A stretch of 60,919 bases of DNA from Chthoniobacteraceae bacterium (GCA_031409655.1 JANNXQ010000286.1:1-60919), one strand, 5' to 3'; numbered from the stretch's first letter, positions 1 through 60,919 are shown. Notes: generated by a model not told the origin, from the letters alone. Translations and numbers: made by a program.

Positions 1-3
1 CGA

Positions 4-31
4 TGCCGCACGGGACGGCGGCGCTCCCAGG
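4..31. repeat. REP-like palindrome arm, family A (tgccgcacgggacggcggcgctccc)
   Basis: Same sequence occurs as an inverted pair at 54457-54485 and 54565-54593. Confidence 0.75.
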
Positions 32-44
32 GCGGCGCTTCCGG

Positions 45-929
45 CTATTTCGCGAAGCCGCGCAGCTTCAGCCAAAACTCGCAGTCGCGCGTCCAGGGGT
101 GAAGTTTCTCCGGCTCGAAGGTCTTGTTTCCGAGGCCGATGCCATGGCGGCCTTTCGTGTAGAGATGCAGGTCAAAAGGCACGCCCTTCTCCCGCAGCGC
201 GGTGGCGTAGGCGAGAGCATTGTCCACCACCACCTTGTCGTCCTCCACGGTCTGCCAGACGAAGGTCGGCGGGGTGTCGCTGCGCACATTGCGCCGCGGG
301 GAGAGCAGGAGTTTCTGCTCGGGAGTGGCATTGGGGCCGAGGAAGCGCCCTTCGCGATCCGCATCCGGAAGATCGAAAAGAATGAAGCCGTAACAGAGCA
401 CCGCGAGATCCGGTCGCGAACTGACCTGCTCGATCGGATCCGTGGCGTCCGCTTTTCCAGCATCAAACTGCGTGCTCAGCGTCGCCGTAAGATGGCCGCC
501 AGCCGAGGAACCCATGAGCCCGATGCGCTGCGGGTCGAGTCCCCAGTCGGTGGCGTTTTTGCGGACGAGGCGGACCGCGCGGGCGGCATCGAGAAGGCTG
601 GTGGGGACGAGGTAGCCATCCGTGGTCAACCGGTATTTCAGGACGAAGGCGGCGATGCCCTGCGCGTTCAGCCAGCGGGCAAAAGGCTCACCTTCGTGCG
701 CGGCCAGCATGCGGTAGCCGCCGCCAGGGCAGACGATGAAAGCCGCGCCCGTGGCCTTGTCCGGTGCAGGCCAGAAAGGGGTGAGCGTCGGCGTGTCCTT
801 CTCCGCCGAGCCGAGCGAGCTCGGTGCGGCCCCAGCCCAGAGGCGGAGCGCTTCCGCAGGGCGCTCGGCGCTGGCGGTGGCGGCGATGAGGGCGAGGGCG
901 CAGAGGGTCCGAAGGATGGAGGGGAACAT
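45..929 (-). CDS. Secreted alpha/beta hydrolase (BD-FAE/xylan esterase-like)
   Basis: Signal peptide from ATG 929; CPGGGY, GSSAGGHL nucleophile motif, D and GRHGIG catalytic motifs. Confidence 0.88.
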   Translation of the reverse strand: MFPSILRTLCALALIAATASAERPAEALRLWAGAAPSSLGSAEKDTPTLTPFWPAPDKATGAAFIVCPGGGYRMLAAHEGEPFARWLNAQGIAAFVLKYRLTTDGYLVPTSLLDAARAVRLVRKNATDWGLDPQRIGLMGSSAGGHLTATLSTQFDAGKADATDPIEQVSSRPDLAVLCYGFILFDLPDADREGRFLGPNATPEQKLLLSPRRNVRSDTPPTFVWQTVEDDKVVVDNALAYATALREKGVPFDLHLYTKGRHGIGLGNKTFEPEKLHPWTRDCEFWLKLRGFAK

Positions 930-1025
930 TTGCGAATCGTTTCCGTTTCGCCCCGACGCCGCAAGGCTTGCCTGCGGCAAGGAGTTTCCCGCGCGGCTGC
1001 GCCTGCGGTGTGCTCTACTCGCAGC

Positions 1026-2066
1026 GTGCCTCCTCTCTCTCGTCGCGCCCTTTTCACCGCCGTTCCGGCCGCGGTCTTGGCGCTCGGCTATGCGGTCTCG
1101 GGACGGCGCCTGGGGATCCCGGCAGTGGTGCCGGCTTCGGAGCGGCTGCGGGGCGTCACCGTCTCCTGCCAGACCTGGGGCTGGGAGTGGGGCGATCCCG
1201 CGATGGCGCGGACGCTGGATGACTTGGCGGCTCTCGGTGCGAATGCCTTCGCCTTTCACCCCTATGCCCGGATCGGCGCCGACGGCCAGGTGCGCTGGGC
1301 GGCGGAGGAGCGGCCCGTCTGGATCAGCCGTCCGCTGGCTTGGGCAAAGGAACGCAGGCTCACGGCGATGGTCGTGCCGCACCTCGCGTATTGGGGTTCG
1401 CCATTCAAATGGCGCGGCGAAATCGACTTCAAAGATCCGGCGGCCTGGGATCGGTTCTTCGCGGATTATGAGCGCTGGATCGTCGGTCTCGCGCGGCTCG
1501 CGGAGGAAGGTGGTGCGCCGTTGTTTTGCGTGGGTCTCGAATACTCGCACGCGCAGAAATTCGAAGCGCGGTGGCGGCAAATCATCGCCTCGATTCGCGC
1601 GGTCTATCACGGCCGACTCACCTACGGCGCGAATTGGAACGAGGTCGAGAAGGTGCCTTTCTGGGACGCGCTCGATCATGTCGGGGTGCTCGCCTATTTC
1701 CCGCTCAGCGATTCGCCGGACCCTACGGTGGAGGAACTCGACCGCGCGTGGGTGCGTCTGGAGAAGGAACTGGCGGCAGTCTCCGCGCGGACGGGGAAGT
1801 CCGTCCTCTTCGTCGAGATGGGCTACGACGCGCGGGACTCTGCCGCGATCCGGCCATGGGCGGATGATGGCCCGGTCGGAACTCACGCCCGCGCCCTGCA
1901 GGTCCGCTGCCTCGCTGCTGGCTTGCGGGTTTGCGAGCGGGCCCCGTGGCTGGTGGGCGTCTTTCTCTGGAAGTGGTTTCCGGATCTGCGGGATCACGAA
2001 CGCGAGACCTTCGACCTGCGCGCCCCGGAGACCCGCGCCGTCATCCAGGCTGCTTGGGCTCGCTAA
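1026..2066 (+). CDS. Glycoside hydrolase family 113-like TIM-barrel protein
   Basis: GTG start with SRRALF Tat-like leader; WRGEI, CVGLE, YGANW, LAYFPL and FVEMGY motifs. Confidence 0.75.
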   Translation: MPPLSRRALFTAVPAAVLALGYAVSGRRLGIPAVVPASERLRGVTVSCQTWGWEWGDPAMARTLDDLAALGANAFAFHPYARIGADGQVRWAAEERPVWISRPLAWAKERRLTAMVVPHLAYWGSPFKWRGEIDFKDPAAWDRFFADYERWIVGLARLAEEGGAPLFCVGLEYSHAQKFEARWRQIIASIRAVYHGRLTYGANWNEVEKVPFWDALDHVGVLAYFPLSDSPDPTVEELDRAWVRLEKELAAVSARTGKSVLFVEMGYDARDSAAIRPWADDGPVGTHARALQVRCLAAGLRVCERAPWLVGVFLWKWFPDLRDHERETFDLRAPETRAVIQAAWAR

Positions 2067-3562
2067 GCTGGGGCGCGCGTCTGGTCCGCACGCCGCGCTT
2101 GCCTGACAATCACGAAGAGCAGCCAAACCAGAATCGGTGCGACCAGCCATGGGACAACGAGGAAGCCGCGGTGCTGCAATTGCCGGGATAGGTGCTGATG
2201 CCAGATATTGAGTCCCAGAAACGTCGAATAGCTCGAGGTATCGACGACGAAGTCTTCCTCAAGACCGAGTTCGCGGGAGGAGTAGCGATTGTTCCCTTGG
2301 GTGAGTTTGTGCTGCAAAAGGATCGCCTCACCAAGGAGGGCCGAGGGTAATTGATCCCGTCGGTCGCCCAGGATCACCTGGCGGATCGTCAGATACTCCT
2401 GATCCTTGACCGCTACTCCCACGCACTGCACCGCGGTCGAGAGGATCAAAAGACCCACGAAAGCCCATTTCCAACGCGGATGCCGATCGAGCGCAAAGGC
2501 GGCAGGAAGCATTAGGAGAAAAGTAACTGCCACCTGATAACGTGGCCCCCAGCACCATCCGCCCTCCCAAGCCGCGTAACGTGCATGAAAGACGAGGTTC
2601 ACCACGACCAGGGCTGTGGCCAGCCTGGCTTCGTGCCGGTGCTGACGCCAAAAGGAGGGGAATGCTGCGATCGAAAAGAGTAGGATTGGGGAATACCAGA
2701 GCAACCCCTTCTCCAGCGAGCAGGTCAGATTCCACAAGTTATCCAGCAAGTACTCATTGCTGAACCACGAGGCTTCACCGCCGTAACCTGATTCGAGCGC
2801 GCTCCCGAAGCGAAGGTAGTTCAGCAGGGCGAGTAACAACGCGAAGGGCGCACCGACGACCGCGATCGTCGCGAGCTTCCGGAAAAATCTCGGGACATCC
2901 GCGCGGTTTCTCACCCAAAGATAGACGACAAAGAGGGGCAGGTAGATGACCGTCACGAGCTTCACGAAGACCGCAAGCGAGAGCGCGACGCTCGATAGGG
3001 CCAGCCAGCGCGTCTCATTGCGCACGAACCCATAAAAGGCGATTAGGAGGGCGCACATCTGGATGATCTCCGAGAAGTCGTAAACGCTGTACTTCCAGAC
3101 CATCGTGCCCATCCCCAGGCCCAGCGTGCCGAGGGCCGCAGAGCCGTTCGACACCGCTAGATGCCGGAGGAGTAAGTGGAAAATCGCGCACGCTGCGGCC
3201 CCGAAAAAAATACTGCACGAAGAAACGAGAAAGTGGGCGACCAACTCATAGGGTGCTCCCGAGATCGCGCTGGCTCCTTTGGCGAGCAGGACAAAGGGCA
3301 CCCAGCAGAAGGCGAGGCCCGGCCCGTACTTACTGAAGGAACGTCCATTGCTCTCGAAAATACCGAGTTTGCCGGGCGTTGGTTCGATGATCAGAGAGCC
3401 TTTATCCACAAGGGCTTGCGCGGTCCGCAGCGAAAGCTCGCTGTCGAGGACCTGGATGTAGCCAGGCATCGACACGAAGTAGAAAAGGAGGAAGAACCCG
3501 GCGAGCAGGAGAGCGAGGCGAGTGGATGGATCGAGGGAACGAGTGAACAAGCGGATGGACAT
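2063..3562 (-). CDS. Polytopic membrane GT-C type glycosyltransferase (PMT/ArnT-like)
   Basis: Many TM segments, SKYGPG and WEGGWCWGPRY motifs; lies in a glycosyltransferase cluster; start at ATG 3562 inferred. Confidence 0.65.
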   Translation of the reverse strand: MSIRLFTRSLDPSTRLALLLAGFFLLFYFVSMPGYIQVLDSELSLRTAQALVDKGSLIIEPTPGKLGIFESNGRSFSKYGPGLAFCWVPFVLLAKGASAISGAPYELVAHFLVSSCSIFFGAAACAIFHLLLRHLAVSNGSAALGTLGLGMGTMVWKYSVYDFSEIIQMCALLIAFYGFVRNETRWLALSSVALSLAVFVKLVTVIYLPLFVVYLWVRNRADVPRFFRKLATIAVVGAPFALLLALLNYLRFGSALESGYGGEASWFSNEYLLDNLWNLTCSLEKGLLWYSPILLFSIAAFPSFWRQHRHEARLATALVVVNLVFHARYAAWEGGWCWGPRYQVAVTFLLMLPAAFALDRHPRWKWAFVGLLILSTAVQCVGVAVKDQEYLTIRQVILGDRRDQLPSALLGEAILLQHKLTQGNNRYSSRELGLEEDFVVDTSSYSTFLGLNIWHQHLSRQLQHRGFLVVPWLVAPILVWLLFVIVRQARRADQTRAPA

Positions 3563-3710
3563 TGCTGGAGATTTTCGGCGAGCGGAGGGAGGGCTCCACA
3601 GTGCGCTTTGAGGCAGAGGAGATAGCCGGCCACTGCCAGTCGTCGTGGGAAAAGAGAAACTGCTGGGAATGAAATGCTCGAACGAATATGGGAGCGCTGT
3701 CAAAAGCCAA

Positions 3711-4877
3711 ATGAACTCGCCGACCCTCGAACTGACCGTGCTGATGCCTTGCCTGAACGAGGCGGACACCATCGAGGTGTGCGTGCGCAAGGCGCTGCGC
3801 AGCATGGCGGAACTCGGGATTGAGGGCGAGGTCTTGATCGCTGACAACGGCAGCACGGATGGCTCACAGAAGATGGCGGAGGCCTTGGGAGCCCGAGTGG
3901 TGGACATCGCCGCGAAGGGCTACGGCAATGCGCTCATGGGAGGGATCGCGGCGGCACGGGGTCGCTTCATCATCATGGGTGATGCGGACGATAGTTACGA
4001 CTTCACGGAGATCCCGAGTTTCGTAGCAAAGCTCCGAGACGGGTTCGAGTTGGTGCAAGGCTGCCGGTTACCCGCGGGTGGCGGGCGGGTCTTGCCGGGA
4101 GCGATGCCGTTTTCTCATCGCTGGATGGGCAATCCGATGTTTTCGCTGATGGCGCGCTGGTGGTTCCGGGCACCGATTCACGACGTGTATTGCGGGATGC
4201 GCGGTTTTACCCGGCCTTTATACGAACGGCTCGATCAACGCTGTACGGGGATGGAGTTCGCGACGGAGATGATCATCAAGGCCAGCCTCCATGGCGCGAA
4301 GGTGGCCGAAGTGCCGATCACCTTGCACCCTGACGGACGGAAGAGTCACGCACCGCACTTAAAGACCTTCCGCGATGGCTGGCGGACGCTGCGCTTCTTT
4401 CTGCTCTTCAGCCCGCGCTGGCTATTCCTCGTCCCGGGCGCCCTCCTGATTCTCAGCGGACTGCTCGGGTACGCGCTCGCCTTACCGGGAGTGAACTTCG
4501 GACGCATCCACTTTGACGCCCACACGCTGGTTTTTGGGAGCCTGTTTTTACTCTGTGGGTATCAGTCGATTCTCTTCGCGATCTTTAGCAAAACGTACGC
4601 CATCCAAGAGCGGCTGATCCCTGAAGATGCCCGCCTCACCGCCTTCTACGGCCTCGTCAATTTGGAGCGAGGCTTGCTCGCCTCAGCGGTGATGTTTCTC
4701 GCCGGGGCCGCGCTCCTCGTCCAAGCAACCAACCAATGGAGGCTGGCTGACTTTGGGGCCATGGATTACCCGCAGACCATGCGACTCGTTGTTCCCGGAG
4801 CGACTCTCACGGCGCTGGCTTTTCAGACGATGCTTTCGAGTTTTTTTGTCAGCATCCTCGGCATGCATCGGAAGTAA
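3711..4877 (+). CDS. GT2 glycosyltransferase (polyprenol-phosphate glycosyltransferase-like) with C-terminal TM helices
   Basis: MPCLNE, DNGSTDGS, GDADDSYD and CGMRGF motifs. Confidence 0.9.
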   Translation: MNSPTLELTVLMPCLNEADTIEVCVRKALRSMAELGIEGEVLIADNGSTDGSQKMAEALGARVVDIAAKGYGNALMGGIAAARGRFIIMGDADDSYDFTEIPSFVAKLRDGFELVQGCRLPAGGGRVLPGAMPFSHRWMGNPMFSLMARWWFRAPIHDVYCGMRGFTRPLYERLDQRCTGMEFATEMIIKASLHGAKVAEVPITLHPDGRKSHAPHLKTFRDGWRTLRFFLLFSPRWLFLVPGALLILSGLLGYALALPGVNFGRIHFDAHTLVFGSLFLLCGYQSILFAIFSKTYAIQERLIPEDARLTAFYGLVNLERGLLASAVMFLAGAALLVQATNQWRLADFGAMDYPQTMRLVVPGATLTALAFQTMLSSFFVSILGMHRK

Positions 4878-4878
4878 G

Positions 4879-5493
4879 TCACGCAGGCGTGCCGAGTTTA
4901 TCGACTCGCGCAACCAGATGGAGCGAGCGGCCAAACAGCCAGTTGGCAAAGAAAGGGTAGAGTTTCACGCGATCGTTCCAGGCAGTGGCGTGGAGGTGGA
5001 GTTCCTCAAAGGCGCGTTTCCAGCGTTCCGGTGGCCAATAGTTGTAGGGGAGCACGACGTTGTGTTTGGCGTTGCTCAAGGTGTCCATGAAGCGCAGCAA
5101 CGCGGCGTCGGCGCGATTGTGGCAGAGGTGATCTTTGAGGATGATCCCGCGGCGGGCGACGCGGGCCGCTTCCCGCAGGAGCACCGTCGGGTCGTCGGTG
5201 TGGTGCAGGACGTCGATGAACATCACGTAGTCGTAGGCTCCGTTGGGGTAGGGGAGCGTGACGCCGTCAAAACCAGTGACGGGAATAAAGGTGTTCGGGC
5301 GGACCAGCACGTCCAGTCCCTGAACCTCAATCGCGGGTCGTGAAGTCCGAATCTCTGCGGCGAGGCGCCCATCGCCACAGCCCACATCCAACAAAGAACC
5401 CTGGCTCGGCAGTAGTCCCAGGATGAGTTCACGCAGCCGGGTGACCCGTGGCTGATGCACGCAATTCTCGTGGAAGGAGTCGATGAACTTCAA
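4879..5493 (-). CDS. Class I SAM-dependent methyltransferase
   Basis: LLDVGCGDG motif I, DVLHH; TTG start inferred. Confidence 0.82.
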   Translation of the reverse strand: MKFIDSFHENCVHQPRVTRLRELILGLLPSQGSLLDVGCGDGRLAAEIRTSRPAIEVQGLDVLVRPNTFIPVTGFDGVTLPYPNGAYDYVMFIDVLHHTDDPTVLLREAARVARRGIILKDHLCHNRADAALLRFMDTLSNAKHNVVLPYNYWPPERWKRAFEELHLHATAWNDRVKLYPFFANWLFGRSLHLVARVDKLGTPA

Positions 5494-5629
5494 AGCAATG
5501 AGGCGCAAAAGGAGAGACGGGTGCGCTCTATGGCTGGCCGGCTCGCATCTTGTCAAGGTCGTGGTCTGTCGCAAAATGGAACGCGAGCGGCGTGGACGAC
5601 GAGACCGGTTTTTGCTTCGCTCCCTGCCC

Positions 5630-6334
5630 GTGCCACCTACGAGTCCCTGCGTTTCCGTCGTCATTCCCGTTTTCAACGAGGAAGTGACCGTTGTCCACGT
5701 CGCCGAGGTCGTCCTCATGCAACCGTGCGTGCGGGAGTTGATCATCGTCGATGATTGTTCGACCGATGCGACTTGGGACGCAGTGGAGAAATTTCGCGGA
5801 CTGAACCCGGGCGTGAAGACCGCGCGCCACGCCGTCAATCAGGGGAAGGGAGCCGCGCTGCGGACTGGCTTCGCGCTGGCCACCGCCGATCTGGTCGTTA
5901 TCCAGGATGCCGATCTCGAGTACGACCCGGGCGAATACGAGACGCTCATCCGACCGATCCTTAATGACCATGCGGATGTCGTCTATGGCTCGCGCTTTGC
6001 AGGCGCCGGTGCGCATCGCGTGCTCTACTACTGGCATTCGGTGGGGAACAAGTTTCTCACCACCCTCTCGAACATGGCGACGAACTTGAACCTTTCGGAC
6101 ATGGAAACCTGCTACAAGGCTTTCCGGCGGGAGATTCTGCAAAAGATCACGATTGAAGAGTCGCGCTTTGGGTTTGAACCGGAGATCACGGCGAAGGTGG
6201 CGCGGCTTGGCGCCCGCATCTATGAGGTTCCCATCTCCTATAACGGGCGGACGTATGAGGAGGGGAAAAAGATCAACTGGCGCGATGGGGTGAGTGCGCT
6301 GCGTTGCATCCTCAAGTATAACTTCCTCCAGTGA
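5630..6334 (+). CDS. GT2 glycosyltransferase (DPM1-like)
   Basis: VVIPVFNE, VDDCSTD, NQGKGAA, QDADLEYDP and DMETCYK motifs; GTG start inferred. Confidence 0.9.
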   Translation: MPPTSPCVSVVIPVFNEEVTVVHVAEVVLMQPCVRELIIVDDCSTDATWDAVEKFRGLNPGVKTARHAVNQGKGAALRTGFALATADLVVIQDADLEYDPGEYETLIRPILNDHADVVYGSRFAGAGAHRVLYYWHSVGNKFLTTLSNMATNLNLSDMETCYKAFRREILQKITIEESRFGFEPEITAKVARLGARIYEVPISYNGRTYEEGKKINWRDGVSALRCILKYNFLQ

Positions 6335-7053
6335 TGGCCGAGTCCGTTCCCAACGCGGCCGCGTCGAGTGAGGACTTTGAATTTGAGGCTTTGCGCGAGG
6401 CTGGAAACTATCGCCGCGCTCTCCTCCGCGAATTCAGGGCCTTTCTAAAAGGCGACGTGATCGAGATCGGTGCGGGCATCGGACAGATCACCGAGCATTT
6501 GCTGGAGTTGCCGGACATTTCGCGGCTGATCGCCGTCGAACCAGACCCGACCCTCAGTCGTCGCCATCGGGAACAATTTCCGCAACACGAACTCTACGCG
6601 GGCACGATCGTCGATGTCCCGCCCGCTCCCGGTTGGGACGCAATCCTGAGCATCAACGTCCTCGAACACATCGAGCATGACGCCGAGGAACTCGGGCGCT
6701 ACGCGGCGCTGTTGCGCGCGCGCCGGGGGCATTTCTGCGTGCTCGTTCCTGCCAGGCCGGAGATCTATGCGCCGATGGACAAGGACTTTGGCCACTTCCG
6801 CCGCTACACGCGGCCGGAGTTGCGCGGGAAGTTGGAAGGCGCCGGCTTTGAGATCGTGCGCCTTTGTTACTTCAATTTCGTGGGCTACTTTGCCTGGTGG
6901 CTGAACTTCAAGGTCTTGAAAAAACGCGTCTTTGAACCGGGTAAGGTCCGCTTCTACGACCGGATGATTTTTCCGACCGTCCACTTCCTGGAGTCGAAGC
7001 TCTTGCGCCCGCCTTTCGGGCAGAGCCTCATCGCGGTCGGGCGGGCGAAGTGA
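6331..7053 (+). CDS. Class I SAM-dependent methyltransferase
   Basis: IEIGAGIG, NVLEHIE and GHFRRY motifs; overlaps the upstream GT2 stop. Confidence 0.85.
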   Translation: MMAESVPNAAASSEDFEFEALREAGNYRRALLREFRAFLKGDVIEIGAGIGQITEHLLELPDISRLIAVEPDPTLSRRHREQFPQHELYAGTIVDVPPAPGWDAILSINVLEHIEHDAEELGRYAALLRARRGHFCVLVPARPEIYAPMDKDFGHFRRYTRPELRGKLEGAGFEIVRLCYFNFVGYFAWWLNFKVLKKRVFEPGKVRFYDRMIFPTVHFLESKLLRPPFGQSLIAVGRAK

Positions 7054-8796
7054 TCAATCCTCCCGGTTTGTCCAGCGGTCGCGATCCGCATAGAAGACGC
7101 AGTCGTTATCCTTGGGCAGCGGCGTCACGGCCTTGAAGGGTAACTCCCGCGATTCGACCTTGCGCATAATGTAGGGTGACCACTCGCGATACTCGCCTTT
7201 GACCACGCCATAGAGGAACGGCTGATTCGCAGAGATGGGAGTGAGGTAAAGGCCGACAACCTGTCCCTTGAGTTGGTCATAGTCGTTCAGGGTCGTGAAA
7301 TCCTTGAGAGTCATCGGAAGCCAGAGGCTGGTGCGATCGGCATACCAGGCCACCGCCCACGGCATGTCCGAGGCGATCATTTCACGCTCCAGAGTCCAGG
7401 TGCCGAGGACGCTGATCCAGGGTGGGCAGTAAGGTGGCCACTGCCACGGTAGTTGCGCGCTGCCGAGCAGTCTCCGCGTGGTCTGGATAAATGGGAGACC
7501 GGAGACAATGAAAAGTAAGGTGATGAAGCCGATCCGGATGAGGCGGTAGTTCAACTCCAGGCGCGACCAGAGCACCAGGATAAAGGCCAGTCCGTAGAAC
7601 GTCATGATCGGGATGAAGAGGACGTGGACGTCATTGGCGCGCAGCCCGGAGTCTTCGGGAAAGCCGAAAATCGACATCCCCAGCACCCCGAAGAGCCAGG
7701 CCGAAAGCACGCACCAGCGGAAGGCGGCGGTGAGCGGGTTCTTAAAGAGATGGAGCAGGGCAATGAAGAAGACCGGGGCAAGGACGAGCGTGCCGAGGAG
7801 GGGCAGGATTTCCTGAAATTGCTCCATGGTGCGCTGCCGGATCTTATCGCCAAAGGAGCGCGGCGTCACTCCTTCGAGCGGCATCCGCATCGACCGCATG
7901 ATCGTGGTGTCCGTGCCGGCGATGTCGGCGAGGGCCGAGTACCAGCCGAGCCCGACGGGCGTCCCGCAGACGCGCTGATTCCGCACCAGCCACGGGCTGT
8001 AGCAAACGAGAAAGACCGCGGCCATGACCGCGGCGTGGACGCCGATGGGTCGGAAGAAGATGAGAGTGAAAACGATGACTCCGACGAACACCCAGATGGT
8101 GATCCCGTGGGCGAGGGCGAGCGCGCCGAAGCCCAGACCGACGGCCACCACCCAACCCATCGACCTTCGACCTTCCTGCCGTGCGTCGATCGCCCGGAGG
8201 AGCGCGTAGGCCGTGCAGTTAAAGAGGAAAAGCATCAACATCTGCGGCAAGCCAGACATCGCGTAATCCCAGAGTCGCTGACACATCAGGACGAGGCCGA
8301 TGCCGAGGATCGCGAGGCGATGATCAAAGAGCCGCCGGGCGATGAAGTAACTGACCAACACCGAGAGTAAGAGGAAAACCACGCAGACGCCGGCGATGAT
8401 TTGATCGCCCGGGTAGAGGAGTTGTTTGGAGGTCATCACCCACTTGCTCTTGATCGCCTTGAGCGCGAAGGAATTCAGCCAGGGGTGGAGCGGCGCGTGA
8501 TAGGTGTCGGGCGTGCGTTCGGTGGGAAAAGCGCCCGTCTTGGTCTCGAACTGCCAAAGCGCGGCGGGTCGGATGAACTTCGTCGAAAACCCGTTCCCCC
8601 GCGCGATCTCGCGGGCGATCTGCGCCTGGTCCATGGCCACCGGATGAGCCAGCCCGCGGAAACCCGCGTCGCGGAAGAACCACAGGCTGACTAAAAACGC
8701 GATCCCGCCGAGCAGCACCGCCAGTTGGATCCACCCTTTCCACTTACCCTCTTCGAGGCTGTGGACGATTTCCTGGACTTTGACTTCAGACGCCAT
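7054..8796 (-). CDS. ArnT/GT39-like integral membrane glycosyltransferase
   Basis: AMDQAQIAREIARGNGF N-terminal loop, multiple TM helices. Confidence 0.7.
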   Translation of the reverse strand: MASEVKVQEIVHSLEEGKWKGWIQLAVLLGGIAFLVSLWFFRDAGFRGLAHPVAMDQAQIAREIARGNGFSTKFIRPAALWQFETKTGAFPTERTPDTYHAPLHPWLNSFALKAIKSKWVMTSKQLLYPGDQIIAGVCVVFLLLSVLVSYFIARRLFDHRLAILGIGLVLMCQRLWDYAMSGLPQMLMLFLFNCTAYALLRAIDARQEGRRSMGWVVAVGLGFGALALAHGITIWVFVGVIVFTLIFFRPIGVHAAVMAAVFLVCYSPWLVRNQRVCGTPVGLGWYSALADIAGTDTTIMRSMRMPLEGVTPRSFGDKIRQRTMEQFQEILPLLGTLVLAPVFFIALLHLFKNPLTAAFRWCVLSAWLFGVLGMSIFGFPEDSGLRANDVHVLFIPIMTFYGLAFILVLWSRLELNYRLIRIGFITLLFIVSGLPFIQTTRRLLGSAQLPWQWPPYCPPWISVLGTWTLEREMIASDMPWAVAWYADRTSLWLPMTLKDFTTLNDYDQLKGQVVGLYLTPISANQPFLYGVVKGEYREWSPYIMRKVESRELPFKAVTPLPKDNDCVFYADRDRWTNRED

Positions 8797-10174
8797 CTTT
8801 TTGTGCTTTCAGTTCGTTGAGCTTGCGGTGGAGGGTGCGACGGCTGATGCCCAGCTTCTTGGCGGCGTGGGTGATATTTCCATCCGTCTCTTGCAGGGCT
8901 TGAAGGATCAGGCGGTGTTCAGTCTGGTGCAAATTGAAGTGCTCGCCGGGTTCTGTCGGGATGAACTTGGTGGGCGAGAGAGATCCTCCAGCGTTTCCCG
9001 CGCCCTCGCGCACGGCACTCGGTAGATCGCGCAGGCCGATCTTCGGTCCGGTGGTCATGACGACGCCGTGCTCGATGGCCGTCCGCAGCTCGCGCACATT
9101 CCCCGGCCAGTCGTAGCGCAGGATCGCCTGCAAGGCGTCGGTGGTGAGTTCGGTTACTGGCTTGTTATTCTCCTCGGAGAAAGTCTTGAGCAAGGCGCGG
9201 AGGAGCAGGGGAATGTCTTCCTTTCGCGCGCGCAGGGGCGGCATCTGGATGGTCACGACGTTCAGCCGGAAGAAGAGGTCGTCGCGAAACTTTCCCTCGT
9301 TCACGAGCTTGGTGAGGTTCTTATTCGTCGCTGCCACGAGGCGCACATCGACCTTCATCGGCGTATTGCTGCCCACGCGTTCAAAGGCCCGCTCCTCCCC
9401 CAGCACCCGCAGGAGTTTCACCTGCGTGAGCGCGTCGATCTCGCCGATTTCATCGAGGAAAATGGTCCCGCCATTTGCCTGCTCGAAGCGCCCGATGCGC
9501 CGTTCGTGGGCGCCGGTGAAGGCGCCTTTCTCGTGACCGAAAAGTTCGCTGGCGAGTAGCTCCGGCGTGAGCGCGGCGCAGTGGACGGCCACGAATTTCG
9601 GCTTCGGCCGCCCGCTCAGGGCGTGCAGGGCCTGGGCCACGAGTTCCTTCCCCGTGCCGCTCTCGCCCAGGATGAGTACCGTGGCCCGCGTGGGCGCGAC
9701 TTGCTTGATGGTGTCGAAGACACTCTGCATCGCCGCCGATTCCCCGATCAGCCGCTCCAGCCCGTAGCGTTTCTCCACCTGCTGCTTGAGCTCGACGACC
9801 TCCTTTTCCACATGCTGGCTGCGCAGCGCGCGATGGATGAGGATCTCGAGCCGGTCGATATTGATCGGCTTCGTGATGAAATCGTAAGCCCCGCGTTTCA
9901 TCGCCTCCACGGCCGCGTCCACTGAGCCATAGGCGGTCATCATGATGACGACGGGCGGATGCGGGCGGGCGAGGATTTTGTCGATGAGCACCATCCCATC
10001 CTCGCCGCCGATCCGCAGATCCGTGAGCACGAGATCCACCTCTTCGCGCTCGATGGCGCCGAGCGCTCCCGCGATGTCCGCCGCGATATAGACATCGAAA
10101 GAATCCTCCAGCGACGCGCGCAAGCCTTCGCGCGTGTGCTTTTCGTCATCCACGATGAGCAGGGTGGGGTTCAT
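8786..10174 (-). CDS. Sigma-54-dependent response regulator (NtrC/AtoC family)
   Basis: Receiver domain, GESGTGKE, GAFTGA, FLDEIGE, WPGNVREL, Fis-type HTH. Confidence 0.95.
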   Translation of the reverse strand: MNPTLLIVDDEKHTREGLRASLEDSFDVYIAADIAGALGAIEREEVDLVLTDLRIGGEDGMVLIDKILARPHPPVVIMMTAYGSVDAAVEAMKRGAYDFITKPINIDRLEILIHRALRSQHVEKEVVELKQQVEKRYGLERLIGESAAMQSVFDTIKQVAPTRATVLILGESGTGKELVAQALHALSGRPKPKFVAVHCAALTPELLASELFGHEKGAFTGAHERRIGRFEQANGGTIFLDEIGEIDALTQVKLLRVLGEERAFERVGSNTPMKVDVRLVAATNKNLTKLVNEGKFRDDLFFRLNVVTIQMPPLRARKEDIPLLLRALLKTFSEENNKPVTELTTDALQAILRYDWPGNVRELRTAIEHGVVMTTGPKIGLRDLPSAVREGAGNAGGSLSPTKFIPTEPGEHFNLHQTEHRLILQALQETDGNITHAAKKLGISRRTLHRKLNELKAQKDGV

Positions 10175-10282
10175 GAAACGGGACGGGTCTTGTAATGGGC
10201 CGAAGGGCCGCTGACAAGGAGCGCGGTCGCTGGCGTTGCACGATGGGCGTGATCAAAAGTGGTGCAAACGTGCCGCAGTGGT

Positions 10283-10348
10283 TCGTCCTCGTCCTCGAAA
10301 AATCGCGCTTCGATCGAGGACGAGTCGGAGTACGAGTACGAGGACGAG
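10283..10348. repeat. Intergenic inverted hexamer array (tcgtcc)n ... (cgagga/cgagta)n
   Basis: tcgtcctcgtcctcg followed by cgaggacgag...tacgagtacgaggacgag, which can fold back. Confidence 0.55.
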
Positions 10349-10454
10349 TTGCCGAGCTTGCACCACATTTAATCAAACCCTTGCACGATACCTCCGCCGC
10401 CCGCCCAGCGTGATCCCGGTCTTCCCACCGCGAGCGGGCCGCGTAGGATGACGC

Positions 10455-10949
10455 GTGCCCCAATCTTCCCCGCTCACCGATTTCGACTCCGTTCACGCGG
10501 TCATTTCCCAGTTGCGCATCTTCGGCGGGGTCACGGAGAGGCAGTGGGCCGAACTCTTCCGGCATTTGGAAATGTGGAAGGTGCCGGCTGGGGAGGTGAT
10601 CTTTCAAAAGGGCGACGAACCGCTGCACATTCACATCGTGAAAAGTGGGAAGATCGACCTGCAGATCCGGGAGGAGGAGGTGGTGATTCACAAACATGAG
10701 TTGCACGTCGGGGAGTGCTTTGGGGAGGCGTCGCTGATGTCGATGCACAAGCACACCGCGACGGCGGTCGCCGCGGTGGATAGCGAGATCATCGTCCTGT
10801 CGCGGCGGGCGCTGATCACGCTGAACAAGGAAGACGTCAAGCTCTTCGCTTTGCTGATGATGAATCTGGCACGGGAACTCGCGCGGCGTTTGTACATCAC
10901 CGATCAAATGCTGCTGGAGGCCACGGCGCGGCGGAAGGCGACGGCGTGA
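10455..10949 (+). CDS. Cyclic nucleotide-binding domain protein
   Basis: GEVIFQKGDE, IVKSGKI, GECFGEASL motifs; no HTH. Confidence 0.85.
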   Translation: MPQSSPLTDFDSVHAVISQLRIFGGVTERQWAELFRHLEMWKVPAGEVIFQKGDEPLHIHIVKSGKIDLQIREEEVVIHKHELHVGECFGEASLMSMHKHTATAVAAVDSEIIVLSRRALITLNKEDVKLFALLMMNLARELARRLYITDQMLLEATARRKATA

Positions 10950-11012
10950 GCGGAATGCGGAAAAACGCATGTTCATCCGATTCGCGCGGCGGCTAGGCTC
11001 TCGCGCGAACTC

Positions 11013-12212
11013 GTGACCACCCGCCAGCTCCCGCCCACGAAGAATGACCGCGCCCACTCCGGCGAGGTGCTGCTGCTCGCGAACTACGAGCCGGAGGCAC
11101 AGTGGAGCATGCTGAACTTTGCGCAGTTCCTCGCGGTCGAATTGCCAGCGCGGGGCGCGCCCGTGCGGGTGGTGCGTCCGCCCGCGCGCTTCGGGGGGAG
11201 TCGCGCGGCGGGAAAGTGGATCCGCTACGTGGATAAGTTTGTCCTTTTCCTGCCAGCACTCCGGCGGGCGGCGCGCGCTGCCGAGGCGTCGGGAGAAATG
11301 CTCCACATCTGCGATCATTCAAATGCGCTCTATCTGCACGCGGCGCGACCGGCGCGGCAGGTGGTGACGTGCCACGACCTCATCGCGGTGCGGACGGCGC
11401 TCGGCGAATTTCCGGGCACGGGCACGGGCTGGAGCGGGCGGATCCTGCAATGGCTGATCCTCGCCGGCTTGCGGAAGGCGCACTTCATCGTCTGCGATTC
11501 GCACTCCACCCGGCGCGATCTCGCGCGGATGATTCCTGAACTCGCGGAGCGGCTGAGCGTCGTGCATCTGAGCCTCGACCCTCGCTGGCGTCCGCTCTCC
11601 GAAGCGGAGGCGCGGGCGCTGCTCGCACCACTCATCTTCGCGCCGCCCGAGCGTCCGGTGATTTTTCATCTCGGGGCCAACTGTTGGTACAAAAACTGGG
11701 GGGGCGTGCTGCGGATCTTTGCTCGGGTCGTGGCGCGCACGGCGCCCGGCCTGCCGCGCCCGCTGCTAGTCCTCGGCAGCGGCACGCTCACGGAAGAAAA
11801 TCGCGCCTGGATTCGCGAGCAGGGTCTGGAAGCCGACGTGCTCGGAGTGGGGCGGCTCACGCCAGAGCAGATCCACGGACTCTACGCCCTCACGCGCGTC
11901 TTCCTTTTTCCCTCCCGCTACGAAGGCTTCGGCTGGCCGCCACTCGAGGCGCAGGCGTGTGCATGTCCGGTGGTGTGTTCGCAGGAAGGTTCGCTCGCGG
12001 AGATCGTGGAAGCGAGCGCCCTCACCGCGCATCCTGACGACGAAGCGACTCTCGCCGCGCACGTCGAAGCGCTGCTCCCCGACGGCCCGCTCCGCACAGA
12101 CATGATCCAGCGCGGCCTGCGCAATGCCGGACGCTTTACCCATGAGCAAACGATCGACGGCTACCTCGCGGCCTACGCCGCGGCACGCGCGCTCCCACCG
12201 CGTGGGTCATGA
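11013..12212 (+). CDS. GT4 glycosyltransferase
   Basis: VTCHDLIA, FPSRYEGFGWPPLEAQAC signature. Confidence 0.9.
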   Translation: MTTRQLPPTKNDRAHSGEVLLLANYEPEAQWSMLNFAQFLAVELPARGAPVRVVRPPARFGGSRAAGKWIRYVDKFVLFLPALRRAARAAEASGEMLHICDHSNALYLHAARPARQVVTCHDLIAVRTALGEFPGTGTGWSGRILQWLILAGLRKAHFIVCDSHSTRRDLARMIPELAERLSVVHLSLDPRWRPLSEAEARALLAPLIFAPPERPVIFHLGANCWYKNWGGVLRIFARVVARTAPGLPRPLLVLGSGTLTEENRAWIREQGLEADVLGVGRLTPEQIHGLYALTRVFLFPSRYEGFGWPPLEAQACACPVVCSQEGSLAEIVEASALTAHPDDEATLAAHVEALLPDGPLRTDMIQRGLRNAGRFTHEQTIDGYLAAYAAARALPPRGS

Positions 12213-12333
12213 CGGAAATGACACCGATGGCTTTCGACCACAGATGACCCAGATAGCACAGATGGAAGGATAAGCCTGAAAGCGGGATTGGGATTTTTAA
12301 CGCAGAGACGCAAAGACGCAGAGGACGCAGAGT

Positions 12334-13337
12334 TAGAGCATTTTAAATATTCGCGTAGCCGTCCGCCGCGGTCTTTCCTACAGTTTTTGAGCGCCCTCCT
12401 TCTCGTTGGCATTTGCGCACGCGGATTCTTGCTTCGTGCGATCAACTGGAGGGGACGCGGGCAGACATTGCCAAACGTTTCCGGGTGTCGCTGGGCATGG
12501 TGAAAAAACTGCTCCAGCAGCGGCGCAAAACCGGCAAGATCGGCCATCGTCACGCCTGCGCGGGGCGGAAGCCCAAAAACCTGCCGAGGTATCATCACCA
12601 GATGCAGAAACTGCTGGCAAAAAAGCCCGACCTCACCTTGCTGGAACTGCGCGCCGCCCTGGCGCTCTCCTGTTCGCTGCCGGCCATTCACTACGCTTTG
12701 GCGGACTTGGGGCTGACATCTAAAAAAGACGCTCCGCGCCAGCGAGCAAGACCGTCCCGACATCGCCAAAAGCCGGAAGGCGTGGCGGCGCCAGCAAACT
12801 CGACTCGACCCGGCGCGCTTGATCTTCCTTGACAAATCCGGGGCGAAGACCAATCTGACGCGGTTGCGCGGACGTGCCGCGCGGGGCTAAAGAGTCCACG
12901 CCAGCCACCCACACGGCCACTGGCACACGACGACCATGATCTCCTCCATTCGCTTCGACGGCACGACGGCTTGCAGGACGATCGACGGGGCCACCGATCC
13001 AGACACTTTCCGCAGCTACGTCGAGCAGGTCTTGGTTCCGACTCTGCGGACCGGTGACATCGTGATCATGGACAATCTCGCTGCCCATAAAGACGACAAG
13101 ACCGAGGCGCTGATCGTCGCGGCCGGGGCGGAAGTGCGGTTTCTTCCGCTCTATTCCCCGGATCTCAACCCGATCGAAAAGATGTGGAGCAAGGTCAAAA
13201 ACTCCCTCCGCTCAGCCGAAGCCCGCACCCTTCCCCAACTCCAAAAAGCGATTGCTGTTGCCTCGGCAAAGGTGCCGGACAAAGACGCGCTTGGATGGTG
13301 GATTTCGTGCGGCTATCGCTTTATTTAAAATGCTCCA
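12334..13337 (+). mobile_element. Degenerate IS630-family insertion sequence (~1.0 kb)
   Basis: TIRs tagagcattttaaata (12334-12349) and tatttaaaatgctcca (13322-13337). HTH ORF and DDE ORF (MDNLAAHK, FLPLYSPDLNPIEKMWSK) are linked by an A6G slippery site at ~12722. In-frame TAA at 12888-12890; DE changed to DK. Confidence 0.9.
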
Positions 13338-13339
13338 GC

Positions 13340-13844
13340 CCGTCCGGCGCCCGATGCCGGTTGGCCCCCGTCTTTACATCGAACGCCTTTCAGACTCAGG
13401 ACGGTTCCACGAGCTCAAGCTCCGGACTGCTTTCCGCTCCACCGGCTTCCGCCCCCGCTCCTGCCAGAGCATATTCACGTAGTGCCACGGCGAATGGTGA
13501 TACTTCGCCCGCCGAGGTGGCGGAGGGGAATAGCGGCGGACGGTGAATGGGCGAGCAGCGCCGCATGGCCTAAGTCCCGCACAACATCCGGCTAAGTCGC
13601 CGCCCGCAGGAAAAGCGCCCGATCCCGCTGCGCCTGCGTCAGCGCAGACCCCACATCCTCCGCCAGCAAATCCGCATCCCCCGGCGCCCCCCCGCAAAAG
13701 CCCCACCGCCTTCGTCCGCGTGGAGGCATCCATGTGATCCCAAGCCACCGCCGCCACCACCCGATGCCCCTTCTGATCCCAGGCGTGCGCTGACGTGGAA
13801 AACAGCGTGAAAGCAAGCAGGAGCGATAACGACGGCGTCTTCAT
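13340..13844 (-). pseudogene. S1/P1 nuclease pseudogene
   Basis: Signal peptide then AWDQKGHRVVAAVA; frameshift near C-run 13687-13693; TAG at 13592 where Trp of WPD is expected; PWHYVN; truncated at the IS630 end. Confidence 0.75.
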
Positions 13845-13899
13845 CCGGGCATGAGAACGGAGTGGTCTGGTGGCAGTGGAGGAGGATTGCGGAGCGGAA

Positions 13900-13972
13900 A
13901 GCGAGCACGGCGACAGCCTGCTCGCTTTCTTCGGGGCACGCAGATAGCCAGTGGGCTGTCGCCACACTCGCT
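13900..13972. repeat. Paired bulged hairpins (array boundary element, copy 1)
   Basis: agcgagcacggcgacagcctgctcgct (13900-13926) and agccagtgggctgtcgccacactcgct (13946-13972). Confidence 0.85.
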
Positions 13973-14333
13973 CTACGGGCTCGTCACCTTCAGCCACCGT
14001 GCCGATCGAGATGCTGAAGGTGTGCGTGCTGCCGGCGCCGGTGTCGGGGATCGGGGTCCAGCTTCCATTGAGCAGCGTCGTGCTCCACTCCGCGCCGTAG
14101 GTGATGCCGCTCACGCCCGCGGGCTGGGTGAAGCTGGCTACGAAGTTCCCGCCGACCTTCTGCGGGCGCGGGAGCTGGCCGGCGCTGTTTTGCGTCGGAT
14201 TCAGGCCGAAGTCGAATTCGAGGAGATTGCCGATGCCGTCCCGGTCGGTGTCGCTGAGGTCGGCGCCGTTGCCGCTATTCGCGATGCTGCCGAAGTAGAT
14301 CTGCCGCCAGTTCTCCAGGCCGGTGAGGGTGAT
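13973..14333 (-). pseudogene. Orphan copy of the giant protein C-terminal domain
   Basis: LENWRQIYFGSIANSGNG...GITYGAEWSTTL...HTFSISIGTV; no start codon; ~17-nt deletion near the end. Confidence 0.9.
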
Positions 14334-14394
14334 TCGTGGTGTCAGGCCTTTCTCCACGCTTACCCGGATTCGTGACGTGCCTAATCCTGTCCGT

Positions 14395-14580
14395 ATGACC
14401 CAAGCCGTCGCCCGCATCATCGGCGAAGTCGAGCAGCTCTCCGTGCCCGAGCGCATCGAATTGCGCCGCCTCATCGCGCAGCGCGTCCCGATGACGGACG
14501 ATCTCACCGACGACGATTTCGCTGCCATCGCCGCAAAATCGTTCAGGGCGCTGGATGCGGAGGAGAAAGCCAGGCATTGA
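14395..14580 (+). CDS. Small antitoxin-like (addiction-module-type) protein, 61 aa
   Basis: MTQAVARIIGEVEQLSVPERIEL..., acidic; its stop overlaps the hicA TTG start. Confidence 0.55.
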   Translation: MTQAVARIIGEVEQLSVPERIELRRLIAQRVPMTDDLTDDDFAAIAAKSFRALDAEEKARH

Positions 14581-14765
14581 AAGTCCGTGACGTTATCAAA
14601 CTGATCGAGGAAGACGGGTGGCAGATGGTCCGCACCCGCGGCAGCCATCAGCACTACAAGCATCCGCGAAAGCCCGGCTTGGTCACGGTCGCGGGTTATC
14701 CTGGCGTTGACGTTCCGAAAGGCACGCTCAACAGTATCTACAAGCAAGCCAGTCTGAAGGAATAG
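14577..14765 (+). CDS. hicA: HicA-family toxin
   Basis: 62 aa; DGW...RGSHQHYKHP...GTLNSIYKQA. Confidence 0.92.
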   Translation: MKVRDVIKLIEEDGWQMVRTRGSHQHYKHPRKPGLVTVAGYPGVDVPKGTLNSIYKQASLKE

Positions 14766-14770
14766 CTCTC

Positions 14771-14986
14771 ATGCATTACACCGTCGTCATTGAACAGGGG
14801 CCAACCAGCTTCGGAGCGTATGTCCCCGATCTGCCGGGTTGCGTCGCCGCCGCCGAGACGCGATCGGAGGTCGTGTCTCTGATCCGGGAAGCGATCGAGT
14901 TTCATTTGGAAACCTTGCGAGACGAGGGGATGCCCGTTCCCGAACCGCATTCGAGCGCGGAACTCGTCGAAGTCCCAATCGGCTGA
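14771..14986 (+). CDS. hicB: HicB-family antitoxin (short, no DNA-binding domain)
   Basis: AYVPDLPGCVAAAET...EAIEFHLETL. Confidence 0.92.
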   Translation: MHYTVVIEQGPTSFGAYVPDLPGCVAAAETRSEVVSLIREAIEFHLETLRDEGMPVPEPHSSAELVEVPIG

Positions 14987-15058
14987 TCCTGCGCGGAAAA
15001 AGGAGGAAACGGGAAAACGGCTCCGCGTCACGCGGCAGATGCCGGCAGGCCGCCGCCG

Positions 15059-15163
15059 TGGAGGGATGCGCTCCGTCGCGTCCCCGATGAACGGTCGGAG
15101 ACGGCGCGGAGCCCCCACCGCCTCCGCCCGGAAGTTTGGGACATGACGGAGCATGTCCCTCCA
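15059..15163. repeat. REP-like inverted pair, family D (ggagggatgcgctccgtcgcgtccc ... gggacatgacggagcatgtccctcc)
   Basis: Imperfect inverted arms; a related single arm at 31905-31930. Confidence 0.65.
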
Positions 15164-15209
15164 AGGCACAGAGAAATCGATCCGCCTCTCGCCACACTCG
15201 CTCTACGGC

Positions 15210-15302
15210 TTACGGGTCCGTCACCTTCAGCCGCAGGAAGAGCTTCGGGGCCGAGCCGATGGAGAGGCGGAAGGCGGGCTGGGCGCCGGTGCTGGTGCCC
15301 AT
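15210..15302 (-). pseudogene. Orphan 3'-tail fragment of the giant gene, followed by a half hairpin (15189-15203)
   Basis: GTSTGAQPAFRLSIGSAPKLFLRLKVTDP*. Confidence 0.8.
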
Positions 15303-15318
15303 CGCCCGCGGCTAGTGG

Positions 15319-15400
15319 AAAGGATGAAGGATGAAGTGAACTGGCCTTCGGCGAAGCGGCCATCTTCTTCATCCTTCCGCCTTCCTCCTTCCTCCTTCCT
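15319..15400. repeat. Inverted heptamer array (aaggatg)n...(cttcatc/cttcctc)n, copy 1
   Basis: Direct heptamer runs in inverted orientation; second copy at 19255-19343. Confidence 0.8.
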
Positions 15401-15402
15401 GT

Positions 15403-15925
15403 TCAAGGGCTGGTGAGCTGCACTTCGTCGAGGGAGAGGGCGCGATCGTCTCCACTGGGGTTGTCGGACAGCCCGCGGGACACGCGGATGACGCGGCCAG
15501 TGACGTTGCCCGTGCTGACGCTGAGCGTGGCGGGGCCGTTGAGTACGTTGTTGGGGTTGAGCACTGCGGAGGTGAAGACCGGCACGGTGCCGGCCGCATC
15601 GCTGAAGACCCGCACGGTGATGTTGCGCAGGCGATCCCCCGCAAAGCTACGATTGTAGAGGAGGATGCCGCCGATCTGGGTGTCGATCGGCAAGGTCAGC
15701 GTCCACGTCGGGGCGGTGTCGGCCGGGTCGGTGTGGGTGAAACTGTTGAGATTCCCGTCGATGGCATTGGAGGCTGGGTAGCCACCCGCGCAGTAAGCCG
15801 AGCTCTGCGTAGCGACCGCTCCGGCGAGGGAGATGGGCGTGCCGGAATCCGTGACCTCGAAGCGCCAGAACATCCGGGGGTTCGTGCCGATGGGCCAGTG
15901 AAGGTGTGCAGCTGACCCGTGCCGG
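15403..15925 (-). pseudogene. Divergent C-terminal tail fused in-frame to an F-type lectin/F5-8 type C-like domain (orphan)
   Basis: PIGTNPRMFWRFEVTD-SGTPISLAGAVATQSS...ASNAIDGN...FTHT...W...YNR...RLRN...GRVIRV...LSLDEVQL*. Confidence 0.75.
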
Positions 15926-16004
15926 GGTTCCGGAGCGTGAAGGTCTTCAACGCACCGGGTAGGCCAAGGATCTTGTTGCCGAAATCGACGCTGGGCGTTC
16001 CCAC
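15920..16004 (-). pseudogene. Fragment of an ASH/choice-of-anchor D domain
   Basis: GTPSVDFGNKILGLPGALKTFTLRN resembles giant-gene GATSVDFGSKILGTPGVPKTFTIRN (~23760-23835). Confidence 0.75.
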
Positions 16005-16045
16005 TAAGCCGCCATGCCGCGTGGCCTACAAGGCACGACGCGGTC

Positions 16046-16222
16046 TCACTGCTGCGCCACTGCCGGCTGCCGGCTCTTCCGTCCGGCGGCATAGCGCTGG
16101 CGCACGTCCTGGAGGTAGGCGACGCGTTCTTCCATGGTCATCGCGTCGAGCTTGCGGCTGGTGCTCTCGCGCCACTTGCGGCTTTCGGCGACGGCATCAA
16201 ATGCTTTGGTCTTGGTGTCCAT
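16046..16222 (-). CDS. Small putative antitoxin partner of the PIN protein, 58 aa
   Basis: MDTKTKAFDAVAESRKWRESTSRKLDAMTMEERVAYL...; overlaps the 3' end of the PIN gene; below the ORF-track cutoff. Confidence 0.65.
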   Translation of the reverse strand: MDTKTKAFDAVAESRKWRESTSRKLDAMTMEERVAYLQDVRQRYAAGRKSRQPAVAQQ

Positions 16223-16664
16223 AGATGAGTTGCAGTGGGTTGACGATACGGACAGGCGGGTAGCCTTGCAAAAGGTTTACGGCATTGAAGCCAGCTTCGC
16301 GTTGGACGTTGACCAGATGCCGGAAGTTCCAACTCACGAGGTAGTCGAGCCGGGAGACGGTGCAGGCGGCGACGTGCCGGGCGTCGTCGCTGTATTTGGG
16401 CGTAAGGACGGCTTACGCGAGGTAATTGGCGGCGAGCTGCTCGACCTCCGCCGTCACGACCACGAGTGCCTCGGGTGCAAAGGTGTCTTCAAAAAGTTCA
16501 CGAACGTTTTCCGGGGCGTCGGCCAATTCATCGACGGTGATGGGCGAACTGAGGAAGCGCCATTGGCCCGCTTCCATCTGCCGCCAAAGTTCCTGCGTGG
16601 CGTCTTTCCACTCGTCGTCGAAGTAGCCGCCGATGACGGAGGTATCGAGGTAAAGGCTGGGCAC
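16197..16664 (-). pseudogene. PIN-domain toxin with one in-frame TAA (16413-16415)
   Basis: LYLDTSVIGGYFD...; the same frame continues after TAA as DDARHVAACTVSRLDYLVSWNFRHLVN...NPLQLI to TGA at 16197. Confidence 0.88.
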
Positions 16665-16684
16665 AGATATGGCGCGATTGTAGC

Positions 16685-16756
16685 GCGAGTGTGCTGACAG
16701 GCCACTCGCTTCTTCCGGGCGCGCAGAGAGCGAGTGGGCTTTATCGCCACACTCGC
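16685..16756. repeat. Paired bulged hairpins (copy 2)
   Basis: gcgagtgtgctgacaggccactcgct and agcgagtgggctttatcgccacactcgc. Confidence 0.85.
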
Positions 16757-16767
16757 GCTCCGCCGGC

Positions 16768-17108
16768 CTATGGGTTCGGGTCCGTCACCTGCAGCCGCAG
16801 GAAGAGCTTCGGCGCGGTGCCGATGGGGAGGCGGAAGGTGTGTGTGCTACCGGAGCCGGTGTCGGGGATCGGGGTCCAGCTTCCGGCTTGCAGGGTGGTG
16901 CTCCATTCGGCGCCGTAGGTGATGCTGCTCACGCCGGCGGGCTGGGTGAGGGTGGCCACGAAGTTCCCGCCCACCTTTTGCGGGCGCGGGAGCTGGCCGG
17001 CGCTGTGGAGCGTCGGGTTCAGGCCGAAGCCGAATTCGAGGAGATTGTCGATGCCGTCGCGGTCCGTGTCGCTGAGGTCTCCGCCGTTGCCGCTATTCGC
17101 GATGCTGC
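16768..17108 (-). pseudogene. Orphan copy of the giant protein C-terminal domain
   Basis: SIANSGNGGDLSDTDRDGIDNLLEFGFG...KLFLRLQVTDPNP*; begins 3 bp after the DUF5615 stop. Confidence 0.9.
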
Positions 17109-17111
17109 GGA

Positions 17112-17459
17112 TCAGAGCGGGAGATAGATGATCTGCCCGGTCGCCTCATCAGTCGTGGACGCGCGGGCGACGATCTCGAGGTCTTCCACGCAGCGTCCGA
17201 TCGAGACGTGCTGTTGGTGCGCGTACACGATCGTTGCGAACGAAAGTCCCGCCCGGTGGCGGCGCACACCCTCCGCGAGAAAGTCCGAGTCGCGCGTGAA
17301 GACGATGCGCCCGAGCACTGCCACCCGGTCGAGCAAATCGGGATCGAGAAACCGCGCCGCGCCGTCCTCCTGCGCCGTGAGCACGTCCACGCCACGTCGG
17401 CGCAATCCCCGTGTGATGCCCGCGGGGACATGCACGTCCATGTAGAGCCCGAGGCTCAC
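17112..17459 (-). CDS. DUF5615 PIN-like toxin
   Basis: LYMDVHVP...GVDVLTAQEDG...DPDLL...FTRDSDF; GTGA overlap with DUF433. Confidence 0.85.
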   Translation of the reverse strand: MSLGLYMDVHVPAGITRGLRRRGVDVLTAQEDGAARFLDPDLLDRVAVLGRIVFTRDSDFLAEGVRRHRAGLSFATIVYAHQQHVSIGRCVEDLEIVARASTTDEATGQIIYLPL

Positions 17460-17773
17460 TTCGACGATTTCAACTGCCGCAGCCGGCGTTGCAGTGGCGA
17501 CTCCCCGAGTTCCGATTTCCACCCGGCCACTTCCCGCTCACGCCGCAACATCTCCTGCTCGAAGTCAGTCTGATGATCGTAGAAGAACGCGAGCGCCGCG
17601 TGGATTTGCGCCAGCGTCAGATGCGGGAACTGCTCGTGAATCGCCTCCGCGCTCCACCCATAGGCCAGATGATCCAGCGCGAGTTCGACGACTTTCACAT
17701 TCGTATCGTCCAACCACGCCACGCCGCTCTCGTCGCGGACGATGTGGGAGGCAGGTTCGGCGATGGATGGCAT
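17456..17773 (-). CDS. DUF433 antitoxin
   Basis: TNVKVVEL...GWSAEAIHEQFPHLTLAQIHAALAFFYDH. Confidence 0.88.
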   Translation of the reverse strand: MPSIAEPASHIVRDESGVAWLDDTNVKVVELALDHLAYGWSAEAIHEQFPHLTLAQIHAALAFFYDHQTDFEQEMLRREREVAGWKSELGESPLQRRLRQLKSSK

Positions 17774-17839
17774 GGCGGTGACCGTAAAGGCGCGGCGCGC
17801 TGTTGGCAAAGCCGCATTCATTTTACTGCCGGAGCGTGG

Positions 17840-17866
17840 AGCGAGTGGGCTGTCGCCACACTCGCT
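17840..17866. repeat. Single bulged hairpin (copy 3)
   Basis: agcgagtgggctgtcgccacactcgct. Confidence 0.85.
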
Positions 17867-17876
17867 CTCCGCCGGC

Positions 17877-18368
17877 CTACGGGTTCGGGTCCGTCACCTT
17901 CAGCCGCATGAAGAGCTTTGGCACGGTGCCGATGGAGGTGCTGAAGGTGTGCGTGGCACCGGGGCCGGTGTCGGGGATCGGGGTCCAGCTTCCGGCTTGC
18001 AGCGTCGTGCTCCACTCGGCGCCGTAGGTGATGCCGCTCACGCCGGCGGGCTGGGTGAAGGTGGCCACGAAGTTCCCGCCGACCTTCTGCGGGCGCGGGA
18101 GCTGGCCGGCGCTGTTTTGCGTCGGGTTCAGGCCGAAGCCGAATTCGAGGAGATTCCCGATGCCGTCGCGGTCGGTGTCGCTGAGCTTTCCGCCGTTGCC
18201 GCTGTTGGCGATGCTGCCGAAGTAGAGTTGCCGCCAGTTTTCCAGGGCGGTCAGGAGTCGGCCGGTGAGGGTGATGTTGGTGATGGCTTCGTGCGCGTCG
18301 TGGCTGACCACGCGCAGGGTGGTGGCGCGGAAGCCGGGGGTCGTGGGATTGAAGGTCACGATGATCGA
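17877..18368 (-). pseudogene. Orphan ASH-domain end plus complete C-terminal domain of the giant-protein family
   Basis: IVTFNPTTPGFRATTLRVVSHD...ITLTG..TALENWRQLYFG...KLFMRLKVTDPNP*; 17964-18105 matches 19871-20012 at 141/142 nt. Confidence 0.9.
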
Positions 18369-18416
18369 GTGAGTGGAGCGTTGCGAAGGGAAGCCGGGGA
18401 TGGCACCGTCAGGGAC

Positions 18417-18623
18417 ATGAGCACTAAGATGATCGAGCAACGATTGGCCGACTTGCAGAAGCGCGTGGAGAAGCTGGAGGCTGCCAAAACGCTCTCCGAT
18501 AAACTCCAACTCCGCGATCGTTGGAAGGAGGCCTTCGGCGCGATGAAGGATTGCGAGCATTTTGAGGAAGCGATGAAGCTCGGCGCCAAGTGGAGAGCGA
18601 AAGCGAATCGGGAGGGCCGGTAG
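18417..18623 (+). CDS. Putative antitoxin of VapC, 68 aa
   Basis: MSTKMIEQRLADLQKRVEKLE...WKEAFGAMKDCEHFEEAMKLGAKWR; 4 bp upstream of the PIN toxin. Confidence 0.75.
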   Translation: MSTKMIEQRLADLQKRVEKLEAAKTLSDKLQLRDRWKEAFGAMKDCEHFEEAMKLGAKWRAKANREGR

Positions 18624-18627
18624 TGCG

Positions 18628-19050
18628 ATGGTGGCGGTGCTCGACACCAACCACTTCACGGAATTCGTCCGTGGCGCGCAGTTGGGACGGAATCTGAGAG
18701 AGCGAATTACGGCGCAAGACGCGGACGTATTCGTGTCGATCGTCACGGCGCAGGAATCCTTCGAGGGCTGGTTTGCCCTGATCCATCGCCAACGGGCAGG
18801 CCGAAATCAGATCAAGGGCTACGCCGAATTCCAGCTCAGCATGGAAACATTGATGAAATTCACCATGCTCCCATTCGACGACGAAGCCGCGGACCACTTT
18901 CACCGCTTGCAAAGTGGGCGCGTGCGCATCGGCACGATGGACTTGAAGGTCGCCTCCATCTGCCTCGCTCACGACGCCACGCTGCTCACGCGCAATCTCG
19001 TGGACTTCGAGAAGGTTCCCGGCTTGCGCGTGGAGAACTGGGTGGACTGA
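18628..19050 (+). CDS. vapC: VapC PIN-domain toxin
   Basis: VLDTNH, SIVTAQE, GTMDLKVASI, LLTRNLVDFEKVPGLRVENW. Confidence 0.92.
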   Translation: MVAVLDTNHFTEFVRGAQLGRNLRERITAQDADVFVSIVTAQESFEGWFALIHRQRAGRNQIKGYAEFQLSMETLMKFTMLPFDDEAADHFHRLQSGRVRIGTMDLKVASICLAHDATLLTRNLVDFEKVPGLRVENWVD

Positions 19051-19056
19051 GCGGAG

Positions 19057-19129
19057 AGCGAGCATGGCGACAGCCTGCTCGCTTCTTCCGTGCGCCCAGC
19101 CAGCGAGTGGGCTTATCGCCCCACTCGCT
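19057..19129. repeat. Paired bulged hairpins (copy 4)
   Basis: agcgagcatggcgacagcctgctcgct and agcgagtgggcttatcgccccactcgct. Confidence 0.85.
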
Positions 19130-19139
19130 CTCCGCTGGC

Positions 19140-19238
19140 CTGCGGGTTCGGATCCGTCACCTTCAGCCGCAGGAAGAGCTTCGGCGCGGGGCCGATGGGG
19201 AGGCTGAAGGTGTGCTGGGCGCCGGGGCCGGTGCCCAT
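19140..19238 (-). pseudogene. Orphan 3'-tail fragment of the giant gene
   Basis: GTGPGAQHTFSLPIGPAPKLFLRLKVTDPNP; TAG replaced by CAG. Confidence 0.82.
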
Positions 19239-19254
19239 CGCCCGCGGCTCGTGG

Positions 19255-19343
19255 AAAGGATGAAGGATGAAGGATGAAGTGAACTGGCCTTCGGCGGAGC
19301 CGCCAGCTTCTTCATCCTTCCGCCTTCCTCCTTCATCCTTCCT
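19255..19343. repeat. Inverted heptamer array, copy 2
   Basis: (aaggatg)x3 ... cttcatccttccgccttcctccttcatcctt. Confidence 0.8.
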
Positions 19344-19345
19344 GC

Positions 19346-19735
19346 TCACGGGCTGGTGAGCTGCACTTCTCCGAGGGAGAGGATGCCGTCGTCTCCCGCC
19401 GCGGGGGTGGACGGCCCGCGGGACACGCGGATGACGCGGCCAGTGACTCCGCCGGGGCTGACGCTGAGCGTGGGGGGGCTGTTGAGCACGTTGTTGGGAT
19501 TGAGCACTGCGGAGGTGAAGACGGGCACGGTGCCGGCCGCATCGCTGAAGACCCGCACGGTGATGTTGCGCAGGCGTTCCCCGCAGCAGCCGAGGCGATT
19601 GGAGAGGACGATGGAGCCGATCAGCGTTGGGCCTGGCAGCGTGAGCGTCCACGTCGGAGCGGGGTCGGCCGGGTCGGTGTGGGTGAAGTTGTTCAGATTG
19701 CCGTCGATGGCATTGAAGGCTGGGAAGTCGCCGAC
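19346..19735 (-). pseudogene. 5'-truncated F-type lectin/F5-8 type C-like domain (orphan)
   Basis: FPAFNAIDGNLNNFTHT...W...SNRLGCCGERLRN...LSLGEVQLTSP*; in-frame TGA upstream and no start codon before the domain. Confidence 0.75.
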
Positions 19736-19783
19736 CGCAGCGAGTCCGCCTCAGGCGAACCGCCACACTCGCTCTCCGCCGCC

Positions 19784-22700
19784 CTACGGGTTCGGGTCGG
19801 TCACCGTCAGCCGCATGAAGAGCTTCGGCACGGTGCCGATGGCGATGCTGGAGGTGTGCGTGCTGCCGGAGCCGGTGTCGGGGATCGGGGTCCAGCTTCC
19901 GGCTTGCAGCGTGGTGCTCCACTCGGCGCCGTAGGTGATGCCGCTCACGCCGGCGGGCTGGGTGAAGGTGGCCACGAAGTTCCCGCCGACCTTCTGCGGG
20001 CGCGGGAGCTGGGTGCCGTTGCTGAGCGTAGGGTTCAGGCCAAAGGCATACTTGAGCAGATTCACGGCGCCGTCCTTTTTGTAGTCGTTGAGGTTGGCGC
20101 CGTTGCCGCTGTTGGCGATGCTGCCGAAGTAGAGCTGCCGCCAGTTTTCCAGGGCCGTCCGGGCGCTGATCACCACGTCGTTCCCCGTGCCGCCCATGTA
20201 GGTGATCTTCATCGGCACGCCGTTGAAGGTGAAGGTCGATCCTTCGAGGTAGCTCAAGCTGTCGAAGCGGCCCGTGATCGGGTCGGTGCCGTCGTTGTTC
20301 ACGAGGGTGAAGCTGTCGCCCGGCTGCGGCACGTACGCGCCGCTCAGGATGAGGTCCACGCCGGCGAGGTTCACCCGGCCAGCCACGTTGAGTTGGTTGT
20401 ATCCCGTATCCACGGTCGTGCCGTTGATGGCGAGTGCGAGGTTTGTGTTGGCGGGCATGATCAGGGCGCCCGTGTTGAAATTCACGTCCGTCGTAACGTC
20501 AGTGCCACTGGTGATTGGCTGGATGCTGCTGAAGGCCGCGCCGAGCAGGAGAGGGGCACCGCCGGTGTTCAGCGTGCCGGGGTTAAAGACGATGTTACCG
20601 CCGCTATACAGCGCCACATCGGTGCTGGACGGGCGCGTGATGGCGGCGCTGACGGTGAGCGCGCCGCTGCTGTTGGGGTCGCCGATGTTCACCGACCCGG
20701 CGGTGACGCGGTCGAGTTCGGCATCCGAGAGTTCGAGCGTGCTCGCGGTGGTATCCACGGTGGAGCCGAGATTGATCAATTGTCCATTGGTCTTCTGCCG
20801 CAGCGTGACGGTGGTGCCGTTGATCGTTCCACCGGCGAGGTTCATCCCATCCGCGATCAGCAAGATGTAGCCGTTGGTCGAAGTGGTCGTCCCGCCGCTA
20901 TAACGAATTCCTCCCCCAGCCACGCCGGAAGTCCCGGTGATGATGAGATCGCCACCTGCAGTGATGTTGCTGAGCACCGCTACGCCGTCGGCGCCATTGG
21001 TCGAGGTGCCGTCGAGCGTGAGCGTGCCGGTGCCGCCGGAGGCGAAGCCGCCGCCTGCTTCGGGAGACACGCCAAGTTTCCAAGACCCTGTCCCGGTATT
21101 CGATCCCGTGATGAGCACATTGCCGCCGCTCGAAGTGATGACTCCGCTGAAAACCGCATAGACACCTGCAAAGGCTCCCGCGCCGCTCACCGTGCCGGTC
21201 ACGGTGACATTGCCCGCGCCGCCCGCCTTGAGCGTCGATCCTGCGTCGATCACCCGGACGCCCGTCGCGCCGGAGGTCGTGCCCGAAGCGATGCCGGTGA
21301 CGCTCACGTCCGCACCGCTGGAGGTGAGCAGGCCGCCGCCTGCGACCAGCACCCCAAAATTCTCGTTGCCTGAACCGGTGATGTTCGAAGTCCCCGTCAC
21401 CGTCATCGCCGGTGCGCCAGCGGTGCCGCCGCGCAGGATGCTGCCCGCGCCACTCACCGCCACGCCGTATCCCCCTGTGTCGCCGCTGCGACCGGTGACG
21501 GAAAGCGTGCCCGTCCCGGTGACTTCGACGAGCGCGGAATTGATATCCACGCCGACAAAGGAGCCCGTCGTCGTTCCTGCCGCATTGGCGGACAGGGTGA
21601 GGTTGCCATTTACGGTCACGACGCTAGCCCCGCTCACTAGTGCGATGTTGCGCGCCGTCGTCAGGGAAATCGCCCCGGTGCCGCTCGCGCCGAGGTCGGC
21701 GTTTGTGTTGGCGAGGTTGATCGTCCCATTGCCCGTGCCGGCCGCGCTGACCGTTAAGTTCTTGTTCACCGCCATCGTCACCGCTTGGTTAAAGGTCACC
21801 CCGCTGCCCGTGGTGAGCGAGAGGTTGTTCGGGTGCGTGATCGCCGCGCTCGCGGTGATCGCGCCGCTGTTCGCGTCGCCGATTTGCACCGTGCCGGCGG
21901 TGACCTGATCCAGTTCGGCATCGGTGAGGCCGAGCGTGGTGGCGGAATCGGCAGCGCCGAGGTTGATGAGCAGCCCGTTCGTGTTTTGCCGAAGCAGCAC
22001 AGTTCCGGCGGCATTCGCGCTGACCGTGGACTGCAAGCCCATCTTGTCGGCAATGAGAGTGATGTTCCCGCCGTTTATCGCCGTGGTGATCGCCGCACCC
22101 GCGTCGATTGTAATTCCCGGCCCGTTCGCGGCGCTGGTCGTTCCCGCGACACTGACCGCCCCGCCTCCCGAGGTGATCTGAGCAGAGGCCGTGGAGACAG
22201 ACACGCCTGCGCCCTGTAGGCCAGTGCCCACCACGGTCACCGTGCTGGAAACGCCGCCAGAGGTGATAACACCTCCATTGAAAGCTTGCACCCCGATCGC
22301 AAACGGGCTCGCGTTCGCGCCGCCTTGACCGATGACCTGCACATTCGCGCCGTTCGAGCGGATGGTGCTGCCGGGATCGCGGACGTCCACGCCATGCTGG
22401 AACGCTGTGGCCGCCGAGCCGCCCGTGCCAGAGACCGTCACGGTGCCAGCCGTGCCACCGACGATCCTGCCCCCGCCGCGCACATACACGCCAAACGCGC
22501 TGTCCCCCACGGTGCCGCCTTTTCCCGTCACCGACACGACGCCCGAGCCGGTGGCCTCCACCACGCCACCATTGATATCCACGCCGACAAAGGCGCCCGG
22601 CGTCGAACCCCCGGCGTTGGCCGAGAGGATCAGGTCGCCATTCACCGTCTCAAAGCTCGAGCCCGCGGCCATCGCCACATTCCTGCTCGCCTTCACCGCG

Positions 22701-25700
22701 ATCGAGCCGGTGCCGGAAGCCCTCAAGTGCGCATTCGCCGCCACGTTCACCGTGTCCACACCCGGCGTGGTGCTGTCATTCTGCAAGTCCACATCCAGGT
22801 TCGCATTCGCGGCGAAGGTGATGTCGCCGTTGAAGTTCACCGTGTCGTCTCCCGTGCCGCCGTTGATCGTGAGAGTGGGCAGCGTGCCGGTGAAGGCGCC
22901 GACGTTGATGATGTCCGCACTCTCTCCGGCGTTGACGATGATGCTCGTGATGCCGGCTCGGGAGAGGCTGCCGGAGCTGCCGAGGAGGTTGGTCCCGTCA
23001 TTCACCGAGAAGTTGCGCCCCGACACCGCGATTTGGATGTTGCCCGCCGATGGCTCGGAGATGGCCAGCGGGTCGCTGCCATCGGTGAGATTCGTCACGG
23101 TCATGATTCCGCCGGCTATTTTGACGAGGTAGTCTCGCGCGACCACCGAGTAGTTCAGGGTGATGCTGCCTCTTCCTCCGTTTTTGCCGTCCACGGCGAT
23201 CCGATAGGTAGCGCCGTTCACTGCGGCAAACGTGACCTTGCTTGTACTATCGACGTCGGTGTCATCGTTGCTGGCGATGAGCGTCAGGCTGCCCACTGCG
23301 GAGCCGGTATAGACTCCGAGCAGCGTGTCGAAGTCGCTGCCGAGCGTGTCGATGGTCGCCGTGCCGCTGAAAGGGGCCGTCCACCGATACCAAACGGAAT
23401 GAGTTCCACCCGTGGGAGGACCATAGACCAGGTCGGGTTCGCCCACTTCCCGGGTCGCCCCGGTATTGCCTCCCGTCGCCGTGCCGGAGGCGCCGGCCAG
23501 CGTTTGGGCGTTGGCGAAGTTGTCGTTCGGCGGCGTCGTGAGGCCGGTGAGCCCGACCCCGATGCTGCCGTTGGTCGCGTCGTTGCTGAGCACGCTCAGG
23601 TTGGTGAGGCGAGTGCCGAGGATCGCGGGATTGAAGGTCACGATGAAGGTGGTCTGGCTGCCAGCGGGGATGCTGTTGAGCATCTGGCTGGTGTTCACGA
23701 TGAAGGAGCCGCTTTGCCCTCCGGTCGTGGTCACGCTGGTGATGCTCAGCGGGCTGTTGCCCGTGTTGCGGATCGTGAAGGTCTTCGGCACGCCGGGCGT
23801 CCCGAGGATCTTGCTGCCGAAATCGACGCTGGTCGCTCCTGCGGGCGTGCCGGGGGGCAGGTCGAGGGCGATCTTCGGCAGGACCACGCCGGTGCCCACG
23901 CCGGTGAGCGTGATATTGACGGTGCCTGCCCCGGGATCGTTGCTGAGTACGCTCAGCGTCGCGGTCCGGTCTCCGAGCGCCTTCGGGGTGAAGGTCACGG
24001 TGAGCGTCGTCTGCCCGCCCACGGGGATGCTGATGGGCGTTGCGCCGATATTCACGGTAAAGTCCTCGGGGTTTCCCAGCCCAGTGATGCTCGCACCGTT
24101 GATCACGAGCGTGTCCGTGCCCGTGTTTTTGATCGTGAAGATTTTCGGCGCTTGGGAGGTGCCGACGTCGTGACTGAAAAAGTGGGTCGAAGAGGGTTCG
24201 GCCAGGGCCAACGTGTGTACCCCGCCCGCCGAAATCTTCGCCGCAAGCCCATTCAACACCGCAGGCAGCGTCTTTTGGCCATAGGTGTTGGAGCCCCAGA
24301 TCACCACGGTGCCGTCAACTCGGCGCGCTACCGTGTGGGACGCGCCCGCGCTCACACGTTCCACCCCGCTCAGCCCTGGGGGCGGCGTCCTCTGGCCCGC
24401 AGCATCGGAGCCCCAAGCCACCACGGTTCCGTTCTTGATCGCCGCGGTGTGGTAATCGCCAGCGGCAATCCAGTACACCTCGCTCAAAACCTGGCCTCCG
24501 AGTGTGACCGGATTTGCGATTGCGGAAGTGGGAGAAATGGTCGTCGGAGTGCCGGTCACCTGGCCGTCCCCGTTCCGGCCCCAAGCCACCACTGTCCCGT
24601 CGCTCTTGCGCGCCACCGTGTGATACGCGCCCGCGGCAATCTGGACCACCCCGCTCAGCCCGGGGGGAACATCCCTCTGGCCGTAAAAGTTATAACCCCA
24701 GGCCACGACCATCCCGTCGCTCTTGAGCGCCACCGTGTGATACCCGCCCGTGGCCACCTCGTCCACCCCGCTCAGGGCCTCCGGGGGCACTGTGGACTGG
24801 CCGTAGTTCACACCTCCAGTCTCGCCTGGAGCTCCGGCACCCCACGCCCAGACCCTCCCATCGGCATCGAGTGCGGCGCTGTGTTGCCCGCCGGCGAAGA
24901 TGCCGGTCACCCTGGTGAGCCCCACCGGCGGCGACGCCTGCCCGCTGCCGTTCGCGCCCCAGGCCACGACCGTGCCGCCATTCTGCAGCGCCAGCGAGTG
25001 AAAGCCGCCCGCGGCGACCGAGACCACTCCAGCCTGTGCCCCCGGGGGCACCGTGGACTGGCCGAAGTGCAGAGACCCAGTCTGGCCCGGACTTCCGGCA
25101 CCCCAGGCGACGACTTTGCCCAGTGGGGAGCCGACGGAATCCTCGATGGTGATCGCCGGCGCTGTGGTCCCGGTGCCCGTGCCGGTGAGCGGGATATCGA
25201 CGGTGTCGGTGTAGGTTTGAGCGGTGTCCCGATAGACCACTCGCAGCTTCGTGGTGCGCAGCCCGGGAGCAGGCGGATTGAAGGTCACGGTGATGGTCGT
25301 CGAGCCACCCGCGGGCACGCTCGCGAGCATCCCGGTGGTGCTCACCACAAAGTCAGCGTTATTCCCAGTCGTGGTGGTCACGGAAACGGGGACGAGCGGA
25401 GCGGTGCCCGTGTTCCGGAGCGTGAAGGTCTTCGGCAGGCTCGTGGTGGCGAGGGGCTGGTTGCCGAAGGCGATGGTGCGCGCAGTCGGGACCAGCGCGA
25501 GCGTGTGAGAACCGGCCGCGCCGATCGCGGTCACCCCGGTCAACCCTGAGGGATTCGTCTGGCCGTAGCTGTTGTCGCCCCAGGCCACTACCGTCCCGAC
25601 ATCTGTGAGCGCGACCGTGTGATAGGTGCCAGCGGCAATCGCGATCACCCCCGTCGCCGTTTGGGAGTAAACATCGAGGCCCCATTCCTTCACCGTCTTG

Positions 25701-28700
25701 TCGTTCTTGAGTGCCACGGTACGATACCCCCCAGCGGCAATCGCGACCACCCCGCTCAGCGCCTCCGCAGGCACCGTCGTTTGCCCTTCTTCGTTGTTGC
25801 CCCAGGCTACGACCTTCCCGTTGCTCTTGAGCGCCACGGTGTGATAATAGCCCGCGGCAATCGCGATCACGTTGCTCAGCCCGGCAGGCACGGTCGTTTG
25901 GCCGTAGGAGTTTCCGCCCCACGCCAGCACGGTGCCGTCATCCTTAAGTGCGACGCTGTGTTCGGCCCCTGCGGCGATGGCGACCACCCCGTAAGTCGCA
26001 TCAGACGGCACGCCCAGTTGGTACGAGCTGTTGGAGCCCCAAGCCACCACCCGTCCGGTATTCTTGAGCGCCAGGGTGTGATACGCACCCGCGGCGATCG
26101 CGGTCACGCCGCTCAACGCCGCAGGCGGCACGCCCTTCTGTCCCTGGGAGCCGTCGCCCCACACCACCACCCTGCCGCTGCTCGTGAGCGCCGCCGAGTG
26201 CTGGCCACCTGCGGCCACCGCGATCACCCCGTCCAGACCGAGGGGCGGCGGCGTCAGGCCGTAGTTATTGTAGCCCCAGCCCACGACCGTGCCAGCGCGC
26301 ACCGGCGTGCCGACTGGCTGCTCAATGGTGAGTGCCGGCTTCGTCGGCGTGAAGACCACTTCATCCACCCACCCGGCATCCGCCCCTGTGGAGACGGAGC
26401 CGTTCTTCGAGTAGGTCCATTCCAGGGTACGGTTGCCCGCCGGGATGGCGATGGTCTTTTGCTGCCAGTTCACTTCCCCGGAAATCTCGGGCGCAGCGGC
26501 CACCTGCGCGAAGTCCAGACGGAAGCGCAGGAAGTCAGAGGATGTCTCCGAGGAAACCTTCCACCAGAAAGTGAGCGTGCCCGGCCCGGTCACCTTGGTG
26601 GTCAAGGTCGTTTCCTGGCTGTCGCCGATGTCCCCGCTCTGGAGCGCGTCCGGGCTGCTGCCACCGCTGTAGGCGTTGGTGGTCTGCCCAAACCAGCTTC
26701 CGATGTCGCCCGTCGTCAAAGTAGGAAAGGCGAGCCCGCTCGTCGTCACCGTGTTGCCGTTCTGGACGATGAAAGTCGGCGAACCGTCGCGGGTTTTGGT
26801 GGTGATTCCGTTGGGCAGCGCACTGGCATTGATCGTCGCATCGTAGGGTGAGACGACCAGCGGGCCGCTGGTGAGATTGATGGTGCGGCCGCTCAACTCG
26901 GGGGCAAAGGTGATGGTTCCCCCATATCCGATGGCCTGGCGCAGCGAGCCGGGGCCACTGTCCCAGAGGGTGGTGACCACGGAACTTACCGGATGCGGCG
27001 TCTGGTTGGCGGCGGCGTTCCGGGTGTCGGAGACTTGCAACAGGATTGGGTCGTTGGAGGAGGTGCCCCCATCCGGTCCTGCGGCAGTTGCCATCGAATA
27101 GGCGACCGGCACTCCCTTGGTCGTCACATACAGGGACTCCGAATCCCAGTCCCGGTCGAAGAAGGGCAGGCCCATTTCGTAATCGGCCTTGCTGATACCG
27201 GCCCCGCCGCGGAAGGTGAAACCATCGTTTTCACCCCCGCCAGCGCTGTTATTTTCCACCTCGAAAATGAGGTTTCTCTCGACCCCGCGGGCGGGCGTTG
27301 GAGATTTGAAGCTACCCCATTCGTAGCTGTTGAAGTCATCTCCGTGCTGACCTGAGGCTTCGATTTGCGGATTCAACGTCCCGTCTCCGACGACCCGCGT
27401 CCAATCTTTAATGTTGGGCGAAATGGCGGATGTTTTCCAAGTCGTATAAATGTACTTACTGCTTTTGTAGCGGCCTACGACGAGCGTCCATTCATCCTTT
27501 GCGGGCGACCCATCGATGGGGACCACCCGCACCAAGGATGAGACGTCCATCTCCCGCCGATCTCCACCAGAGCCGTTCCCATTGCATCCGTTATCGAAAT
27601 CTCGCTCGGGGAGCCCGAGTTCCGTCGCAGTCATCTTACCCCAGTATTTGGGGTTTGCGGGATCCCTGACGTCGTAAAACAGCACCGCATCTTCGTCCGT
27701 CCCCAATAGGTATGGATTGCTTGTGTTGCCGGTGCAGTGGGCAACAAAGCACCCACCTTCGCTCCAGTTTTGCACATTGACGAGGAGCACGCCACCGTTG
27801 AGCGACAACTGGCCCGGGTGGTTCCAGTTGCCGATCGGGTTGTAGTTGCCCCCGTATTTGCCACTAAAATACTCCTGCCAGATAATCTTGCCAATTGCCG
27901 TGCCGTCGGTGCTCGGCCGAATGAGGTCGGTGACGGGATCTAAAACGGGTTCTGAAACGCCTGGAACGCCCGGATTGGTCTCCATCAGGTAGATGTATCC
28001 GGCGTGGCCGCGGGACTGCGATACCATGAAATAGGCGCGGCCATTTTTGTTCGGCAGCCTTTTCACGTGCTGGGCATGAAACAACTCGTGCCCCTCACAG
28101 GTTTGGAACCAAGCGCCGGTCCAACCCTGTGCTGCAAACTTCAATGTGTCGATTTTGCTCGTCGGGTTTGCACCGGCGACCAGGCCCCACTGTCCGGAAT
28201 CGTACGCAATGAAATTGCGCGGCTTGGTCAGCCGCGCATCCACGGGTCCGGAAAGTCGCGCCTCCAGGGGCTTCAGGGTCCAGATGTAGCTCCCGTCCGG
28301 CTGCTGGAGACTCAGCTCCCCGGCGAAGGTGTTGGCGTGATACGTCGCGTAAATATAAGCGACTGGGTTGTCTCCTACGAGGTCGGCAGAATAGAAGAGG
28401 AACTGCTGAGCCTCCGTCGAAGTGCTGGGGGTGATCGAGAAGGCCCCGTACACTGAAATCCCGCCACCGGTTGTGGTATCACAGTCTCTTCCTGTGCTCG
28501 CATCGATCGTCACATGGGTTTGGGCGCCAGGAGCGATAAAATTCAGCGCGGTCGGATCATGTGTGATAAGACCAACACATTCCCCGAGGTTGAACGTAAA
28601 AAGGACCGGCTGGGCGGTGCCGTTTTTCACGTATAACTTAATGGCGGGCGTCACGGCTACGGCATGGCCGAGGCCGAGGGACATCGCGAGCAGGAGCGCG

Positions 28701-28948
28701 CCGAGCCAGGCCAGCGCGGTGCGGTGCCCGGTGGATGGCGCGCGCCGCGCGCCCTGAGAAACCCCGCGCGAGAGCGCCTCACTCTGAGTGTGGCCACCGG
28801 CACCGCCTTTGGCATGGCGCTCGGAGCGCGCCATCCACCGGGCCGCGACGCGGCCACGCCAATTCTTGAACCGCTCTAATTTCCGGTGTCCCTCCGGGAC
28901 GCTGGACGGATCGGTGCGGTGCGTGAGGGAAGGGTGGGTGTTTTTCAT
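19784..28948 (-). CDS. Giant (3054 aa) secreted multidomain surface protein/adhesin
   Basis: Signal-like H-region; unknown N-domain; DSGPGSLRQAI motif; two RCC1-repeat blocks (~25490-26295, ~24200-25120); three ASH/choice-of-anchor D domains; NDNFANA PPC-like domain; duplicated Gly/Thr-rich beta-helix-like region; conserved C-terminal domain. Confidence 0.9.
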   Translation of the reverse strand: MKNTHPSLTHRTDPSSVPEGHRKLERFKNWRGRVAARWMARSERHAKGGAGGHTQSEALSRGVSQGARRAPSTGHRTALAWLGALLLAMSLGLGHAVAVTPAIKLYVKNGTAQPVLFTFNLGECVGLITHDPTALNFIAPGAQTHVTIDASTGRDCDTTTGGGISVYGAFSITPSTSTEAQQFLFYSADLVGDNPVAYIYATYHANTFAGELSLQQPDGSYIWTLKPLEARLSGPVDARLTKPRNFIAYDSGQWGLVAGANPTSKIDTLKFAAQGWTGAWFQTCEGHELFHAQHVKRLPNKNGRAYFMVSQSRGHAGYIYLMETNPGVPGVSEPVLDPVTDLIRPSTDGTAIGKIIWQEYFSGKYGGNYNPIGNWNHPGQLSLNGGVLLVNVQNWSEGGCFVAHCTGNTSNPYLLGTDEDAVLFYDVRDPANPKYWGKMTATELGLPERDFDNGCNGNGSGGDRREMDVSSLVRVVPIDGSPAKDEWTLVVGRYKSSKYIYTTWKTSAISPNIKDWTRVVGDGTLNPQIEASGQHGDDFNSYEWGSFKSPTPARGVERNLIFEVENNSAGGGENDGFTFRGGAGISKADYEMGLPFFDRDWDSESLYVTTKGVPVAYSMATAAGPDGGTSSNDPILLQVSDTRNAAANQTPHPVSSVVTTLWDSGPGSLRQAIGYGGTITFAPELSGRTINLTSGPLVVSPYDATINASALPNGITTKTRDGSPTFIVQNGNTVTTSGLAFPTLTTGDIGSWFGQTTNAYSGGSSPDALQSGDIGDSQETTLTTKVTGPGTLTFWWKVSSETSSDFLRFRLDFAQVAAAPEISGEVNWQQKTIAIPAGNRTLEWTYSKNGSVSTGADAGWVDEVVFTPTKPALTIEQPVGTPVRAGTVVGWGYNNYGLTPPPLGLDGVIAVAAGGQHSAALTSSGRVVVWGDGSQGQKGVPPAALSGVTAIAAGAYHTLALKNTGRVVAWGSNSSYQLGVPSDATYGVVAIAAGAEHSVALKDDGTVLAWGGNSYGQTTVPAGLSNVIAIAAGYYHTVALKSNGKVVAWGNNEEGQTTVPAEALSGVVAIAAGGYRTVALKNDKTVKEWGLDVYSQTATGVIAIAAGTYHTVALTDVGTVVAWGDNSYGQTNPSGLTGVTAIGAAGSHTLALVPTARTIAFGNQPLATTSLPKTFTLRNTGTAPLVPVSVTTTTGNNADFVVSTTGMLASVPAGGSTTITVTFNPPAPGLRTTKLRVVYRDTAQTYTDTVDIPLTGTGTGTTAPAITIEDSVGSPLGKVVAWGAGSPGQTGSLHFGQSTVPPGAQAGVVSVAAGGFHSLALQNGGTVVAWGANGSGQASPPVGLTRVTGIFAGGQHSAALDADGRVWAWGAGAPGETGGVNYGQSTVPPEALSGVDEVATGGYHTVALKSDGMVVAWGYNFYGQRDVPPGLSGVVQIAAGAYHTVARKSDGTVVAWGRNGDGQVTGTPTTISPTSAIANPVTLGGQVLSEVYWIAAGDYHTAAIKNGTVVAWGSDAAGQRTPPPGLSGVERVSAGASHTVARRVDGTVVIWGSNTYGQKTLPAVLNGLAAKISAGGVHTLALAEPSSTHFFSHDVGTSQAPKIFTIKNTGTDTLVINGASITGLGNPEDFTVNIGATPISIPVGGQTTLTVTFTPKALGDRTATLSVLSNDPGAGTVNITLTGVGTGVVLPKIALDLPPGTPAGATSVDFGSKILGTPGVPKTFTIRNTGNSPLSITSVTTTGGQSGSFIVNTSQMLNSIPAGSQTTFIVTFNPAILGTRLTNLSVLSNDATNGSIGVGLTGLTTPPNDNFANAQTLAGASGTATGGNTGATREVGEPDLVYGPPTGGTHSVWYRWTAPFSGTATIDTLGSDFDTLLGVYTGSAVGSLTLIASNDDTDVDSTSKVTFAAVNGATYRIAVDGKNGGRGSITLNYSVVARDYLVKIAGGIMTVTNLTDGSDPLAISEPSAGNIQIAVSGRNFSVNDGTNLLGSSGSLSRAGITSIIVNAGESADIINVGAFTGTLPTLTINGGTGDDTVNFNGDITFAANANLDVDLQNDSTTPGVDTVNVAANAHLRASGTGSIAVKASRNVAMAAGSSFETVNGDLILSANAGGSTPGAFVGVDINGGVVEATGSGVVSVTGKGGTVGDSAFGVYVRGGGRIVGGTAGTVTVSGTGGSAATAFQHGVDVRDPGSTIRSNGANVQVIGQGGANASPFAIGVQAFNGGVITSGGVSSTVTVVGTGLQGAGVSVSTASAQITSGGGAVSVAGTTSAANGPGITIDAGAAITTAINGGNITLIADKMGLQSTVSANAAGTVLLRQNTNGLLINLGAADSATTLGLTDAELDQVTAGTVQIGDANSGAITASAAITHPNNLSLTTGSGVTFNQAVTMAVNKNLTVSAAGTGNGTINLANTNADLGASGTGAISLTTARNIALVSGASVVTVNGNLTLSANAAGTTTGSFVGVDINSALVEVTGTGTLSVTGRSGDTGGYGVAVSGAGSILRGGTAGAPAMTVTGTSNITGSGNENFGVLVAGGGLLTSSGADVSVTGIASGTTSGATGVRVIDAGSTLKAGGAGNVTVTGTVSGAGAFAGVYAVFSGVITSSGGNVLITGSNTGTGSWKLGVSPEAGGGFASGGTGTLTLDGTSTNGADGVAVLSNITAGGDLIITGTSGVAGGGIRYSGGTTTSTNGYILLIADGMNLAGGTINGTTVTLRQKTNGQLINLGSTVDTTASTLELSDAELDRVTAGSVNIGDPNSSGALTVSAAITRPSSTDVALYSGGNIVFNPGTLNTGGAPLLLGAAFSSIQPITSGTDVTTDVNFNTGALIMPANTNLALAINGTTVDTGYNQLNVAGRVNLAGVDLILSGAYVPQPGDSFTLVNNDGTDPITGRFDSLSYLEGSTFTFNGVPMKITYMGGTGNDVVISARTALENWRQLYFGSIANSGNGANLNDYKKDGAVNLLKYAFGLNPTLSNGTQLPRPQKVGGNFVATFTQPAGVSGITYGAEWSTTLQAGSWTPIPDTGSGSTHTSSIAIGTVPKLFMRLTVTDPNP
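28728..28841. repeat. REP-like palindrome, family B, in-frame within the giant gene 5' end
   Basis: ccggtggatggcgcg...cgcgccatccaccgg; related to 30175-30292 and 60825-60919. Confidence 0.75.
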
Positions 28949-29009
28949 AAGGCAGGGGTGGTGGATGGGATGCGGTGCGCCCCGTGGCGGGACGCGATGA
29001 TTGGAAAAT

Positions 29010-29486
29010 TCAGGGTCGGGCGGCGACGGGTGGCTTCAGGGCGTGGACGAGGAGAAAACCGGCGGCCCCCGCCAGCGCGGCGGCGCGGAGGCAGGCAAAG
29101 GCAACCGATTCGAAAAACGCATCCACGCCGCTGCCGGGACGGAGCCCGAGGAGCCGCAGGTCGAGACACCCGCAGGCGATGGGCAGCCCGCGCAGCCACG
29201 CCTGGCCGGTGCAGACGGTGAAGACGCCGAAGAGCATCAGCGCCCAGGTCAGCGCGGCCGGAGTCCGGTGATCCGCGAGCAAGAGCAGGCCGCAGAGCAG
29301 TTCGAGCCACGGGAGCACGATGGCCACGCCCGCGGTGAACGCGCCGGGCAGCGGCAGGCGATAGGCCAGGAGGCTGGTGTGGAATTCGTGCGGGTCCGCC
29401 AGCTTGCCCAGGGCCGCCCAGACGAGCACCACGCCGATGATCCAGCGCAGCGCGACCTTCCAGGTGAGCCGGGTGGAAGTCTTCAT
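29010..29486 (-). CDS. MauE/DoxX family membrane protein
   Basis: AALGKLADP, LPWLELLCG, RGLPIACGC. Confidence 0.85.
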   Translation of the reverse strand: MKTSTRLTWKVALRWIIGVVLVWAALGKLADPHEFHTSLLAYRLPLPGAFTAGVAIVLPWLELLCGLLLLADHRTPAALTWALMLFGVFTVCTGQAWLRGLPIACGCLDLRLLGLRPGSGVDAFFESVAFACLRAAALAGAAGFLLVHALKPPVAARP

Positions 29487-30109
29487 GGCCGGCCTCCCGT
29501 GGTAGCCGTTTCCCTGGATTGCGCGAGCGTCCACTCCGCATAGCCGCCTGGCATTTCGCGCACATCCGCGTAGCCAAACTCCCCGCTGAGCAGCACCGCC
29601 GCCTTGTGGGCAATCGCGCAGCGGATGCTGGCGCAGTAGATCACGAGCGGCTGGGTCGGCGGAACCTTCGCCCGGAACTCGCCGATCCGCTCCTTGATCA
29701 TGCCAAACGGCAACGACACCGCGCCGGGAATGTGGCCCGCCTCGAAAGCATGAGGGTCGCGCCCGTCCACGAGGACGATCTCGCCCCGCGCCAGCGCGCC
29801 CTGCACTTCCGCCCACGACATGACGACAGGCAGTCGCTCCCCCGCCGGAGCCTGCGCCGGGCCGGGGCCCGTGGGATAAATGACGGCGGTGATGGTTTCA
29901 TTTTGCAACCCGGCATCCGGCGTCGCGGCCTCCGGAGCGGCGGCGGGCGTCTGCGGCAGGGCCACGGCCACGGCTGGGACGGCGGTGGCGCGAGCCGAAG
30001 CGCGCACCCCGAGCGGACTGACGGCATCGTAAGCAAAGCCGAGACAGACCGCGGCAATGAGAATGCCCGCGGCCTCACGAAGGATCGGGGAATGCAGCGC
30101 CGCTTTCAT
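29483..30109 (-). CDS. Membrane-anchored rhodanese-domain protein
   Basis: LVDGR...FEAGHIPGAVSLP, IYCASIRC, GGYAEW; ATGA overlap with MauE. Confidence 0.85.
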   Translation of the reverse strand: MKAALHSPILREAAGILIAAVCLGFAYDAVSPLGVRASARATAVPAVAVALPQTPAAAPEAATPDAGLQNETITAVIYPTGPGPAQAPAGERLPVVMSWAEVQGALARGEIVLVDGRDPHAFEAGHIPGAVSLPFGMIKERIGEFRAKVPPTQPLVIYCASIRCAIAHKAAVLLSGEFGYADVREMPGGYAEWTLAQSRETATTGGRP

Positions 30110-30174
30110 GGCTGCGGCACCGGTTGCGGAACATTGTCGGGCGTCTCTGTGAGAGACTGTGAAATAAGTCGCGT

Positions 30175-30292
30175 CGGTGGATGGCGCCGCTCCGCGCGCC
30201 ATGCCAAAACTCATCGCGCGGAAGCGCCACTCTGAGAAATTGGGCCTGCGGCGCAGTGAGACGCATGGCGCGCGGAGCGGCGCCATCCACCG
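30175..30292. repeat. REP-like palindrome, family B
   Basis: tcggtggatggcgccgctccgcgcgccatg ... catggcgcgcggagcggcgccatccaccga, perfect 30-bp arms. Confidence 0.88.
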
Positions 30293-30383
30293 ATATTCCG
30301 ACTCTTTACACAGTCTCTGCGACGCGATGCCGCCTCACAGAGGCGGCCGACAAATCCGCGTCCAAGCTGAGCCACTATCGCTT

Positions 30384-31454
30384 TCATGGCTGCCCTCCTG
30401 ACGCGAGCTGCCGCTCGATTTCCTCCGCCAGCGAGGCGAGGCTCACGGGACCGGTGATCTGGAGTCCGGTCACGCGGTCGCCGTCCGCCGGGCCCAGGAT
30501 GAAGGCCGGCGTCCGCACGATGCCGGCGGCAAGTGCAAGCTGCGCGTCCGCCGCGATGGCGGCGCGACTTTCCGCTCCGTCCAGGCAGGCATCGAACTGC
30601 GGAAGATCCAACGCGGCCTCCTGCGCGGCCTGCCGGATGACCTCGACGGGAAGCTCCCCATTGGCCGCAAAAAGCCGCTCCCGCATCGGCCAGAACCGGC
30701 CCTGCACACCCGCGCAGAAGCCCGCGCGTGCCGCCTGATTCGCGGCTGGATCGAGCGGGCGCGGCAGATGCCGGGTGACGATCCTGAGCTTCCCGGTCTC
30801 GAGATACTTGTGCTGGAACGGCTCGAAGACCTCCTTCTGAAACCGGAGGCACAACGGATCGCGGAAATCCGTGAACTCGACAAGCACCAGCCGCGCATCC
30901 GCCATCCCGAGCGAAGGCGCTCCCGCCGTGGACACCGTGACGCTCGGCGGCCGCGGCGGAGGAGAAGGCGGCCTCGGTGGGGCCGCAACCGCGATGGGAA
31001 TCCCCGGCCTGCCGCCATTCAGCGCCACATCGCCACCCGCCACCGCCCAGCCTTTCCCGTCCCGGAAAAAGGAGATGCGCAGCCTCGGCGCCGGCGCCCT
31101 CCGAAGGACCGCAGCGTCGATCGTCGGAGCCTGCGCCGAGTCCCCAAGCCGGACGGCATAAGCCCCTTTGCGGACATCCAGCCTCATCTCCGAGGAAGCC
31201 CAAAGCGTGGCCCCCTGATCGCCGACGAGCGCAAAATTGAAGCGCCCCTCTCCCTGAAACGGCACCCCCTCGACCCTGAGCCGCCCCTCGTAATACACGA
31301 CATCCGCCGCCGCCGAGGCGACGAGGAGGAAAAGGGCCGCGAGGTATCCCAAGGAGCAGGGGCGCCCTCGCCCCGTGGAGCAACTCGGGGCGAGGGTGCC
31401 CCTGCTCCTTGGATGCGAGCCACCGCGAGGGCGTAGCGGGAGCGGAGTTTTCAT
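30384..31454 (-). CDS. Secreted DsbA-like thioredoxin-fold fusion protein with DxxC active site
   Basis: Signal peptide; N-domain YEGRL...; Pro-rich linker; EFTDFRDPLC, RHLP, QGRFW, GIVRTPAF. Confidence 0.8.
   Translation of the reverse strand: MKTPLPLRPRGGSHPRSRGTLAPSCSTGRGRPCSLGYLAALFLLVASAAADVVYYEGRLRVEGVPFQGEGRFNFALVGDQGATLWASSEMRLDVRKGAYAVRLGDSAQAPTIDAAVLRRAPAPRLRISFFRDGKGWAVAGGDVALNGGRPGIPIAVAAPPRPPSPPPRPPSVTVSTAGAPSLGMADARLVLVEFTDFRDPLCLRFQKEVFEPFQHKYLETGKLRIVTRHLPRPLDPAANQAARAGFCAGVQGRFWPMRERLFAANGELPVEVIRQAAQEAALDLPQFDACLDGAESRAAIAADAQLALAAGIVRTPAFILGPADGDRVTGLQITGPVSLASLAEEIERQLASGGQP
31349..31412. repeat. REP-like palindrome, family C, in-frame within the DsbA-like leader
   Basis: ccaaggagcaggggcgccctcgcccc ... 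ggggcgagggtgcccctgctccttgg. Confidence 0.82.
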
Positions 31455-31975
31455 GGCGTGGTTAAAAGTCTACGAAACACCGTTCGGTGGATGTGTGCTC
31501 ACCCGTTCCGATCGAAATTTTTTCTTCGTTCGTTTCATCCGACCGCGAAGATTTCTGCTTTTTTCGCGGAGCGAGAGCGCGGGAGGCAGGGGAGAAGCGT
31601 TTTCATGGAGGCGGCAAGTCGTGGACGGCGACGCACCGGCGCAGGCGTTGACTTGGGAAAGTCCGCGACGGTGAATTCGGGAAATCGCCGCCGTGGCGAC
31701 TCAGCGGAAGCGGCGCGCTGGACAAAAGAGACAAGGCTATCGCGCCGACTCCGGCAAGCGCCAGAGAGATGATCTCAGAGTTAACGAGAGACGCTTATGA
31801 GGCTTCGACGCGCGATCGCGATCGGAATCGTGGAAGCAACTCATTTTCAGCATTTGTCTGACAGCGCGTGGCGTAGAGCGAGTGGGCCAAGAGGACACTC
31901 GCCTTGGAGGGATGCGTCCGTCGCGTCCCCGATCGAAGGGGCAGAGGTGGCGTGGAGCCCGCGGGCCCGCCCGGG

Positions 31976-32327
31976 TGCAATCGCTTCGTGCAGCAAGGTC
32001 GGGAAGTCCGACCGGGGCAACGCGCGCTGGTGCTCCTGCGCGGTCCCGGAGGCGAATTTGAGGTGCCCTTTGACGAAGCCGTCGTCGGCGGTCCGGCGCA
32101 GGACGAGAGCCGCCACTACTGGATGCAGCGCGAGGGAGCGGAGCCGGTGGTGGTGCCGGACATTGCGAGATTCGTGGAGAAGGACAAAGCGACGAAGGAG
32201 CAAAATTGGGAAGACGTGCCCGCCGGATCGTCGCTGGAAGGGCTGCTGCTCCCGCGCCTGCCGGGGAAGGATTACCGGCTGCTAAAGGTGGTGACGCAGG
32301 CTCCAACTCCAGAGCAGGTCGCCCGGC
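31976..32327 (+). pseudogene. Possible remnant of a small protein (SRAP-like CNRF N-terminus)
   Basis: CNRFVQ...YRLLKVVTQAPTPEQVARL reads like a real protein, but no ATG precedes the Cys and it runs into the ThuA stop. Confidence 0.35.
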
Positions 32328-33266
32328 TTACTTTTTCTTCGGCTCTGGCTTCGGGTCGAGGTTTGCGTCGAGGTCGTCCTTGCTGACCGTCGAGGCAATG
32401 CCCGCCGCTGGCACCGCGCCTTTCGCCACCCACACGAGCGCGTTGAGCACCGTCTTGCGGAAGTCGTTGTTGGCCCAGTTGTCGTGATAGTGCCCGCCAG
32501 TGAAGCCAAAGCCGCGGCCGCCATCCGGACGCTCGACGGTCCACATCATGGCTTCACTGCGTCCGCTCGCGGCGACGATGTGATCGTAGGGACCCTTCGG
32601 ATAAACGTAGGGGCCTTTGCGCACTTCGTCGCTCGGCTTGGCGACGAGGATGGGGACGAATTTCACGCCGCCGTCTTCCTTCGCGCCATCGGCCGTAAAG
32701 CCATTCGCAAAGCGCATATTAAAATACCACTCATCCCTGATCTGAAAGGGCCCCACACCGCTCGTGACCGGGTGCGTCGGGAATTTCTCGAAGCTCGGCT
32801 CCCACATCGGATTGCAGGAAAACGCCTTTTCGTAATGGCCGCCGATCCAGCGCCGAAAGGGCTCGCCCGCTTGCTCGACCTCGACCTCCACGCCGTAGTG
32901 CATGCAGCCAATGCCGACGCCTCTTTTCACCCACTCCTCCACCTTCGGGAGGCGCGCTCCGCCTTCCTGCACGACGTCGTGCTTCGGCCCGCCATCCATG
33001 TAGAAAACGACCGCATCCGCGCCATCGAAGACTTTCTCATCGGCCGGCCAGCCATTCAGCACCACGTCCACCTGCAAAGTCGGAGCGCCTTGCGCGAGGC
33101 ACTTCGCGAGTAGTTGCACGCCGGCATTGAACTCGTGCATCCGAGGAGGATGCGAAGGTTTGCCCGCGATGAAGACGAGCTTCTGCCGCCCATCGGGCGT
33201 CTTGGCGGAAGCAGGCGAGGGGAGCGCGATCGCAAGCGCGGCGAGGAGCAGGAGGGAGCGTTTCAT
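32328..33266 (-). CDS. Secreted ThuA-domain protein
   Basis: Signal peptide, AGKPSH...HEF, DEWYF, GRGFGFTGGH. Confidence 0.85.
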   Translation of the reverse strand: MKRSLLLLAALAIALPSPASAKTPDGRQKLVFIAGKPSHPPRMHEFNAGVQLLAKCLAQGAPTLQVDVVLNGWPADEKVFDGADAVVFYMDGGPKHDVVQEGGARLPKVEEWVKRGVGIGCMHYGVEVEVEQAGEPFRRWIGGHYEKAFSCNPMWEPSFEKFPTHPVTSGVGPFQIRDEWYFNMRFANGFTADGAKEDGGVKFVPILVAKPSDEVRKGPYVYPKGPYDHIVAASGRSEAMMWTVERPDGGRGFGFTGGHYHDNWANNDFRKTVLNALVWVAKGAVPAAGIASTVSKDDLDANLDPKPEPKKK

Positions 33267-33556
33267 GGATGGGTGGAATGAAGTCAGGAATCAGGCCGCA
33301 GGTCAATTTGGCCCGCGCGAATATCCTCGGCCTCGCGTCTTCTGAACTTTGGCGTTTGGAGTTTGGAGTTCTCCCCGCGTAGAGCACTGCCGTCAGTGAA
33401 GCCGAACGGGAGCCTGCCCATTTCTACGCCAAACACGGACCCGACCTTGCCAAGCCCGGAGACTTCAGGCACACCGAAGACGCCCGATGACCCCCGCCGC
33501 TCCCGCCGCACTAAAGCCTCTCCGACCTCGCCTCGCGGCGGACGCCCCGTAGCCCT

Positions 33557-34480
33557 GTGACGGAATTCCTCCAGCAACTCATCAACGGTCTTTCGCTCGG
33601 GTCGATCTACGCCCTCATCGCGCTCGGTTACACCATGGTCTATGGCGTCCTGCGCTTCATCAATTTTGCGCACGGCGACGTCTTCATGATCGGCGCCTTC
33701 GCGGGACTCTACTTTCACAAGTGGATGAAGCCAATGCTCGCCGGGCTCCCCGAGCTGGCCAGCGCGCTCATCGTCCTTGTCGCCGCGATGGCCGTGTGCT
33801 GCGTGCTCGGCATCACCATTGAGCTGCTCGCCTATCGCCCGCTGCGCAGCCGTCCGCGGCTCATCGTGCTCATCACCGCGATCGGCGTCTCGCTCCTGCT
33901 TGAGTATTCGGGTCAGCTCATCTTCGGCGCCGCGCCGCGCGGTTTTCCCACGCTCATCGAGCAGCGCGCGGTGGGTGGACTGGGTGGCATCACCGTCTCC
34001 ACGAAGCAGTGCATCGTGCTCGCCGTCACCGCTGTGTTACTGGTGGGCCTGCGTTTCATCGTGCTGAAAACGAAACTCGGCATGGCCATGCGCGCGCTCT
34101 CTTTCAATCCCACCGCCGCCTCGCTCATGGGCGTGAATAACAGCGTGGTGATCTCCTTTACCTTCGGCCTCGGCTCCGCGCTCGCCGGCGCGGGTGGCAT
34201 CTTTTACGCGATGCTTTATTCGGCCATCGATCCCTTCATGGGCGTCCTGCCTGGGGTAAAAGCCTTTGTCGCCGCGGTGCTGGGCGGCATCGGGAATATC
34301 CCCGGCGCGGCGCTCGGCGGGATCATCATCGGCGTCACCGAAACTCTGGTCGTCGCCTACAGTAAGAACATCGGCATCCCGCCCGGCTACCGCGATGCCG
34401 TGGCCTTTGTCATTCTGATCCTCATCCTGCTCTTCAAGCCAAGCGGGCTGCTCGGAAAAGTAGAAAGGGAGAAGGTCTAA
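33557..34480 (+). CDS. livH: Branched-chain amino acid ABC permease
   Basis: QQLINGLSLGSIYALIALGYTMVYGVLRFINFAHG. Confidence 0.93.
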   Translation: MTEFLQQLINGLSLGSIYALIALGYTMVYGVLRFINFAHGDVFMIGAFAGLYFHKWMKPMLAGLPELASALIVLVAAMAVCCVLGITIELLAYRPLRSRPRLIVLITAIGVSLLLEYSGQLIFGAAPRGFPTLIEQRAVGGLGGITVSTKQCIVLAVTAVLLVGLRFIVLKTKLGMAMRALSFNPTAASLMGVNNSVVISFTFGLGSALAGAGGIFYAMLYSAIDPFMGVLPGVKAFVAAVLGGIGNIPGAALGGIIIGVTETLVVAYSKNIGIPPGYRDAVAFVILILILLFKPSGLLGKVEREKV

Positions 34481-35419
34481 ATGAAAGGCTGGTCCCGCAT
34501 TTCGTTACTCGTGGCGATCATCGCGAGTTTCGTCATCTCACACTTCTCCAGCCAGATCGATGACTACGTGCTGAACATCCTCGTGATGATCGGCATTAAC
34601 ATCATCCTCGCCGTCAGCTTGAATCTCGTGAATGGACACACCGGCCAATTCTCGCTCGGTCACGCCGGCTTCATGGCCGTCGGAGCTTACACCTCCAGCA
34701 CCATTACTCTCGCGCTGAAGAGCAATACTGGACCCGCGGCGAGCCAGGGCATATTTCTGCTCGCGCTCGTTTCGGGGGGCGCCGTTGCCGCCATTGCCGG
34801 CCTCATCGTCGGCGTGCCCTCGTTGCGTTTGCGGGGCGATTACCTTGCCATCGTCACGCTGGGCTTCGGGGAAATCATCCGCGTCATTATTCAAAACACC
34901 GACGCCCTTGGCGGCCCGCGCGGACTCGGCGGTATCCCGCAATACGCCAACTTCTTTTGGACCTTCGCGCTCGCCGCGGTGACCATCTACGTCATCGCCA
35001 GCCTCGTCGATAGCACTTACGGCCGCGGCTTCCTCGCCGTGCGGGATGATGAAGTAGCCGCCGAGGCGATGGGTATCAATACGACCAAGTACAAAGTGAT
35101 CGCCTTTGTCCTCGGCGCCTTCTTTGCCGGGATTGCGGGCGGACTCTACGCCCACTACATCACCTACATCACGCCCGAGGGTTTCAATTTCCTGAAGTCC
35201 GTGGACGTCGTGGTCATGGTCATCCTTGGCGGCATGGGCAGTACCCTCGGCGTTACCCTCGCCGCCATCTTACTGACCGTGCTCAACGAGTTCCTGCGGA
35301 ACTTCGAGCAGTATCGGATGATCGTCTTCGCCCTGCTTCTCATCATCATGATGATCGCCCGCCCGCAGGGCCTCATCGGCGACTTATCCTGGCTCCGCCG
35401 CAAGAAGAAAAGCCCATGA
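34481..35419 (+). CDS. livM: Branched-chain amino acid ABC permease
   Basis: GQFSLGHAGF, LRLRGDYLAIVTLGFGEI. Confidence 0.93.
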   Translation: MKGWSRISLLVAIIASFVISHFSSQIDDYVLNILVMIGINIILAVSLNLVNGHTGQFSLGHAGFMAVGAYTSSTITLALKSNTGPAASQGIFLLALVSGGAVAAIAGLIVGVPSLRLRGDYLAIVTLGFGEIIRVIIQNTDALGGPRGLGGIPQYANFFWTFALAAVTIYVIASLVDSTYGRGFLAVRDDEVAAEAMGINTTKYKVIAFVLGAFFAGIAGGLYAHYITYITPEGFNFLKSVDVVVMVILGGMGSTLGVTLAAILLTVLNEFLRNFEQYRMIVFALLLIIMMIARPQGLIGDLSWLRRKKKSP

Positions 35420-36192
35420 GCGCACTCCTCAAGCTCCAGCAGGCGACCATTCAGTTCGGCGGCCTCAAGGCCGTGAGCGAACTCGACTTTCACATCGACG
35501 CCGAGGAAATGGTCGGCCTTATCGGACCCAATGGCGCGGGCAAGACCACCGTCTTTAATCTCGTCACCGGCGTCTATCATCCTACCGCCGGAAAAATCGA
35601 ATTCAACGGACGCAGCGTCGCCGGCGAGAAGGCGTCGAAGATCACCGCCCGCGGCATCGCGCGCACTTTTCAAAACATCCGCCTCTTCGCTTCGCTGAGC
35701 GTCTTCGACAACGTCCGCGCCGCCTGCAATATGCACCTCCGCCACGGCATCGCCCATGCACTCTGGCGCGGTGGTGCCTTCCACCGCGAAGAGCAGGAGA
35801 TCGAAGCCCGGGTCATGGAGATCCTCGATATCTTCAATCTCGGCCCGCTGCGCGACACCCTCGCGAAAAGCCTGCCCTACGGTGACCAGCGCCGCCTGGA
35901 AATCGTCCGCGCCCTCGCCACCCGCCCGCGCCTGCTCCTCCTCGACGAACCCGCCGCGGGCATGAACCCCACCGAGAAGCAGGACCTTATGAAGCTGATC
36001 CGCTTCGTGCAGGAGAAATTCAAGATCGCCATCCTGCTCGTCGAGCACGACATGAAAGTGGTGATGGGGATCTGCGAACGCATCGCCGTGCTGGATTACG
36101 GAGTGAAGATTGCGGAAGGCACGCCGGAGGAAATCCGGCGGAATCCGAAAGTAGTCGCTGCTTACCTTGGAAAGGAGGCGGACGATGCTTGA
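35416..36192 (+). CDS. livG: Branched-chain amino acid ABC ATPase
   Basis: GPNGAGKTT, RTFQNIRLF, LDEPAAGMN. Confidence 0.93.
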   Translation: MSALLKLQQATIQFGGLKAVSELDFHIDAEEMVGLIGPNGAGKTTVFNLVTGVYHPTAGKIEFNGRSVAGEKASKITARGIARTFQNIRLFASLSVFDNVRAACNMHLRHGIAHALWRGGAFHREEQEIEARVMEILDIFNLGPLRDTLAKSLPYGDQRRLEIVRALATRPRLLLLDEPAAGMNPTEKQDLMKLIRFVQEKFKIAILLVEHDMKVVMGICERIAVLDYGVKIAEGTPEEIRRNPKVVAAYLGKEADDA

Positions 36193-36895
36193 GATCCGCG
36201 ACCTCCACGTAAACTACGGCGCCATCGCCGCGCTGCATGGCATCTCGCTCAGAGTGCCCGCCGGGAAGATCGTCACGCTGATCGGCGCAAACGGAGCCGG
36301 GAAGTCCACCACCCTGCGCGCCATCTCCGGCATCGTCCGCGCGCGCTCAGGGATCATCAATTTCAACGGTGAAAACATCGCCGCGCTCCCGCCGCATCTC
36401 GTCGTCGCGCGCGGCCTCGCGCAATCGCCCGAAGGTCGCATGGTCTTCGCAAACTTATCCGTGCTGGAGAACCTCCAGATGGGTGCCTACCTCCGCAACG
36501 ACAAAGCCGGCATCGCCAAAGACTTCACCTACGTCTTTAGCATCTTCCCGCGCCTCAAGGAGCGCGAACGCCAGACCGCCGGCACTCTCAGCGGCGGCGA
36601 ACAACAGATGCTCGCCATCGGTCGCGCGCTCATGAGCAAGCCCAAGTGCCTGATGCTCGACGAACCGTCGCTCGGGATCGCCCCGATCCTCGTGCAAACC
36701 ATCTTCGAGAAGATCGTCGAAGTGAACCTTGAACTTGGCCTGACCATCCTGCTCGTCGAGCAAAACGCGAACCTGGCCCTGGAGATCGCCCACCACGGCT
36801 ACGTTCTCGAAACCGGCCGCATCATCCTCGAAGACACGGCCGAAGCGCTAAGGGCGAACGATGAAGTGAAAGCCGCCTATCTGGGCGGGGAGTAA
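36185..36895 (+). CDS. livF: Branched-chain amino acid ABC ATPase
   Basis: GANGAGKST, LSGGEQQMLAIGRALM, LDEPSLG. Confidence 0.93.
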   Translation: MLEIRDLHVNYGAIAALHGISLRVPAGKIVTLIGANGAGKSTTLRAISGIVRARSGIINFNGENIAALPPHLVVARGLAQSPEGRMVFANLSVLENLQMGAYLRNDKAGIAKDFTYVFSIFPRLKERERQTAGTLSGGEQQMLAIGRALMSKPKCLMLDEPSLGIAPILVQTIFEKIVEVNLELGLTILLVEQNANLALEIAHHGYVLETGRIILEDTAEALRANDEVKAAYLGGE

Positions 36896-37013
36896 AGAAT
36901 TCGCGGCGCAAACTATCGTTTGCGGACGCTACCCGGCACAATGCGTGTTCGGTGACAGGCAACCGCGAACGCCCTCCTGATCACCGCGTTTTCGGCAAGC
37001 GGGCGCAGGGGCG

Positions 37014-38234
37014 TCAGAATGTGTGGATGAACAACCCGGACCTTAGTTTCGGTTCAAACCAGGTGCTCTTCGGGGGCATAATTTTTCCCGCGTCGGCGAT
37101 GTCCATGAGCTGTTTCACCGTTGTCGGGAACATTGAAAAGGCAACAGCCGCCTGTCCTGAATCCACGAGTCGGACAAGTTCCTCAGTGCCGCGGATCCCG
37201 CCGACGAACTCAATGCGCTTACTCGTTCGGGGATCGTCGATGCCGAGATAGGGAGCGAGAATTTTATCCTGAAGTCTGCTGACATCGAGCTTCGCAACTG
37301 GGTCCGTGTCAACCGCTGGCTGCCAGGCCAATTCGTACCATTTGCCGCCTAGATACATCAGGACATCGCCAGGCCCCATTGCAGCACCCGATTCCCGCTC
37401 GGTGACCGCGAAGGACTTTCTGGCGGCGCTGATGAGGGCCTCGCCGTCGAGGCCGTTAAGATCTTTTACGGCGCGGTTGTAGGGGAGAATCTTGAGCTGG
37501 CTTGCGGGAAAGAGCACGGCGAGAAACCAATTGTAGTCTTCGTCTCCGGTATGATTCGGGTTGGCGGTACGGCGCTCGCGTCCGACGCGGACGGCACTGG
37601 CCGTCCGATGATGGCCGTCGGCGACATAGGCAAACGGCACTTGGGAAAACTCCCGCACGAAGGCTTCGGAGTTGGAGAGTTTCCAAAGGGTGTGCTCGAT
37701 CCCGTCGGGTGCCTTGAAGTCATAGAGTGGCTCAGACCACTCGGCTTTCTTGGCCATCGCGTTGATCTCCGGACGGTCGCGATAAGTGAGAAAGACGGGC
37801 CCGGTGTCCGCGCTGATCGTGCCAATGAGACGGGTGCGATCATCCTCCTTATCCGGTCGTGTCTTCTCGTGCTTTTTGATCAGGTCGCGCTCGTAGTCTT
37901 CAATATGACAAACGGCGACTACCCCGGTCTGCACATGGTCGCCCATCCGCTGCTGATAGAGGTAAAGGGTCGGCGCAGCTTCTCGCATGAGCGCGCCGTT
38001 CCGCTGCATCGCCAGAAAGTTTTCGTGAGCCTTGGCATAGACGGCGTCTGAATACGGGTCCGTGTCGGGAGGAAAGTCGATCTCCGCGCGATCAACGTGG
38101 AGCAGGCTATTGGGCTTGCCGGTCGCGAGCGCCGAGGCTTCGCTGGTGTTCACGACATCATAAGGAACGCAGGCCACCTCTTCGACGACTTCGGGGGCGG
38201 GGCGGAGACCTTGAAAAGCTTTGATTCGGAGCAT
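37014..38234 (-). CDS. DUF1015 family protein
   Basis: PYDVV, IKKHEKT, YVADGHHR, MPPKSTWFEPKLRSGL. Confidence 0.9.
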   Translation of the reverse strand: MLRIKAFQGLRPAPEVVEEVACVPYDVVNTSEASALATGKPNSLLHVDRAEIDFPPDTDPYSDAVYAKAHENFLAMQRNGALMREAAPTLYLYQQRMGDHVQTGVVAVCHIEDYERDLIKKHEKTRPDKEDDRTRLIGTISADTGPVFLTYRDRPEINAMAKKAEWSEPLYDFKAPDGIEHTLWKLSNSEAFVREFSQVPFAYVADGHHRTASAVRVGRERRTANPNHTGDEDYNWFLAVLFPASQLKILPYNRAVKDLNGLDGEALISAARKSFAVTERESGAAMGPGDVLMYLGGKWYELAWQPAVDTDPVAKLDVSRLQDKILAPYLGIDDPRTSKRIEFVGGIRGTEELVRLVDSGQAAVAFSMFPTTVKQLMDIADAGKIMPPKSTWFEPKLRSGLFIHTF

Positions 38235-38424
38235 AGGGCGGAGAGGAAAGGGGATTTGCCCCGACGCGACAAGTGCGATCATCCACAACGACACCCTGGG
38301 GCGCGAAAGGCTCAAGCGCTGGGGAGTGTAAAATCACCCGGATGCGTTCAGTTTCGCCAACAACCGTTCGCGAGAGAAAGGAATCTTCTTGTGGAGCGCC
38401 TCCGTGGGGCAAATCCGAATCGGC

Positions 38425-41400
38425 TTAGTTCACGTAGGCCGCTTCGTTCGAAAGCAGGAGTGCTTGGGCATAGGTTTCCCACGAATCGAGAGGCTTTCGA
38501 TCAATCACTTCACCCTCGTTGCGGATTGATCGGAACATACTGTCCCGCATGTTATCTTTCTGGGTGGCGAGCTTGGACTCTATTTCGGCAGTCTTCTTTT
38601 CCGCCGCAGCCAAGGCGGCTTTCTTCGCCTTGTCGTCAACGAACTGATCCAGGTTTTTCTCCTTGTTCAGGAATTCATAAATGAGCGGGACTTCACTTGG
38701 CCGGGGATCACGCTGAAAGATAATGTGGTGAATGGCGAGCACGCGGGCTGTTCCGTTTGGCGCGTTAGCCACTTCAGGGCGGGCAATGATTCGGCGGGCT
38801 GCATCCACCGCCATTGAGCTATTCATCAGGAAAAGTGCCTGCTGAGGAACGACGGTTGTTGAACGGCGTGAGTTGGGCATCGAAGGGTCGCTAAAGTCAA
38901 AGGCGGACAGCAATTCCGGCATATTCCCGCGGTCGATATAGCCATACACCGACCGACGATGGCTGTAGGGCTCATCGGTGAGATTCACCGGTTTCCCGCC
39001 TACCGTGCGGTCGAGAGTCCCACCGTACACCAGGAGGGAGTCGCGCATGGACTCGAAGTCGAGTCGGCGGAAATTTGCGCGCCAGAGCAAGCGGTTGTAC
39101 GGATCGATGTCTTGCGACTTGTCGTTCCGGAAACTGGAGATCTGATAGACTTTTGAGTTCATGATCAACCGGTGCAGTTTCTTGATCGACCAACCCTGAT
39201 CCATGAGATAGCGGCTCAAGTAATCAAGCAACTCGGGATGAGACGGGGCCTCGCTTTGCGTTCCGAGATCGTCCAGAGTGCGGACGAATGCTTCACCAAA
39301 ATGATGCATCCACACGCGATTTACGATCACGCGGGCAGTCAGGGGATTGTCTTTGCTGGCGATGGCCTTAGCCAGTTCAAAGCGTCCGCTTCCATCGGTG
39401 AACTCCGCGGACTTTCCACCAGGTGAAAGGATATCAAGGAAGCGGCGTGGAACGATGTCCCCTCTGGTGGTGGATTGTCCGCGAACAAATACGGGCGAAT
39501 TCTGCGGGCTGCTTTTGTCCTTCACGATCATCGCCTTCGCGGGGGCACCCGGATGCGTGATGTAAAGTTCATTGATCGCTCCGAAGGTCAGTCTTGGCCT
39601 GTTCCGAATTTGCAGCGGCCAGCTTTCGATCATATCCCGAACTCCTTCGGTATCGAGTTTGTTTGCCGGTGCCGCGGCAAAGGGCGCGGTATAAAGATTG
39701 GCAGTGGCGAAGTCGAATTCCTCGGACGCGCTTTTGGGGATGGCAGCAGTGCGGAAGAAAGCCTTGGCCGGAGCGTCAAGACTGCTGAAGACTTTGTCAT
39801 AGATGGCGACGACATCCTGCATCGTTTGCACCTTCGTTCCTTTGAATGCAGCCGCGATCGTTGGGTGGACGCTGCTGGCGCTGCTGCTGGCGATTTCGTG
39901 ACAGAGTTTCGCGCCGACAACGGCAAAATCAGCAGGAGCAAGTTTCACGAACTTTGCGAAAGCGGAGAACATCGGATTGTCCATGCGCCCACCCCTGTTT
40001 CCCAAATGGAGGACAATATTCGGCTCAAGTTTTTCCGCAGACTGAATAGCCTCGAGTTTCTGCAAGCCTGCTTGGGTGCGATCCTGCCGAAGGTTGCCCG
40101 CCAATAGATAGGAACCGGCTTTCTCGCGGAACATCGCCGAATACTCACCGAGGACGCGATAGAACTCGTCCCGATTCGTTTGCTCGTAAGCGCTAATCTT
40201 TTGACTGAACTCTTCGACTTGTTTCGGGCTTGGCGAGTTCACCAGCGGTTTCTCGTCGGGTTCCTCAATGCTCGAGAAGACACCGTGCAAGGCGTAGTAG
40301 TCTTTCGTAGGAATCGGGTCGAACATGTGATCGTGGCACCGAGCGCAGGCCACGGTCAGCCCTAGGAAACCCTTCGTGACCGTGTCGATCCGGTCATTGA
40401 TGACGTCATTCATGTCGCGGAACCGCTCGCCGACGGTGAGGAATCCCATGGCGGACAAAAGGCGTGGATCGCGCTTTGTTTCGGGCATTCTGTCAGCCGC
40501 CAATTGGGCGATGATGAACTTGTCGTAAGGCATGTCCTGATTGAACGCCTTGACCACCCAATCACGGTAAGTCCATGCAAAGGGATAGCGGTAGTCCTGG
40601 CCGCGGTTGTTTGCGTTTCGATCACCGCCAACGGTGTCTGAGTAGCGCGCGGTATCCAGCCAGAAACGGCCCCAGCGTTCGCCGTAGTGTGGGGAGGCAA
40701 GGAGCCGGTCAACGACATTTGCCCACGCATCTGGCGAGGTATCGTAGCGGAAGGCTTTGATTTCCTCCGGGGATGGAGGCAGGCCATGAAGGTCGAAATA
40801 CGCGCGCCGGAGGAGCGTGTCACGGTCGGCGGTTGGCGCAGGAGGCAGGCCTTTTTCGTTGAGCTTGGCGAGGATGAACTGGTCCACGGGTAGATTCGAC
40901 CAGGATTTGTTCTTGTCGATGACCGGGGGTGGGTTTTGCGCCTGTGGCTTGACCGGTTGGTAGGCCCAATGAAGTTTGGCCTTGTCGGTCAGGCCCGAAA
41001 GTTTCACGGACTTGTCCAACGGCTTCCTCGGGTCGGGGGCGCCCATCTTGACCCATTCCGTCAGCGCGGCGATTTCGGCATCCTTGAGTTTCTCTCCCTT
41101 AGGGGGCATCTGAAGGTCGGCGTCGTTATAAGTGATTGCGGTGATGAGCAGGCTCTTGGCGATGTCGCCGGGAACGACGGCGGCTCCAGTATCTCCGCCC
41201 TTTTTGACGCCTTCAGGCGTATCTAACGTAAGGCCGCCCTTGGCTTTTCCCTCAGAGACGGAGTGACATTTGTAACAAGCGGACGAAAGAACCGGGCGAA
41301 CTTTGGTTTCGAAGAAGGCAATCTGATCGGGCGTGAAGGAACCGGTCCCAGCCTTGGGCATGGCATCAGAAGATGGTTTTGCGGGAGCATCGATCTTTGC

Positions 41401-41481
41401 GAGGGTTTGCACCGGCTCGACAGCGAAGAGGCTGGAAGCGAGCGCAAGGGTCGCGGTGATTGGGAGAAGTGACGAACGCAT
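38425..41481 (-). CDS. Planctomycete cytochrome c / DUF1549 / DUF1553 (PSD1) protein
   Basis: CYKCH, YGERWGRFWLD, CARCHDH, NPLTARVIVNRVW, PSHPELLD, PQQALFLMN. Confidence 0.93.
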   Translation of the reverse strand: MRSSLLPITATLALASSLFAVEPVQTLAKIDAPAKPSSDAMPKAGTGSFTPDQIAFFETKVRPVLSSACYKCHSVSEGKAKGGLTLDTPEGVKKGGDTGAAVVPGDIAKSLLITAITYNDADLQMPPKGEKLKDAEIAALTEWVKMGAPDPRKPLDKSVKLSGLTDKAKLHWAYQPVKPQAQNPPPVIDKNKSWSNLPVDQFILAKLNEKGLPPAPTADRDTLLRRAYFDLHGLPPSPEEIKAFRYDTSPDAWANVVDRLLASPHYGERWGRFWLDTARYSDTVGGDRNANNRGQDYRYPFAWTYRDWVVKAFNQDMPYDKFIIAQLAADRMPETKRDPRLLSAMGFLTVGERFRDMNDVINDRIDTVTKGFLGLTVACARCHDHMFDPIPTKDYYALHGVFSSIEEPDEKPLVNSPSPKQVEEFSQKISAYEQTNRDEFYRVLGEYSAMFREKAGSYLLAGNLRQDRTQAGLQKLEAIQSAEKLEPNIVLHLGNRGGRMDNPMFSAFAKFVKLAPADFAVVGAKLCHEIASSSASSVHPTIAAAFKGTKVQTMQDVVAIYDKVFSSLDAPAKAFFRTAAIPKSASEEFDFATANLYTAPFAAAPANKLDTEGVRDMIESWPLQIRNRPRLTFGAINELYITHPGAPAKAMIVKDKSSPQNSPVFVRGQSTTRGDIVPRRFLDILSPGGKSAEFTDGSGRFELAKAIASKDNPLTARVIVNRVWMHHFGEAFVRTLDDLGTQSEAPSHPELLDYLSRYLMDQGWSIKKLHRLIMNSKVYQISSFRNDKSQDIDPYNRLLWRANFRRLDFESMRDSLLVYGGTLDRTVGGKPVNLTDEPYSHRRSVYGYIDRGNMPELLSAFDFSDPSMPNSRRSTTVVPQQALFLMNSSMAVDAARRIIARPEVANAPNGTARVLAIHHIIFQRDPRPSEVPLIYEFLNKEKNLDQFVDDKAKKAALAAAEKKTAEIESKLATQKDNMRDSMFRSIRNEGEVIDRKPLDSWETYAQALLLSNEAAYVN

Positions 41482-41624
41482 AAGCAGGAGGTTCTAGGCT
41501 ATCGATAGGAGCAAAAAATGGGCGGAACTGGCGTTTGCGCAACAGAAGCGCATTTATATCGAAAGGACGCAGACTGATGCTGCGTCCTCTCGACCAAAGA
41601 ACTGAAGGATTGGGACGCCTAAAC

Positions 41625-43067
41625 TCAGGCGATGATCTTTTTCACCACCTGACCGAAGTTGTCGGTGAGGCGGAAGTCGCGACCGTTGTAGCGATAGGTG
41701 AGCTTTGTGTGATCGAAGCCCAGCAATGCGAGGATGGTCGCATGGAGGTCGTGAATGTGGACCTTGTCTTCCATGGCGCGGGCACCGAACTCATCGGTCG
41801 CACCGTAGGCAGTTCCGCCTTTGATACCACCACCAGCGAGCCAGGTGACCATTGCGCGACCGTTGTGATCACGACCGGGAGACGCGTTGCCGTTGCGGTC
41901 TTTCGTGACCGTGCGACCGAATTCACCCCCCCAGACGATGAGCGTGCTGTCGAACAAGCCGCGTTGCTTGAGATCCTTGATGAGAGCGGCAGCAGGACCG
42001 TCCACTTCACCGGCTTTGCCAGCGAGTGCAGTTTCCAAGTTGCCATGGTGATCCCAGCCACCTGCATTCACCTGCACGAAGCGGACTCCGCGCTCCACGA
42101 GACGACGGGCGACGAGCAGCTTGGACCCGGTGTCCGTGTTCCCGTACATGGTCTTCGTCGCGTCGGACTCCTTGCTGATATCAAAGGCATCGGTGGCTTC
42201 CGTCTGCATCTTGAAAGCAATCTCGAAGGCCTCGATGCGCCCCTCGAGTTGGGCGTCCTTCTGGAGCGCCTCGGCGTGCATCTTATTCAGCTTGTGAACG
42301 AGATCGAGTTGCCGGCGTTGCTTCTCCTGCGGAGTAAATTGGTTCGAAATGTTCAGAAGCACTTCGTCCAGCTTCATGTTCCGGTTAAAGTTCACGTTGC
42401 AACCTTGGAACATGCCAGGCAGGAACGACGCCTGCCGCCATTCGGGCTTGCCGCCGATGGTGATGAAGCCAGGCATGTTCTGATTTTCAGAACCCAAACC
42501 GTAAACAACCCAGGAACCGAGGGATGGCTTTGGAAGCTGTAGAGAACCGGTGTGCATGAACCGCTGCGCGACTTCATGTGCCGGGATATCGGTCCAGAGG
42601 GAGCGAATGATCGCTAAATCATCAATGGACTCGCCGAGCTTAGGAAACACCGAACTCACCTCAATGCCCGACTGGCCGCTTTTCTTAAACTTAAACGGAG
42701 AGCCATACGCCAGCCCATCGTGGCCTGGGATGGTCTTGTCGTTGTACTCGGTCAGGACCGGTTTCGGATCCCAAGTATCGACCTGCGACGGCGCGCCTTC
42801 GGCGAAAATGTGAATGACCGATTTGGCCTTGGCCGGGAAATGCGACTTGCGCGGTGCAAACGGCGAGGCTGATTGGCCGCTGGCTGGAGCCGTCGCGGCG
42901 TCGGCGTATGGATTGATCCCGAAGAGCGACGAGAGGCTCAATGCACCGAAGCCCATGCCCGTGCGAATAAGGAATTCTCTCTTCGTAAAAATTAGGTCGT
43001 CGGAGGCCGGGGAGTGCTCCCGGAAGTACTTTTCAGTGAGGTAGTGCGGTTGTTCGGGGTGGTTCAT
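41625..43067 (-). CDS. DUF1501 protein
   Basis: Tat-like KREFL leader, GAPSQVDTWDPKP, ARRLVERGVRFVQ, GGEFGRT, GRDH. Confidence 0.93.
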   Translation of the reverse strand: MNHPEQPHYLTEKYFREHSPASDDLIFTKREFLIRTGMGFGALSLSSLFGINPYADAATAPASGQSASPFAPRKSHFPAKAKSVIHIFAEGAPSQVDTWDPKPVLTEYNDKTIPGHDGLAYGSPFKFKKSGQSGIEVSSVFPKLGESIDDLAIIRSLWTDIPAHEVAQRFMHTGSLQLPKPSLGSWVVYGLGSENQNMPGFITIGGKPEWRQASFLPGMFQGCNVNFNRNMKLDEVLLNISNQFTPQEKQRRQLDLVHKLNKMHAEALQKDAQLEGRIEAFEIAFKMQTEATDAFDISKESDATKTMYGNTDTGSKLLVARRLVERGVRFVQVNAGGWDHHGNLETALAGKAGEVDGPAAALIKDLKQRGLFDSTLIVWGGEFGRTVTKDRNGNASPGRDHNGRAMVTWLAGGGIKGGTAYGATDEFGARAMEDKVHIHDLHATILALLGFDHTKLTYRYNGRDFRLTDNFGQVVKKIIA

Positions 43068-43135
43068 AGCGCGTGAGTTTGAAAGGCGGTTAGGCTTATT
43101 TGCTCTAAAGCAGGAATCGTGGCAATTCGATTGTC

Positions 43136-43663
43136 TTAGGCACGAGGTTTACTCGTTTTCGGGAGTTTTTTCGACACGGGCTCGCCAACGACGAGCCGGA
43201 CGTAGATTGCCTCGACCGCTTCCGAGAGCATCCTGCGACCGGCGATTGCCGCCATGAAATTGTGGTCGCCCTCCCACCGCGGAACGATGTGCAGATGCAA
43301 ATGATCGGCGACCCCGGCGCCAGCGCACGTCCCGAGATTGAGGCCAATGATGAAGCCCAGAGCTTTGATCACTTTCCGCAAGAGCTTCTGGGCGTGCCCG
43401 GCCAGATCCCACAACTCCATTTTTTCCTCCGCCGTGAGCGACGCGAGCTCCGCTACTTTCCGGTTCGGCACCGCCATCATATGCCCCACGGTATACGGAT
43501 ACCGATTCATGATGAGAAAAGTGTGCGCCCTCCGCGCCACCACGAGGTGCGCTCGATCGTTTCGCGCGCGCCCGGCTTTGAGGAAAAAGTCGGGTGCCTT
43601 GCGGGTCTGAAAGTATTCCACGCGCCAGGGAGCCCAGAGGGCGGACAGTTCGTTTGGGACCAT
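43136..43663 (-). CDS. HIT-family hydrolase
   Basis: LWAPWR, NRYPY..GH, GAGVADHLHLHIVPRW. Confidence 0.88.
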   Translation of the reverse strand: MVPNELSALWAPWRVEYFQTRKAPDFFLKAGRARNDRAHLVVARRAHTFLIMNRYPYTVGHMMAVPNRKVAELASLTAEEKMELWDLAGHAQKLLRKVIKALGFIIGLNLGTCAGAGVADHLHLHIVPRWEGDHNFMAAIAGRRMLSEAVEAIYVRLVVGEPVSKKLPKTSKPRA

Positions 43664-43823
43664 GCTTCTGGAGCCTGTCGGTTCGGAGAATTTGCCACAA
43701 TCCGATTTCCGTGGGTTTCCGGGGGATCGATCACGGCACGTGCGGTCATCCGTGCGATTGTCCGACGCTCGGGCCAGACCGTCCTTCCCTTGCGGCAGCG
43801 GTCTGTGCCATAAGCCCCTCCCG

Positions 43824-44306
43824 ATGGAACTACCGCACATCGAACAAGCCACCCTCGAGGACCTGCCGCAGCTCACAGATCTGCTGTTCGAGCTCTTCAC
43901 GCAGGAGGGCGATTTTGTGCCGAATCGCGTGAAGCAAATGCGCGGCCTCCGCCTGCTCCTCGAGCAGCCGAATCGCGGGCGCATTTTCGTCCTTCGCCAC
44001 GAAGGGATGATCCTCGGGATGATCAATCTGCTCTTCACGATCAGCACGGCGGAAGGTGGCTTTGTCGTCCTGCTCGAAGACGTGATTGTGCATCGGGATT
44101 TCCGCGGGCGGGGCTTTGGCGACATGCTCCTCCGGCACGTGATTGAGTATGCAAAGAAGAAGGACTTCCAGCGGATCACGTTGCTCACGGATCGACTGAA
44201 CGAGGAAGGGCAGCGCTTCTTCAAGACGCACGGCTTTATGGAGTCGAAGATGATCCCGCTCCGGCTGCTGCTGCACTTGCCGGAGCCGCCGCCGCCTCAA
44301 GCGTGA
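43824..44306 (+). CDS. GNAT N-acetyltransferase
   Basis: LEDVIV...FRGRGFG motif A, RITLLTD. Confidence 0.85.
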   Translation: MELPHIEQATLEDLPQLTDLLFELFTQEGDFVPNRVKQMRGLRLLLEQPNRGRIFVLRHEGMILGMINLLFTISTAEGGFVVLLEDVIVHRDFRGRGFGDMLLRHVIEYAKKKDFQRITLLTDRLNEEGQRFFKTHGFMESKMIPLRLLLHLPEPPPPQA

Positions 44307-44989
44307 TGGCGGAAGGATTCGTCGATCTTGGCTTCGCGCGGGTGGATATCGACCGGCGCCGGCGGTGCGGTTTGCCGGAGGTCATCTTCGGCATGGGCAA
44401 AACTCCGTTGGAGGTGCTGGCGATCGCCCGCGAGGTGCTGAAGCACGAAGGCCCGGTGCTCGTGAGCCGCGCCACACCCGAGCATTTCGCCGCACTTGCT
44501 TTGGAGTTTCCGGAAGCATGTCACCACGAGCGCGCGCGCTGCATCACCATCGAGCGCGAGCCACTGCCGAAATTGCCCGGCGTGATCGGCGTCGTCTGCG
44601 CAGGGACTTCGGACCTCCCCGTTGCCGACGAAGCCGCAGTGTCCCTCGCGCTTTTTGGAAATCAGGTCGAGCGCTTCACGGACGTGGGCGTGGCGGGCAT
44701 CCATCGTTTGCTCGCCGTGCGCGATCGGCTCGAAGCCTGCCACGTCCTGATCGTCGTCGCGGGTATGGAAGGCGCGCTCCCGAGCGCCGTGGCGGGCCTC
44801 GTCAGCAAGCCCGTGATCGCGGTGCCGACGAGTATCGGCTACGGCGCGAGCTTCGGCGGAGTCGCCGCGCTCCTCGGGATGCTGACTTCATGCGGGAGCG
44901 GCGTGACGGTCGTGAATATCGACAACGGTTTCGGTGCGGCCTACGCCGCGGCGCAGATCAATCGGCTAGCGAACGCCCGGAGTGCTTAG
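44303..44989 (+). CDS. larB: Nickel pincer cofactor biosynthesis protein LarB
   Basis: AGTSDLPVADEA, DVGVAGIHR, AGMEGALPS, PTSIGYG, VVNIDNGFGA. Confidence 0.9.
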   Translation: MMAEGFVDLGFARVDIDRRRRCGLPEVIFGMGKTPLEVLAIAREVLKHEGPVLVSRATPEHFAALALEFPEACHHERARCITIEREPLPKLPGVIGVVCAGTSDLPVADEAAVSLALFGNQVERFTDVGVAGIHRLLAVRDRLEACHVLIVVAGMEGALPSAVAGLVSKPVIAVPTSIGYGASFGGVAALLGMLTSCGSGVTVVNIDNGFGAAYAAAQINRLANARSA

Positions 44990-46708
44990 TTCGATTACGC
45001 GGAGTTCCAGCTTCGGTTCCTTGATCCGGAGTTCTCCATTGGCAATGTAGAAGCCAAACGTCGTCCGGTTGATCGCGCCCGCGCTGAGCGTAAGGACGCG
45101 TTGCCCGCCCAGTTTCAGTTCCGTCTGCTCGCCGCTCGCGACGACTTCCACCTGCACCCACTCCTCGGCGCGGATGGGAAAGCTCCCGCGCGTTTCGGGC
45201 TTCGCTTCGCGGCCCGCGTAGAGCCACGCATTTGCCGGCGTGCCTCCGCCAAGGCTGAGCGTGGCCCCGCCGAATCCTTGTGACCCGACCCGCCCGCGCA
45301 GGATCACTTCCGCTGCCGCATTTTTACCGAGCACCTTGATGCTCGCGGTGAAACGGAAAGTCTCGGCAGCCATTTCGCTCACGAGAGTCTGCGGTCGCGC
45401 CTCACTGCTCTGGCCGACGATCTCACCCCCTTCGATCTGCCACGCGGTCGGGCTCGAGCGGCGCCACTGATTGAAATCCGTGCGCGGGAAGAGATCGTTT
45501 GAATTCACAGTCGTCGCGAGCATCAGCGTCTGCCGCTTCTGACGGAGGTAGAGAAAGAGATCGCGCACGGTCTGCTCATCCAGCGCGGCGAGCAGACCCT
45601 CGGGCATCATCGACTGCTCGCTGAGTTTCATCTCCGCGATTTTGTCGCGCTGCACCGTCACCGCATCGCCGAGCGTCTTGAGCGTCACCGTCGTCGCATC
45701 TTCGCCCGCGACGATCCCACTCACGACCTGGCCGTCCTGGAGCGTGACAAAGGTCTGCTGGTAGTCCTTCCCGATGATCGCATTCGGATCGAGGATGTTT
45801 TGCAGCAGGTAGTCGATGTCTTCAAAAGAACCCGGTAACTCCGGCCCGATCTTTCCGCCCGCGCCGTGCAGCGCGTGGCACGCCGCGCAAGTCTGGGCAA
45901 AGATCGCGCGCCCGCGATGCACATCGGCCGCGAGGATCAGATTGGGCGCCAGGAACTCTTTGAACTTCGCGATCTGCGCCTGCTTTTCCGCGCTCGTGGT
46001 CTTCACCGTGCCCCAGGTTTTCGCCAGCCACCCATTGATCTCCGGATCGTTCAAGTTCTGGAGCTGACGGGCGAGCGGCGCCGTGATCTCAGTGCGCGCC
46101 ACCGTGCCGGCATCGATCGCCTTGGCCAAGGCGCGCGCATTCGCCGGACGGCTCACCAGGCTATTGAGCGCCGCGCTTTTCTCCGCGGAGTTGAGCGTGG
46201 CCAGGTGCGCGAGGATCGCCGGCGCGATGCGCGCATCTCCATAGCCAGCGAGCGTCCGCAGAGTCTGCGCGCGCAGTTCGCCCGGCTGCTTCAGCAGGTC
46301 CAGCAGAGTGGGCAATGCGGCCGCGTCCTTCGCCGCACCGAGCGTCTCGAGCGCGGTGCGACGGGCGGCGAGGGGCGCGCTGCCATCCGCCAGCGCGCGC
46401 CGCATTTCCGCGAGCACCGCGCAACTGCCAAAGGTCCCGCCGAGGGCCTGCGCGAGATCGCGCACTTCCGCATTCGGACTCGCCTTCAGCTTCTCATAAA
46501 GCGTGCCCCAATTCTCCGGCGCCTGCAAACCACTGCGCCCTTTCAACGACGTATTCATTCCGCGCAGGATCGTCGCCTGGATCGTCGGGCTATCGATGTT
46601 TGAGAGCGTCTGCACGAGCGTCCCGAGCGGATCGGGCACGGTCGCTTGGGCCACCAGTGCGCTGGTGCTGGCGAGGAAAATGAGGACCGCAAGCGTCTGG
46701 CGTTTCAT
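44966..46708 (-). CDS. PVC-type heme-binding c-type cytochrome with HEAT-like repeats and C-terminal beta domain
   Basis: Own signal peptide; CAACH...GKIGPEL, NILDPNA, SMMPEGL. Confidence 0.85.
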   Translation of the reverse strand: MKRQTLAVLIFLASTSALVAQATVPDPLGTLVQTLSNIDSPTIQATILRGMNTSLKGRSGLQAPENWGTLYEKLKASPNAEVRDLAQALGGTFGSCAVLAEMRRALADGSAPLAARRTALETLGAAKDAAALPTLLDLLKQPGELRAQTLRTLAGYGDARIAPAILAHLATLNSAEKSAALNSLVSRPANARALAKAIDAGTVARTEITAPLARQLQNLNDPEINGWLAKTWGTVKTTSAEKQAQIAKFKEFLAPNLILAADVHRGRAIFAQTCAACHALHGAGGKIGPELPGSFEDIDYLLQNILDPNAIIGKDYQQTFVTLQDGQVVSGIVAGEDATTVTLKTLGDAVTVQRDKIAEMKLSEQSMMPEGLLAALDEQTVRDLFLYLRQKRQTLMLATTVNSNDLFPRTDFNQWRRSSPTAWQIEGGEIVGQSSEARPQTLVSEMAAETFRFTASIKVLGKNAAAEVILRGRVGSQGFGGATLSLGGGTPANAWLYAGREAKPETRGSFPIRAEEWVQVEVVASGEQTELKLGGQRVLTLSAGAINRTTFGFYIANGELRIKEPKLELRVIELSTPGVR

Positions 46709-48486
46709 TGGACGGCGAGGGCAGCGATGCGGCGGGTGATGAACTCCTGCACTTTCGGAATTTTGCAGTTCACGAGCAGTTCGGCGCCCCGGGCGATGTC
46801 GGCAGCGACGGCCGGTTCGGTCGCATACCAGAGGAGCAGGGGAATGTTTGGATCCTGCGCGTCTTCCTCATGCGCGGCGAGCGCGGACAAGATCGGCCAG
46901 CGTTGCGGAATCGCGATCCTGCCCGCTGCGGAGGCGAGGTAGAGGCGCACGACGGGCGACGGATCGTCCTGCGCGAGCCGCGCAAACTCCGCGAGCAACG
47001 CCTCCGCCGGACGCCCGTCTTCGCAGGTCAGTTGCACCGTCCATGCGCGGACGTATTCGCTCTTCGCCTTCAGGGCCTCCAGCGCGATCGCCTCGCTCAA
47101 TCCCGCCGTGCCGTGCAGCGCCCAGAGCGCGCGGAGTTGCCGCGTGTCGTCCGGATTTTCCGCGAGCATCTTGGCCAGCGCGGCGTGGACTTCCGGCTTT
47201 GGCCCGCGCTCCTGCAGGAGCCGCCGCGCGTGGCGCACGCACCAATCATTCGCATGGAGCTGCATCTCCACCAGCTCCGCGTCACTCGCCTTCGTCAGAT
47301 CGACCGTCGTCGGCTTCGCGCCTTCATAGACGATCTTGTAAATGCGCCCATTCGTCCGGTCGGTGAACTCGCGCTGCTGGTGACACGGCACCCGGTCATA
47401 CCAGTCATTGATGAAGACCGATCCGTCCGGCCCGTATTGCGGACTCAGCCCGCGATACCACGCGTCATTCGCCACGAGGAAATCCACATTGCGCTGACTC
47501 GCAAAGCCCGAGCCCACGCGCGCCAGCTTCTCATTGCGCAGCTTGTTCAGGTGGATGTCGTGAAAGAAAAAAGTGTCGCGCCATTCCGCCGGCCACTGCC
47601 CGCCGAGATAGATCATCGCCCCGCAATACGCCGCCTTCTCATACTTCCCCCAGGCGATCGTCTTGATGTCTTCGTAAGTGTAGGGATTGAAGTGCGCGCC
47701 CGCCTGCCGCTGATAGCGCCCGCCCTGGATCGCCTGCCACATGTGCGGCACCACACAGGCCGCGAAGAAGGCCTGCCCGTGGTCGTTCCAGTCGAGGCCC
47801 CACTGATTGCTCACGCCTTCCGCGTAGAGCTCAAATTTCTGCTTCGTCGGATGATACCGCCACACCCCCGCATTCACCCGCACGCGCTCGCCGTCCGGCG
47901 CGCCCGGCCGGCCCACCTTCGATTGCGTGAAGACGCCCTGCGTCCCATAGAGCCACCCATCCGGTCCCCAGATGAAATCATTCAGGGTCTCGTGCGTGTC
48001 CTCATGGCCCCAGCCATCGAGCACCTTCTCCGGCGGCCCATCGGCCACCGCATCGCCATCTCGATCCGGGATGAAAAGCAACTCCGGCGGCGACCCGAGC
48101 CACACGCCCCCAAAGCCCAGCGCGATCCCCGTCGTGAAAGTCGCCTTGTTGAAGAACACCGTGCGCTTCTCGAATTTCCCGTCGCCCTCCGCATCTTCGA
48201 AGACGAGCACCTTGTCCTTCGCCGCACCGGGGCACGTCGGGTAGTTCGTATTCTCCACTACCCAGAGCCGCCCGCGATCATCCATCGTGTAGGCCACTGG
48301 CTGCACCACGTCCGGCTCCGCCGCCACCACCTCGACGGAGAAGCCCGGCGGCAAAGTCATTGCCTTTGCTGCTTCCGCCGCCGGCCGCGCCGTCGTCGTC
48401 GCGATGGGACGCTTGGGATCTTTCAGCGGGCTCGCCGCGAAGACCGCGGACGTGAGGAGCAGCGAGACAAAGGGGAGGAGACGCAT
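46705..48486 (-). CDS. PVC-type membrane-bound dehydrogenase beta-propeller protein
   Basis: LPPGFSVEVVAAEPDVVQPVA..DDRGRLWV, WGPDGWLYG, GRIYKI, HEAT repeats. Confidence 0.88.
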   Translation of the reverse strand: MRLLPFVSLLLTSAVFAASPLKDPKRPIATTTARPAAEAAKAMTLPPGFSVEVVAAEPDVVQPVAYTMDDRGRLWVVENTNYPTCPGAAKDKVLVFEDAEGDGKFEKRTVFFNKATFTTGIALGFGGVWLGSPPELLFIPDRDGDAVADGPPEKVLDGWGHEDTHETLNDFIWGPDGWLYGTQGVFTQSKVGRPGAPDGERVRVNAGVWRYHPTKQKFELYAEGVSNQWGLDWNDHGQAFFAACVVPHMWQAIQGGRYQRQAGAHFNPYTYEDIKTIAWGKYEKAAYCGAMIYLGGQWPAEWRDTFFFHDIHLNKLRNEKLARVGSGFASQRNVDFLVANDAWYRGLSPQYGPDGSVFINDWYDRVPCHQQREFTDRTNGRIYKIVYEGAKPTTVDLTKASDAELVEMQLHANDWCVRHARRLLQERGPKPEVHAALAKMLAENPDDTRQLRALWALHGTAGLSEAIALEALKAKSEYVRAWTVQLTCEDGRPAEALLAEFARLAQDDPSPVVRLYLASAAGRIAIPQRWPILSALAAHEEDAQDPNIPLLLWYATEPAVAADIARGAELLVNCKIPKVQEFITRRIAALAVQ

Positions 48487-48604
48487 GGAGGGATACGAGC
48501 TTCAACGAAGCGTGGTCGTCAACTCCTCCCGTTGTCACTTTCTCGGCGTCGCGGAAAATGCCATCGGCAGCGCTGCCGTCTTCCCCTACAGGTGTGCCTT
48601 TCTC

Positions 48605-49360
48605 TTGAAACTCGGCTCCCTCGCTTCCGCTGCTCCGCTGACCTCCGATCACTGGCGGGTGATCGAGGCGCTCTTCGCGCATGTGCCGGACACGGCCTTC
48701 TTTGTCAAAGATGCGGCGGGGCGCTACCTGGCGGTGAATGCCTCGCTGGTCGAGCGCTGCGGCTTGCAGGATCGCGCGGAGTTGATCGGTCGGCGGCCCG
48801 ACGATGTCTTCCCGGGGGACTACGGGCGCATCCCGGCCGCGCAGGATGCGGCGGTCCTGCGCACGGGCCGGCCTTTGCACGATCACCTCGAGGTCCACTG
48901 GTCAGCGCGCGGGCGGCCTGGCTGGTGTCTCACGACGAAGCTGCCGCTGCGCGACGCGGCGGGGAAGATCGTCGGTCTCGTCGGCATCTCACGCGATATC
49001 GGGACGCCGGGCGATCGGGGAAGTATCCCGGCTGGGCTGGCGGAGGCGGTGGATTTTCTCGCGGAGAAATTTTCCGAACCGATCTCGCCTGCCGCGCTGG
49101 CGAAACGCGCGGGCCTGCCGCCGGTTCGTTTCGCGCGCGCGATCAAGCGCATCTTTCGGATCACGCCCAGCCAACTCATCACGCAGACGCGGCTCAGTGC
49201 CGCGGTGCGCCTGCTGGAGCAGAGTGACGACGGCGTGGCGGCCGTGGCGCTGGCCTGCGGCTTCTACGATCACAGCGCCTTCACCCGCGCGTTTCGCTCG
49301 GCCAGCGGGCAGACGCCCACGCAATTCCGCGCGCGCTGCCGGGCAGCCATGGCGCGCTGA
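48605..49360 (+). CDS. PAS-domain AraC-family regulator
   Basis: FFVKD..GRY, CLTTKLPL, CGFYDHSAFTRAF; start uncertain. Confidence 0.85.
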   Translation: MKLGSLASAAPLTSDHWRVIEALFAHVPDTAFFVKDAAGRYLAVNASLVERCGLQDRAELIGRRPDDVFPGDYGRIPAAQDAAVLRTGRPLHDHLEVHWSARGRPGWCLTTKLPLRDAAGKIVGLVGISRDIGTPGDRGSIPAGLAEAVDFLAEKFSEPISPAALAKRAGLPPVRFARAIKRIFRITPSQLITQTRLSAAVRLLEQSDDGVAAVALACGFYDHSAFTRAFRSASGQTPTQFRARCRAAMAR

Positions 49361-49379
49361 TTTCCCACCGAGCGCCGCG

Positions 49380-50405
49380 CTAGGGCCAGTCGAGGACGAC
49401 CTTGCCGGAGTTGCCTGACTGCATGGCCGCGAAGCCTTGCTCGAATTCCGTGTAAGGCAGCCGATGCGTGATCACCGGGCTGATATCCAGTCCGCTCTGG
49501 AGCATGACCGTCATTTTGTACCACGTCTCATACATCTCGCGGCCGTAGATGCCTTTGATCGTGAGCATATTGAAGATCACGGTATTCCAGTCGATGGCCA
49601 TCTCTTCGCTCGGGATGCCGAGTAGGGCGACCTTTCCGCCGTGGCTCATATTCGCGAGCATCGCGCGGAAGGCCGTGGGATTGCCGGACATCTCGAGGCC
49701 CACATCGAAGCCTTCGCTCATCCCGAGTTCCTTCTGCACGTCGGCCAGATCGCGCTCGCGGGCATTCACGGCCAGCGTCACGCCCATCTTTTTGGCAAGG
49801 TCGAGCCGGTAGGGATTGACATCCGTGATGACGACATGGCGCGCGCCCGCATGGCGCGCCACCGCGGCGCCCATGATGCCGATCGGCCCCGCCCCGGTGA
49901 CGAGCACGTCTTCGCCGAGCAGGCCAAAGCTGAGCGCGGTGTGGACGGCATTGCCAAAGGGATCGAAGATCGCGGCCACATCGAGCGCGATGCCGGGTTG
50001 CTGGTGCCAGACGTTGCTCATCGGCAGCGCCAGATATTCCGCAAAGGCACCGGGCCGATTCACGCCAACGCCCTGGGTGTGCGCGCAGAGATGGCGGCGG
50101 CCCGCGAGGCAATTGCGGCACCGCCCGCAGACCACGTGACCTTCACCGCTGACGATTTCGCCGGGAAAAAAGTCGTTCACATTTGCCCCGACAGCGACGA
50201 TCTCCCCGACGAATTCGTGTCCGACGACCATCGGCACCGGGATCGTCTTCCGCGCCCACGCGTCCCAATTGTAGATATGCAGATCGGTGCCACAGATGCC
50301 GGTCTTGCGCACTTTGATGAGGACATCATTGATGCCGCAGACGGGCTCGGGGACATCTTGCAGCCAGAGGCCGGGTTCGGACTTCGCTTTGACGAGGGCT
50401 TTCAT
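49380..50405 (-). CDS. tdh: L-threonine 3-dehydrogenase
   Basis: [38 protein letters not shown]. Confidence 0.95.
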
Positions 50406-50502
50406 AAAGGGGGAATTTGGAACCCCATGTAGAAGCACCGCTCCCGCCGCGGGAAGTGGAAATGCGAGCTATGACACACCCGCTCCCCGCGAGCTGGCCA
50501 GC

Positions 50503-51438
50503 CTACGGCACTTTCAAATCCGTCTGCGGCAGCGGGGCGCCTTCATGCACGAGTTGGCGGTAGGCGCGCGGCGGGATGCCGTAGGTCTTGCGAAAGGCGC
50601 GGCTGAAGGCGTAGAGCGACTCGAAGCCGCACTTTTCGCCGATGGCGCCGATATTAAACTCGCTCTTCTGCAGGAGCTGCGCGGCTTCGGAGAGGCGGCT
50701 GGTGCGCATGTAGCGGCCGAGGCTCACCCCGAGCCGATCTCGGAAGACGGCGCGTAGGTGGCTCACGCTGTAGTCGAGATCCGCGGCGATGTCGGAGATG
50801 GTCAGGGGCTTGTTGAGATGCGTGCGCACGTAGCCATTGATCCGCTCGAGGATCACGTCGCGCACGTCTTCGCTGGAGTGGATGTCGCGGCGCTCGGCGG
50901 GCAGTGGCTGGCAGCCGCCCAGATGGAGCAGCAGGCGGCTCAGCAGGTAGGAAATCTCGAGGGTGTCGAGGCCGTTCATGGCCTTCACCGTAAAGCCCTG
51001 GATCAAATCGTGGAGGAACTCGATGGCCCGCGGGTCGAGGACGCGCGGAGAGTCTCGCAGCGCGGCGACGGCTTCGGCGCTCTGGAGTTCGAAGGTGATG
51101 AAGAGCCACTCCATCTGGCTCTCCGAGGCGTCCAGGTAGTGGTGGAATTGATTCGGAAAAATGAGCGCGCATTCGCCGGGCTGCAGCGCATAGGTCACGC
51201 GATCGATGCGCACCGGCGCGGCGGTATCGAGCACGACCACGAGTTCAAAGCGGTGATGGAAATTTGCCGTGACTCCCACGGGGCGCATCGCCGCGGAATC
51301 CCGCCGCTGGAAGAAAATGATATTGTCCGGGGCCAGCGAGTGCTGGATCGCGATGCCGGAAAAAAAGCTCGGGGGCTTCGCGATCTCGCGGGCCAAGTGC
51401 CGCAGGGCCTGCAGGTTTTTGCGAGGAGTCGATTTCAC
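50503..51438 (-). CDS. AraC-family regulator with cupin domain
   Basis: HHRFEL...FPNQFHHY, CGFESLYAFSRAF; start uncertain (51438 or 51507). Confidence 0.85.
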   Translation of the reverse strand: MKSTPRKNLQALRHLAREIAKPPSFFSGIAIQHSLAPDNIIFFQRRDSAAMRPVGVTANFHHRFELVVVLDTAAPVRIDRVTYALQPGECALIFPNQFHHYLDASESQMEWLFITFELQSAEAVAALRDSPRVLDPRAIEFLHDLIQGFTVKAMNGLDTLEISYLLSRLLLHLGGCQPLPAERRDIHSSEDVRDVILERINGYVRTHLNKPLTISDIAADLDYSVSHLRAVFRDRLGVSLGRYMRTSRLSEAAQLLQKSEFNIGAIGEKCGFESLYAFSRAFRKTYGIPPRAYRQLVHEGAPLPQTDLKVP

Positions 51439-51630
51439 GAATGAATGAACGGGCCGCGTTTCATAGGGGGGAGTGGCAGGGTGATAAATTTTTTCGGAGC
51501 CTAGCATGGGTTTGGGGATCTCGCTGGGACTCTTGTATGGGGCACGCTGGCCCGGCTTCAAGCGTGACGCGGTCCGCGGCCGCACGCGGCTTGCGCTCGT
51601 CCCGGGCCGCCCCTATCACTCGCGCCCGTC

Positions 51631-53352
51631 ATGAAACTTTCACCGGAGAAAAAAATCGCGGGCCTGCTCGCGCCGCTCTTTGCCTTGCGGGGCGCCCACG
51701 ATCTCGGCGTCGGCGATGTCGGCGCGTTGCGGGAATTTGTCGAGTGGTCCGCGGCGCAGGGCTTTCATCTCGTGCAATTGCTCCCGGTGAATGAAATTGG
51801 CGGCGATCATTCTCCCTACAACGCCATTTCCTCGGTCGCGCTCGAACCATCGACCATCGAGATCACCACGGAGGCCGTGCTCGACCTCACGGCAGCGGAC
51901 CTGAAGGAGCTTGCCTCCCCCGCGAAACTCGCGCCGCTGCGCGCCGGTCCCGTCCTGTATCCAGAGGTCAAGGCGCTCAAGCTCCGCCTCCTCGAGCGCG
52001 CCTTCGAGCGTTTCCTCAGCGGGTCGTTGCGGACCCACGATGCCCGGGCGCGCCGCTTTCAAAAATTCTGCCGCGCCGAGGCCGCGTGGCTCGAGCCCTA
52101 CGCGCTCTTCCGCACGCTCATGGAGGAAAATGGCGGCACTGAGCGCTGGGACTGGTGGCCTGCGGAGCATCAGCATCCAAAGGCTGCCGCGCACTGGCTC
52201 GCCGCGCTCCCGGCCGCCCGGCGTCAGGCGCTCGAAGGCCGGGTGCGCTTCCGCAAATACGTCCAGTGGATCGCCTGGGAGCAATGGCGCGGGGCGCGCA
52301 AACACGCCGGGAAGTGCGGCGTCGCCCTCATGGGCGACATCCCTTTCGGCGTCAGCTACTACTCTGCCGATGTCTGGGCCGAGCGCGCCATTTTCAATCC
52401 AAAGTGGTGCGGCGGCTGCCCCCCGGAGCGTCTCCTGAAGGTCGATGAGTTCACGTTCAAGTGGGGCCAGAACTGGGGCATCCCGCTCTACCGTTGGGAC
52501 GTGTTGCGCGCCGCGGATTTCGCCTGGTGGCGGCAGCGCGTGAGCAAAGTGCGCGACGTCTTTCACCTCTTCCGCATCGATCACATTCTCGGAGTCTTCC
52601 GCATCTACGGCTTCCCCTGGCGCCCGGAGCGCAACGCGGAATTTCTGCCCCTCACCGAGGACGAGGCGAAAGTGCTCACGGGTGGCAAACTCCCACATTT
52701 CGTGGAGCACGCCGATGACACGCCCAAACATCAGGCCGCGAATCATGCGCAGGGTCTGGAAATCCTCAGCGCCCTGGTCGAGGAGAGCGGCCCGCACCGG
52801 CTCGTGGGTGAAGATCTCGGCATGGTGCCCGGATACGTGCGGCCTTGTCTGCACAACCTCGGGATCGCCGGTTTCAAAGTGCCGCAGTGGGAGATCGGTT
52901 CCGACGGACGCATGATCTCCGGCGCGAAGTACGATCGCCTTTCGCTCGCCACCTACGCCACGCACGATCATCCGCCGCTGCGCGCGATGTGGGACGATTG
53001 GATGACCGCCATCACCGCCGCCGAGACGGGTGATCATGGAACCTGGCCGGCGCGTGACGCCGCGTGGAGCGAAGCCCGCCGGATCGCGCACTGGTGCGGC
53101 TTTGAAGTGCCCCGCATCACGCCTTTCAGCGACGCCATCCACCAGCGGCTGCTGCACGGTCTCTTCGCCAGCGATTCGTGGATGGCCGTGCTCATGATCA
53201 CCGACCTGTTCGCGAGCGCGCAGCGTTTCAATGTTCCCGGCGCCGTGAGCGATGCGAACTGGACCGAGCGCATCGCCGTGCCGGTGGCGAAAATGCGCGC
53301 GCCCGGATGGATCAGAAAAATGCTCGCGGAAACAAGCCGGGGAGCGAAGTGA
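51631..53352 (+). CDS. malQ: 4-alpha-glucanotransferase (GH77)
   Basis: VQLLPVN..SPY, MGDIP, GQNWGIP, RIDHILG, GEDLG, THD, RFNVPG. Confidence 0.93.
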   Translation: MKLSPEKKIAGLLAPLFALRGAHDLGVGDVGALREFVEWSAAQGFHLVQLLPVNEIGGDHSPYNAISSVALEPSTIEITTEAVLDLTAADLKELASPAKLAPLRAGPVLYPEVKALKLRLLERAFERFLSGSLRTHDARARRFQKFCRAEAAWLEPYALFRTLMEENGGTERWDWWPAEHQHPKAAAHWLAALPAARRQALEGRVRFRKYVQWIAWEQWRGARKHAGKCGVALMGDIPFGVSYYSADVWAERAIFNPKWCGGCPPERLLKVDEFTFKWGQNWGIPLYRWDVLRAADFAWWRQRVSKVRDVFHLFRIDHILGVFRIYGFPWRPERNAEFLPLTEDEAKVLTGGKLPHFVEHADDTPKHQAANHAQGLEILSALVEESGPHRLVGEDLGMVPGYVRPCLHNLGIAGFKVPQWEIGSDGRMISGAKYDRLSLATYATHDHPPLRAMWDDWMTAITAAETGDHGTWPARDAAWSEARRIAHWCGFEVPRITPFSDAIHQRLLHGLFASDSWMAVLMITDLFASAQRFNVPGAVSDANWTERIAVPVAKMRAPGWIRKMLAETSRGAK

Positions 53353-53459
53353 CCACACCCAAGGCGGGAAGCTCGCCGCGCGGGGATTTGAAATCGGCAT
53401 TGCCCGTCCGCCTCCTTCGTGTTGAATCCCCGCCCTCACTTTAACCAACCCTCTCCTTC

Positions 53460-54446
53460 ATGAACGCTCCTCTTCGCATCGCAGTCACCGGCGCCGCCGG
53501 ACAGATCGGCTACTCCCTCCTTTTTCGCATCGCGTCGGGCGCGATGTTCGGCCCCGAGCAGCCGATCATCCTGCACTTGATCGAGATCGAGCCTGCGCTC
53601 GGAGCGCTGCAAGGCGTGGTGATGGAATTGCAAGACTGCGCCTTCCCGCTGCTCAAAGGGATCGTGGCCACGGCTTCGTTGGACGAAGGATTTCGCGGCG
53701 TGAATTGGGCGCTGCTCGTCGGCAGCGTGCCGCGCAAACAGGGCATGGAGCGCAAGGATTTGCTCGGGATCAACGGCAAGATCTTCATCGGCCAGGGTCA
53801 GGCCATCGAGCGCAATGCCGCCAAGGATGTGCGCATCCTGGTGGTCGGCAATCCGTGCAATACGAATTGCCTGATCGCGATGAACAACGCCCGGGGCATC
53901 CCCGCGGAGCGCTGGTTTGCGATGACCCGGCTCGACGAAAATCGCGCCAAGACCCAGCTCGCCCTCAAGGCCGGTGTGGACATCACCTCGGTGAGCAATC
54001 TCGCCATCTGGGGCAACCACTCGCCCACCATGTTCCCCGACTTTCCCAACGCCCGCATCGACGGCCGCCCCGCCACCGAAGTCATCAGCGACCACGCCTG
54101 GCTGCAAGGTGACTTCCTCACCACGGTGCAGCAGCGCGGTGCCGCGATCATCAAAGCGCGCGGCCTCAGCTCCGCCGCCAGCGCCGCAAATGCCGTCGTC
54201 GATACCGTCCGCTCCCTCACCACGCCGACCCGCGATGGCGACTGGCACAGCGTGGCCGTCTGCTCCCGCGGCGAATACGACGCCGACGCCGGCCTCATCT
54301 TCGGCTTCCCCATCCGCACCCTGAGCAACGGCTCCCACGAGATCGTGTCCGGCGTGCCGATCAACGAATTCTCCCGCGGCAAAATCGACTTCACCCGCGC
54401 CGAACTGCGCGAGGAAAAGTCGCTGGTCGCCGAGCTGCTCGGGTAA
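53460..54446 (+). CDS. mdh: Malate dehydrogenase
   Basis: [49 protein letters not shown]. Confidence 0.96.
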
Positions 54447-54456
54447 CCGGGAAGCG

Positions 54457-54593
54457 CCCCGGGAGCGCCGCCGTCCCGTGCGGCATCGTCACCAAACGCG
54501 GAGCGCCTCCATCTCCCACTCCACTCGCCAAATTCGAGAATGCTCCGCGTTGAGCGTTTTGGTCTGCCGCACGGGACGGCGGCGCTCCCGGGG
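54457..54593. repeat. REP-like inverted pair, family A, between convergent genes
   Basis: ccccgggagcgccgccgtcccgtgcggca ... tgccgcacgggacggcggcgctcccgggg, 29-bp perfect arms. Confidence 0.88.
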
Positions 54594-54605
54594 GTGCTCC
54601 GCTCT

Positions 54606-56765
54606 TCAGAAGGCAAAGCCGAAACTGAAGTGGAACGCGCCACGTTCTTCGTCGGCTCGGGGGCTCGGGTTGAGGCCGTAGTCGAGGCGCAGCGGGCCCA
54701 CGGGCAGCTTGTAGCGCAAGCCCAAGCCGACGCCGGAGCGCAGGTCGTTCAGACCAGCATTGTCGAAGTCGGTCAGATTCCCGGCATCGACGAAGACCGC
54801 GCCTTGCAGCGCCTTCCAAAGCGGGAAGGTGAATTCGGCATTGAAGACGGTGTAAAATTCGCCGCCGAGCGGATTGCCGAGCTTGTCCTTGGGACCCAGT
54901 TCGCGCTCGGCAAAGCTGCGCACACTGTTGCCTCCGCCATTGAAGAAGCGCACATCGATCGGGATGCGATCGACGATGGGCGAGATGAGGCCGGCGCGTG
55001 CTCCGATGGCGAAGAGCGACTTTTTCCCGACCGGCAGGTAATAGGAAAAGCGCACCGTGCCGCGGGTGAAGGCGGGTTCGCCGTCGAGCAGGCCGTAGTC
55101 GATCGAGGTGGCGAGCACCAGGCCGCGCGTGGGATTGATGGCATTGTCGCGCCGATCGTAGGTCAGCGTGAGGCCGAAATCGGCGAGGAGATAGTCGGTC
55201 AGTCCGAGATCCGTGAGGGGAATGGTCGCTTCGGAGATCGTCACCTTTTCCATCCCGACGAACGCTGCGAGTTCGAGATTCGACGCGATCTGCCGGCCAA
55301 GATCGATCCGCAATCCGATTCCCGATTTTGAATAGCCCTCCTCATCGCGGGTCACGGAATAGAGCCGATTGCGCAAGGAGAAGCGGGAATCGAAAAGCCA
55401 CGGATCGACGTAGAGCAACTCTCCGAGCAGGCCGCGTTGCGACCATTCCGCCCCGAAGGTGAGCGGACGCCCGCGGCCGAAAAGATTCCGATCTCCGAGC
55501 CGCAGGCCGACCGTTGCGCCATCGTAAGTCCCGAAGCCCAAGGTAAAGCCGATCTCCTTTGCCGGCGCTTCCTCGGCGACCAGTTCGAGATCCACTTCGT
55601 CGCCCGCCTTCGCCACCGGATTCACCCGCAGATTGGTAAAGAGCCCGGTGCGCAGCATCTCGCGGAAGGTCTCATCGAGCTGCTCGGGATTGTACACCTT
55701 CCCCCGCAGATGCTCGAAACGCCGTGGCAGAAAGTCTTCCCGCAGCCGCCCCTGCGGATTGCTCACCCGCACCTCGCCGATGCGAAAGAGCAAGCCGGGC
55801 AGCACGGTGAAGGTGACGGGAACGCGGCCATCCGCGGACTTCTTCGGATCGGCCTCGGCCGTGACCGTCGCCTGAAAGTAACCGTGCGATTTGTAGAAGG
55901 ATTGCAGATTGCGCTGCATCGTCACGACCTTGCCCGCGGAGTAGGCGCCCTCCGGATCTTCCCCGAGCGCGGCACGGAGCGTCTCCGGCGGATAGACCGT
56001 CTTCGGATCTTCGATGCGCAGTTCGCCAAAGGTGTAGCGTTGCCCTTCCACCACCCGCACCGTCACCGCGGCGCGGGTGTTGTTTGCCGACATCACGATT
56101 TGCGCAGGATCGACGGTCGCGTTGAGGTAGCCCTCGGAGACGTAGAAATTGCGCACGCGATCCGCACCGTTCGCGATCTCGCCGGCATTGAACGGAAAGC
56201 GCTCCGGCTCCTTCGCCAGTTGCTCCGGCGTGGTGCCCGTCATGTATTCATTCAGCTTGGCCGCGGGAAAAGTGGGATTGCCGGTGAAGGTGACGCTGCT
56301 GAGCAGGGACCGCGGGCCTTCCTTCACGAGGAGGGTGAGGCGCGGGCCAGCGCTCCGGTAGGTCACCTCGACGCGCGCGAAACCGCTCTTTCGATAGTGA
56401 GCGCCGAGGTAGTAAGCCGCGTCGTCCGAGTGCGCGGGAGTGGGGCCATCGGCGAGCACCTCCTGGATCTGCGGCGCGAGGGCGGCGCGCAGTTGATCTT
56501 CCGGCAGCGTCGCGTTGCCTTCAAAGCGGACATTGTCTTTCGATTTGTCGGCCAGCGTCTGCGCGACGATGTCGGCTCCGGCGAGGGCGTTGGAAAGGTT
56601 GTTGTTTTGCGCGAGGGCGGACGAAGTCACGAGCAACGCAACGCCAAGGAGCAGGGGCGCCCCCGCCCCCAGGAGCCACTTGGGGCGAGGGCGCCCTGAC
56701 TCCTTGGCGGTGCGGCCTCTTTTTGGCGTCTTTGTTCGAGGTTCGAGGTTGGTCCGTCGCATCAC
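54606..56765 (-). CDS. Omp85-family outer membrane protein (TamA-like)
   Basis: POTRA repeats, FFNGGGNSVRSF, FVDAGN, PVGPLRLDYG, C-terminal Phe; coupled to tamB. Confidence 0.9.
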   Translation of the reverse strand: MMRRTNLEPRTKTPKRGRTAKESGRPRPKWLLGAGAPLLLGVALLVTSSALAQNNNLSNALAGADIVAQTLADKSKDNVRFEGNATLPEDQLRAALAPQIQEVLADGPTPAHSDDAAYYLGAHYRKSGFARVEVTYRSAGPRLTLLVKEGPRSLLSSVTFTGNPTFPAAKLNEYMTGTTPEQLAKEPERFPFNAGEIANGADRVRNFYVSEGYLNATVDPAQIVMSANNTRAAVTVRVVEGQRYTFGELRIEDPKTVYPPETLRAALGEDPEGAYSAGKVVTMQRNLQSFYKSHGYFQATVTAEADPKKSADGRVPVTFTVLPGLLFRIGEVRVSNPQGRLREDFLPRRFEHLRGKVYNPEQLDETFREMLRTGLFTNLRVNPVAKAGDEVDLELVAEEAPAKEIGFTLGFGTYDGATVGLRLGDRNLFGRGRPLTFGAEWSQRGLLGELLYVDPWLFDSRFSLRNRLYSVTRDEEGYSKSGIGLRIDLGRQIASNLELAAFVGMEKVTISEATIPLTDLGLTDYLLADFGLTLTYDRRDNAINPTRGLVLATSIDYGLLDGEPAFTRGTVRFSYYLPVGKKSLFAIGARAGLISPIVDRIPIDVRFFNGGGNSVRSFAERELGPKDKLGNPLGGEFYTVFNAEFTFPLWKALQGAVFVDAGNLTDFDNAGLNDLRSGVGLGLRYKLPVGPLRLDYGLNPSPRADEERGAFHFSFGFAF
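56642..56709. repeat. REP-like palindrome, family C, in-frame within the Omp85 leader
   Basis: ccaaggagcaggggcgcccccgcccc...ggggcgagggcgccctgactccttgg; related to 31349-31412. Confidence 0.8.
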
Positions 56766-59700
56766 CGGAAACGAATGAGGTATTTCAGCCGCCCCGTGAA
56801 GCGTCCATCCGTGCTGATGTCGCCGATGAGATAGTAGTGTTCATTGAGTTTGAAGCGCGTGGTGATCTCGCGGCCTCCGGTGCGAGTGTCCACGGCGCCG
56901 AGTTCGAGTTGGAAGCGATCGAGAAGTGAATCATTGCCGGTCTTCTCCTCTGGCGGTGGAGCGGCCCCTCGTTTGAAGACTTTCCGATAGAGCGATTGCA
57001 CCGCGAGCATCGCCGCGCGGCTGGCCAGCACGTCGGCATTACCCGCCAGTTCCCCGGTGGTGGTGCCGGTGGCGAGGAGCGAAATGATGTCCGCGTGGGC
57101 TAGCGGAGGATCGCTCGTGAATTCGATCTGCGGCTCCCCGGCGCGTCCATGGATGTAGGCACCGACGGTGTAATCGCGGAGCTTTGATTCGGCCTGAAGA
57201 TCGAGCGCCGGCTGAAAGGGTTCATCCTTTTGGAAATACACAAAGCCGCGCGTGATCGAGAGAGTGCTGAAGGGGAGGCTCGCGACGAATTTTTCGATGC
57301 GCAGATTTCCGTCCAGATACGGCTCCAGGCCAGTGCCCGCGAGCCGGAGGTTCACCGCCACGGCGCCATTCGCGAGATTGCCCCGCACCAGGAAGGGATC
57401 GTCCGGGCGGGTCTTGATCTCGAGGTCAAATTTCCAATCGCGGAGCGGCGGATTTGGAAAGGAAATCACTGCGGGCCCTTTGGCCGCGGACTTCGGCGCG
57501 GGCGGCGGCGCGCGTCCAGGGAGGCCGATGGGCAGGATGTCGATCTCCTTAAAGAAACGGCTGTGGGTGACAAAGACGGTGCCCGTGGCGCTGCCGGCTT
57601 TGAGCGGGCCGGTGACTTTCAGATCGGCATCCGCGCGCACGGTGATCGAGTCGTCGCGTTTCACGAGCACTTCGTCGGACTGCAGCCGGAGATCGAAGAC
57701 GGGATCCTTCGGGTCGGTGATCTTGATGGTGCCGCCGAGATTAAAAGTGCCGCCGCCGATCTCGCCGCGGAAACGCTCGAAGGTCACGGTGTCGCCAGCC
57801 ATGGACACCCGGCCATCGAAAGCGCCGATGGCCGGCACGTTTTCATTGGCGATGCGGGCTCCTTTCAAGGCGACCACGACCGCGCCGGTGATGGCCGGTT
57901 TCCCGACCGTCCCAGCGACGCGGACATCGAGGCCAGCCGTGCCCTCGATGCGCACGACTTGCGGGGCCAGCTTTGGCACCAGTGCAAGGGAAGAGGGCGG
58001 GAGCTTGGCGGTGAAATCGAGCGGAAGCTCGGGATCGAGCTGCTTCGCTTTGATGGTCGCCTCAAGATCGAGCGGCACGCGGCCCGAGACGGTGAGCGGC
58101 TGCATCTGCGGCTGCTTCAGAGTGGCGTCCACTTCGAGCTTCTTGTCCGTGTAATGGAGCTCGAGATCGAGCGTCGAGGCGTCGAGTTGCGGCACCGCTT
58201 TCGCCTTCAAGCCGCGCCCCGCCACCTTCAGATGTCCGGCCGGCGCGAGCAGCGAGCCACCCGTGATGAGGCTCGCGGTGATGGCTCCGCTCACCGGTGA
58301 AGTTTGTCCGAAACTGCCGAGGAGTTTTTCGAGATCGAGCTTATTGGCGCTCAGATTCGCGGCGATGCGACCGTCCATCGGGAGCGGGGGTTTGGCCGTC
58401 GGATCGAAGGGCAGCAGGACGAAGCCGGTGAGCACGGGTGAGCCAGCCTGTGCGAGAGCCAGATCCTTGAGGCGCAGTCGATTCTCCTCCCACTCGATCT
58501 TGCCCGCGAGCGCCGTCGGGCCGCTCTGCACGCGGAACTCGCTCGTCTCCGCAAAGCCCGGACGGTACTGGCTCGCGAGGCGGAAGGCCGTGAGATCGAT
58601 CTTGCCGTAGCGAGCCTTGGCGACGGTGATGCCTAGCTTGCCTTGGTGATTGGGGGGCGGCGGTGGATCAGTCGCGGCGGGCGGGCGGCCTGCGCCGCTC
58701 CCGGTCCACTCGATGTCCAGCGCTCCGGCGAGTTCTTCCTTCACGCCGAAGACCGCGAGCAGAGGTTGCCAGGCCGCGAGATTTTTCACGGCAGCCACGA
58801 TCGAGCCCTCATAGGGGAAAGGCGCTTTGAGCCCGCTCTGGCCGACGATGGCGATGCGATCGGTCGCATTGATCTGCAAGGCGAGTTCCTCGATCGCCGC
58901 GGCATTGTCCGCGAGGCTGATTTTCGCCGCGAATTTCTCCGCCTTGAAATCGCCGAAGACAAAATCGCCACCCTCCAGCGTCACGCCGCCGACGGGCCCG
59001 CCATTCACCATCTTGACTGCACCACGTCCGTTGAGTCGTCCGTTGAGTATTGCCTGCTTCGCGCCAAGTCCGAACGCCGCGAGCGTCGGGGCCTTGATCG
59101 TGAACTCCACCTCGGTCGGCGCCGTCGCGGCGGTCTTCAGATCATCGGGAATGCGGTAGGTGCCGCGGGCGGAGATGGCATTGTCCCCGCGTCGGACATC
59201 GAAGCGCTGGAGGGCCGCGAGCTGGCCGCGCAGTTCGACCTCCGCGCTGAGGGCATCGACGGTGGCGGTCTTCATGCGGAGCGCCGTGAGGTCCGCGGTC
59301 ACCCTGCCATCCAACTCGGAGAAAGGTCGGTCCTTCGGCGCAGCGAGGCGTTTCGCGGCGCGCAGCGCGATCTTCCCGGAAGAAAGCGCGAGGTCCGGGC
59401 CTTCGATCGCCGTGGCCTCGAGGTCGAGCGTGGCGTCCAGCTTACTCTCCCGCAGCGTCACCTTGCCCTGGCCGCTGAGGCTTCCGTTCAGCGGTGTCGG
59501 CAGCGTGCGCGTCAGCACCGGGAGATCTGGCGCATCGAGTTTCACCGTCGCGTTGACCTCGGATTTAGGGAGATCGTTCACCGATTCGGGGAGCGCGATG
59601 TCCGCGGAGATGGTGAGCGCGTTCTTTCCCGACGCGGCGATCAGCGGGAGGATTTTTGCGTGCCCGTTTTTGCAAGTGGCCTCGAGCGCCACCGTCTCGA

Positions 59701-60742
59701 GCGTCAGCGCTGGGCCGATTTTCACCCCTGCCACCCTGACCTCGGCGCTGCCGCGCCAGGTGCGCGGCTTCTCCGGTTCGCCGACGAAATTGAGGCTCAG
59801 TTTGCGGAGGGTTTCGACGGGCGGTAGGGGCGCATTGAAGTAAGCGGCGGCGGCGGGCAGAGACAGATTATCGACGTGCAGCACGAGTTGCGTGTTGTAG
59901 CTCTTCGCGAGGTTTTCGCCCTTCGTCGCCAGCTCATTGCCGCTGAGTGAAAGATCCGCCGTGCCGCCAAAGGCCCGGACCTTCAGCCACACGCCGCCGG
60001 TCTGCTGGGCGCGCCGCGATGCGTCGAAATTCAGCTCTTCGATGACCAGTTCGGGCGCGAGGCGGAGATCCTTGATGAAGAGATTGCGGCCCGCGTAGCT
60101 CGTGTCCGCGGCGAGATTTTCCCAGACAGGAATGCCCGGCGCCTCGAGCCGCGCGATGCGCAGGTGGCCGACCTTTTCCGGATCGAGCAGGAGATGAAAA
60201 CCGAGCACCTTCGTCACGTTGTTCGGTGCGGTCACCGTCACGTTGAAGTTCTCGATGTTCACGCGATCGGCGTAGGCTGCGGGCTGGGCGAGGATCTTGT
60301 TCAGTTGCTCCGCGATGGCGCGTTTCTGTTTCTTCTCACCCTGGTTTTTGCTCGGGAGCGCGACCAACTGCAGGTCCGCATTGCGCACGGCATAGCTGCG
60401 CAGGAATTCGCCGAGACCGTGCTTCGCCAGGGCCGGAAAGCTGTAGTCGAAGCGCAAGTGTTCGATGGCAATCTTCTGGACGGGAGTTGCGCCACCGGCC
60501 GTGGGTTCGACGCGCACGCCGTCGATGGTGAGGTTTGTAAAAATGCTCCCCGAGAGCTGCAAATCGAGCCGCAGGTGCTGAAAAGCCGCGACGCGGACCA
60601 GGGCGAAACGCACCCCGTAGTGAAAGAGCGGCCGATGGAAGACGGCGACGAAGAGCGCCAGCCACAAAGCCCAGCGACCGGCGCGCCGGAACCATCCGCG
60701 CTTCGGCTTCGTGGTTTCGGGTGGTGACAATACTTCCGGCAT
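56762..60742 (-). CDS. tamB: TamB (DUF490) translocation/assembly module protein
   Basis: N-terminal TM, long beta-rich body, C-terminal P.LDL.A...FTSDPPL...DIISLLATG. Confidence 0.85.
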   Translation of the reverse strand: MPEVLSPPETTKPKRGWFRRAGRWALWLALFVAVFHRPLFHYGVRFALVRVAAFQHLRLDLQLSGSIFTNLTIDGVRVEPTAGGATPVQKIAIEHLRFDYSFPALAKHGLGEFLRSYAVRNADLQLVALPSKNQGEKKQKRAIAEQLNKILAQPAAYADRVNIENFNVTVTAPNNVTKVLGFHLLLDPEKVGHLRIARLEAPGIPVWENLAADTSYAGRNLFIKDLRLAPELVIEELNFDASRRAQQTGGVWLKVRAFGGTADLSLSGNELATKGENLAKSYNTQLVLHVDNLSLPAAAAYFNAPLPPVETLRKLSLNFVGEPEKPRTWRGSAEVRVAGVKIGPALTLETVALEATCKNGHAKILPLIAASGKNALTISADIALPESVNDLPKSEVNATVKLDAPDLPVLTRTLPTPLNGSLSGQGKVTLRESKLDATLDLEATAIEGPDLALSSGKIALRAAKRLAAPKDRPFSELDGRVTADLTALRMKTATVDALSAEVELRGQLAALQRFDVRRGDNAISARGTYRIPDDLKTAATAPTEVEFTIKAPTLAAFGLGAKQAILNGRLNGRGAVKMVNGGPVGGVTLEGGDFVFGDFKAEKFAAKISLADNAAAIEELALQINATDRIAIVGQSGLKAPFPYEGSIVAAVKNLAAWQPLLAVFGVKEELAGALDIEWTGSGAGRPPAATDPPPPPNHQGKLGITVAKARYGKIDLTAFRLASQYRPGFAETSEFRVQSGPTALAGKIEWEENRLRLKDLALAQAGSPVLTGFVLLPFDPTAKPPLPMDGRIAANLSANKLDLEKLLGSFGQTSPVSGAITASLITGGSLLAPAGHLKVAGRGLKAKAVPQLDASTLDLELHYTDKKLEVDATLKQPQMQPLTVSGRVPLDLEATIKAKQLDPELPLDFTAKLPPSSLALVPKLAPQVVRIEGTAGLDVRVAGTVGKPAITGAVVVALKGARIANENVPAIGAFDGRVSMAGDTVTFERFRGEIGGGTFNLGGTIKITDPKDPVFDLRLQSDEVLVKRDDSITVRADADLKVTGPLKAGSATGTVFVTHSRFFKEIDILPIGLPGRAPPPAPKSAAKGPAVISFPNPPLRDWKFDLEIKTRPDDPFLVRGNLANGAVAVNLRLAGTGLEPYLDGNLRIEKFVASLPFSTLSITRGFVYFQKDEPFQPALDLQAESKLRDYTVGAYIHGRAGEPQIEFTSDPPLAHADIISLLATGTTTGELAGNADVLASRAAMLAVQSLYRKVFKRGAAPPPEEKTGNDSLLDRFQLELGAVDTRTGGREITTRFKLNEHYYLIGDISTDGRFTGRLKYLIRFR

Positions 60743-60824
60743 CGGCGCGTGAGGCTACCGGACCCGGGATCGCACGCAAGATGGTCAATGGTCTTAGCAG
60801 TCTGTTGAAAAACCTCTGGGGCCT

Positions 60825-60919
60825 CGGTGGATGGCGCCGCTCCGCGCGCCATGACTCGCTTCGCGCGCAGCGCCACTCTGAAAGATGGGCCTGCGGCCGG
60901 AGTTTGGCATGGCGCGCGG
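60825..60919. repeat. REP-like palindrome, family B (cut by window end)
   Basis: tcggtggatggcgccgctccgcgcgccatg ... catggcgcgcgg. Confidence 0.82.

Follow-up and report, generated by a model that had tools for sequence, protein, structure and literature searches.

Toxin–antitoxin pairs interleaved with repeated 3' ends of a giant gene in a Chthoniobacteraceae genome

Many chromosomal toxin–antitoxin (TA) pairs lie outside recognised mobile elements, and the route by which they arrived is open. The window analysed here, a stretch of 60,919 nucleotides from a Chthoniobacteraceae bacterium (G000, a metagenome-assembled genome of 306 contigs, 95% complete with 5.3% contamination; C-numbers are its contigs, and G002, G003 and G036 are relatives), raises this question in the following form: how did four different TA pairs and two lectin fragments come to be interleaved with five startless pieces of a giant gene's 3' end? 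Here, we describe this array (Table 1) and present the case for insertion of TA-bearing DNA at gene ends.

Counting the resident end, the C-terminal segment is present six times on the minus strand, with pairwise identities of 78-91% and E-values down to 1e-150; both self-BLAST and repeat search bear out the five startless recurrences reported in the initial annotation. All retained pieces are 3' ends, starting 0 to ~60 bp from the cargo, which speaks for insertion. The DUF5615 stop adjoins the next copy (0-3 bp) as reported, while two other distances needed correction: the vapC stop lies 0-2 bp rather than 6 bp from its hairpin, position 19050 abutting the stem at 19051, and the second PIN gene starts 15 bp rather than 20 bp from its hairpin. 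With regard to cargo, Pfam matches support the proposed lectin (F5/8, twice), vapC/PIN, DUF433, DUF5615, HicA and HicB, while the S1/P1 match is weak (E 6.5e-5, below the cut-off) and the second PIN gene, in two pieces without a Pfam match, owes its label to a 40% identical paralogue that matches PIN_3. The lectin–palindrome–tail block occurs twice (15189-15781 and 19116-19727, 85% identity). An IS630 remnant, absent from the initial list of features, lies just outside the array.

Table 1. Features of the array and its borders, with positions in the window
Feature	Position	Strand	Remarks
Giant gene	19784..28948	-	3054 aa: RCC1 repeats, three ASH/choice-of-anchor-D domains, glycine-rich repeat region, conserved C-terminal domain
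T0, resident C-terminal tail domain (anchor)	19784..20165	-	mosaic
REP-A, first arm only	19761..19777	-	fused to lectin fragment; identical junction at G000:C44
F5/8 lectin fragment, startless	19346..19760	-	part of a tail-lectin C-terminus, intact in G036:C143
Second palindrome family, GAAGGAT heptamer type	19246..19342	.	dispersed in genome
T1, last 30 codons of tail, stop codon lost	19140..19233	-	
Whole REPIN-A, inverted GGAG/GTAG REP doublet	19051..19133	.	
vapB-like partner (18417-18623, no Pfam match) and vapC/PIN (18628-19050)	18417..19050	+	inverted
T2, whole tail (17877-18255) with ASH-like piece in front, to ~18364	17877..18364	-	
Single REP-A hairpin	17831..17870	.	
DUF433 (17456-17773) and DUF5615 (17112-17459) pair	17112..17773	-	Pfam
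T3, tail piece	16768..17111	-	91% to T2 over 384 bp including first REP
Whole REPIN-A	16680..16761	.	
PIN-type toxin gene (16197-16664) and partner (16046-16222)	16046..16664	-	in-frame stop 16413-16415
ASH / tail-end / F5/8 lectin piece, internal deletion	15403..16001	-	79% over 500 bp to end of intact G036:C143 gene
GAAGGAT-type palindrome, second copy	15315..15399	.	
T4, tail end	15203..15297	-	5' boundary same as T1
Decayed REPIN-A	15027..15206	.	third palindrome family nested in spacer; read by eye
61-aa ORF (14395-14580, no Pfam match), hicA (14577-14765), hicB (14771-14986)	14395..14986	+	inverted
T5, tail piece	13973..14333	-	17-bp deletion near end; repeat match to 14328
Whole REPIN-A	13892..13976	.	
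S1/P1 nuclease gene, frameshifted 5' part	13374..13844	-	full-length paralogue on G000:C46
IS630-family remnant bounding array	~12333..13339	+	multi-copy by depth

The giant-gene protein is predicted to be secreted, and none of its Pfam or NCBIfam matches is an Rhs or CdiA domain. The tail domain belongs to no Pfam or NCBIfam family, and its Atlas clusters, from Verrucomicrobiota, are labelled 'hypothetical'. The T0 model, a beta sandwich (pLDDT 66) without a Foldseek match at E 0.001 and with a best VIA Z of 5.3, is uninformative; that the domain has a sorting role is a guess.

The same palindrome family stands 3' of all six tail copies, as the initial annotation had stated, but what was taken for a half hairpin at 15027-15206 is, by eye, a whole REPIN that has decayed and has a second repeat family lodged inside. 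The hairpin belongs to the GTAG-type REP doublets (REPINs) and is not an attC site: GTAG (or GGAG) precedes the palindrome and the repeats form inverted doublets, as in the definition of PMC8266576. The family, REP-A, is dispersed, with 142 matches in G003 (0 with a reversed control), 0-2 in four other genomes and, at two mismatches allowed, 20 in G000, a few of them likely due to chance. In G003, a congener, the repeat flanks a RAYT (Y1_Tnp) gene at C309 (NF047646, 78.6 bits against a cut-off of 80). Since the REPIN adjoins the stop codon, it was likely copied along with the tail, and it is probably a passenger; most other repeat-bracketed TA loci are not near abundant repeats, and the idea of the hairpin as a necessary or attC-like part found no support. 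With a REPIN on all six copies here and on three of the four in the G002:C57 array described below, some role in long arrays is nevertheless possible.

By sequence comparison, the window copies are mosaics and derive from paralogues whose domain order differs. T0 is a mosaic of C206 and T2 types (permutation p 0.0003), and against the C44 paralogue identity climbs from 78-86% within coding DNA to 91-94% across the tail end, half REP and lectin fragment, both of which speak for insertion. T2 and the piece at 15.4-16.0 kb contain upstream sequence missing from the resident gene's end; the ASH–tail junction of T2 matches genes of G002, G003 and G036 and differs from that of the resident gene. The tail ends are conserved, not polymorphic.

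The tail family was found in 48 of 151 genomes of the bacterial family, with clustered short-frame copies in G000 only; lone pieces of tail plus REP occur at C144, C193 and C206, two of which adjoin TA-like pairs. The following count against insertion: no tail–TA array of this tail family was present at 40 loci from other family genomes, none at 67 GTDB loci (small ORFs there without a Pfam scan), and no orthologous empty site was found for the window locus, its flanking genes being unlinked in the five relatives searched. A metagenome pattern scan for the tail–REP junction gave 15 matches, none with the tail. Homologues of the window cargo occupy 25 TA loci in relatives, none beside this tail and only four with a direct repeat of at least 40 bp, so most homologues lack the footprint.

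The combination of gene end, TA pair and gene-end copy is family-wide, and the window array is one case of it. Direct repeats of at least 50 bp within 1.5 kb bracket 7 of 18 PIN genes in G000 (6 of 17 without the window) and 7 of 30 in five relatives (the best 30 of 97 loci), compared with 11 of 215 random like-sized genes, all from G000 and three of the 11 themselves TA toxins (Fisher p 9e-5), in favour of insertion. Other anchors in G000 are the 3' end of a helicase-associated-domain gene (C45), the 5' end of S1/P1 (C46), a PEP-CTERM end (C29), a PNPOx end (C276) and a small hypothetical gene in three copies with two vapBC pairs (C86), and dprA shares the layout. In the congener G002, an RCC1 giant gene on C57 is followed by four tail copies (pairs 69-87% identical), each with a different small-gene pair behind it, three of these pairs having TA Pfam matches. 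At G000:C212, this anchor and REPIN are followed by cargo of another kind, without a tblastn match at E 0.01.

Units also occur behind trpB (TIGR00263 above cut-off) in another genus, g23. Extra trpB 3' copies, in one or two units with PIN or ParE cargo and varied 5' boundaries, were found in 6 of the 21 genomes with a matching trpB end, again favouring insertion, and 9 of 15 loci examined are empty sites, belonging to different species, not sibling strains. Mismatches between copy and host gene number 17/5/38 by codon position, 38 synonymous against 19 not, a third-position excess over the 43% expected under exact duplication and decay (p 0.0014), in pairs that are related by descent and not independent, with no synonymous excess in two of the seven (G143, G156). 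Six of seven copies are closer to another genome than to their own host gene, and to judge from these comparisons the copies look as alleles from other lineages would. The occurrence of the layout with other anchors, the cargo differing between species and the empty sites make it likely that a gene's 3' end serves as a repeated recombination anchor, as first suggested for the window.

On balance, we favour repeated insertion of TA-bearing DNA at gene ends, anchored by homology and with no dedicated recombinase. The anatomy, the mosaic copies, their sources in paralogues with another domain order, the recurrence of the layout at gene ends unrelated to this one, the cargo that differs behind one anchor in two species and the empty trpB sites are observations; the steps that follow are inferred. 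Donor DNA from related cells or paralogous loci, carrying a TA pair along with a homologous gene end, would pair at the anchor, and its far end would join illegitimately just beyond the TA pair; alternatively, a circle of one repeat and a TA pair would integrate via a single crossover. By either route the gene would retain an intact end and the older end would be displaced downstream as an orphan. Every orphan would be a further landing site and a tail common to many paralogues would accept many donors, so that the array would grow, while TA addiction would slow loss through inter-repeat recombination and later deletions may have trimmed several units. The presence of comEC and dprA speaks for this reading.

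True target duplication would have a TA pair enter at a staggered break or through replication slippage, with exact duplication of 80-400 bp of the recipient, decay of the spare and, on repetition, an array; this model is that of PMC2853133, and it may account for a first unit. Against insertion, it fits nine other G000 repeat pairs, whose pooled mismatches (34/29/45 by codon position, 26 synonymous against 61 not) agree with exact duplication and decay (p 0.77), as well as the stretch common to T2 and T3, which ends inside a REPIN, and C276, where the stop has been lost from the gene-side copy but is retained in the spare one. We nevertheless consider it unlikely for the array: besides the upstream sequence absent at the resident end and the foreign look of the trpB copies, T5 and T2 reach further in the 5' direction than the copies lying left of them, and T2, T3 and T5 differ with dN/dS of 0.26-0.47.

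Erosion of a tandem row of full-length paralogues, each with REPIN and TA pair, by deletions sparing the addictive TA pairs, was the alternative named in the initial annotation, and it may contribute at the window locus. Tandem tail-bearing genes do exist (five on C259, adjacent pairs at 3 of the 67 GTDB loci), a giant gene has decayed in place in G002:C28, the copies come from different paralogues with coding constraint kept, and deletions are visible in the array. However, no TA-sized gene pair lies between the tandem intact genes at those three GTDB loci, five junctions are free of any gene's 5' remnant, and trpB, dprA and PNPOx-type genes are non-tandem families with the same layout and variable cargo, so that erosion cannot explain trpB or dprA; for the array as a whole we hold it to be decidedly unlikely.

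We strongly doubt that a RAYT, an HUH nuclease, acts in trans to cut and join single strands at REPINs and thereby moves tail–REPIN–TA units. Consistent with it are REP-A on six of six copies with its RAYT in a congener, the lone tail-plus-REP pieces, the GTAG-type doublet of the second anchor family and the cleavage and joining of ssDNA by TnpA-REP in vitro, as given in the relevant part of PMC3333891. However, the genome search that had been proposed yielded an IntI but no cognate RAYT in G000, at 95% completeness (best relative 43%), a strict pattern placed REP-A arms near 0 of 13 Y1_Tnp loci, abundant intergenic 16-mers were near 1 of 18 PIN genes compared with 51 of 241 controls, a lack of enrichment in a test that low-copy REPs escape, and no common motif was seen by eye across 21 junction sets. 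Adenine-specific (DGR-like) mutagenesis was ruled out, the substitution spectrum not being A-biased.

TA cassettes are common in integrons. G000 encodes the one IntI noted (C132; TIGR02249, 389 bits against 265), which is unlinked to the array, and the initial statement that the window has no recombinase agrees with the lack of an IntI there. That the hairpins are sites of the attC kind, with the array as a CALIN served by this integrase, is nevertheless extremely improbable: the hairpin is one of a dispersed family of REPINs, each unit includes 95-490 bp of gene end, and a simple scan without a covariance model found 0 exact attC core pairs (RYYYAAC...GTTRRRY) in 13.3-20.2 kb and four relaxed candidates, all in coding DNA and none at hairpins. 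As the same scan gave no clean attC at C132, this control is weak. A single Rfam match, due to chance, lay beyond the array.

The array is real, and those junctions that were checked appear again in a separate assembly: run X1 contigs pass through seven array junctions without mismatch at a flank-like depth of 9-16, and run X2 agrees at the junctions where listed. The runs may include the source sample and thus test assembly, not distribution; short-sided joints among their contigs were accounted for by paralogous loci and none was counted as a circle. With these contigs and tail copies that differ by 9-22%, misassembly of dispersed paralogue ends, proposed earlier as a refutation and suggested by the fragmented and contaminated genome, is hardly credible, even though no compared contig spans the whole array and no single listed contig bridges the interiors of T2, T3 and the T4 block.

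Insertion of restriction-modification genes with long target duplication was reportedly described by Nobusato in 2000. As integrase-free addiction modules are already described for these genes, flanked by long and variable repeats that extend over a stop codon (Furuta 2010, PMC2853133), the array is less unknown than the unrecognised hybrid it was first taken for. In the window, too, an addiction module of less than 20 kb lies between direct repeats of more than 30 bp with no mobility gene inside. The cargo here, in contrast, is type II TA, the events are serial, with arrays of up to four pairs, and the repeats are 76-97% alike (78-91% with foreign upstream sequence in the window, and a different-allele look at trpB) rather than near-identical as in Table 2 of that paper. 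Homology-facilitated illegitimate recombination and displacement arrays are a second related case: Vibrio T6SS immunity arrays and CDI/Rhs orphan modules, in the parts of PMC5361080 and PMC3150448 that describe them, likewise have, behind a large gene, startless 3' pieces whose 5' boundaries vary, own downstream genes for each piece, one-sided anchor homology and no integrase; here, the repeated piece is a conserved end rather than a polymorphic toxin tip, the cargo consists of self-contained TA pairs in either orientation, and housekeeping genes are involved too.

The hairpins resemble REP/BIME/REPIN sequences with TnpA-REP, as partly covered in PMC8266576 and PMC3333891, in the GTAG plus palindrome, inverted doublets, genome-wide dispersal and the flanked RAYT gene in G003; they differ in that ~20 decayed arms remain in G000, where no cognate RAYT was found, and REPINs are not known to carry gene ends and TA pairs. 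Integron arrays and CALINs, as outlined in PMC2654758, share tandem units, a repeated hairpin and TA-rich variable cargo, whereas here there are no attC cores, no linked IntI and long host-gene pieces in the units. In the literature searched, mostly open-access main texts, no account of TA arrays at duplicated gene ends was found, and the pertinent parts of PMC5581495, PMC4615327 and PMC2654758 hold nothing direct on them.

A bolder idea, which we advance only tentatively, is that Chthoniobacteraceae TA pairs might spread as 'gene-end cassettes': from a pair already flanked by two copies of a host gene end, host recombination would release a circle of repeat and TA pair able to reinsert at whatever homologous end it meets, be it in a paralogue or another species, to form integron-like exchangeable, integrase-free arrays even behind trpB, with REPIN nicking perhaps priming the longest ones. 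For annotation, a short startless 'hypothetical protein' next to a TA pair may be a repeat of this kind, and trpB with and without units offers clear test sites. Carried by roughly one quarter to one third of the PIN genes that were tested within a single bacterial family, the footprint points to insertion anchored on host gene ends, which would extend the restriction-modification mechanism to TA pairs and indicates that its serial running into cassette-like arrays is possible.

The array of 3'-end copies of a giant gene with varied cargo between them, described in the initial annotation, is a real feature of contig C286 of the host genome (G000; 6.85 Mb, 306 contigs). Five startless pieces of the gene's last domain (T1-T5; identity 78-91%) lie downstream of it, with the same palindrome behind each. 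Titled records of this C-terminal domain, the tail, are nearly all from Verrucomicrobiota, the closest (66%) being from Chthoniobacteraceae. About 60 G000 proteins end in related domains, which may represent an uncharacterised sorting signal. Lone startless tails of the same family occur on C144, C193, C206, C137 and C93, three of them with the array hairpin (REP-A); the C193 tail follows closely on a sequence resembling 5S rRNA, and on C206 two tail pieces, their order permuted, enclose hicA.

Features of the array and of other loci in G000 and the congener G002
Contig	Positions	Strand	Feature
Window	19784-28948	minus	Giant ORF, 3054 aa; RCC1 repeats and three ASH/choice-of-anchor-D domains
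Window			Array cargo in order: lectin fragment; vapBC (inverted); DUF433-DUF5615; PIN pair with in-frame stop; ASH/tail/lectin fragment; hicAB (inverted); then frameshifted S1/P1 gene and, just outside the array, IS630 remnant
Window	15027-15206		Nested REP families
Window	31870		Nested REP families
Window	31870-32301		Decayed copy of small hypothetical gene, behind nested REP elements
G000:C132	1573-2547		IntI locus (L022), over TIGR02249 cut-off; AT-richer ORFs upstream
G000:C259	366-19078		Five large back-to-back genes ending in distant form of tail domain
G000:C19	9772-12088		Six short tandem ORFs, common N-terminal leader, variable C-terminal part; precursor-peptide-like
G002:C57			Array cargo: VapB-PIN; partner and split PIN_3; inverted pair without Pfam hit; Phd-PIN
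G002:C57 (L238)	14401-16400		Second anchor type (163 bp, 94%) right after four-copy array, bracketing tail fragment and HTH-HNH pair

In T2, an ASH piece directly precedes the tail, at a place that in the resident gene is occupied by about 1100 residues of different sequence, and this junction matches genes of the congeners G002 and G003 and of G036 at 76-86%. The piece at 15.4-16.0 kb carries an internal deletion and is 79% identical to the end (ASH-tail-lectin) of a gene that is intact in G036. dN/dS among T2, T3 and T5 is 0.26-0.47, comparable to that of pairs of long genes (0.36-0.66); for T1 versus T4 it is 0.91, on 28 codons. The resident tail (T0) is a mosaic: one of its blocks is shared with the lone C206 copy, and T2 shares the remainder (52 informative sites, permutation p 0.0003). 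Against a paralogue on C44, identity rises from 78-86% in coding DNA to 91-94% across a stretch made up of tail end, half REP and startless lectin fragment, a pattern suggestive of recent exchange with the tail as anchor. The foreign junctions, dN/dS values, mosaicism and C44 identity together indicate that the pieces derive from the ends of several formerly functional genes and that they recombine.

We favour, with moderate confidence, serial homology-anchored insertion of DNA bearing toxin-antitoxin (TA) pairs at gene ends. Donor DNA would enter the cell (comEC and dprA are present in G000) bringing a TA pair together with a gene end homologous to the anchor. It would recombine there and leave the older end downstream; either the joint on one side would be illegitimate, or a repeat-plus-TA circle would integrate. 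Insertion would cost little, since the host gene would remain whole; the hairpin, sited at the stop codon, would ride along. The longest array would be found at the tail because its close copies, at least 12 in G000, offer many donors and targets.

The layout of a TA pair between copies of a gene end also recurs at unrelated gene ends. A search of G000 for near direct repeats gave 242 pairs after exclusion of those inside a single gene, and the pairs examined were those enclosing small genes only. A gene end and a diverged second copy of it flank TA pairs on C45, C46, C29, C276, C212, C298, C96, C86 and C38, and other cargo is bracketed on C85 and C213. In an unbiased count, direct repeats bracket PIN genes within 1.5 kb in 7/18 cases in G000, compared with 11/215 random genes (p 9e-5 for G000), and in 7 of the best-scoring 30 of 97 PIN genes in five relatives; one of the latter seven includes a 100% repeat located at both ends of a contig, possibly an artefact of assembly. 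Direct repeats occur at 4 of 25 loci with homologues of window cargo; the footprint is thus frequent without being the norm.

A parallel array on C57 of G002 consists of an RCC1 gene of another family and four copies of its end, with a different small-gene pair after each and another GTAG-type doublet on three of the four. The same anchor and doublet occur in three copies on C212 of G000, where the cargo comprises BrnT-BrnA plus another pair and none of it matches the C57 cargo; the two species carry different cargo behind one anchor. At G000:C86 and G002:C40 the anchor is a small hypothetical gene, with vapBC pairs that differ between the two loci; at G000:C38 and G003:C495 this gene anchors a vapBC pair common to both. 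It has eight copies in G000, 88-93% identical to congener copies and well above core genes; intact copies start MCNRF and have no Pfam or NCBIfam hit. Contig C11 of genome G120 (L247) holds tandem repeats of about 840 bp with decayed small ORFs, one unit resembling DUF5615-DUF433 DNA.

The layout also occurs at housekeeping genes. Among 30 genomes searched in g23, another genus, the trpB end was matched in full in 21, and six of these 21 carry one or two extra copies of its last 100-165 bp, behind PIN or ParE cargo that varies from genome to genome. Three of the copies begin 0-4 bp past a cargo stop codon, like T3 in the window; 9 of 15 loci examined are empty. In the relative G007 the dprA 5' end is duplicated around a PIN locus. 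Compared with the host gene, the trpB copies show 17/5/38 mismatches by codon position, departing from the 43% third-position share simulated for exact duplication and decay (p 0.0014, pairs not independent), and six of seven resemble sequence in another genome more closely than the gene of their own host. Evidence in the other direction comes from nine G000 pairs, whose mismatches (34/29/45, p 0.77) fit exact duplication; their gene ends are weakly constrained, as is the tail itself. The array repeats are too diverged and too foreign for plain target copies, and exact target duplication is an unlikely origin of the array. In the array, units have been trimmed by deletion and at least one of the toxin genes is interrupted, and it thus both gains and decays; its origin by erosion of tandem paralogues is quite unlikely.

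The array hairpin is a REPIN, its arms consisting of GTAG or GGAG plus a palindrome arranged as inverted doublets, in agreement with the definition in PMC8266576. The arm pattern has 142 matches in G003, against none for a reversed control, and about 20 arms occur in G000, seven of them in the array. On C309 of G003, a Y1 transposase gene that scores as REP-associated (RAYT) is flanked by two of these doublets. The suggested search of G000 for a recombinase or RAYT succeeded in part: IntI is encoded on C132, whereas no close relative of the C309 RAYT was found (best 43%). A RAYT-driven array is very improbable, and abundant repeats showed no enrichment near PIN genes; a helper role for the REPIN is possible, because both long arrays carry one. 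The IntI gene would favour reading the array as an integron, but simple attC scans found no attC core at any array hairpin, and the integron reading is hardly tenable. Downstream of IntI a 165-bp repeat brackets one gene, and a simple scan found no clean attC at that locus. At four sites (two in the window, and on C206 and C205 of G000) one REP family is nested inside the spacer of another, which suggests that REPINs are targets for other REPs. Genome-wide, G000 has 13 Y1_Tnp genes, many with their own flanking palindromes, and more than 100 intergenic repeat clusters, including heptamer-type ones.

Misassembly of dispersed paralogue ends can be virtually dismissed, seven array junctions being crossed by run X1 contigs without mismatch and at the depth of the flanks, with repeat interiors not all bridged. 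In run X4, a contig of depth 5 matches the window exactly between 15830 and 16274 and then shows about 20 differences in the PIN gene at 16275-16427, one of them affecting the in-frame stop; it is either a variant allele or chimeric.

The array works like restriction-modification insertions, T6SS immunity arrays and CDI/Rhs orphan modules. Insertion of restriction-modification genes produces duplications that are long and variable, frequently spanning a start or stop codon, and occurs without mobility genes, and an insertion-amplification-release cycle has been proposed, with evidence for amplification only (PMC2853133); homology-facilitated illegitimate recombination has been proposed for T6SS immunity arrays (PMC5361080), and orphan modules are described for CDI/Rhs (PMC3150448). 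The array is neither an Rhs/CDI locus nor an integron, and the divergence and foreignness of its repeats set it apart from those restriction-modification insertions. In the part of the literature that was searched, no description of TA arrays at duplicated gene ends turned up. The value lies in the family-wide footprint more than in the single locus, as it makes the arrival of chromosomal TA pairs directly testable.
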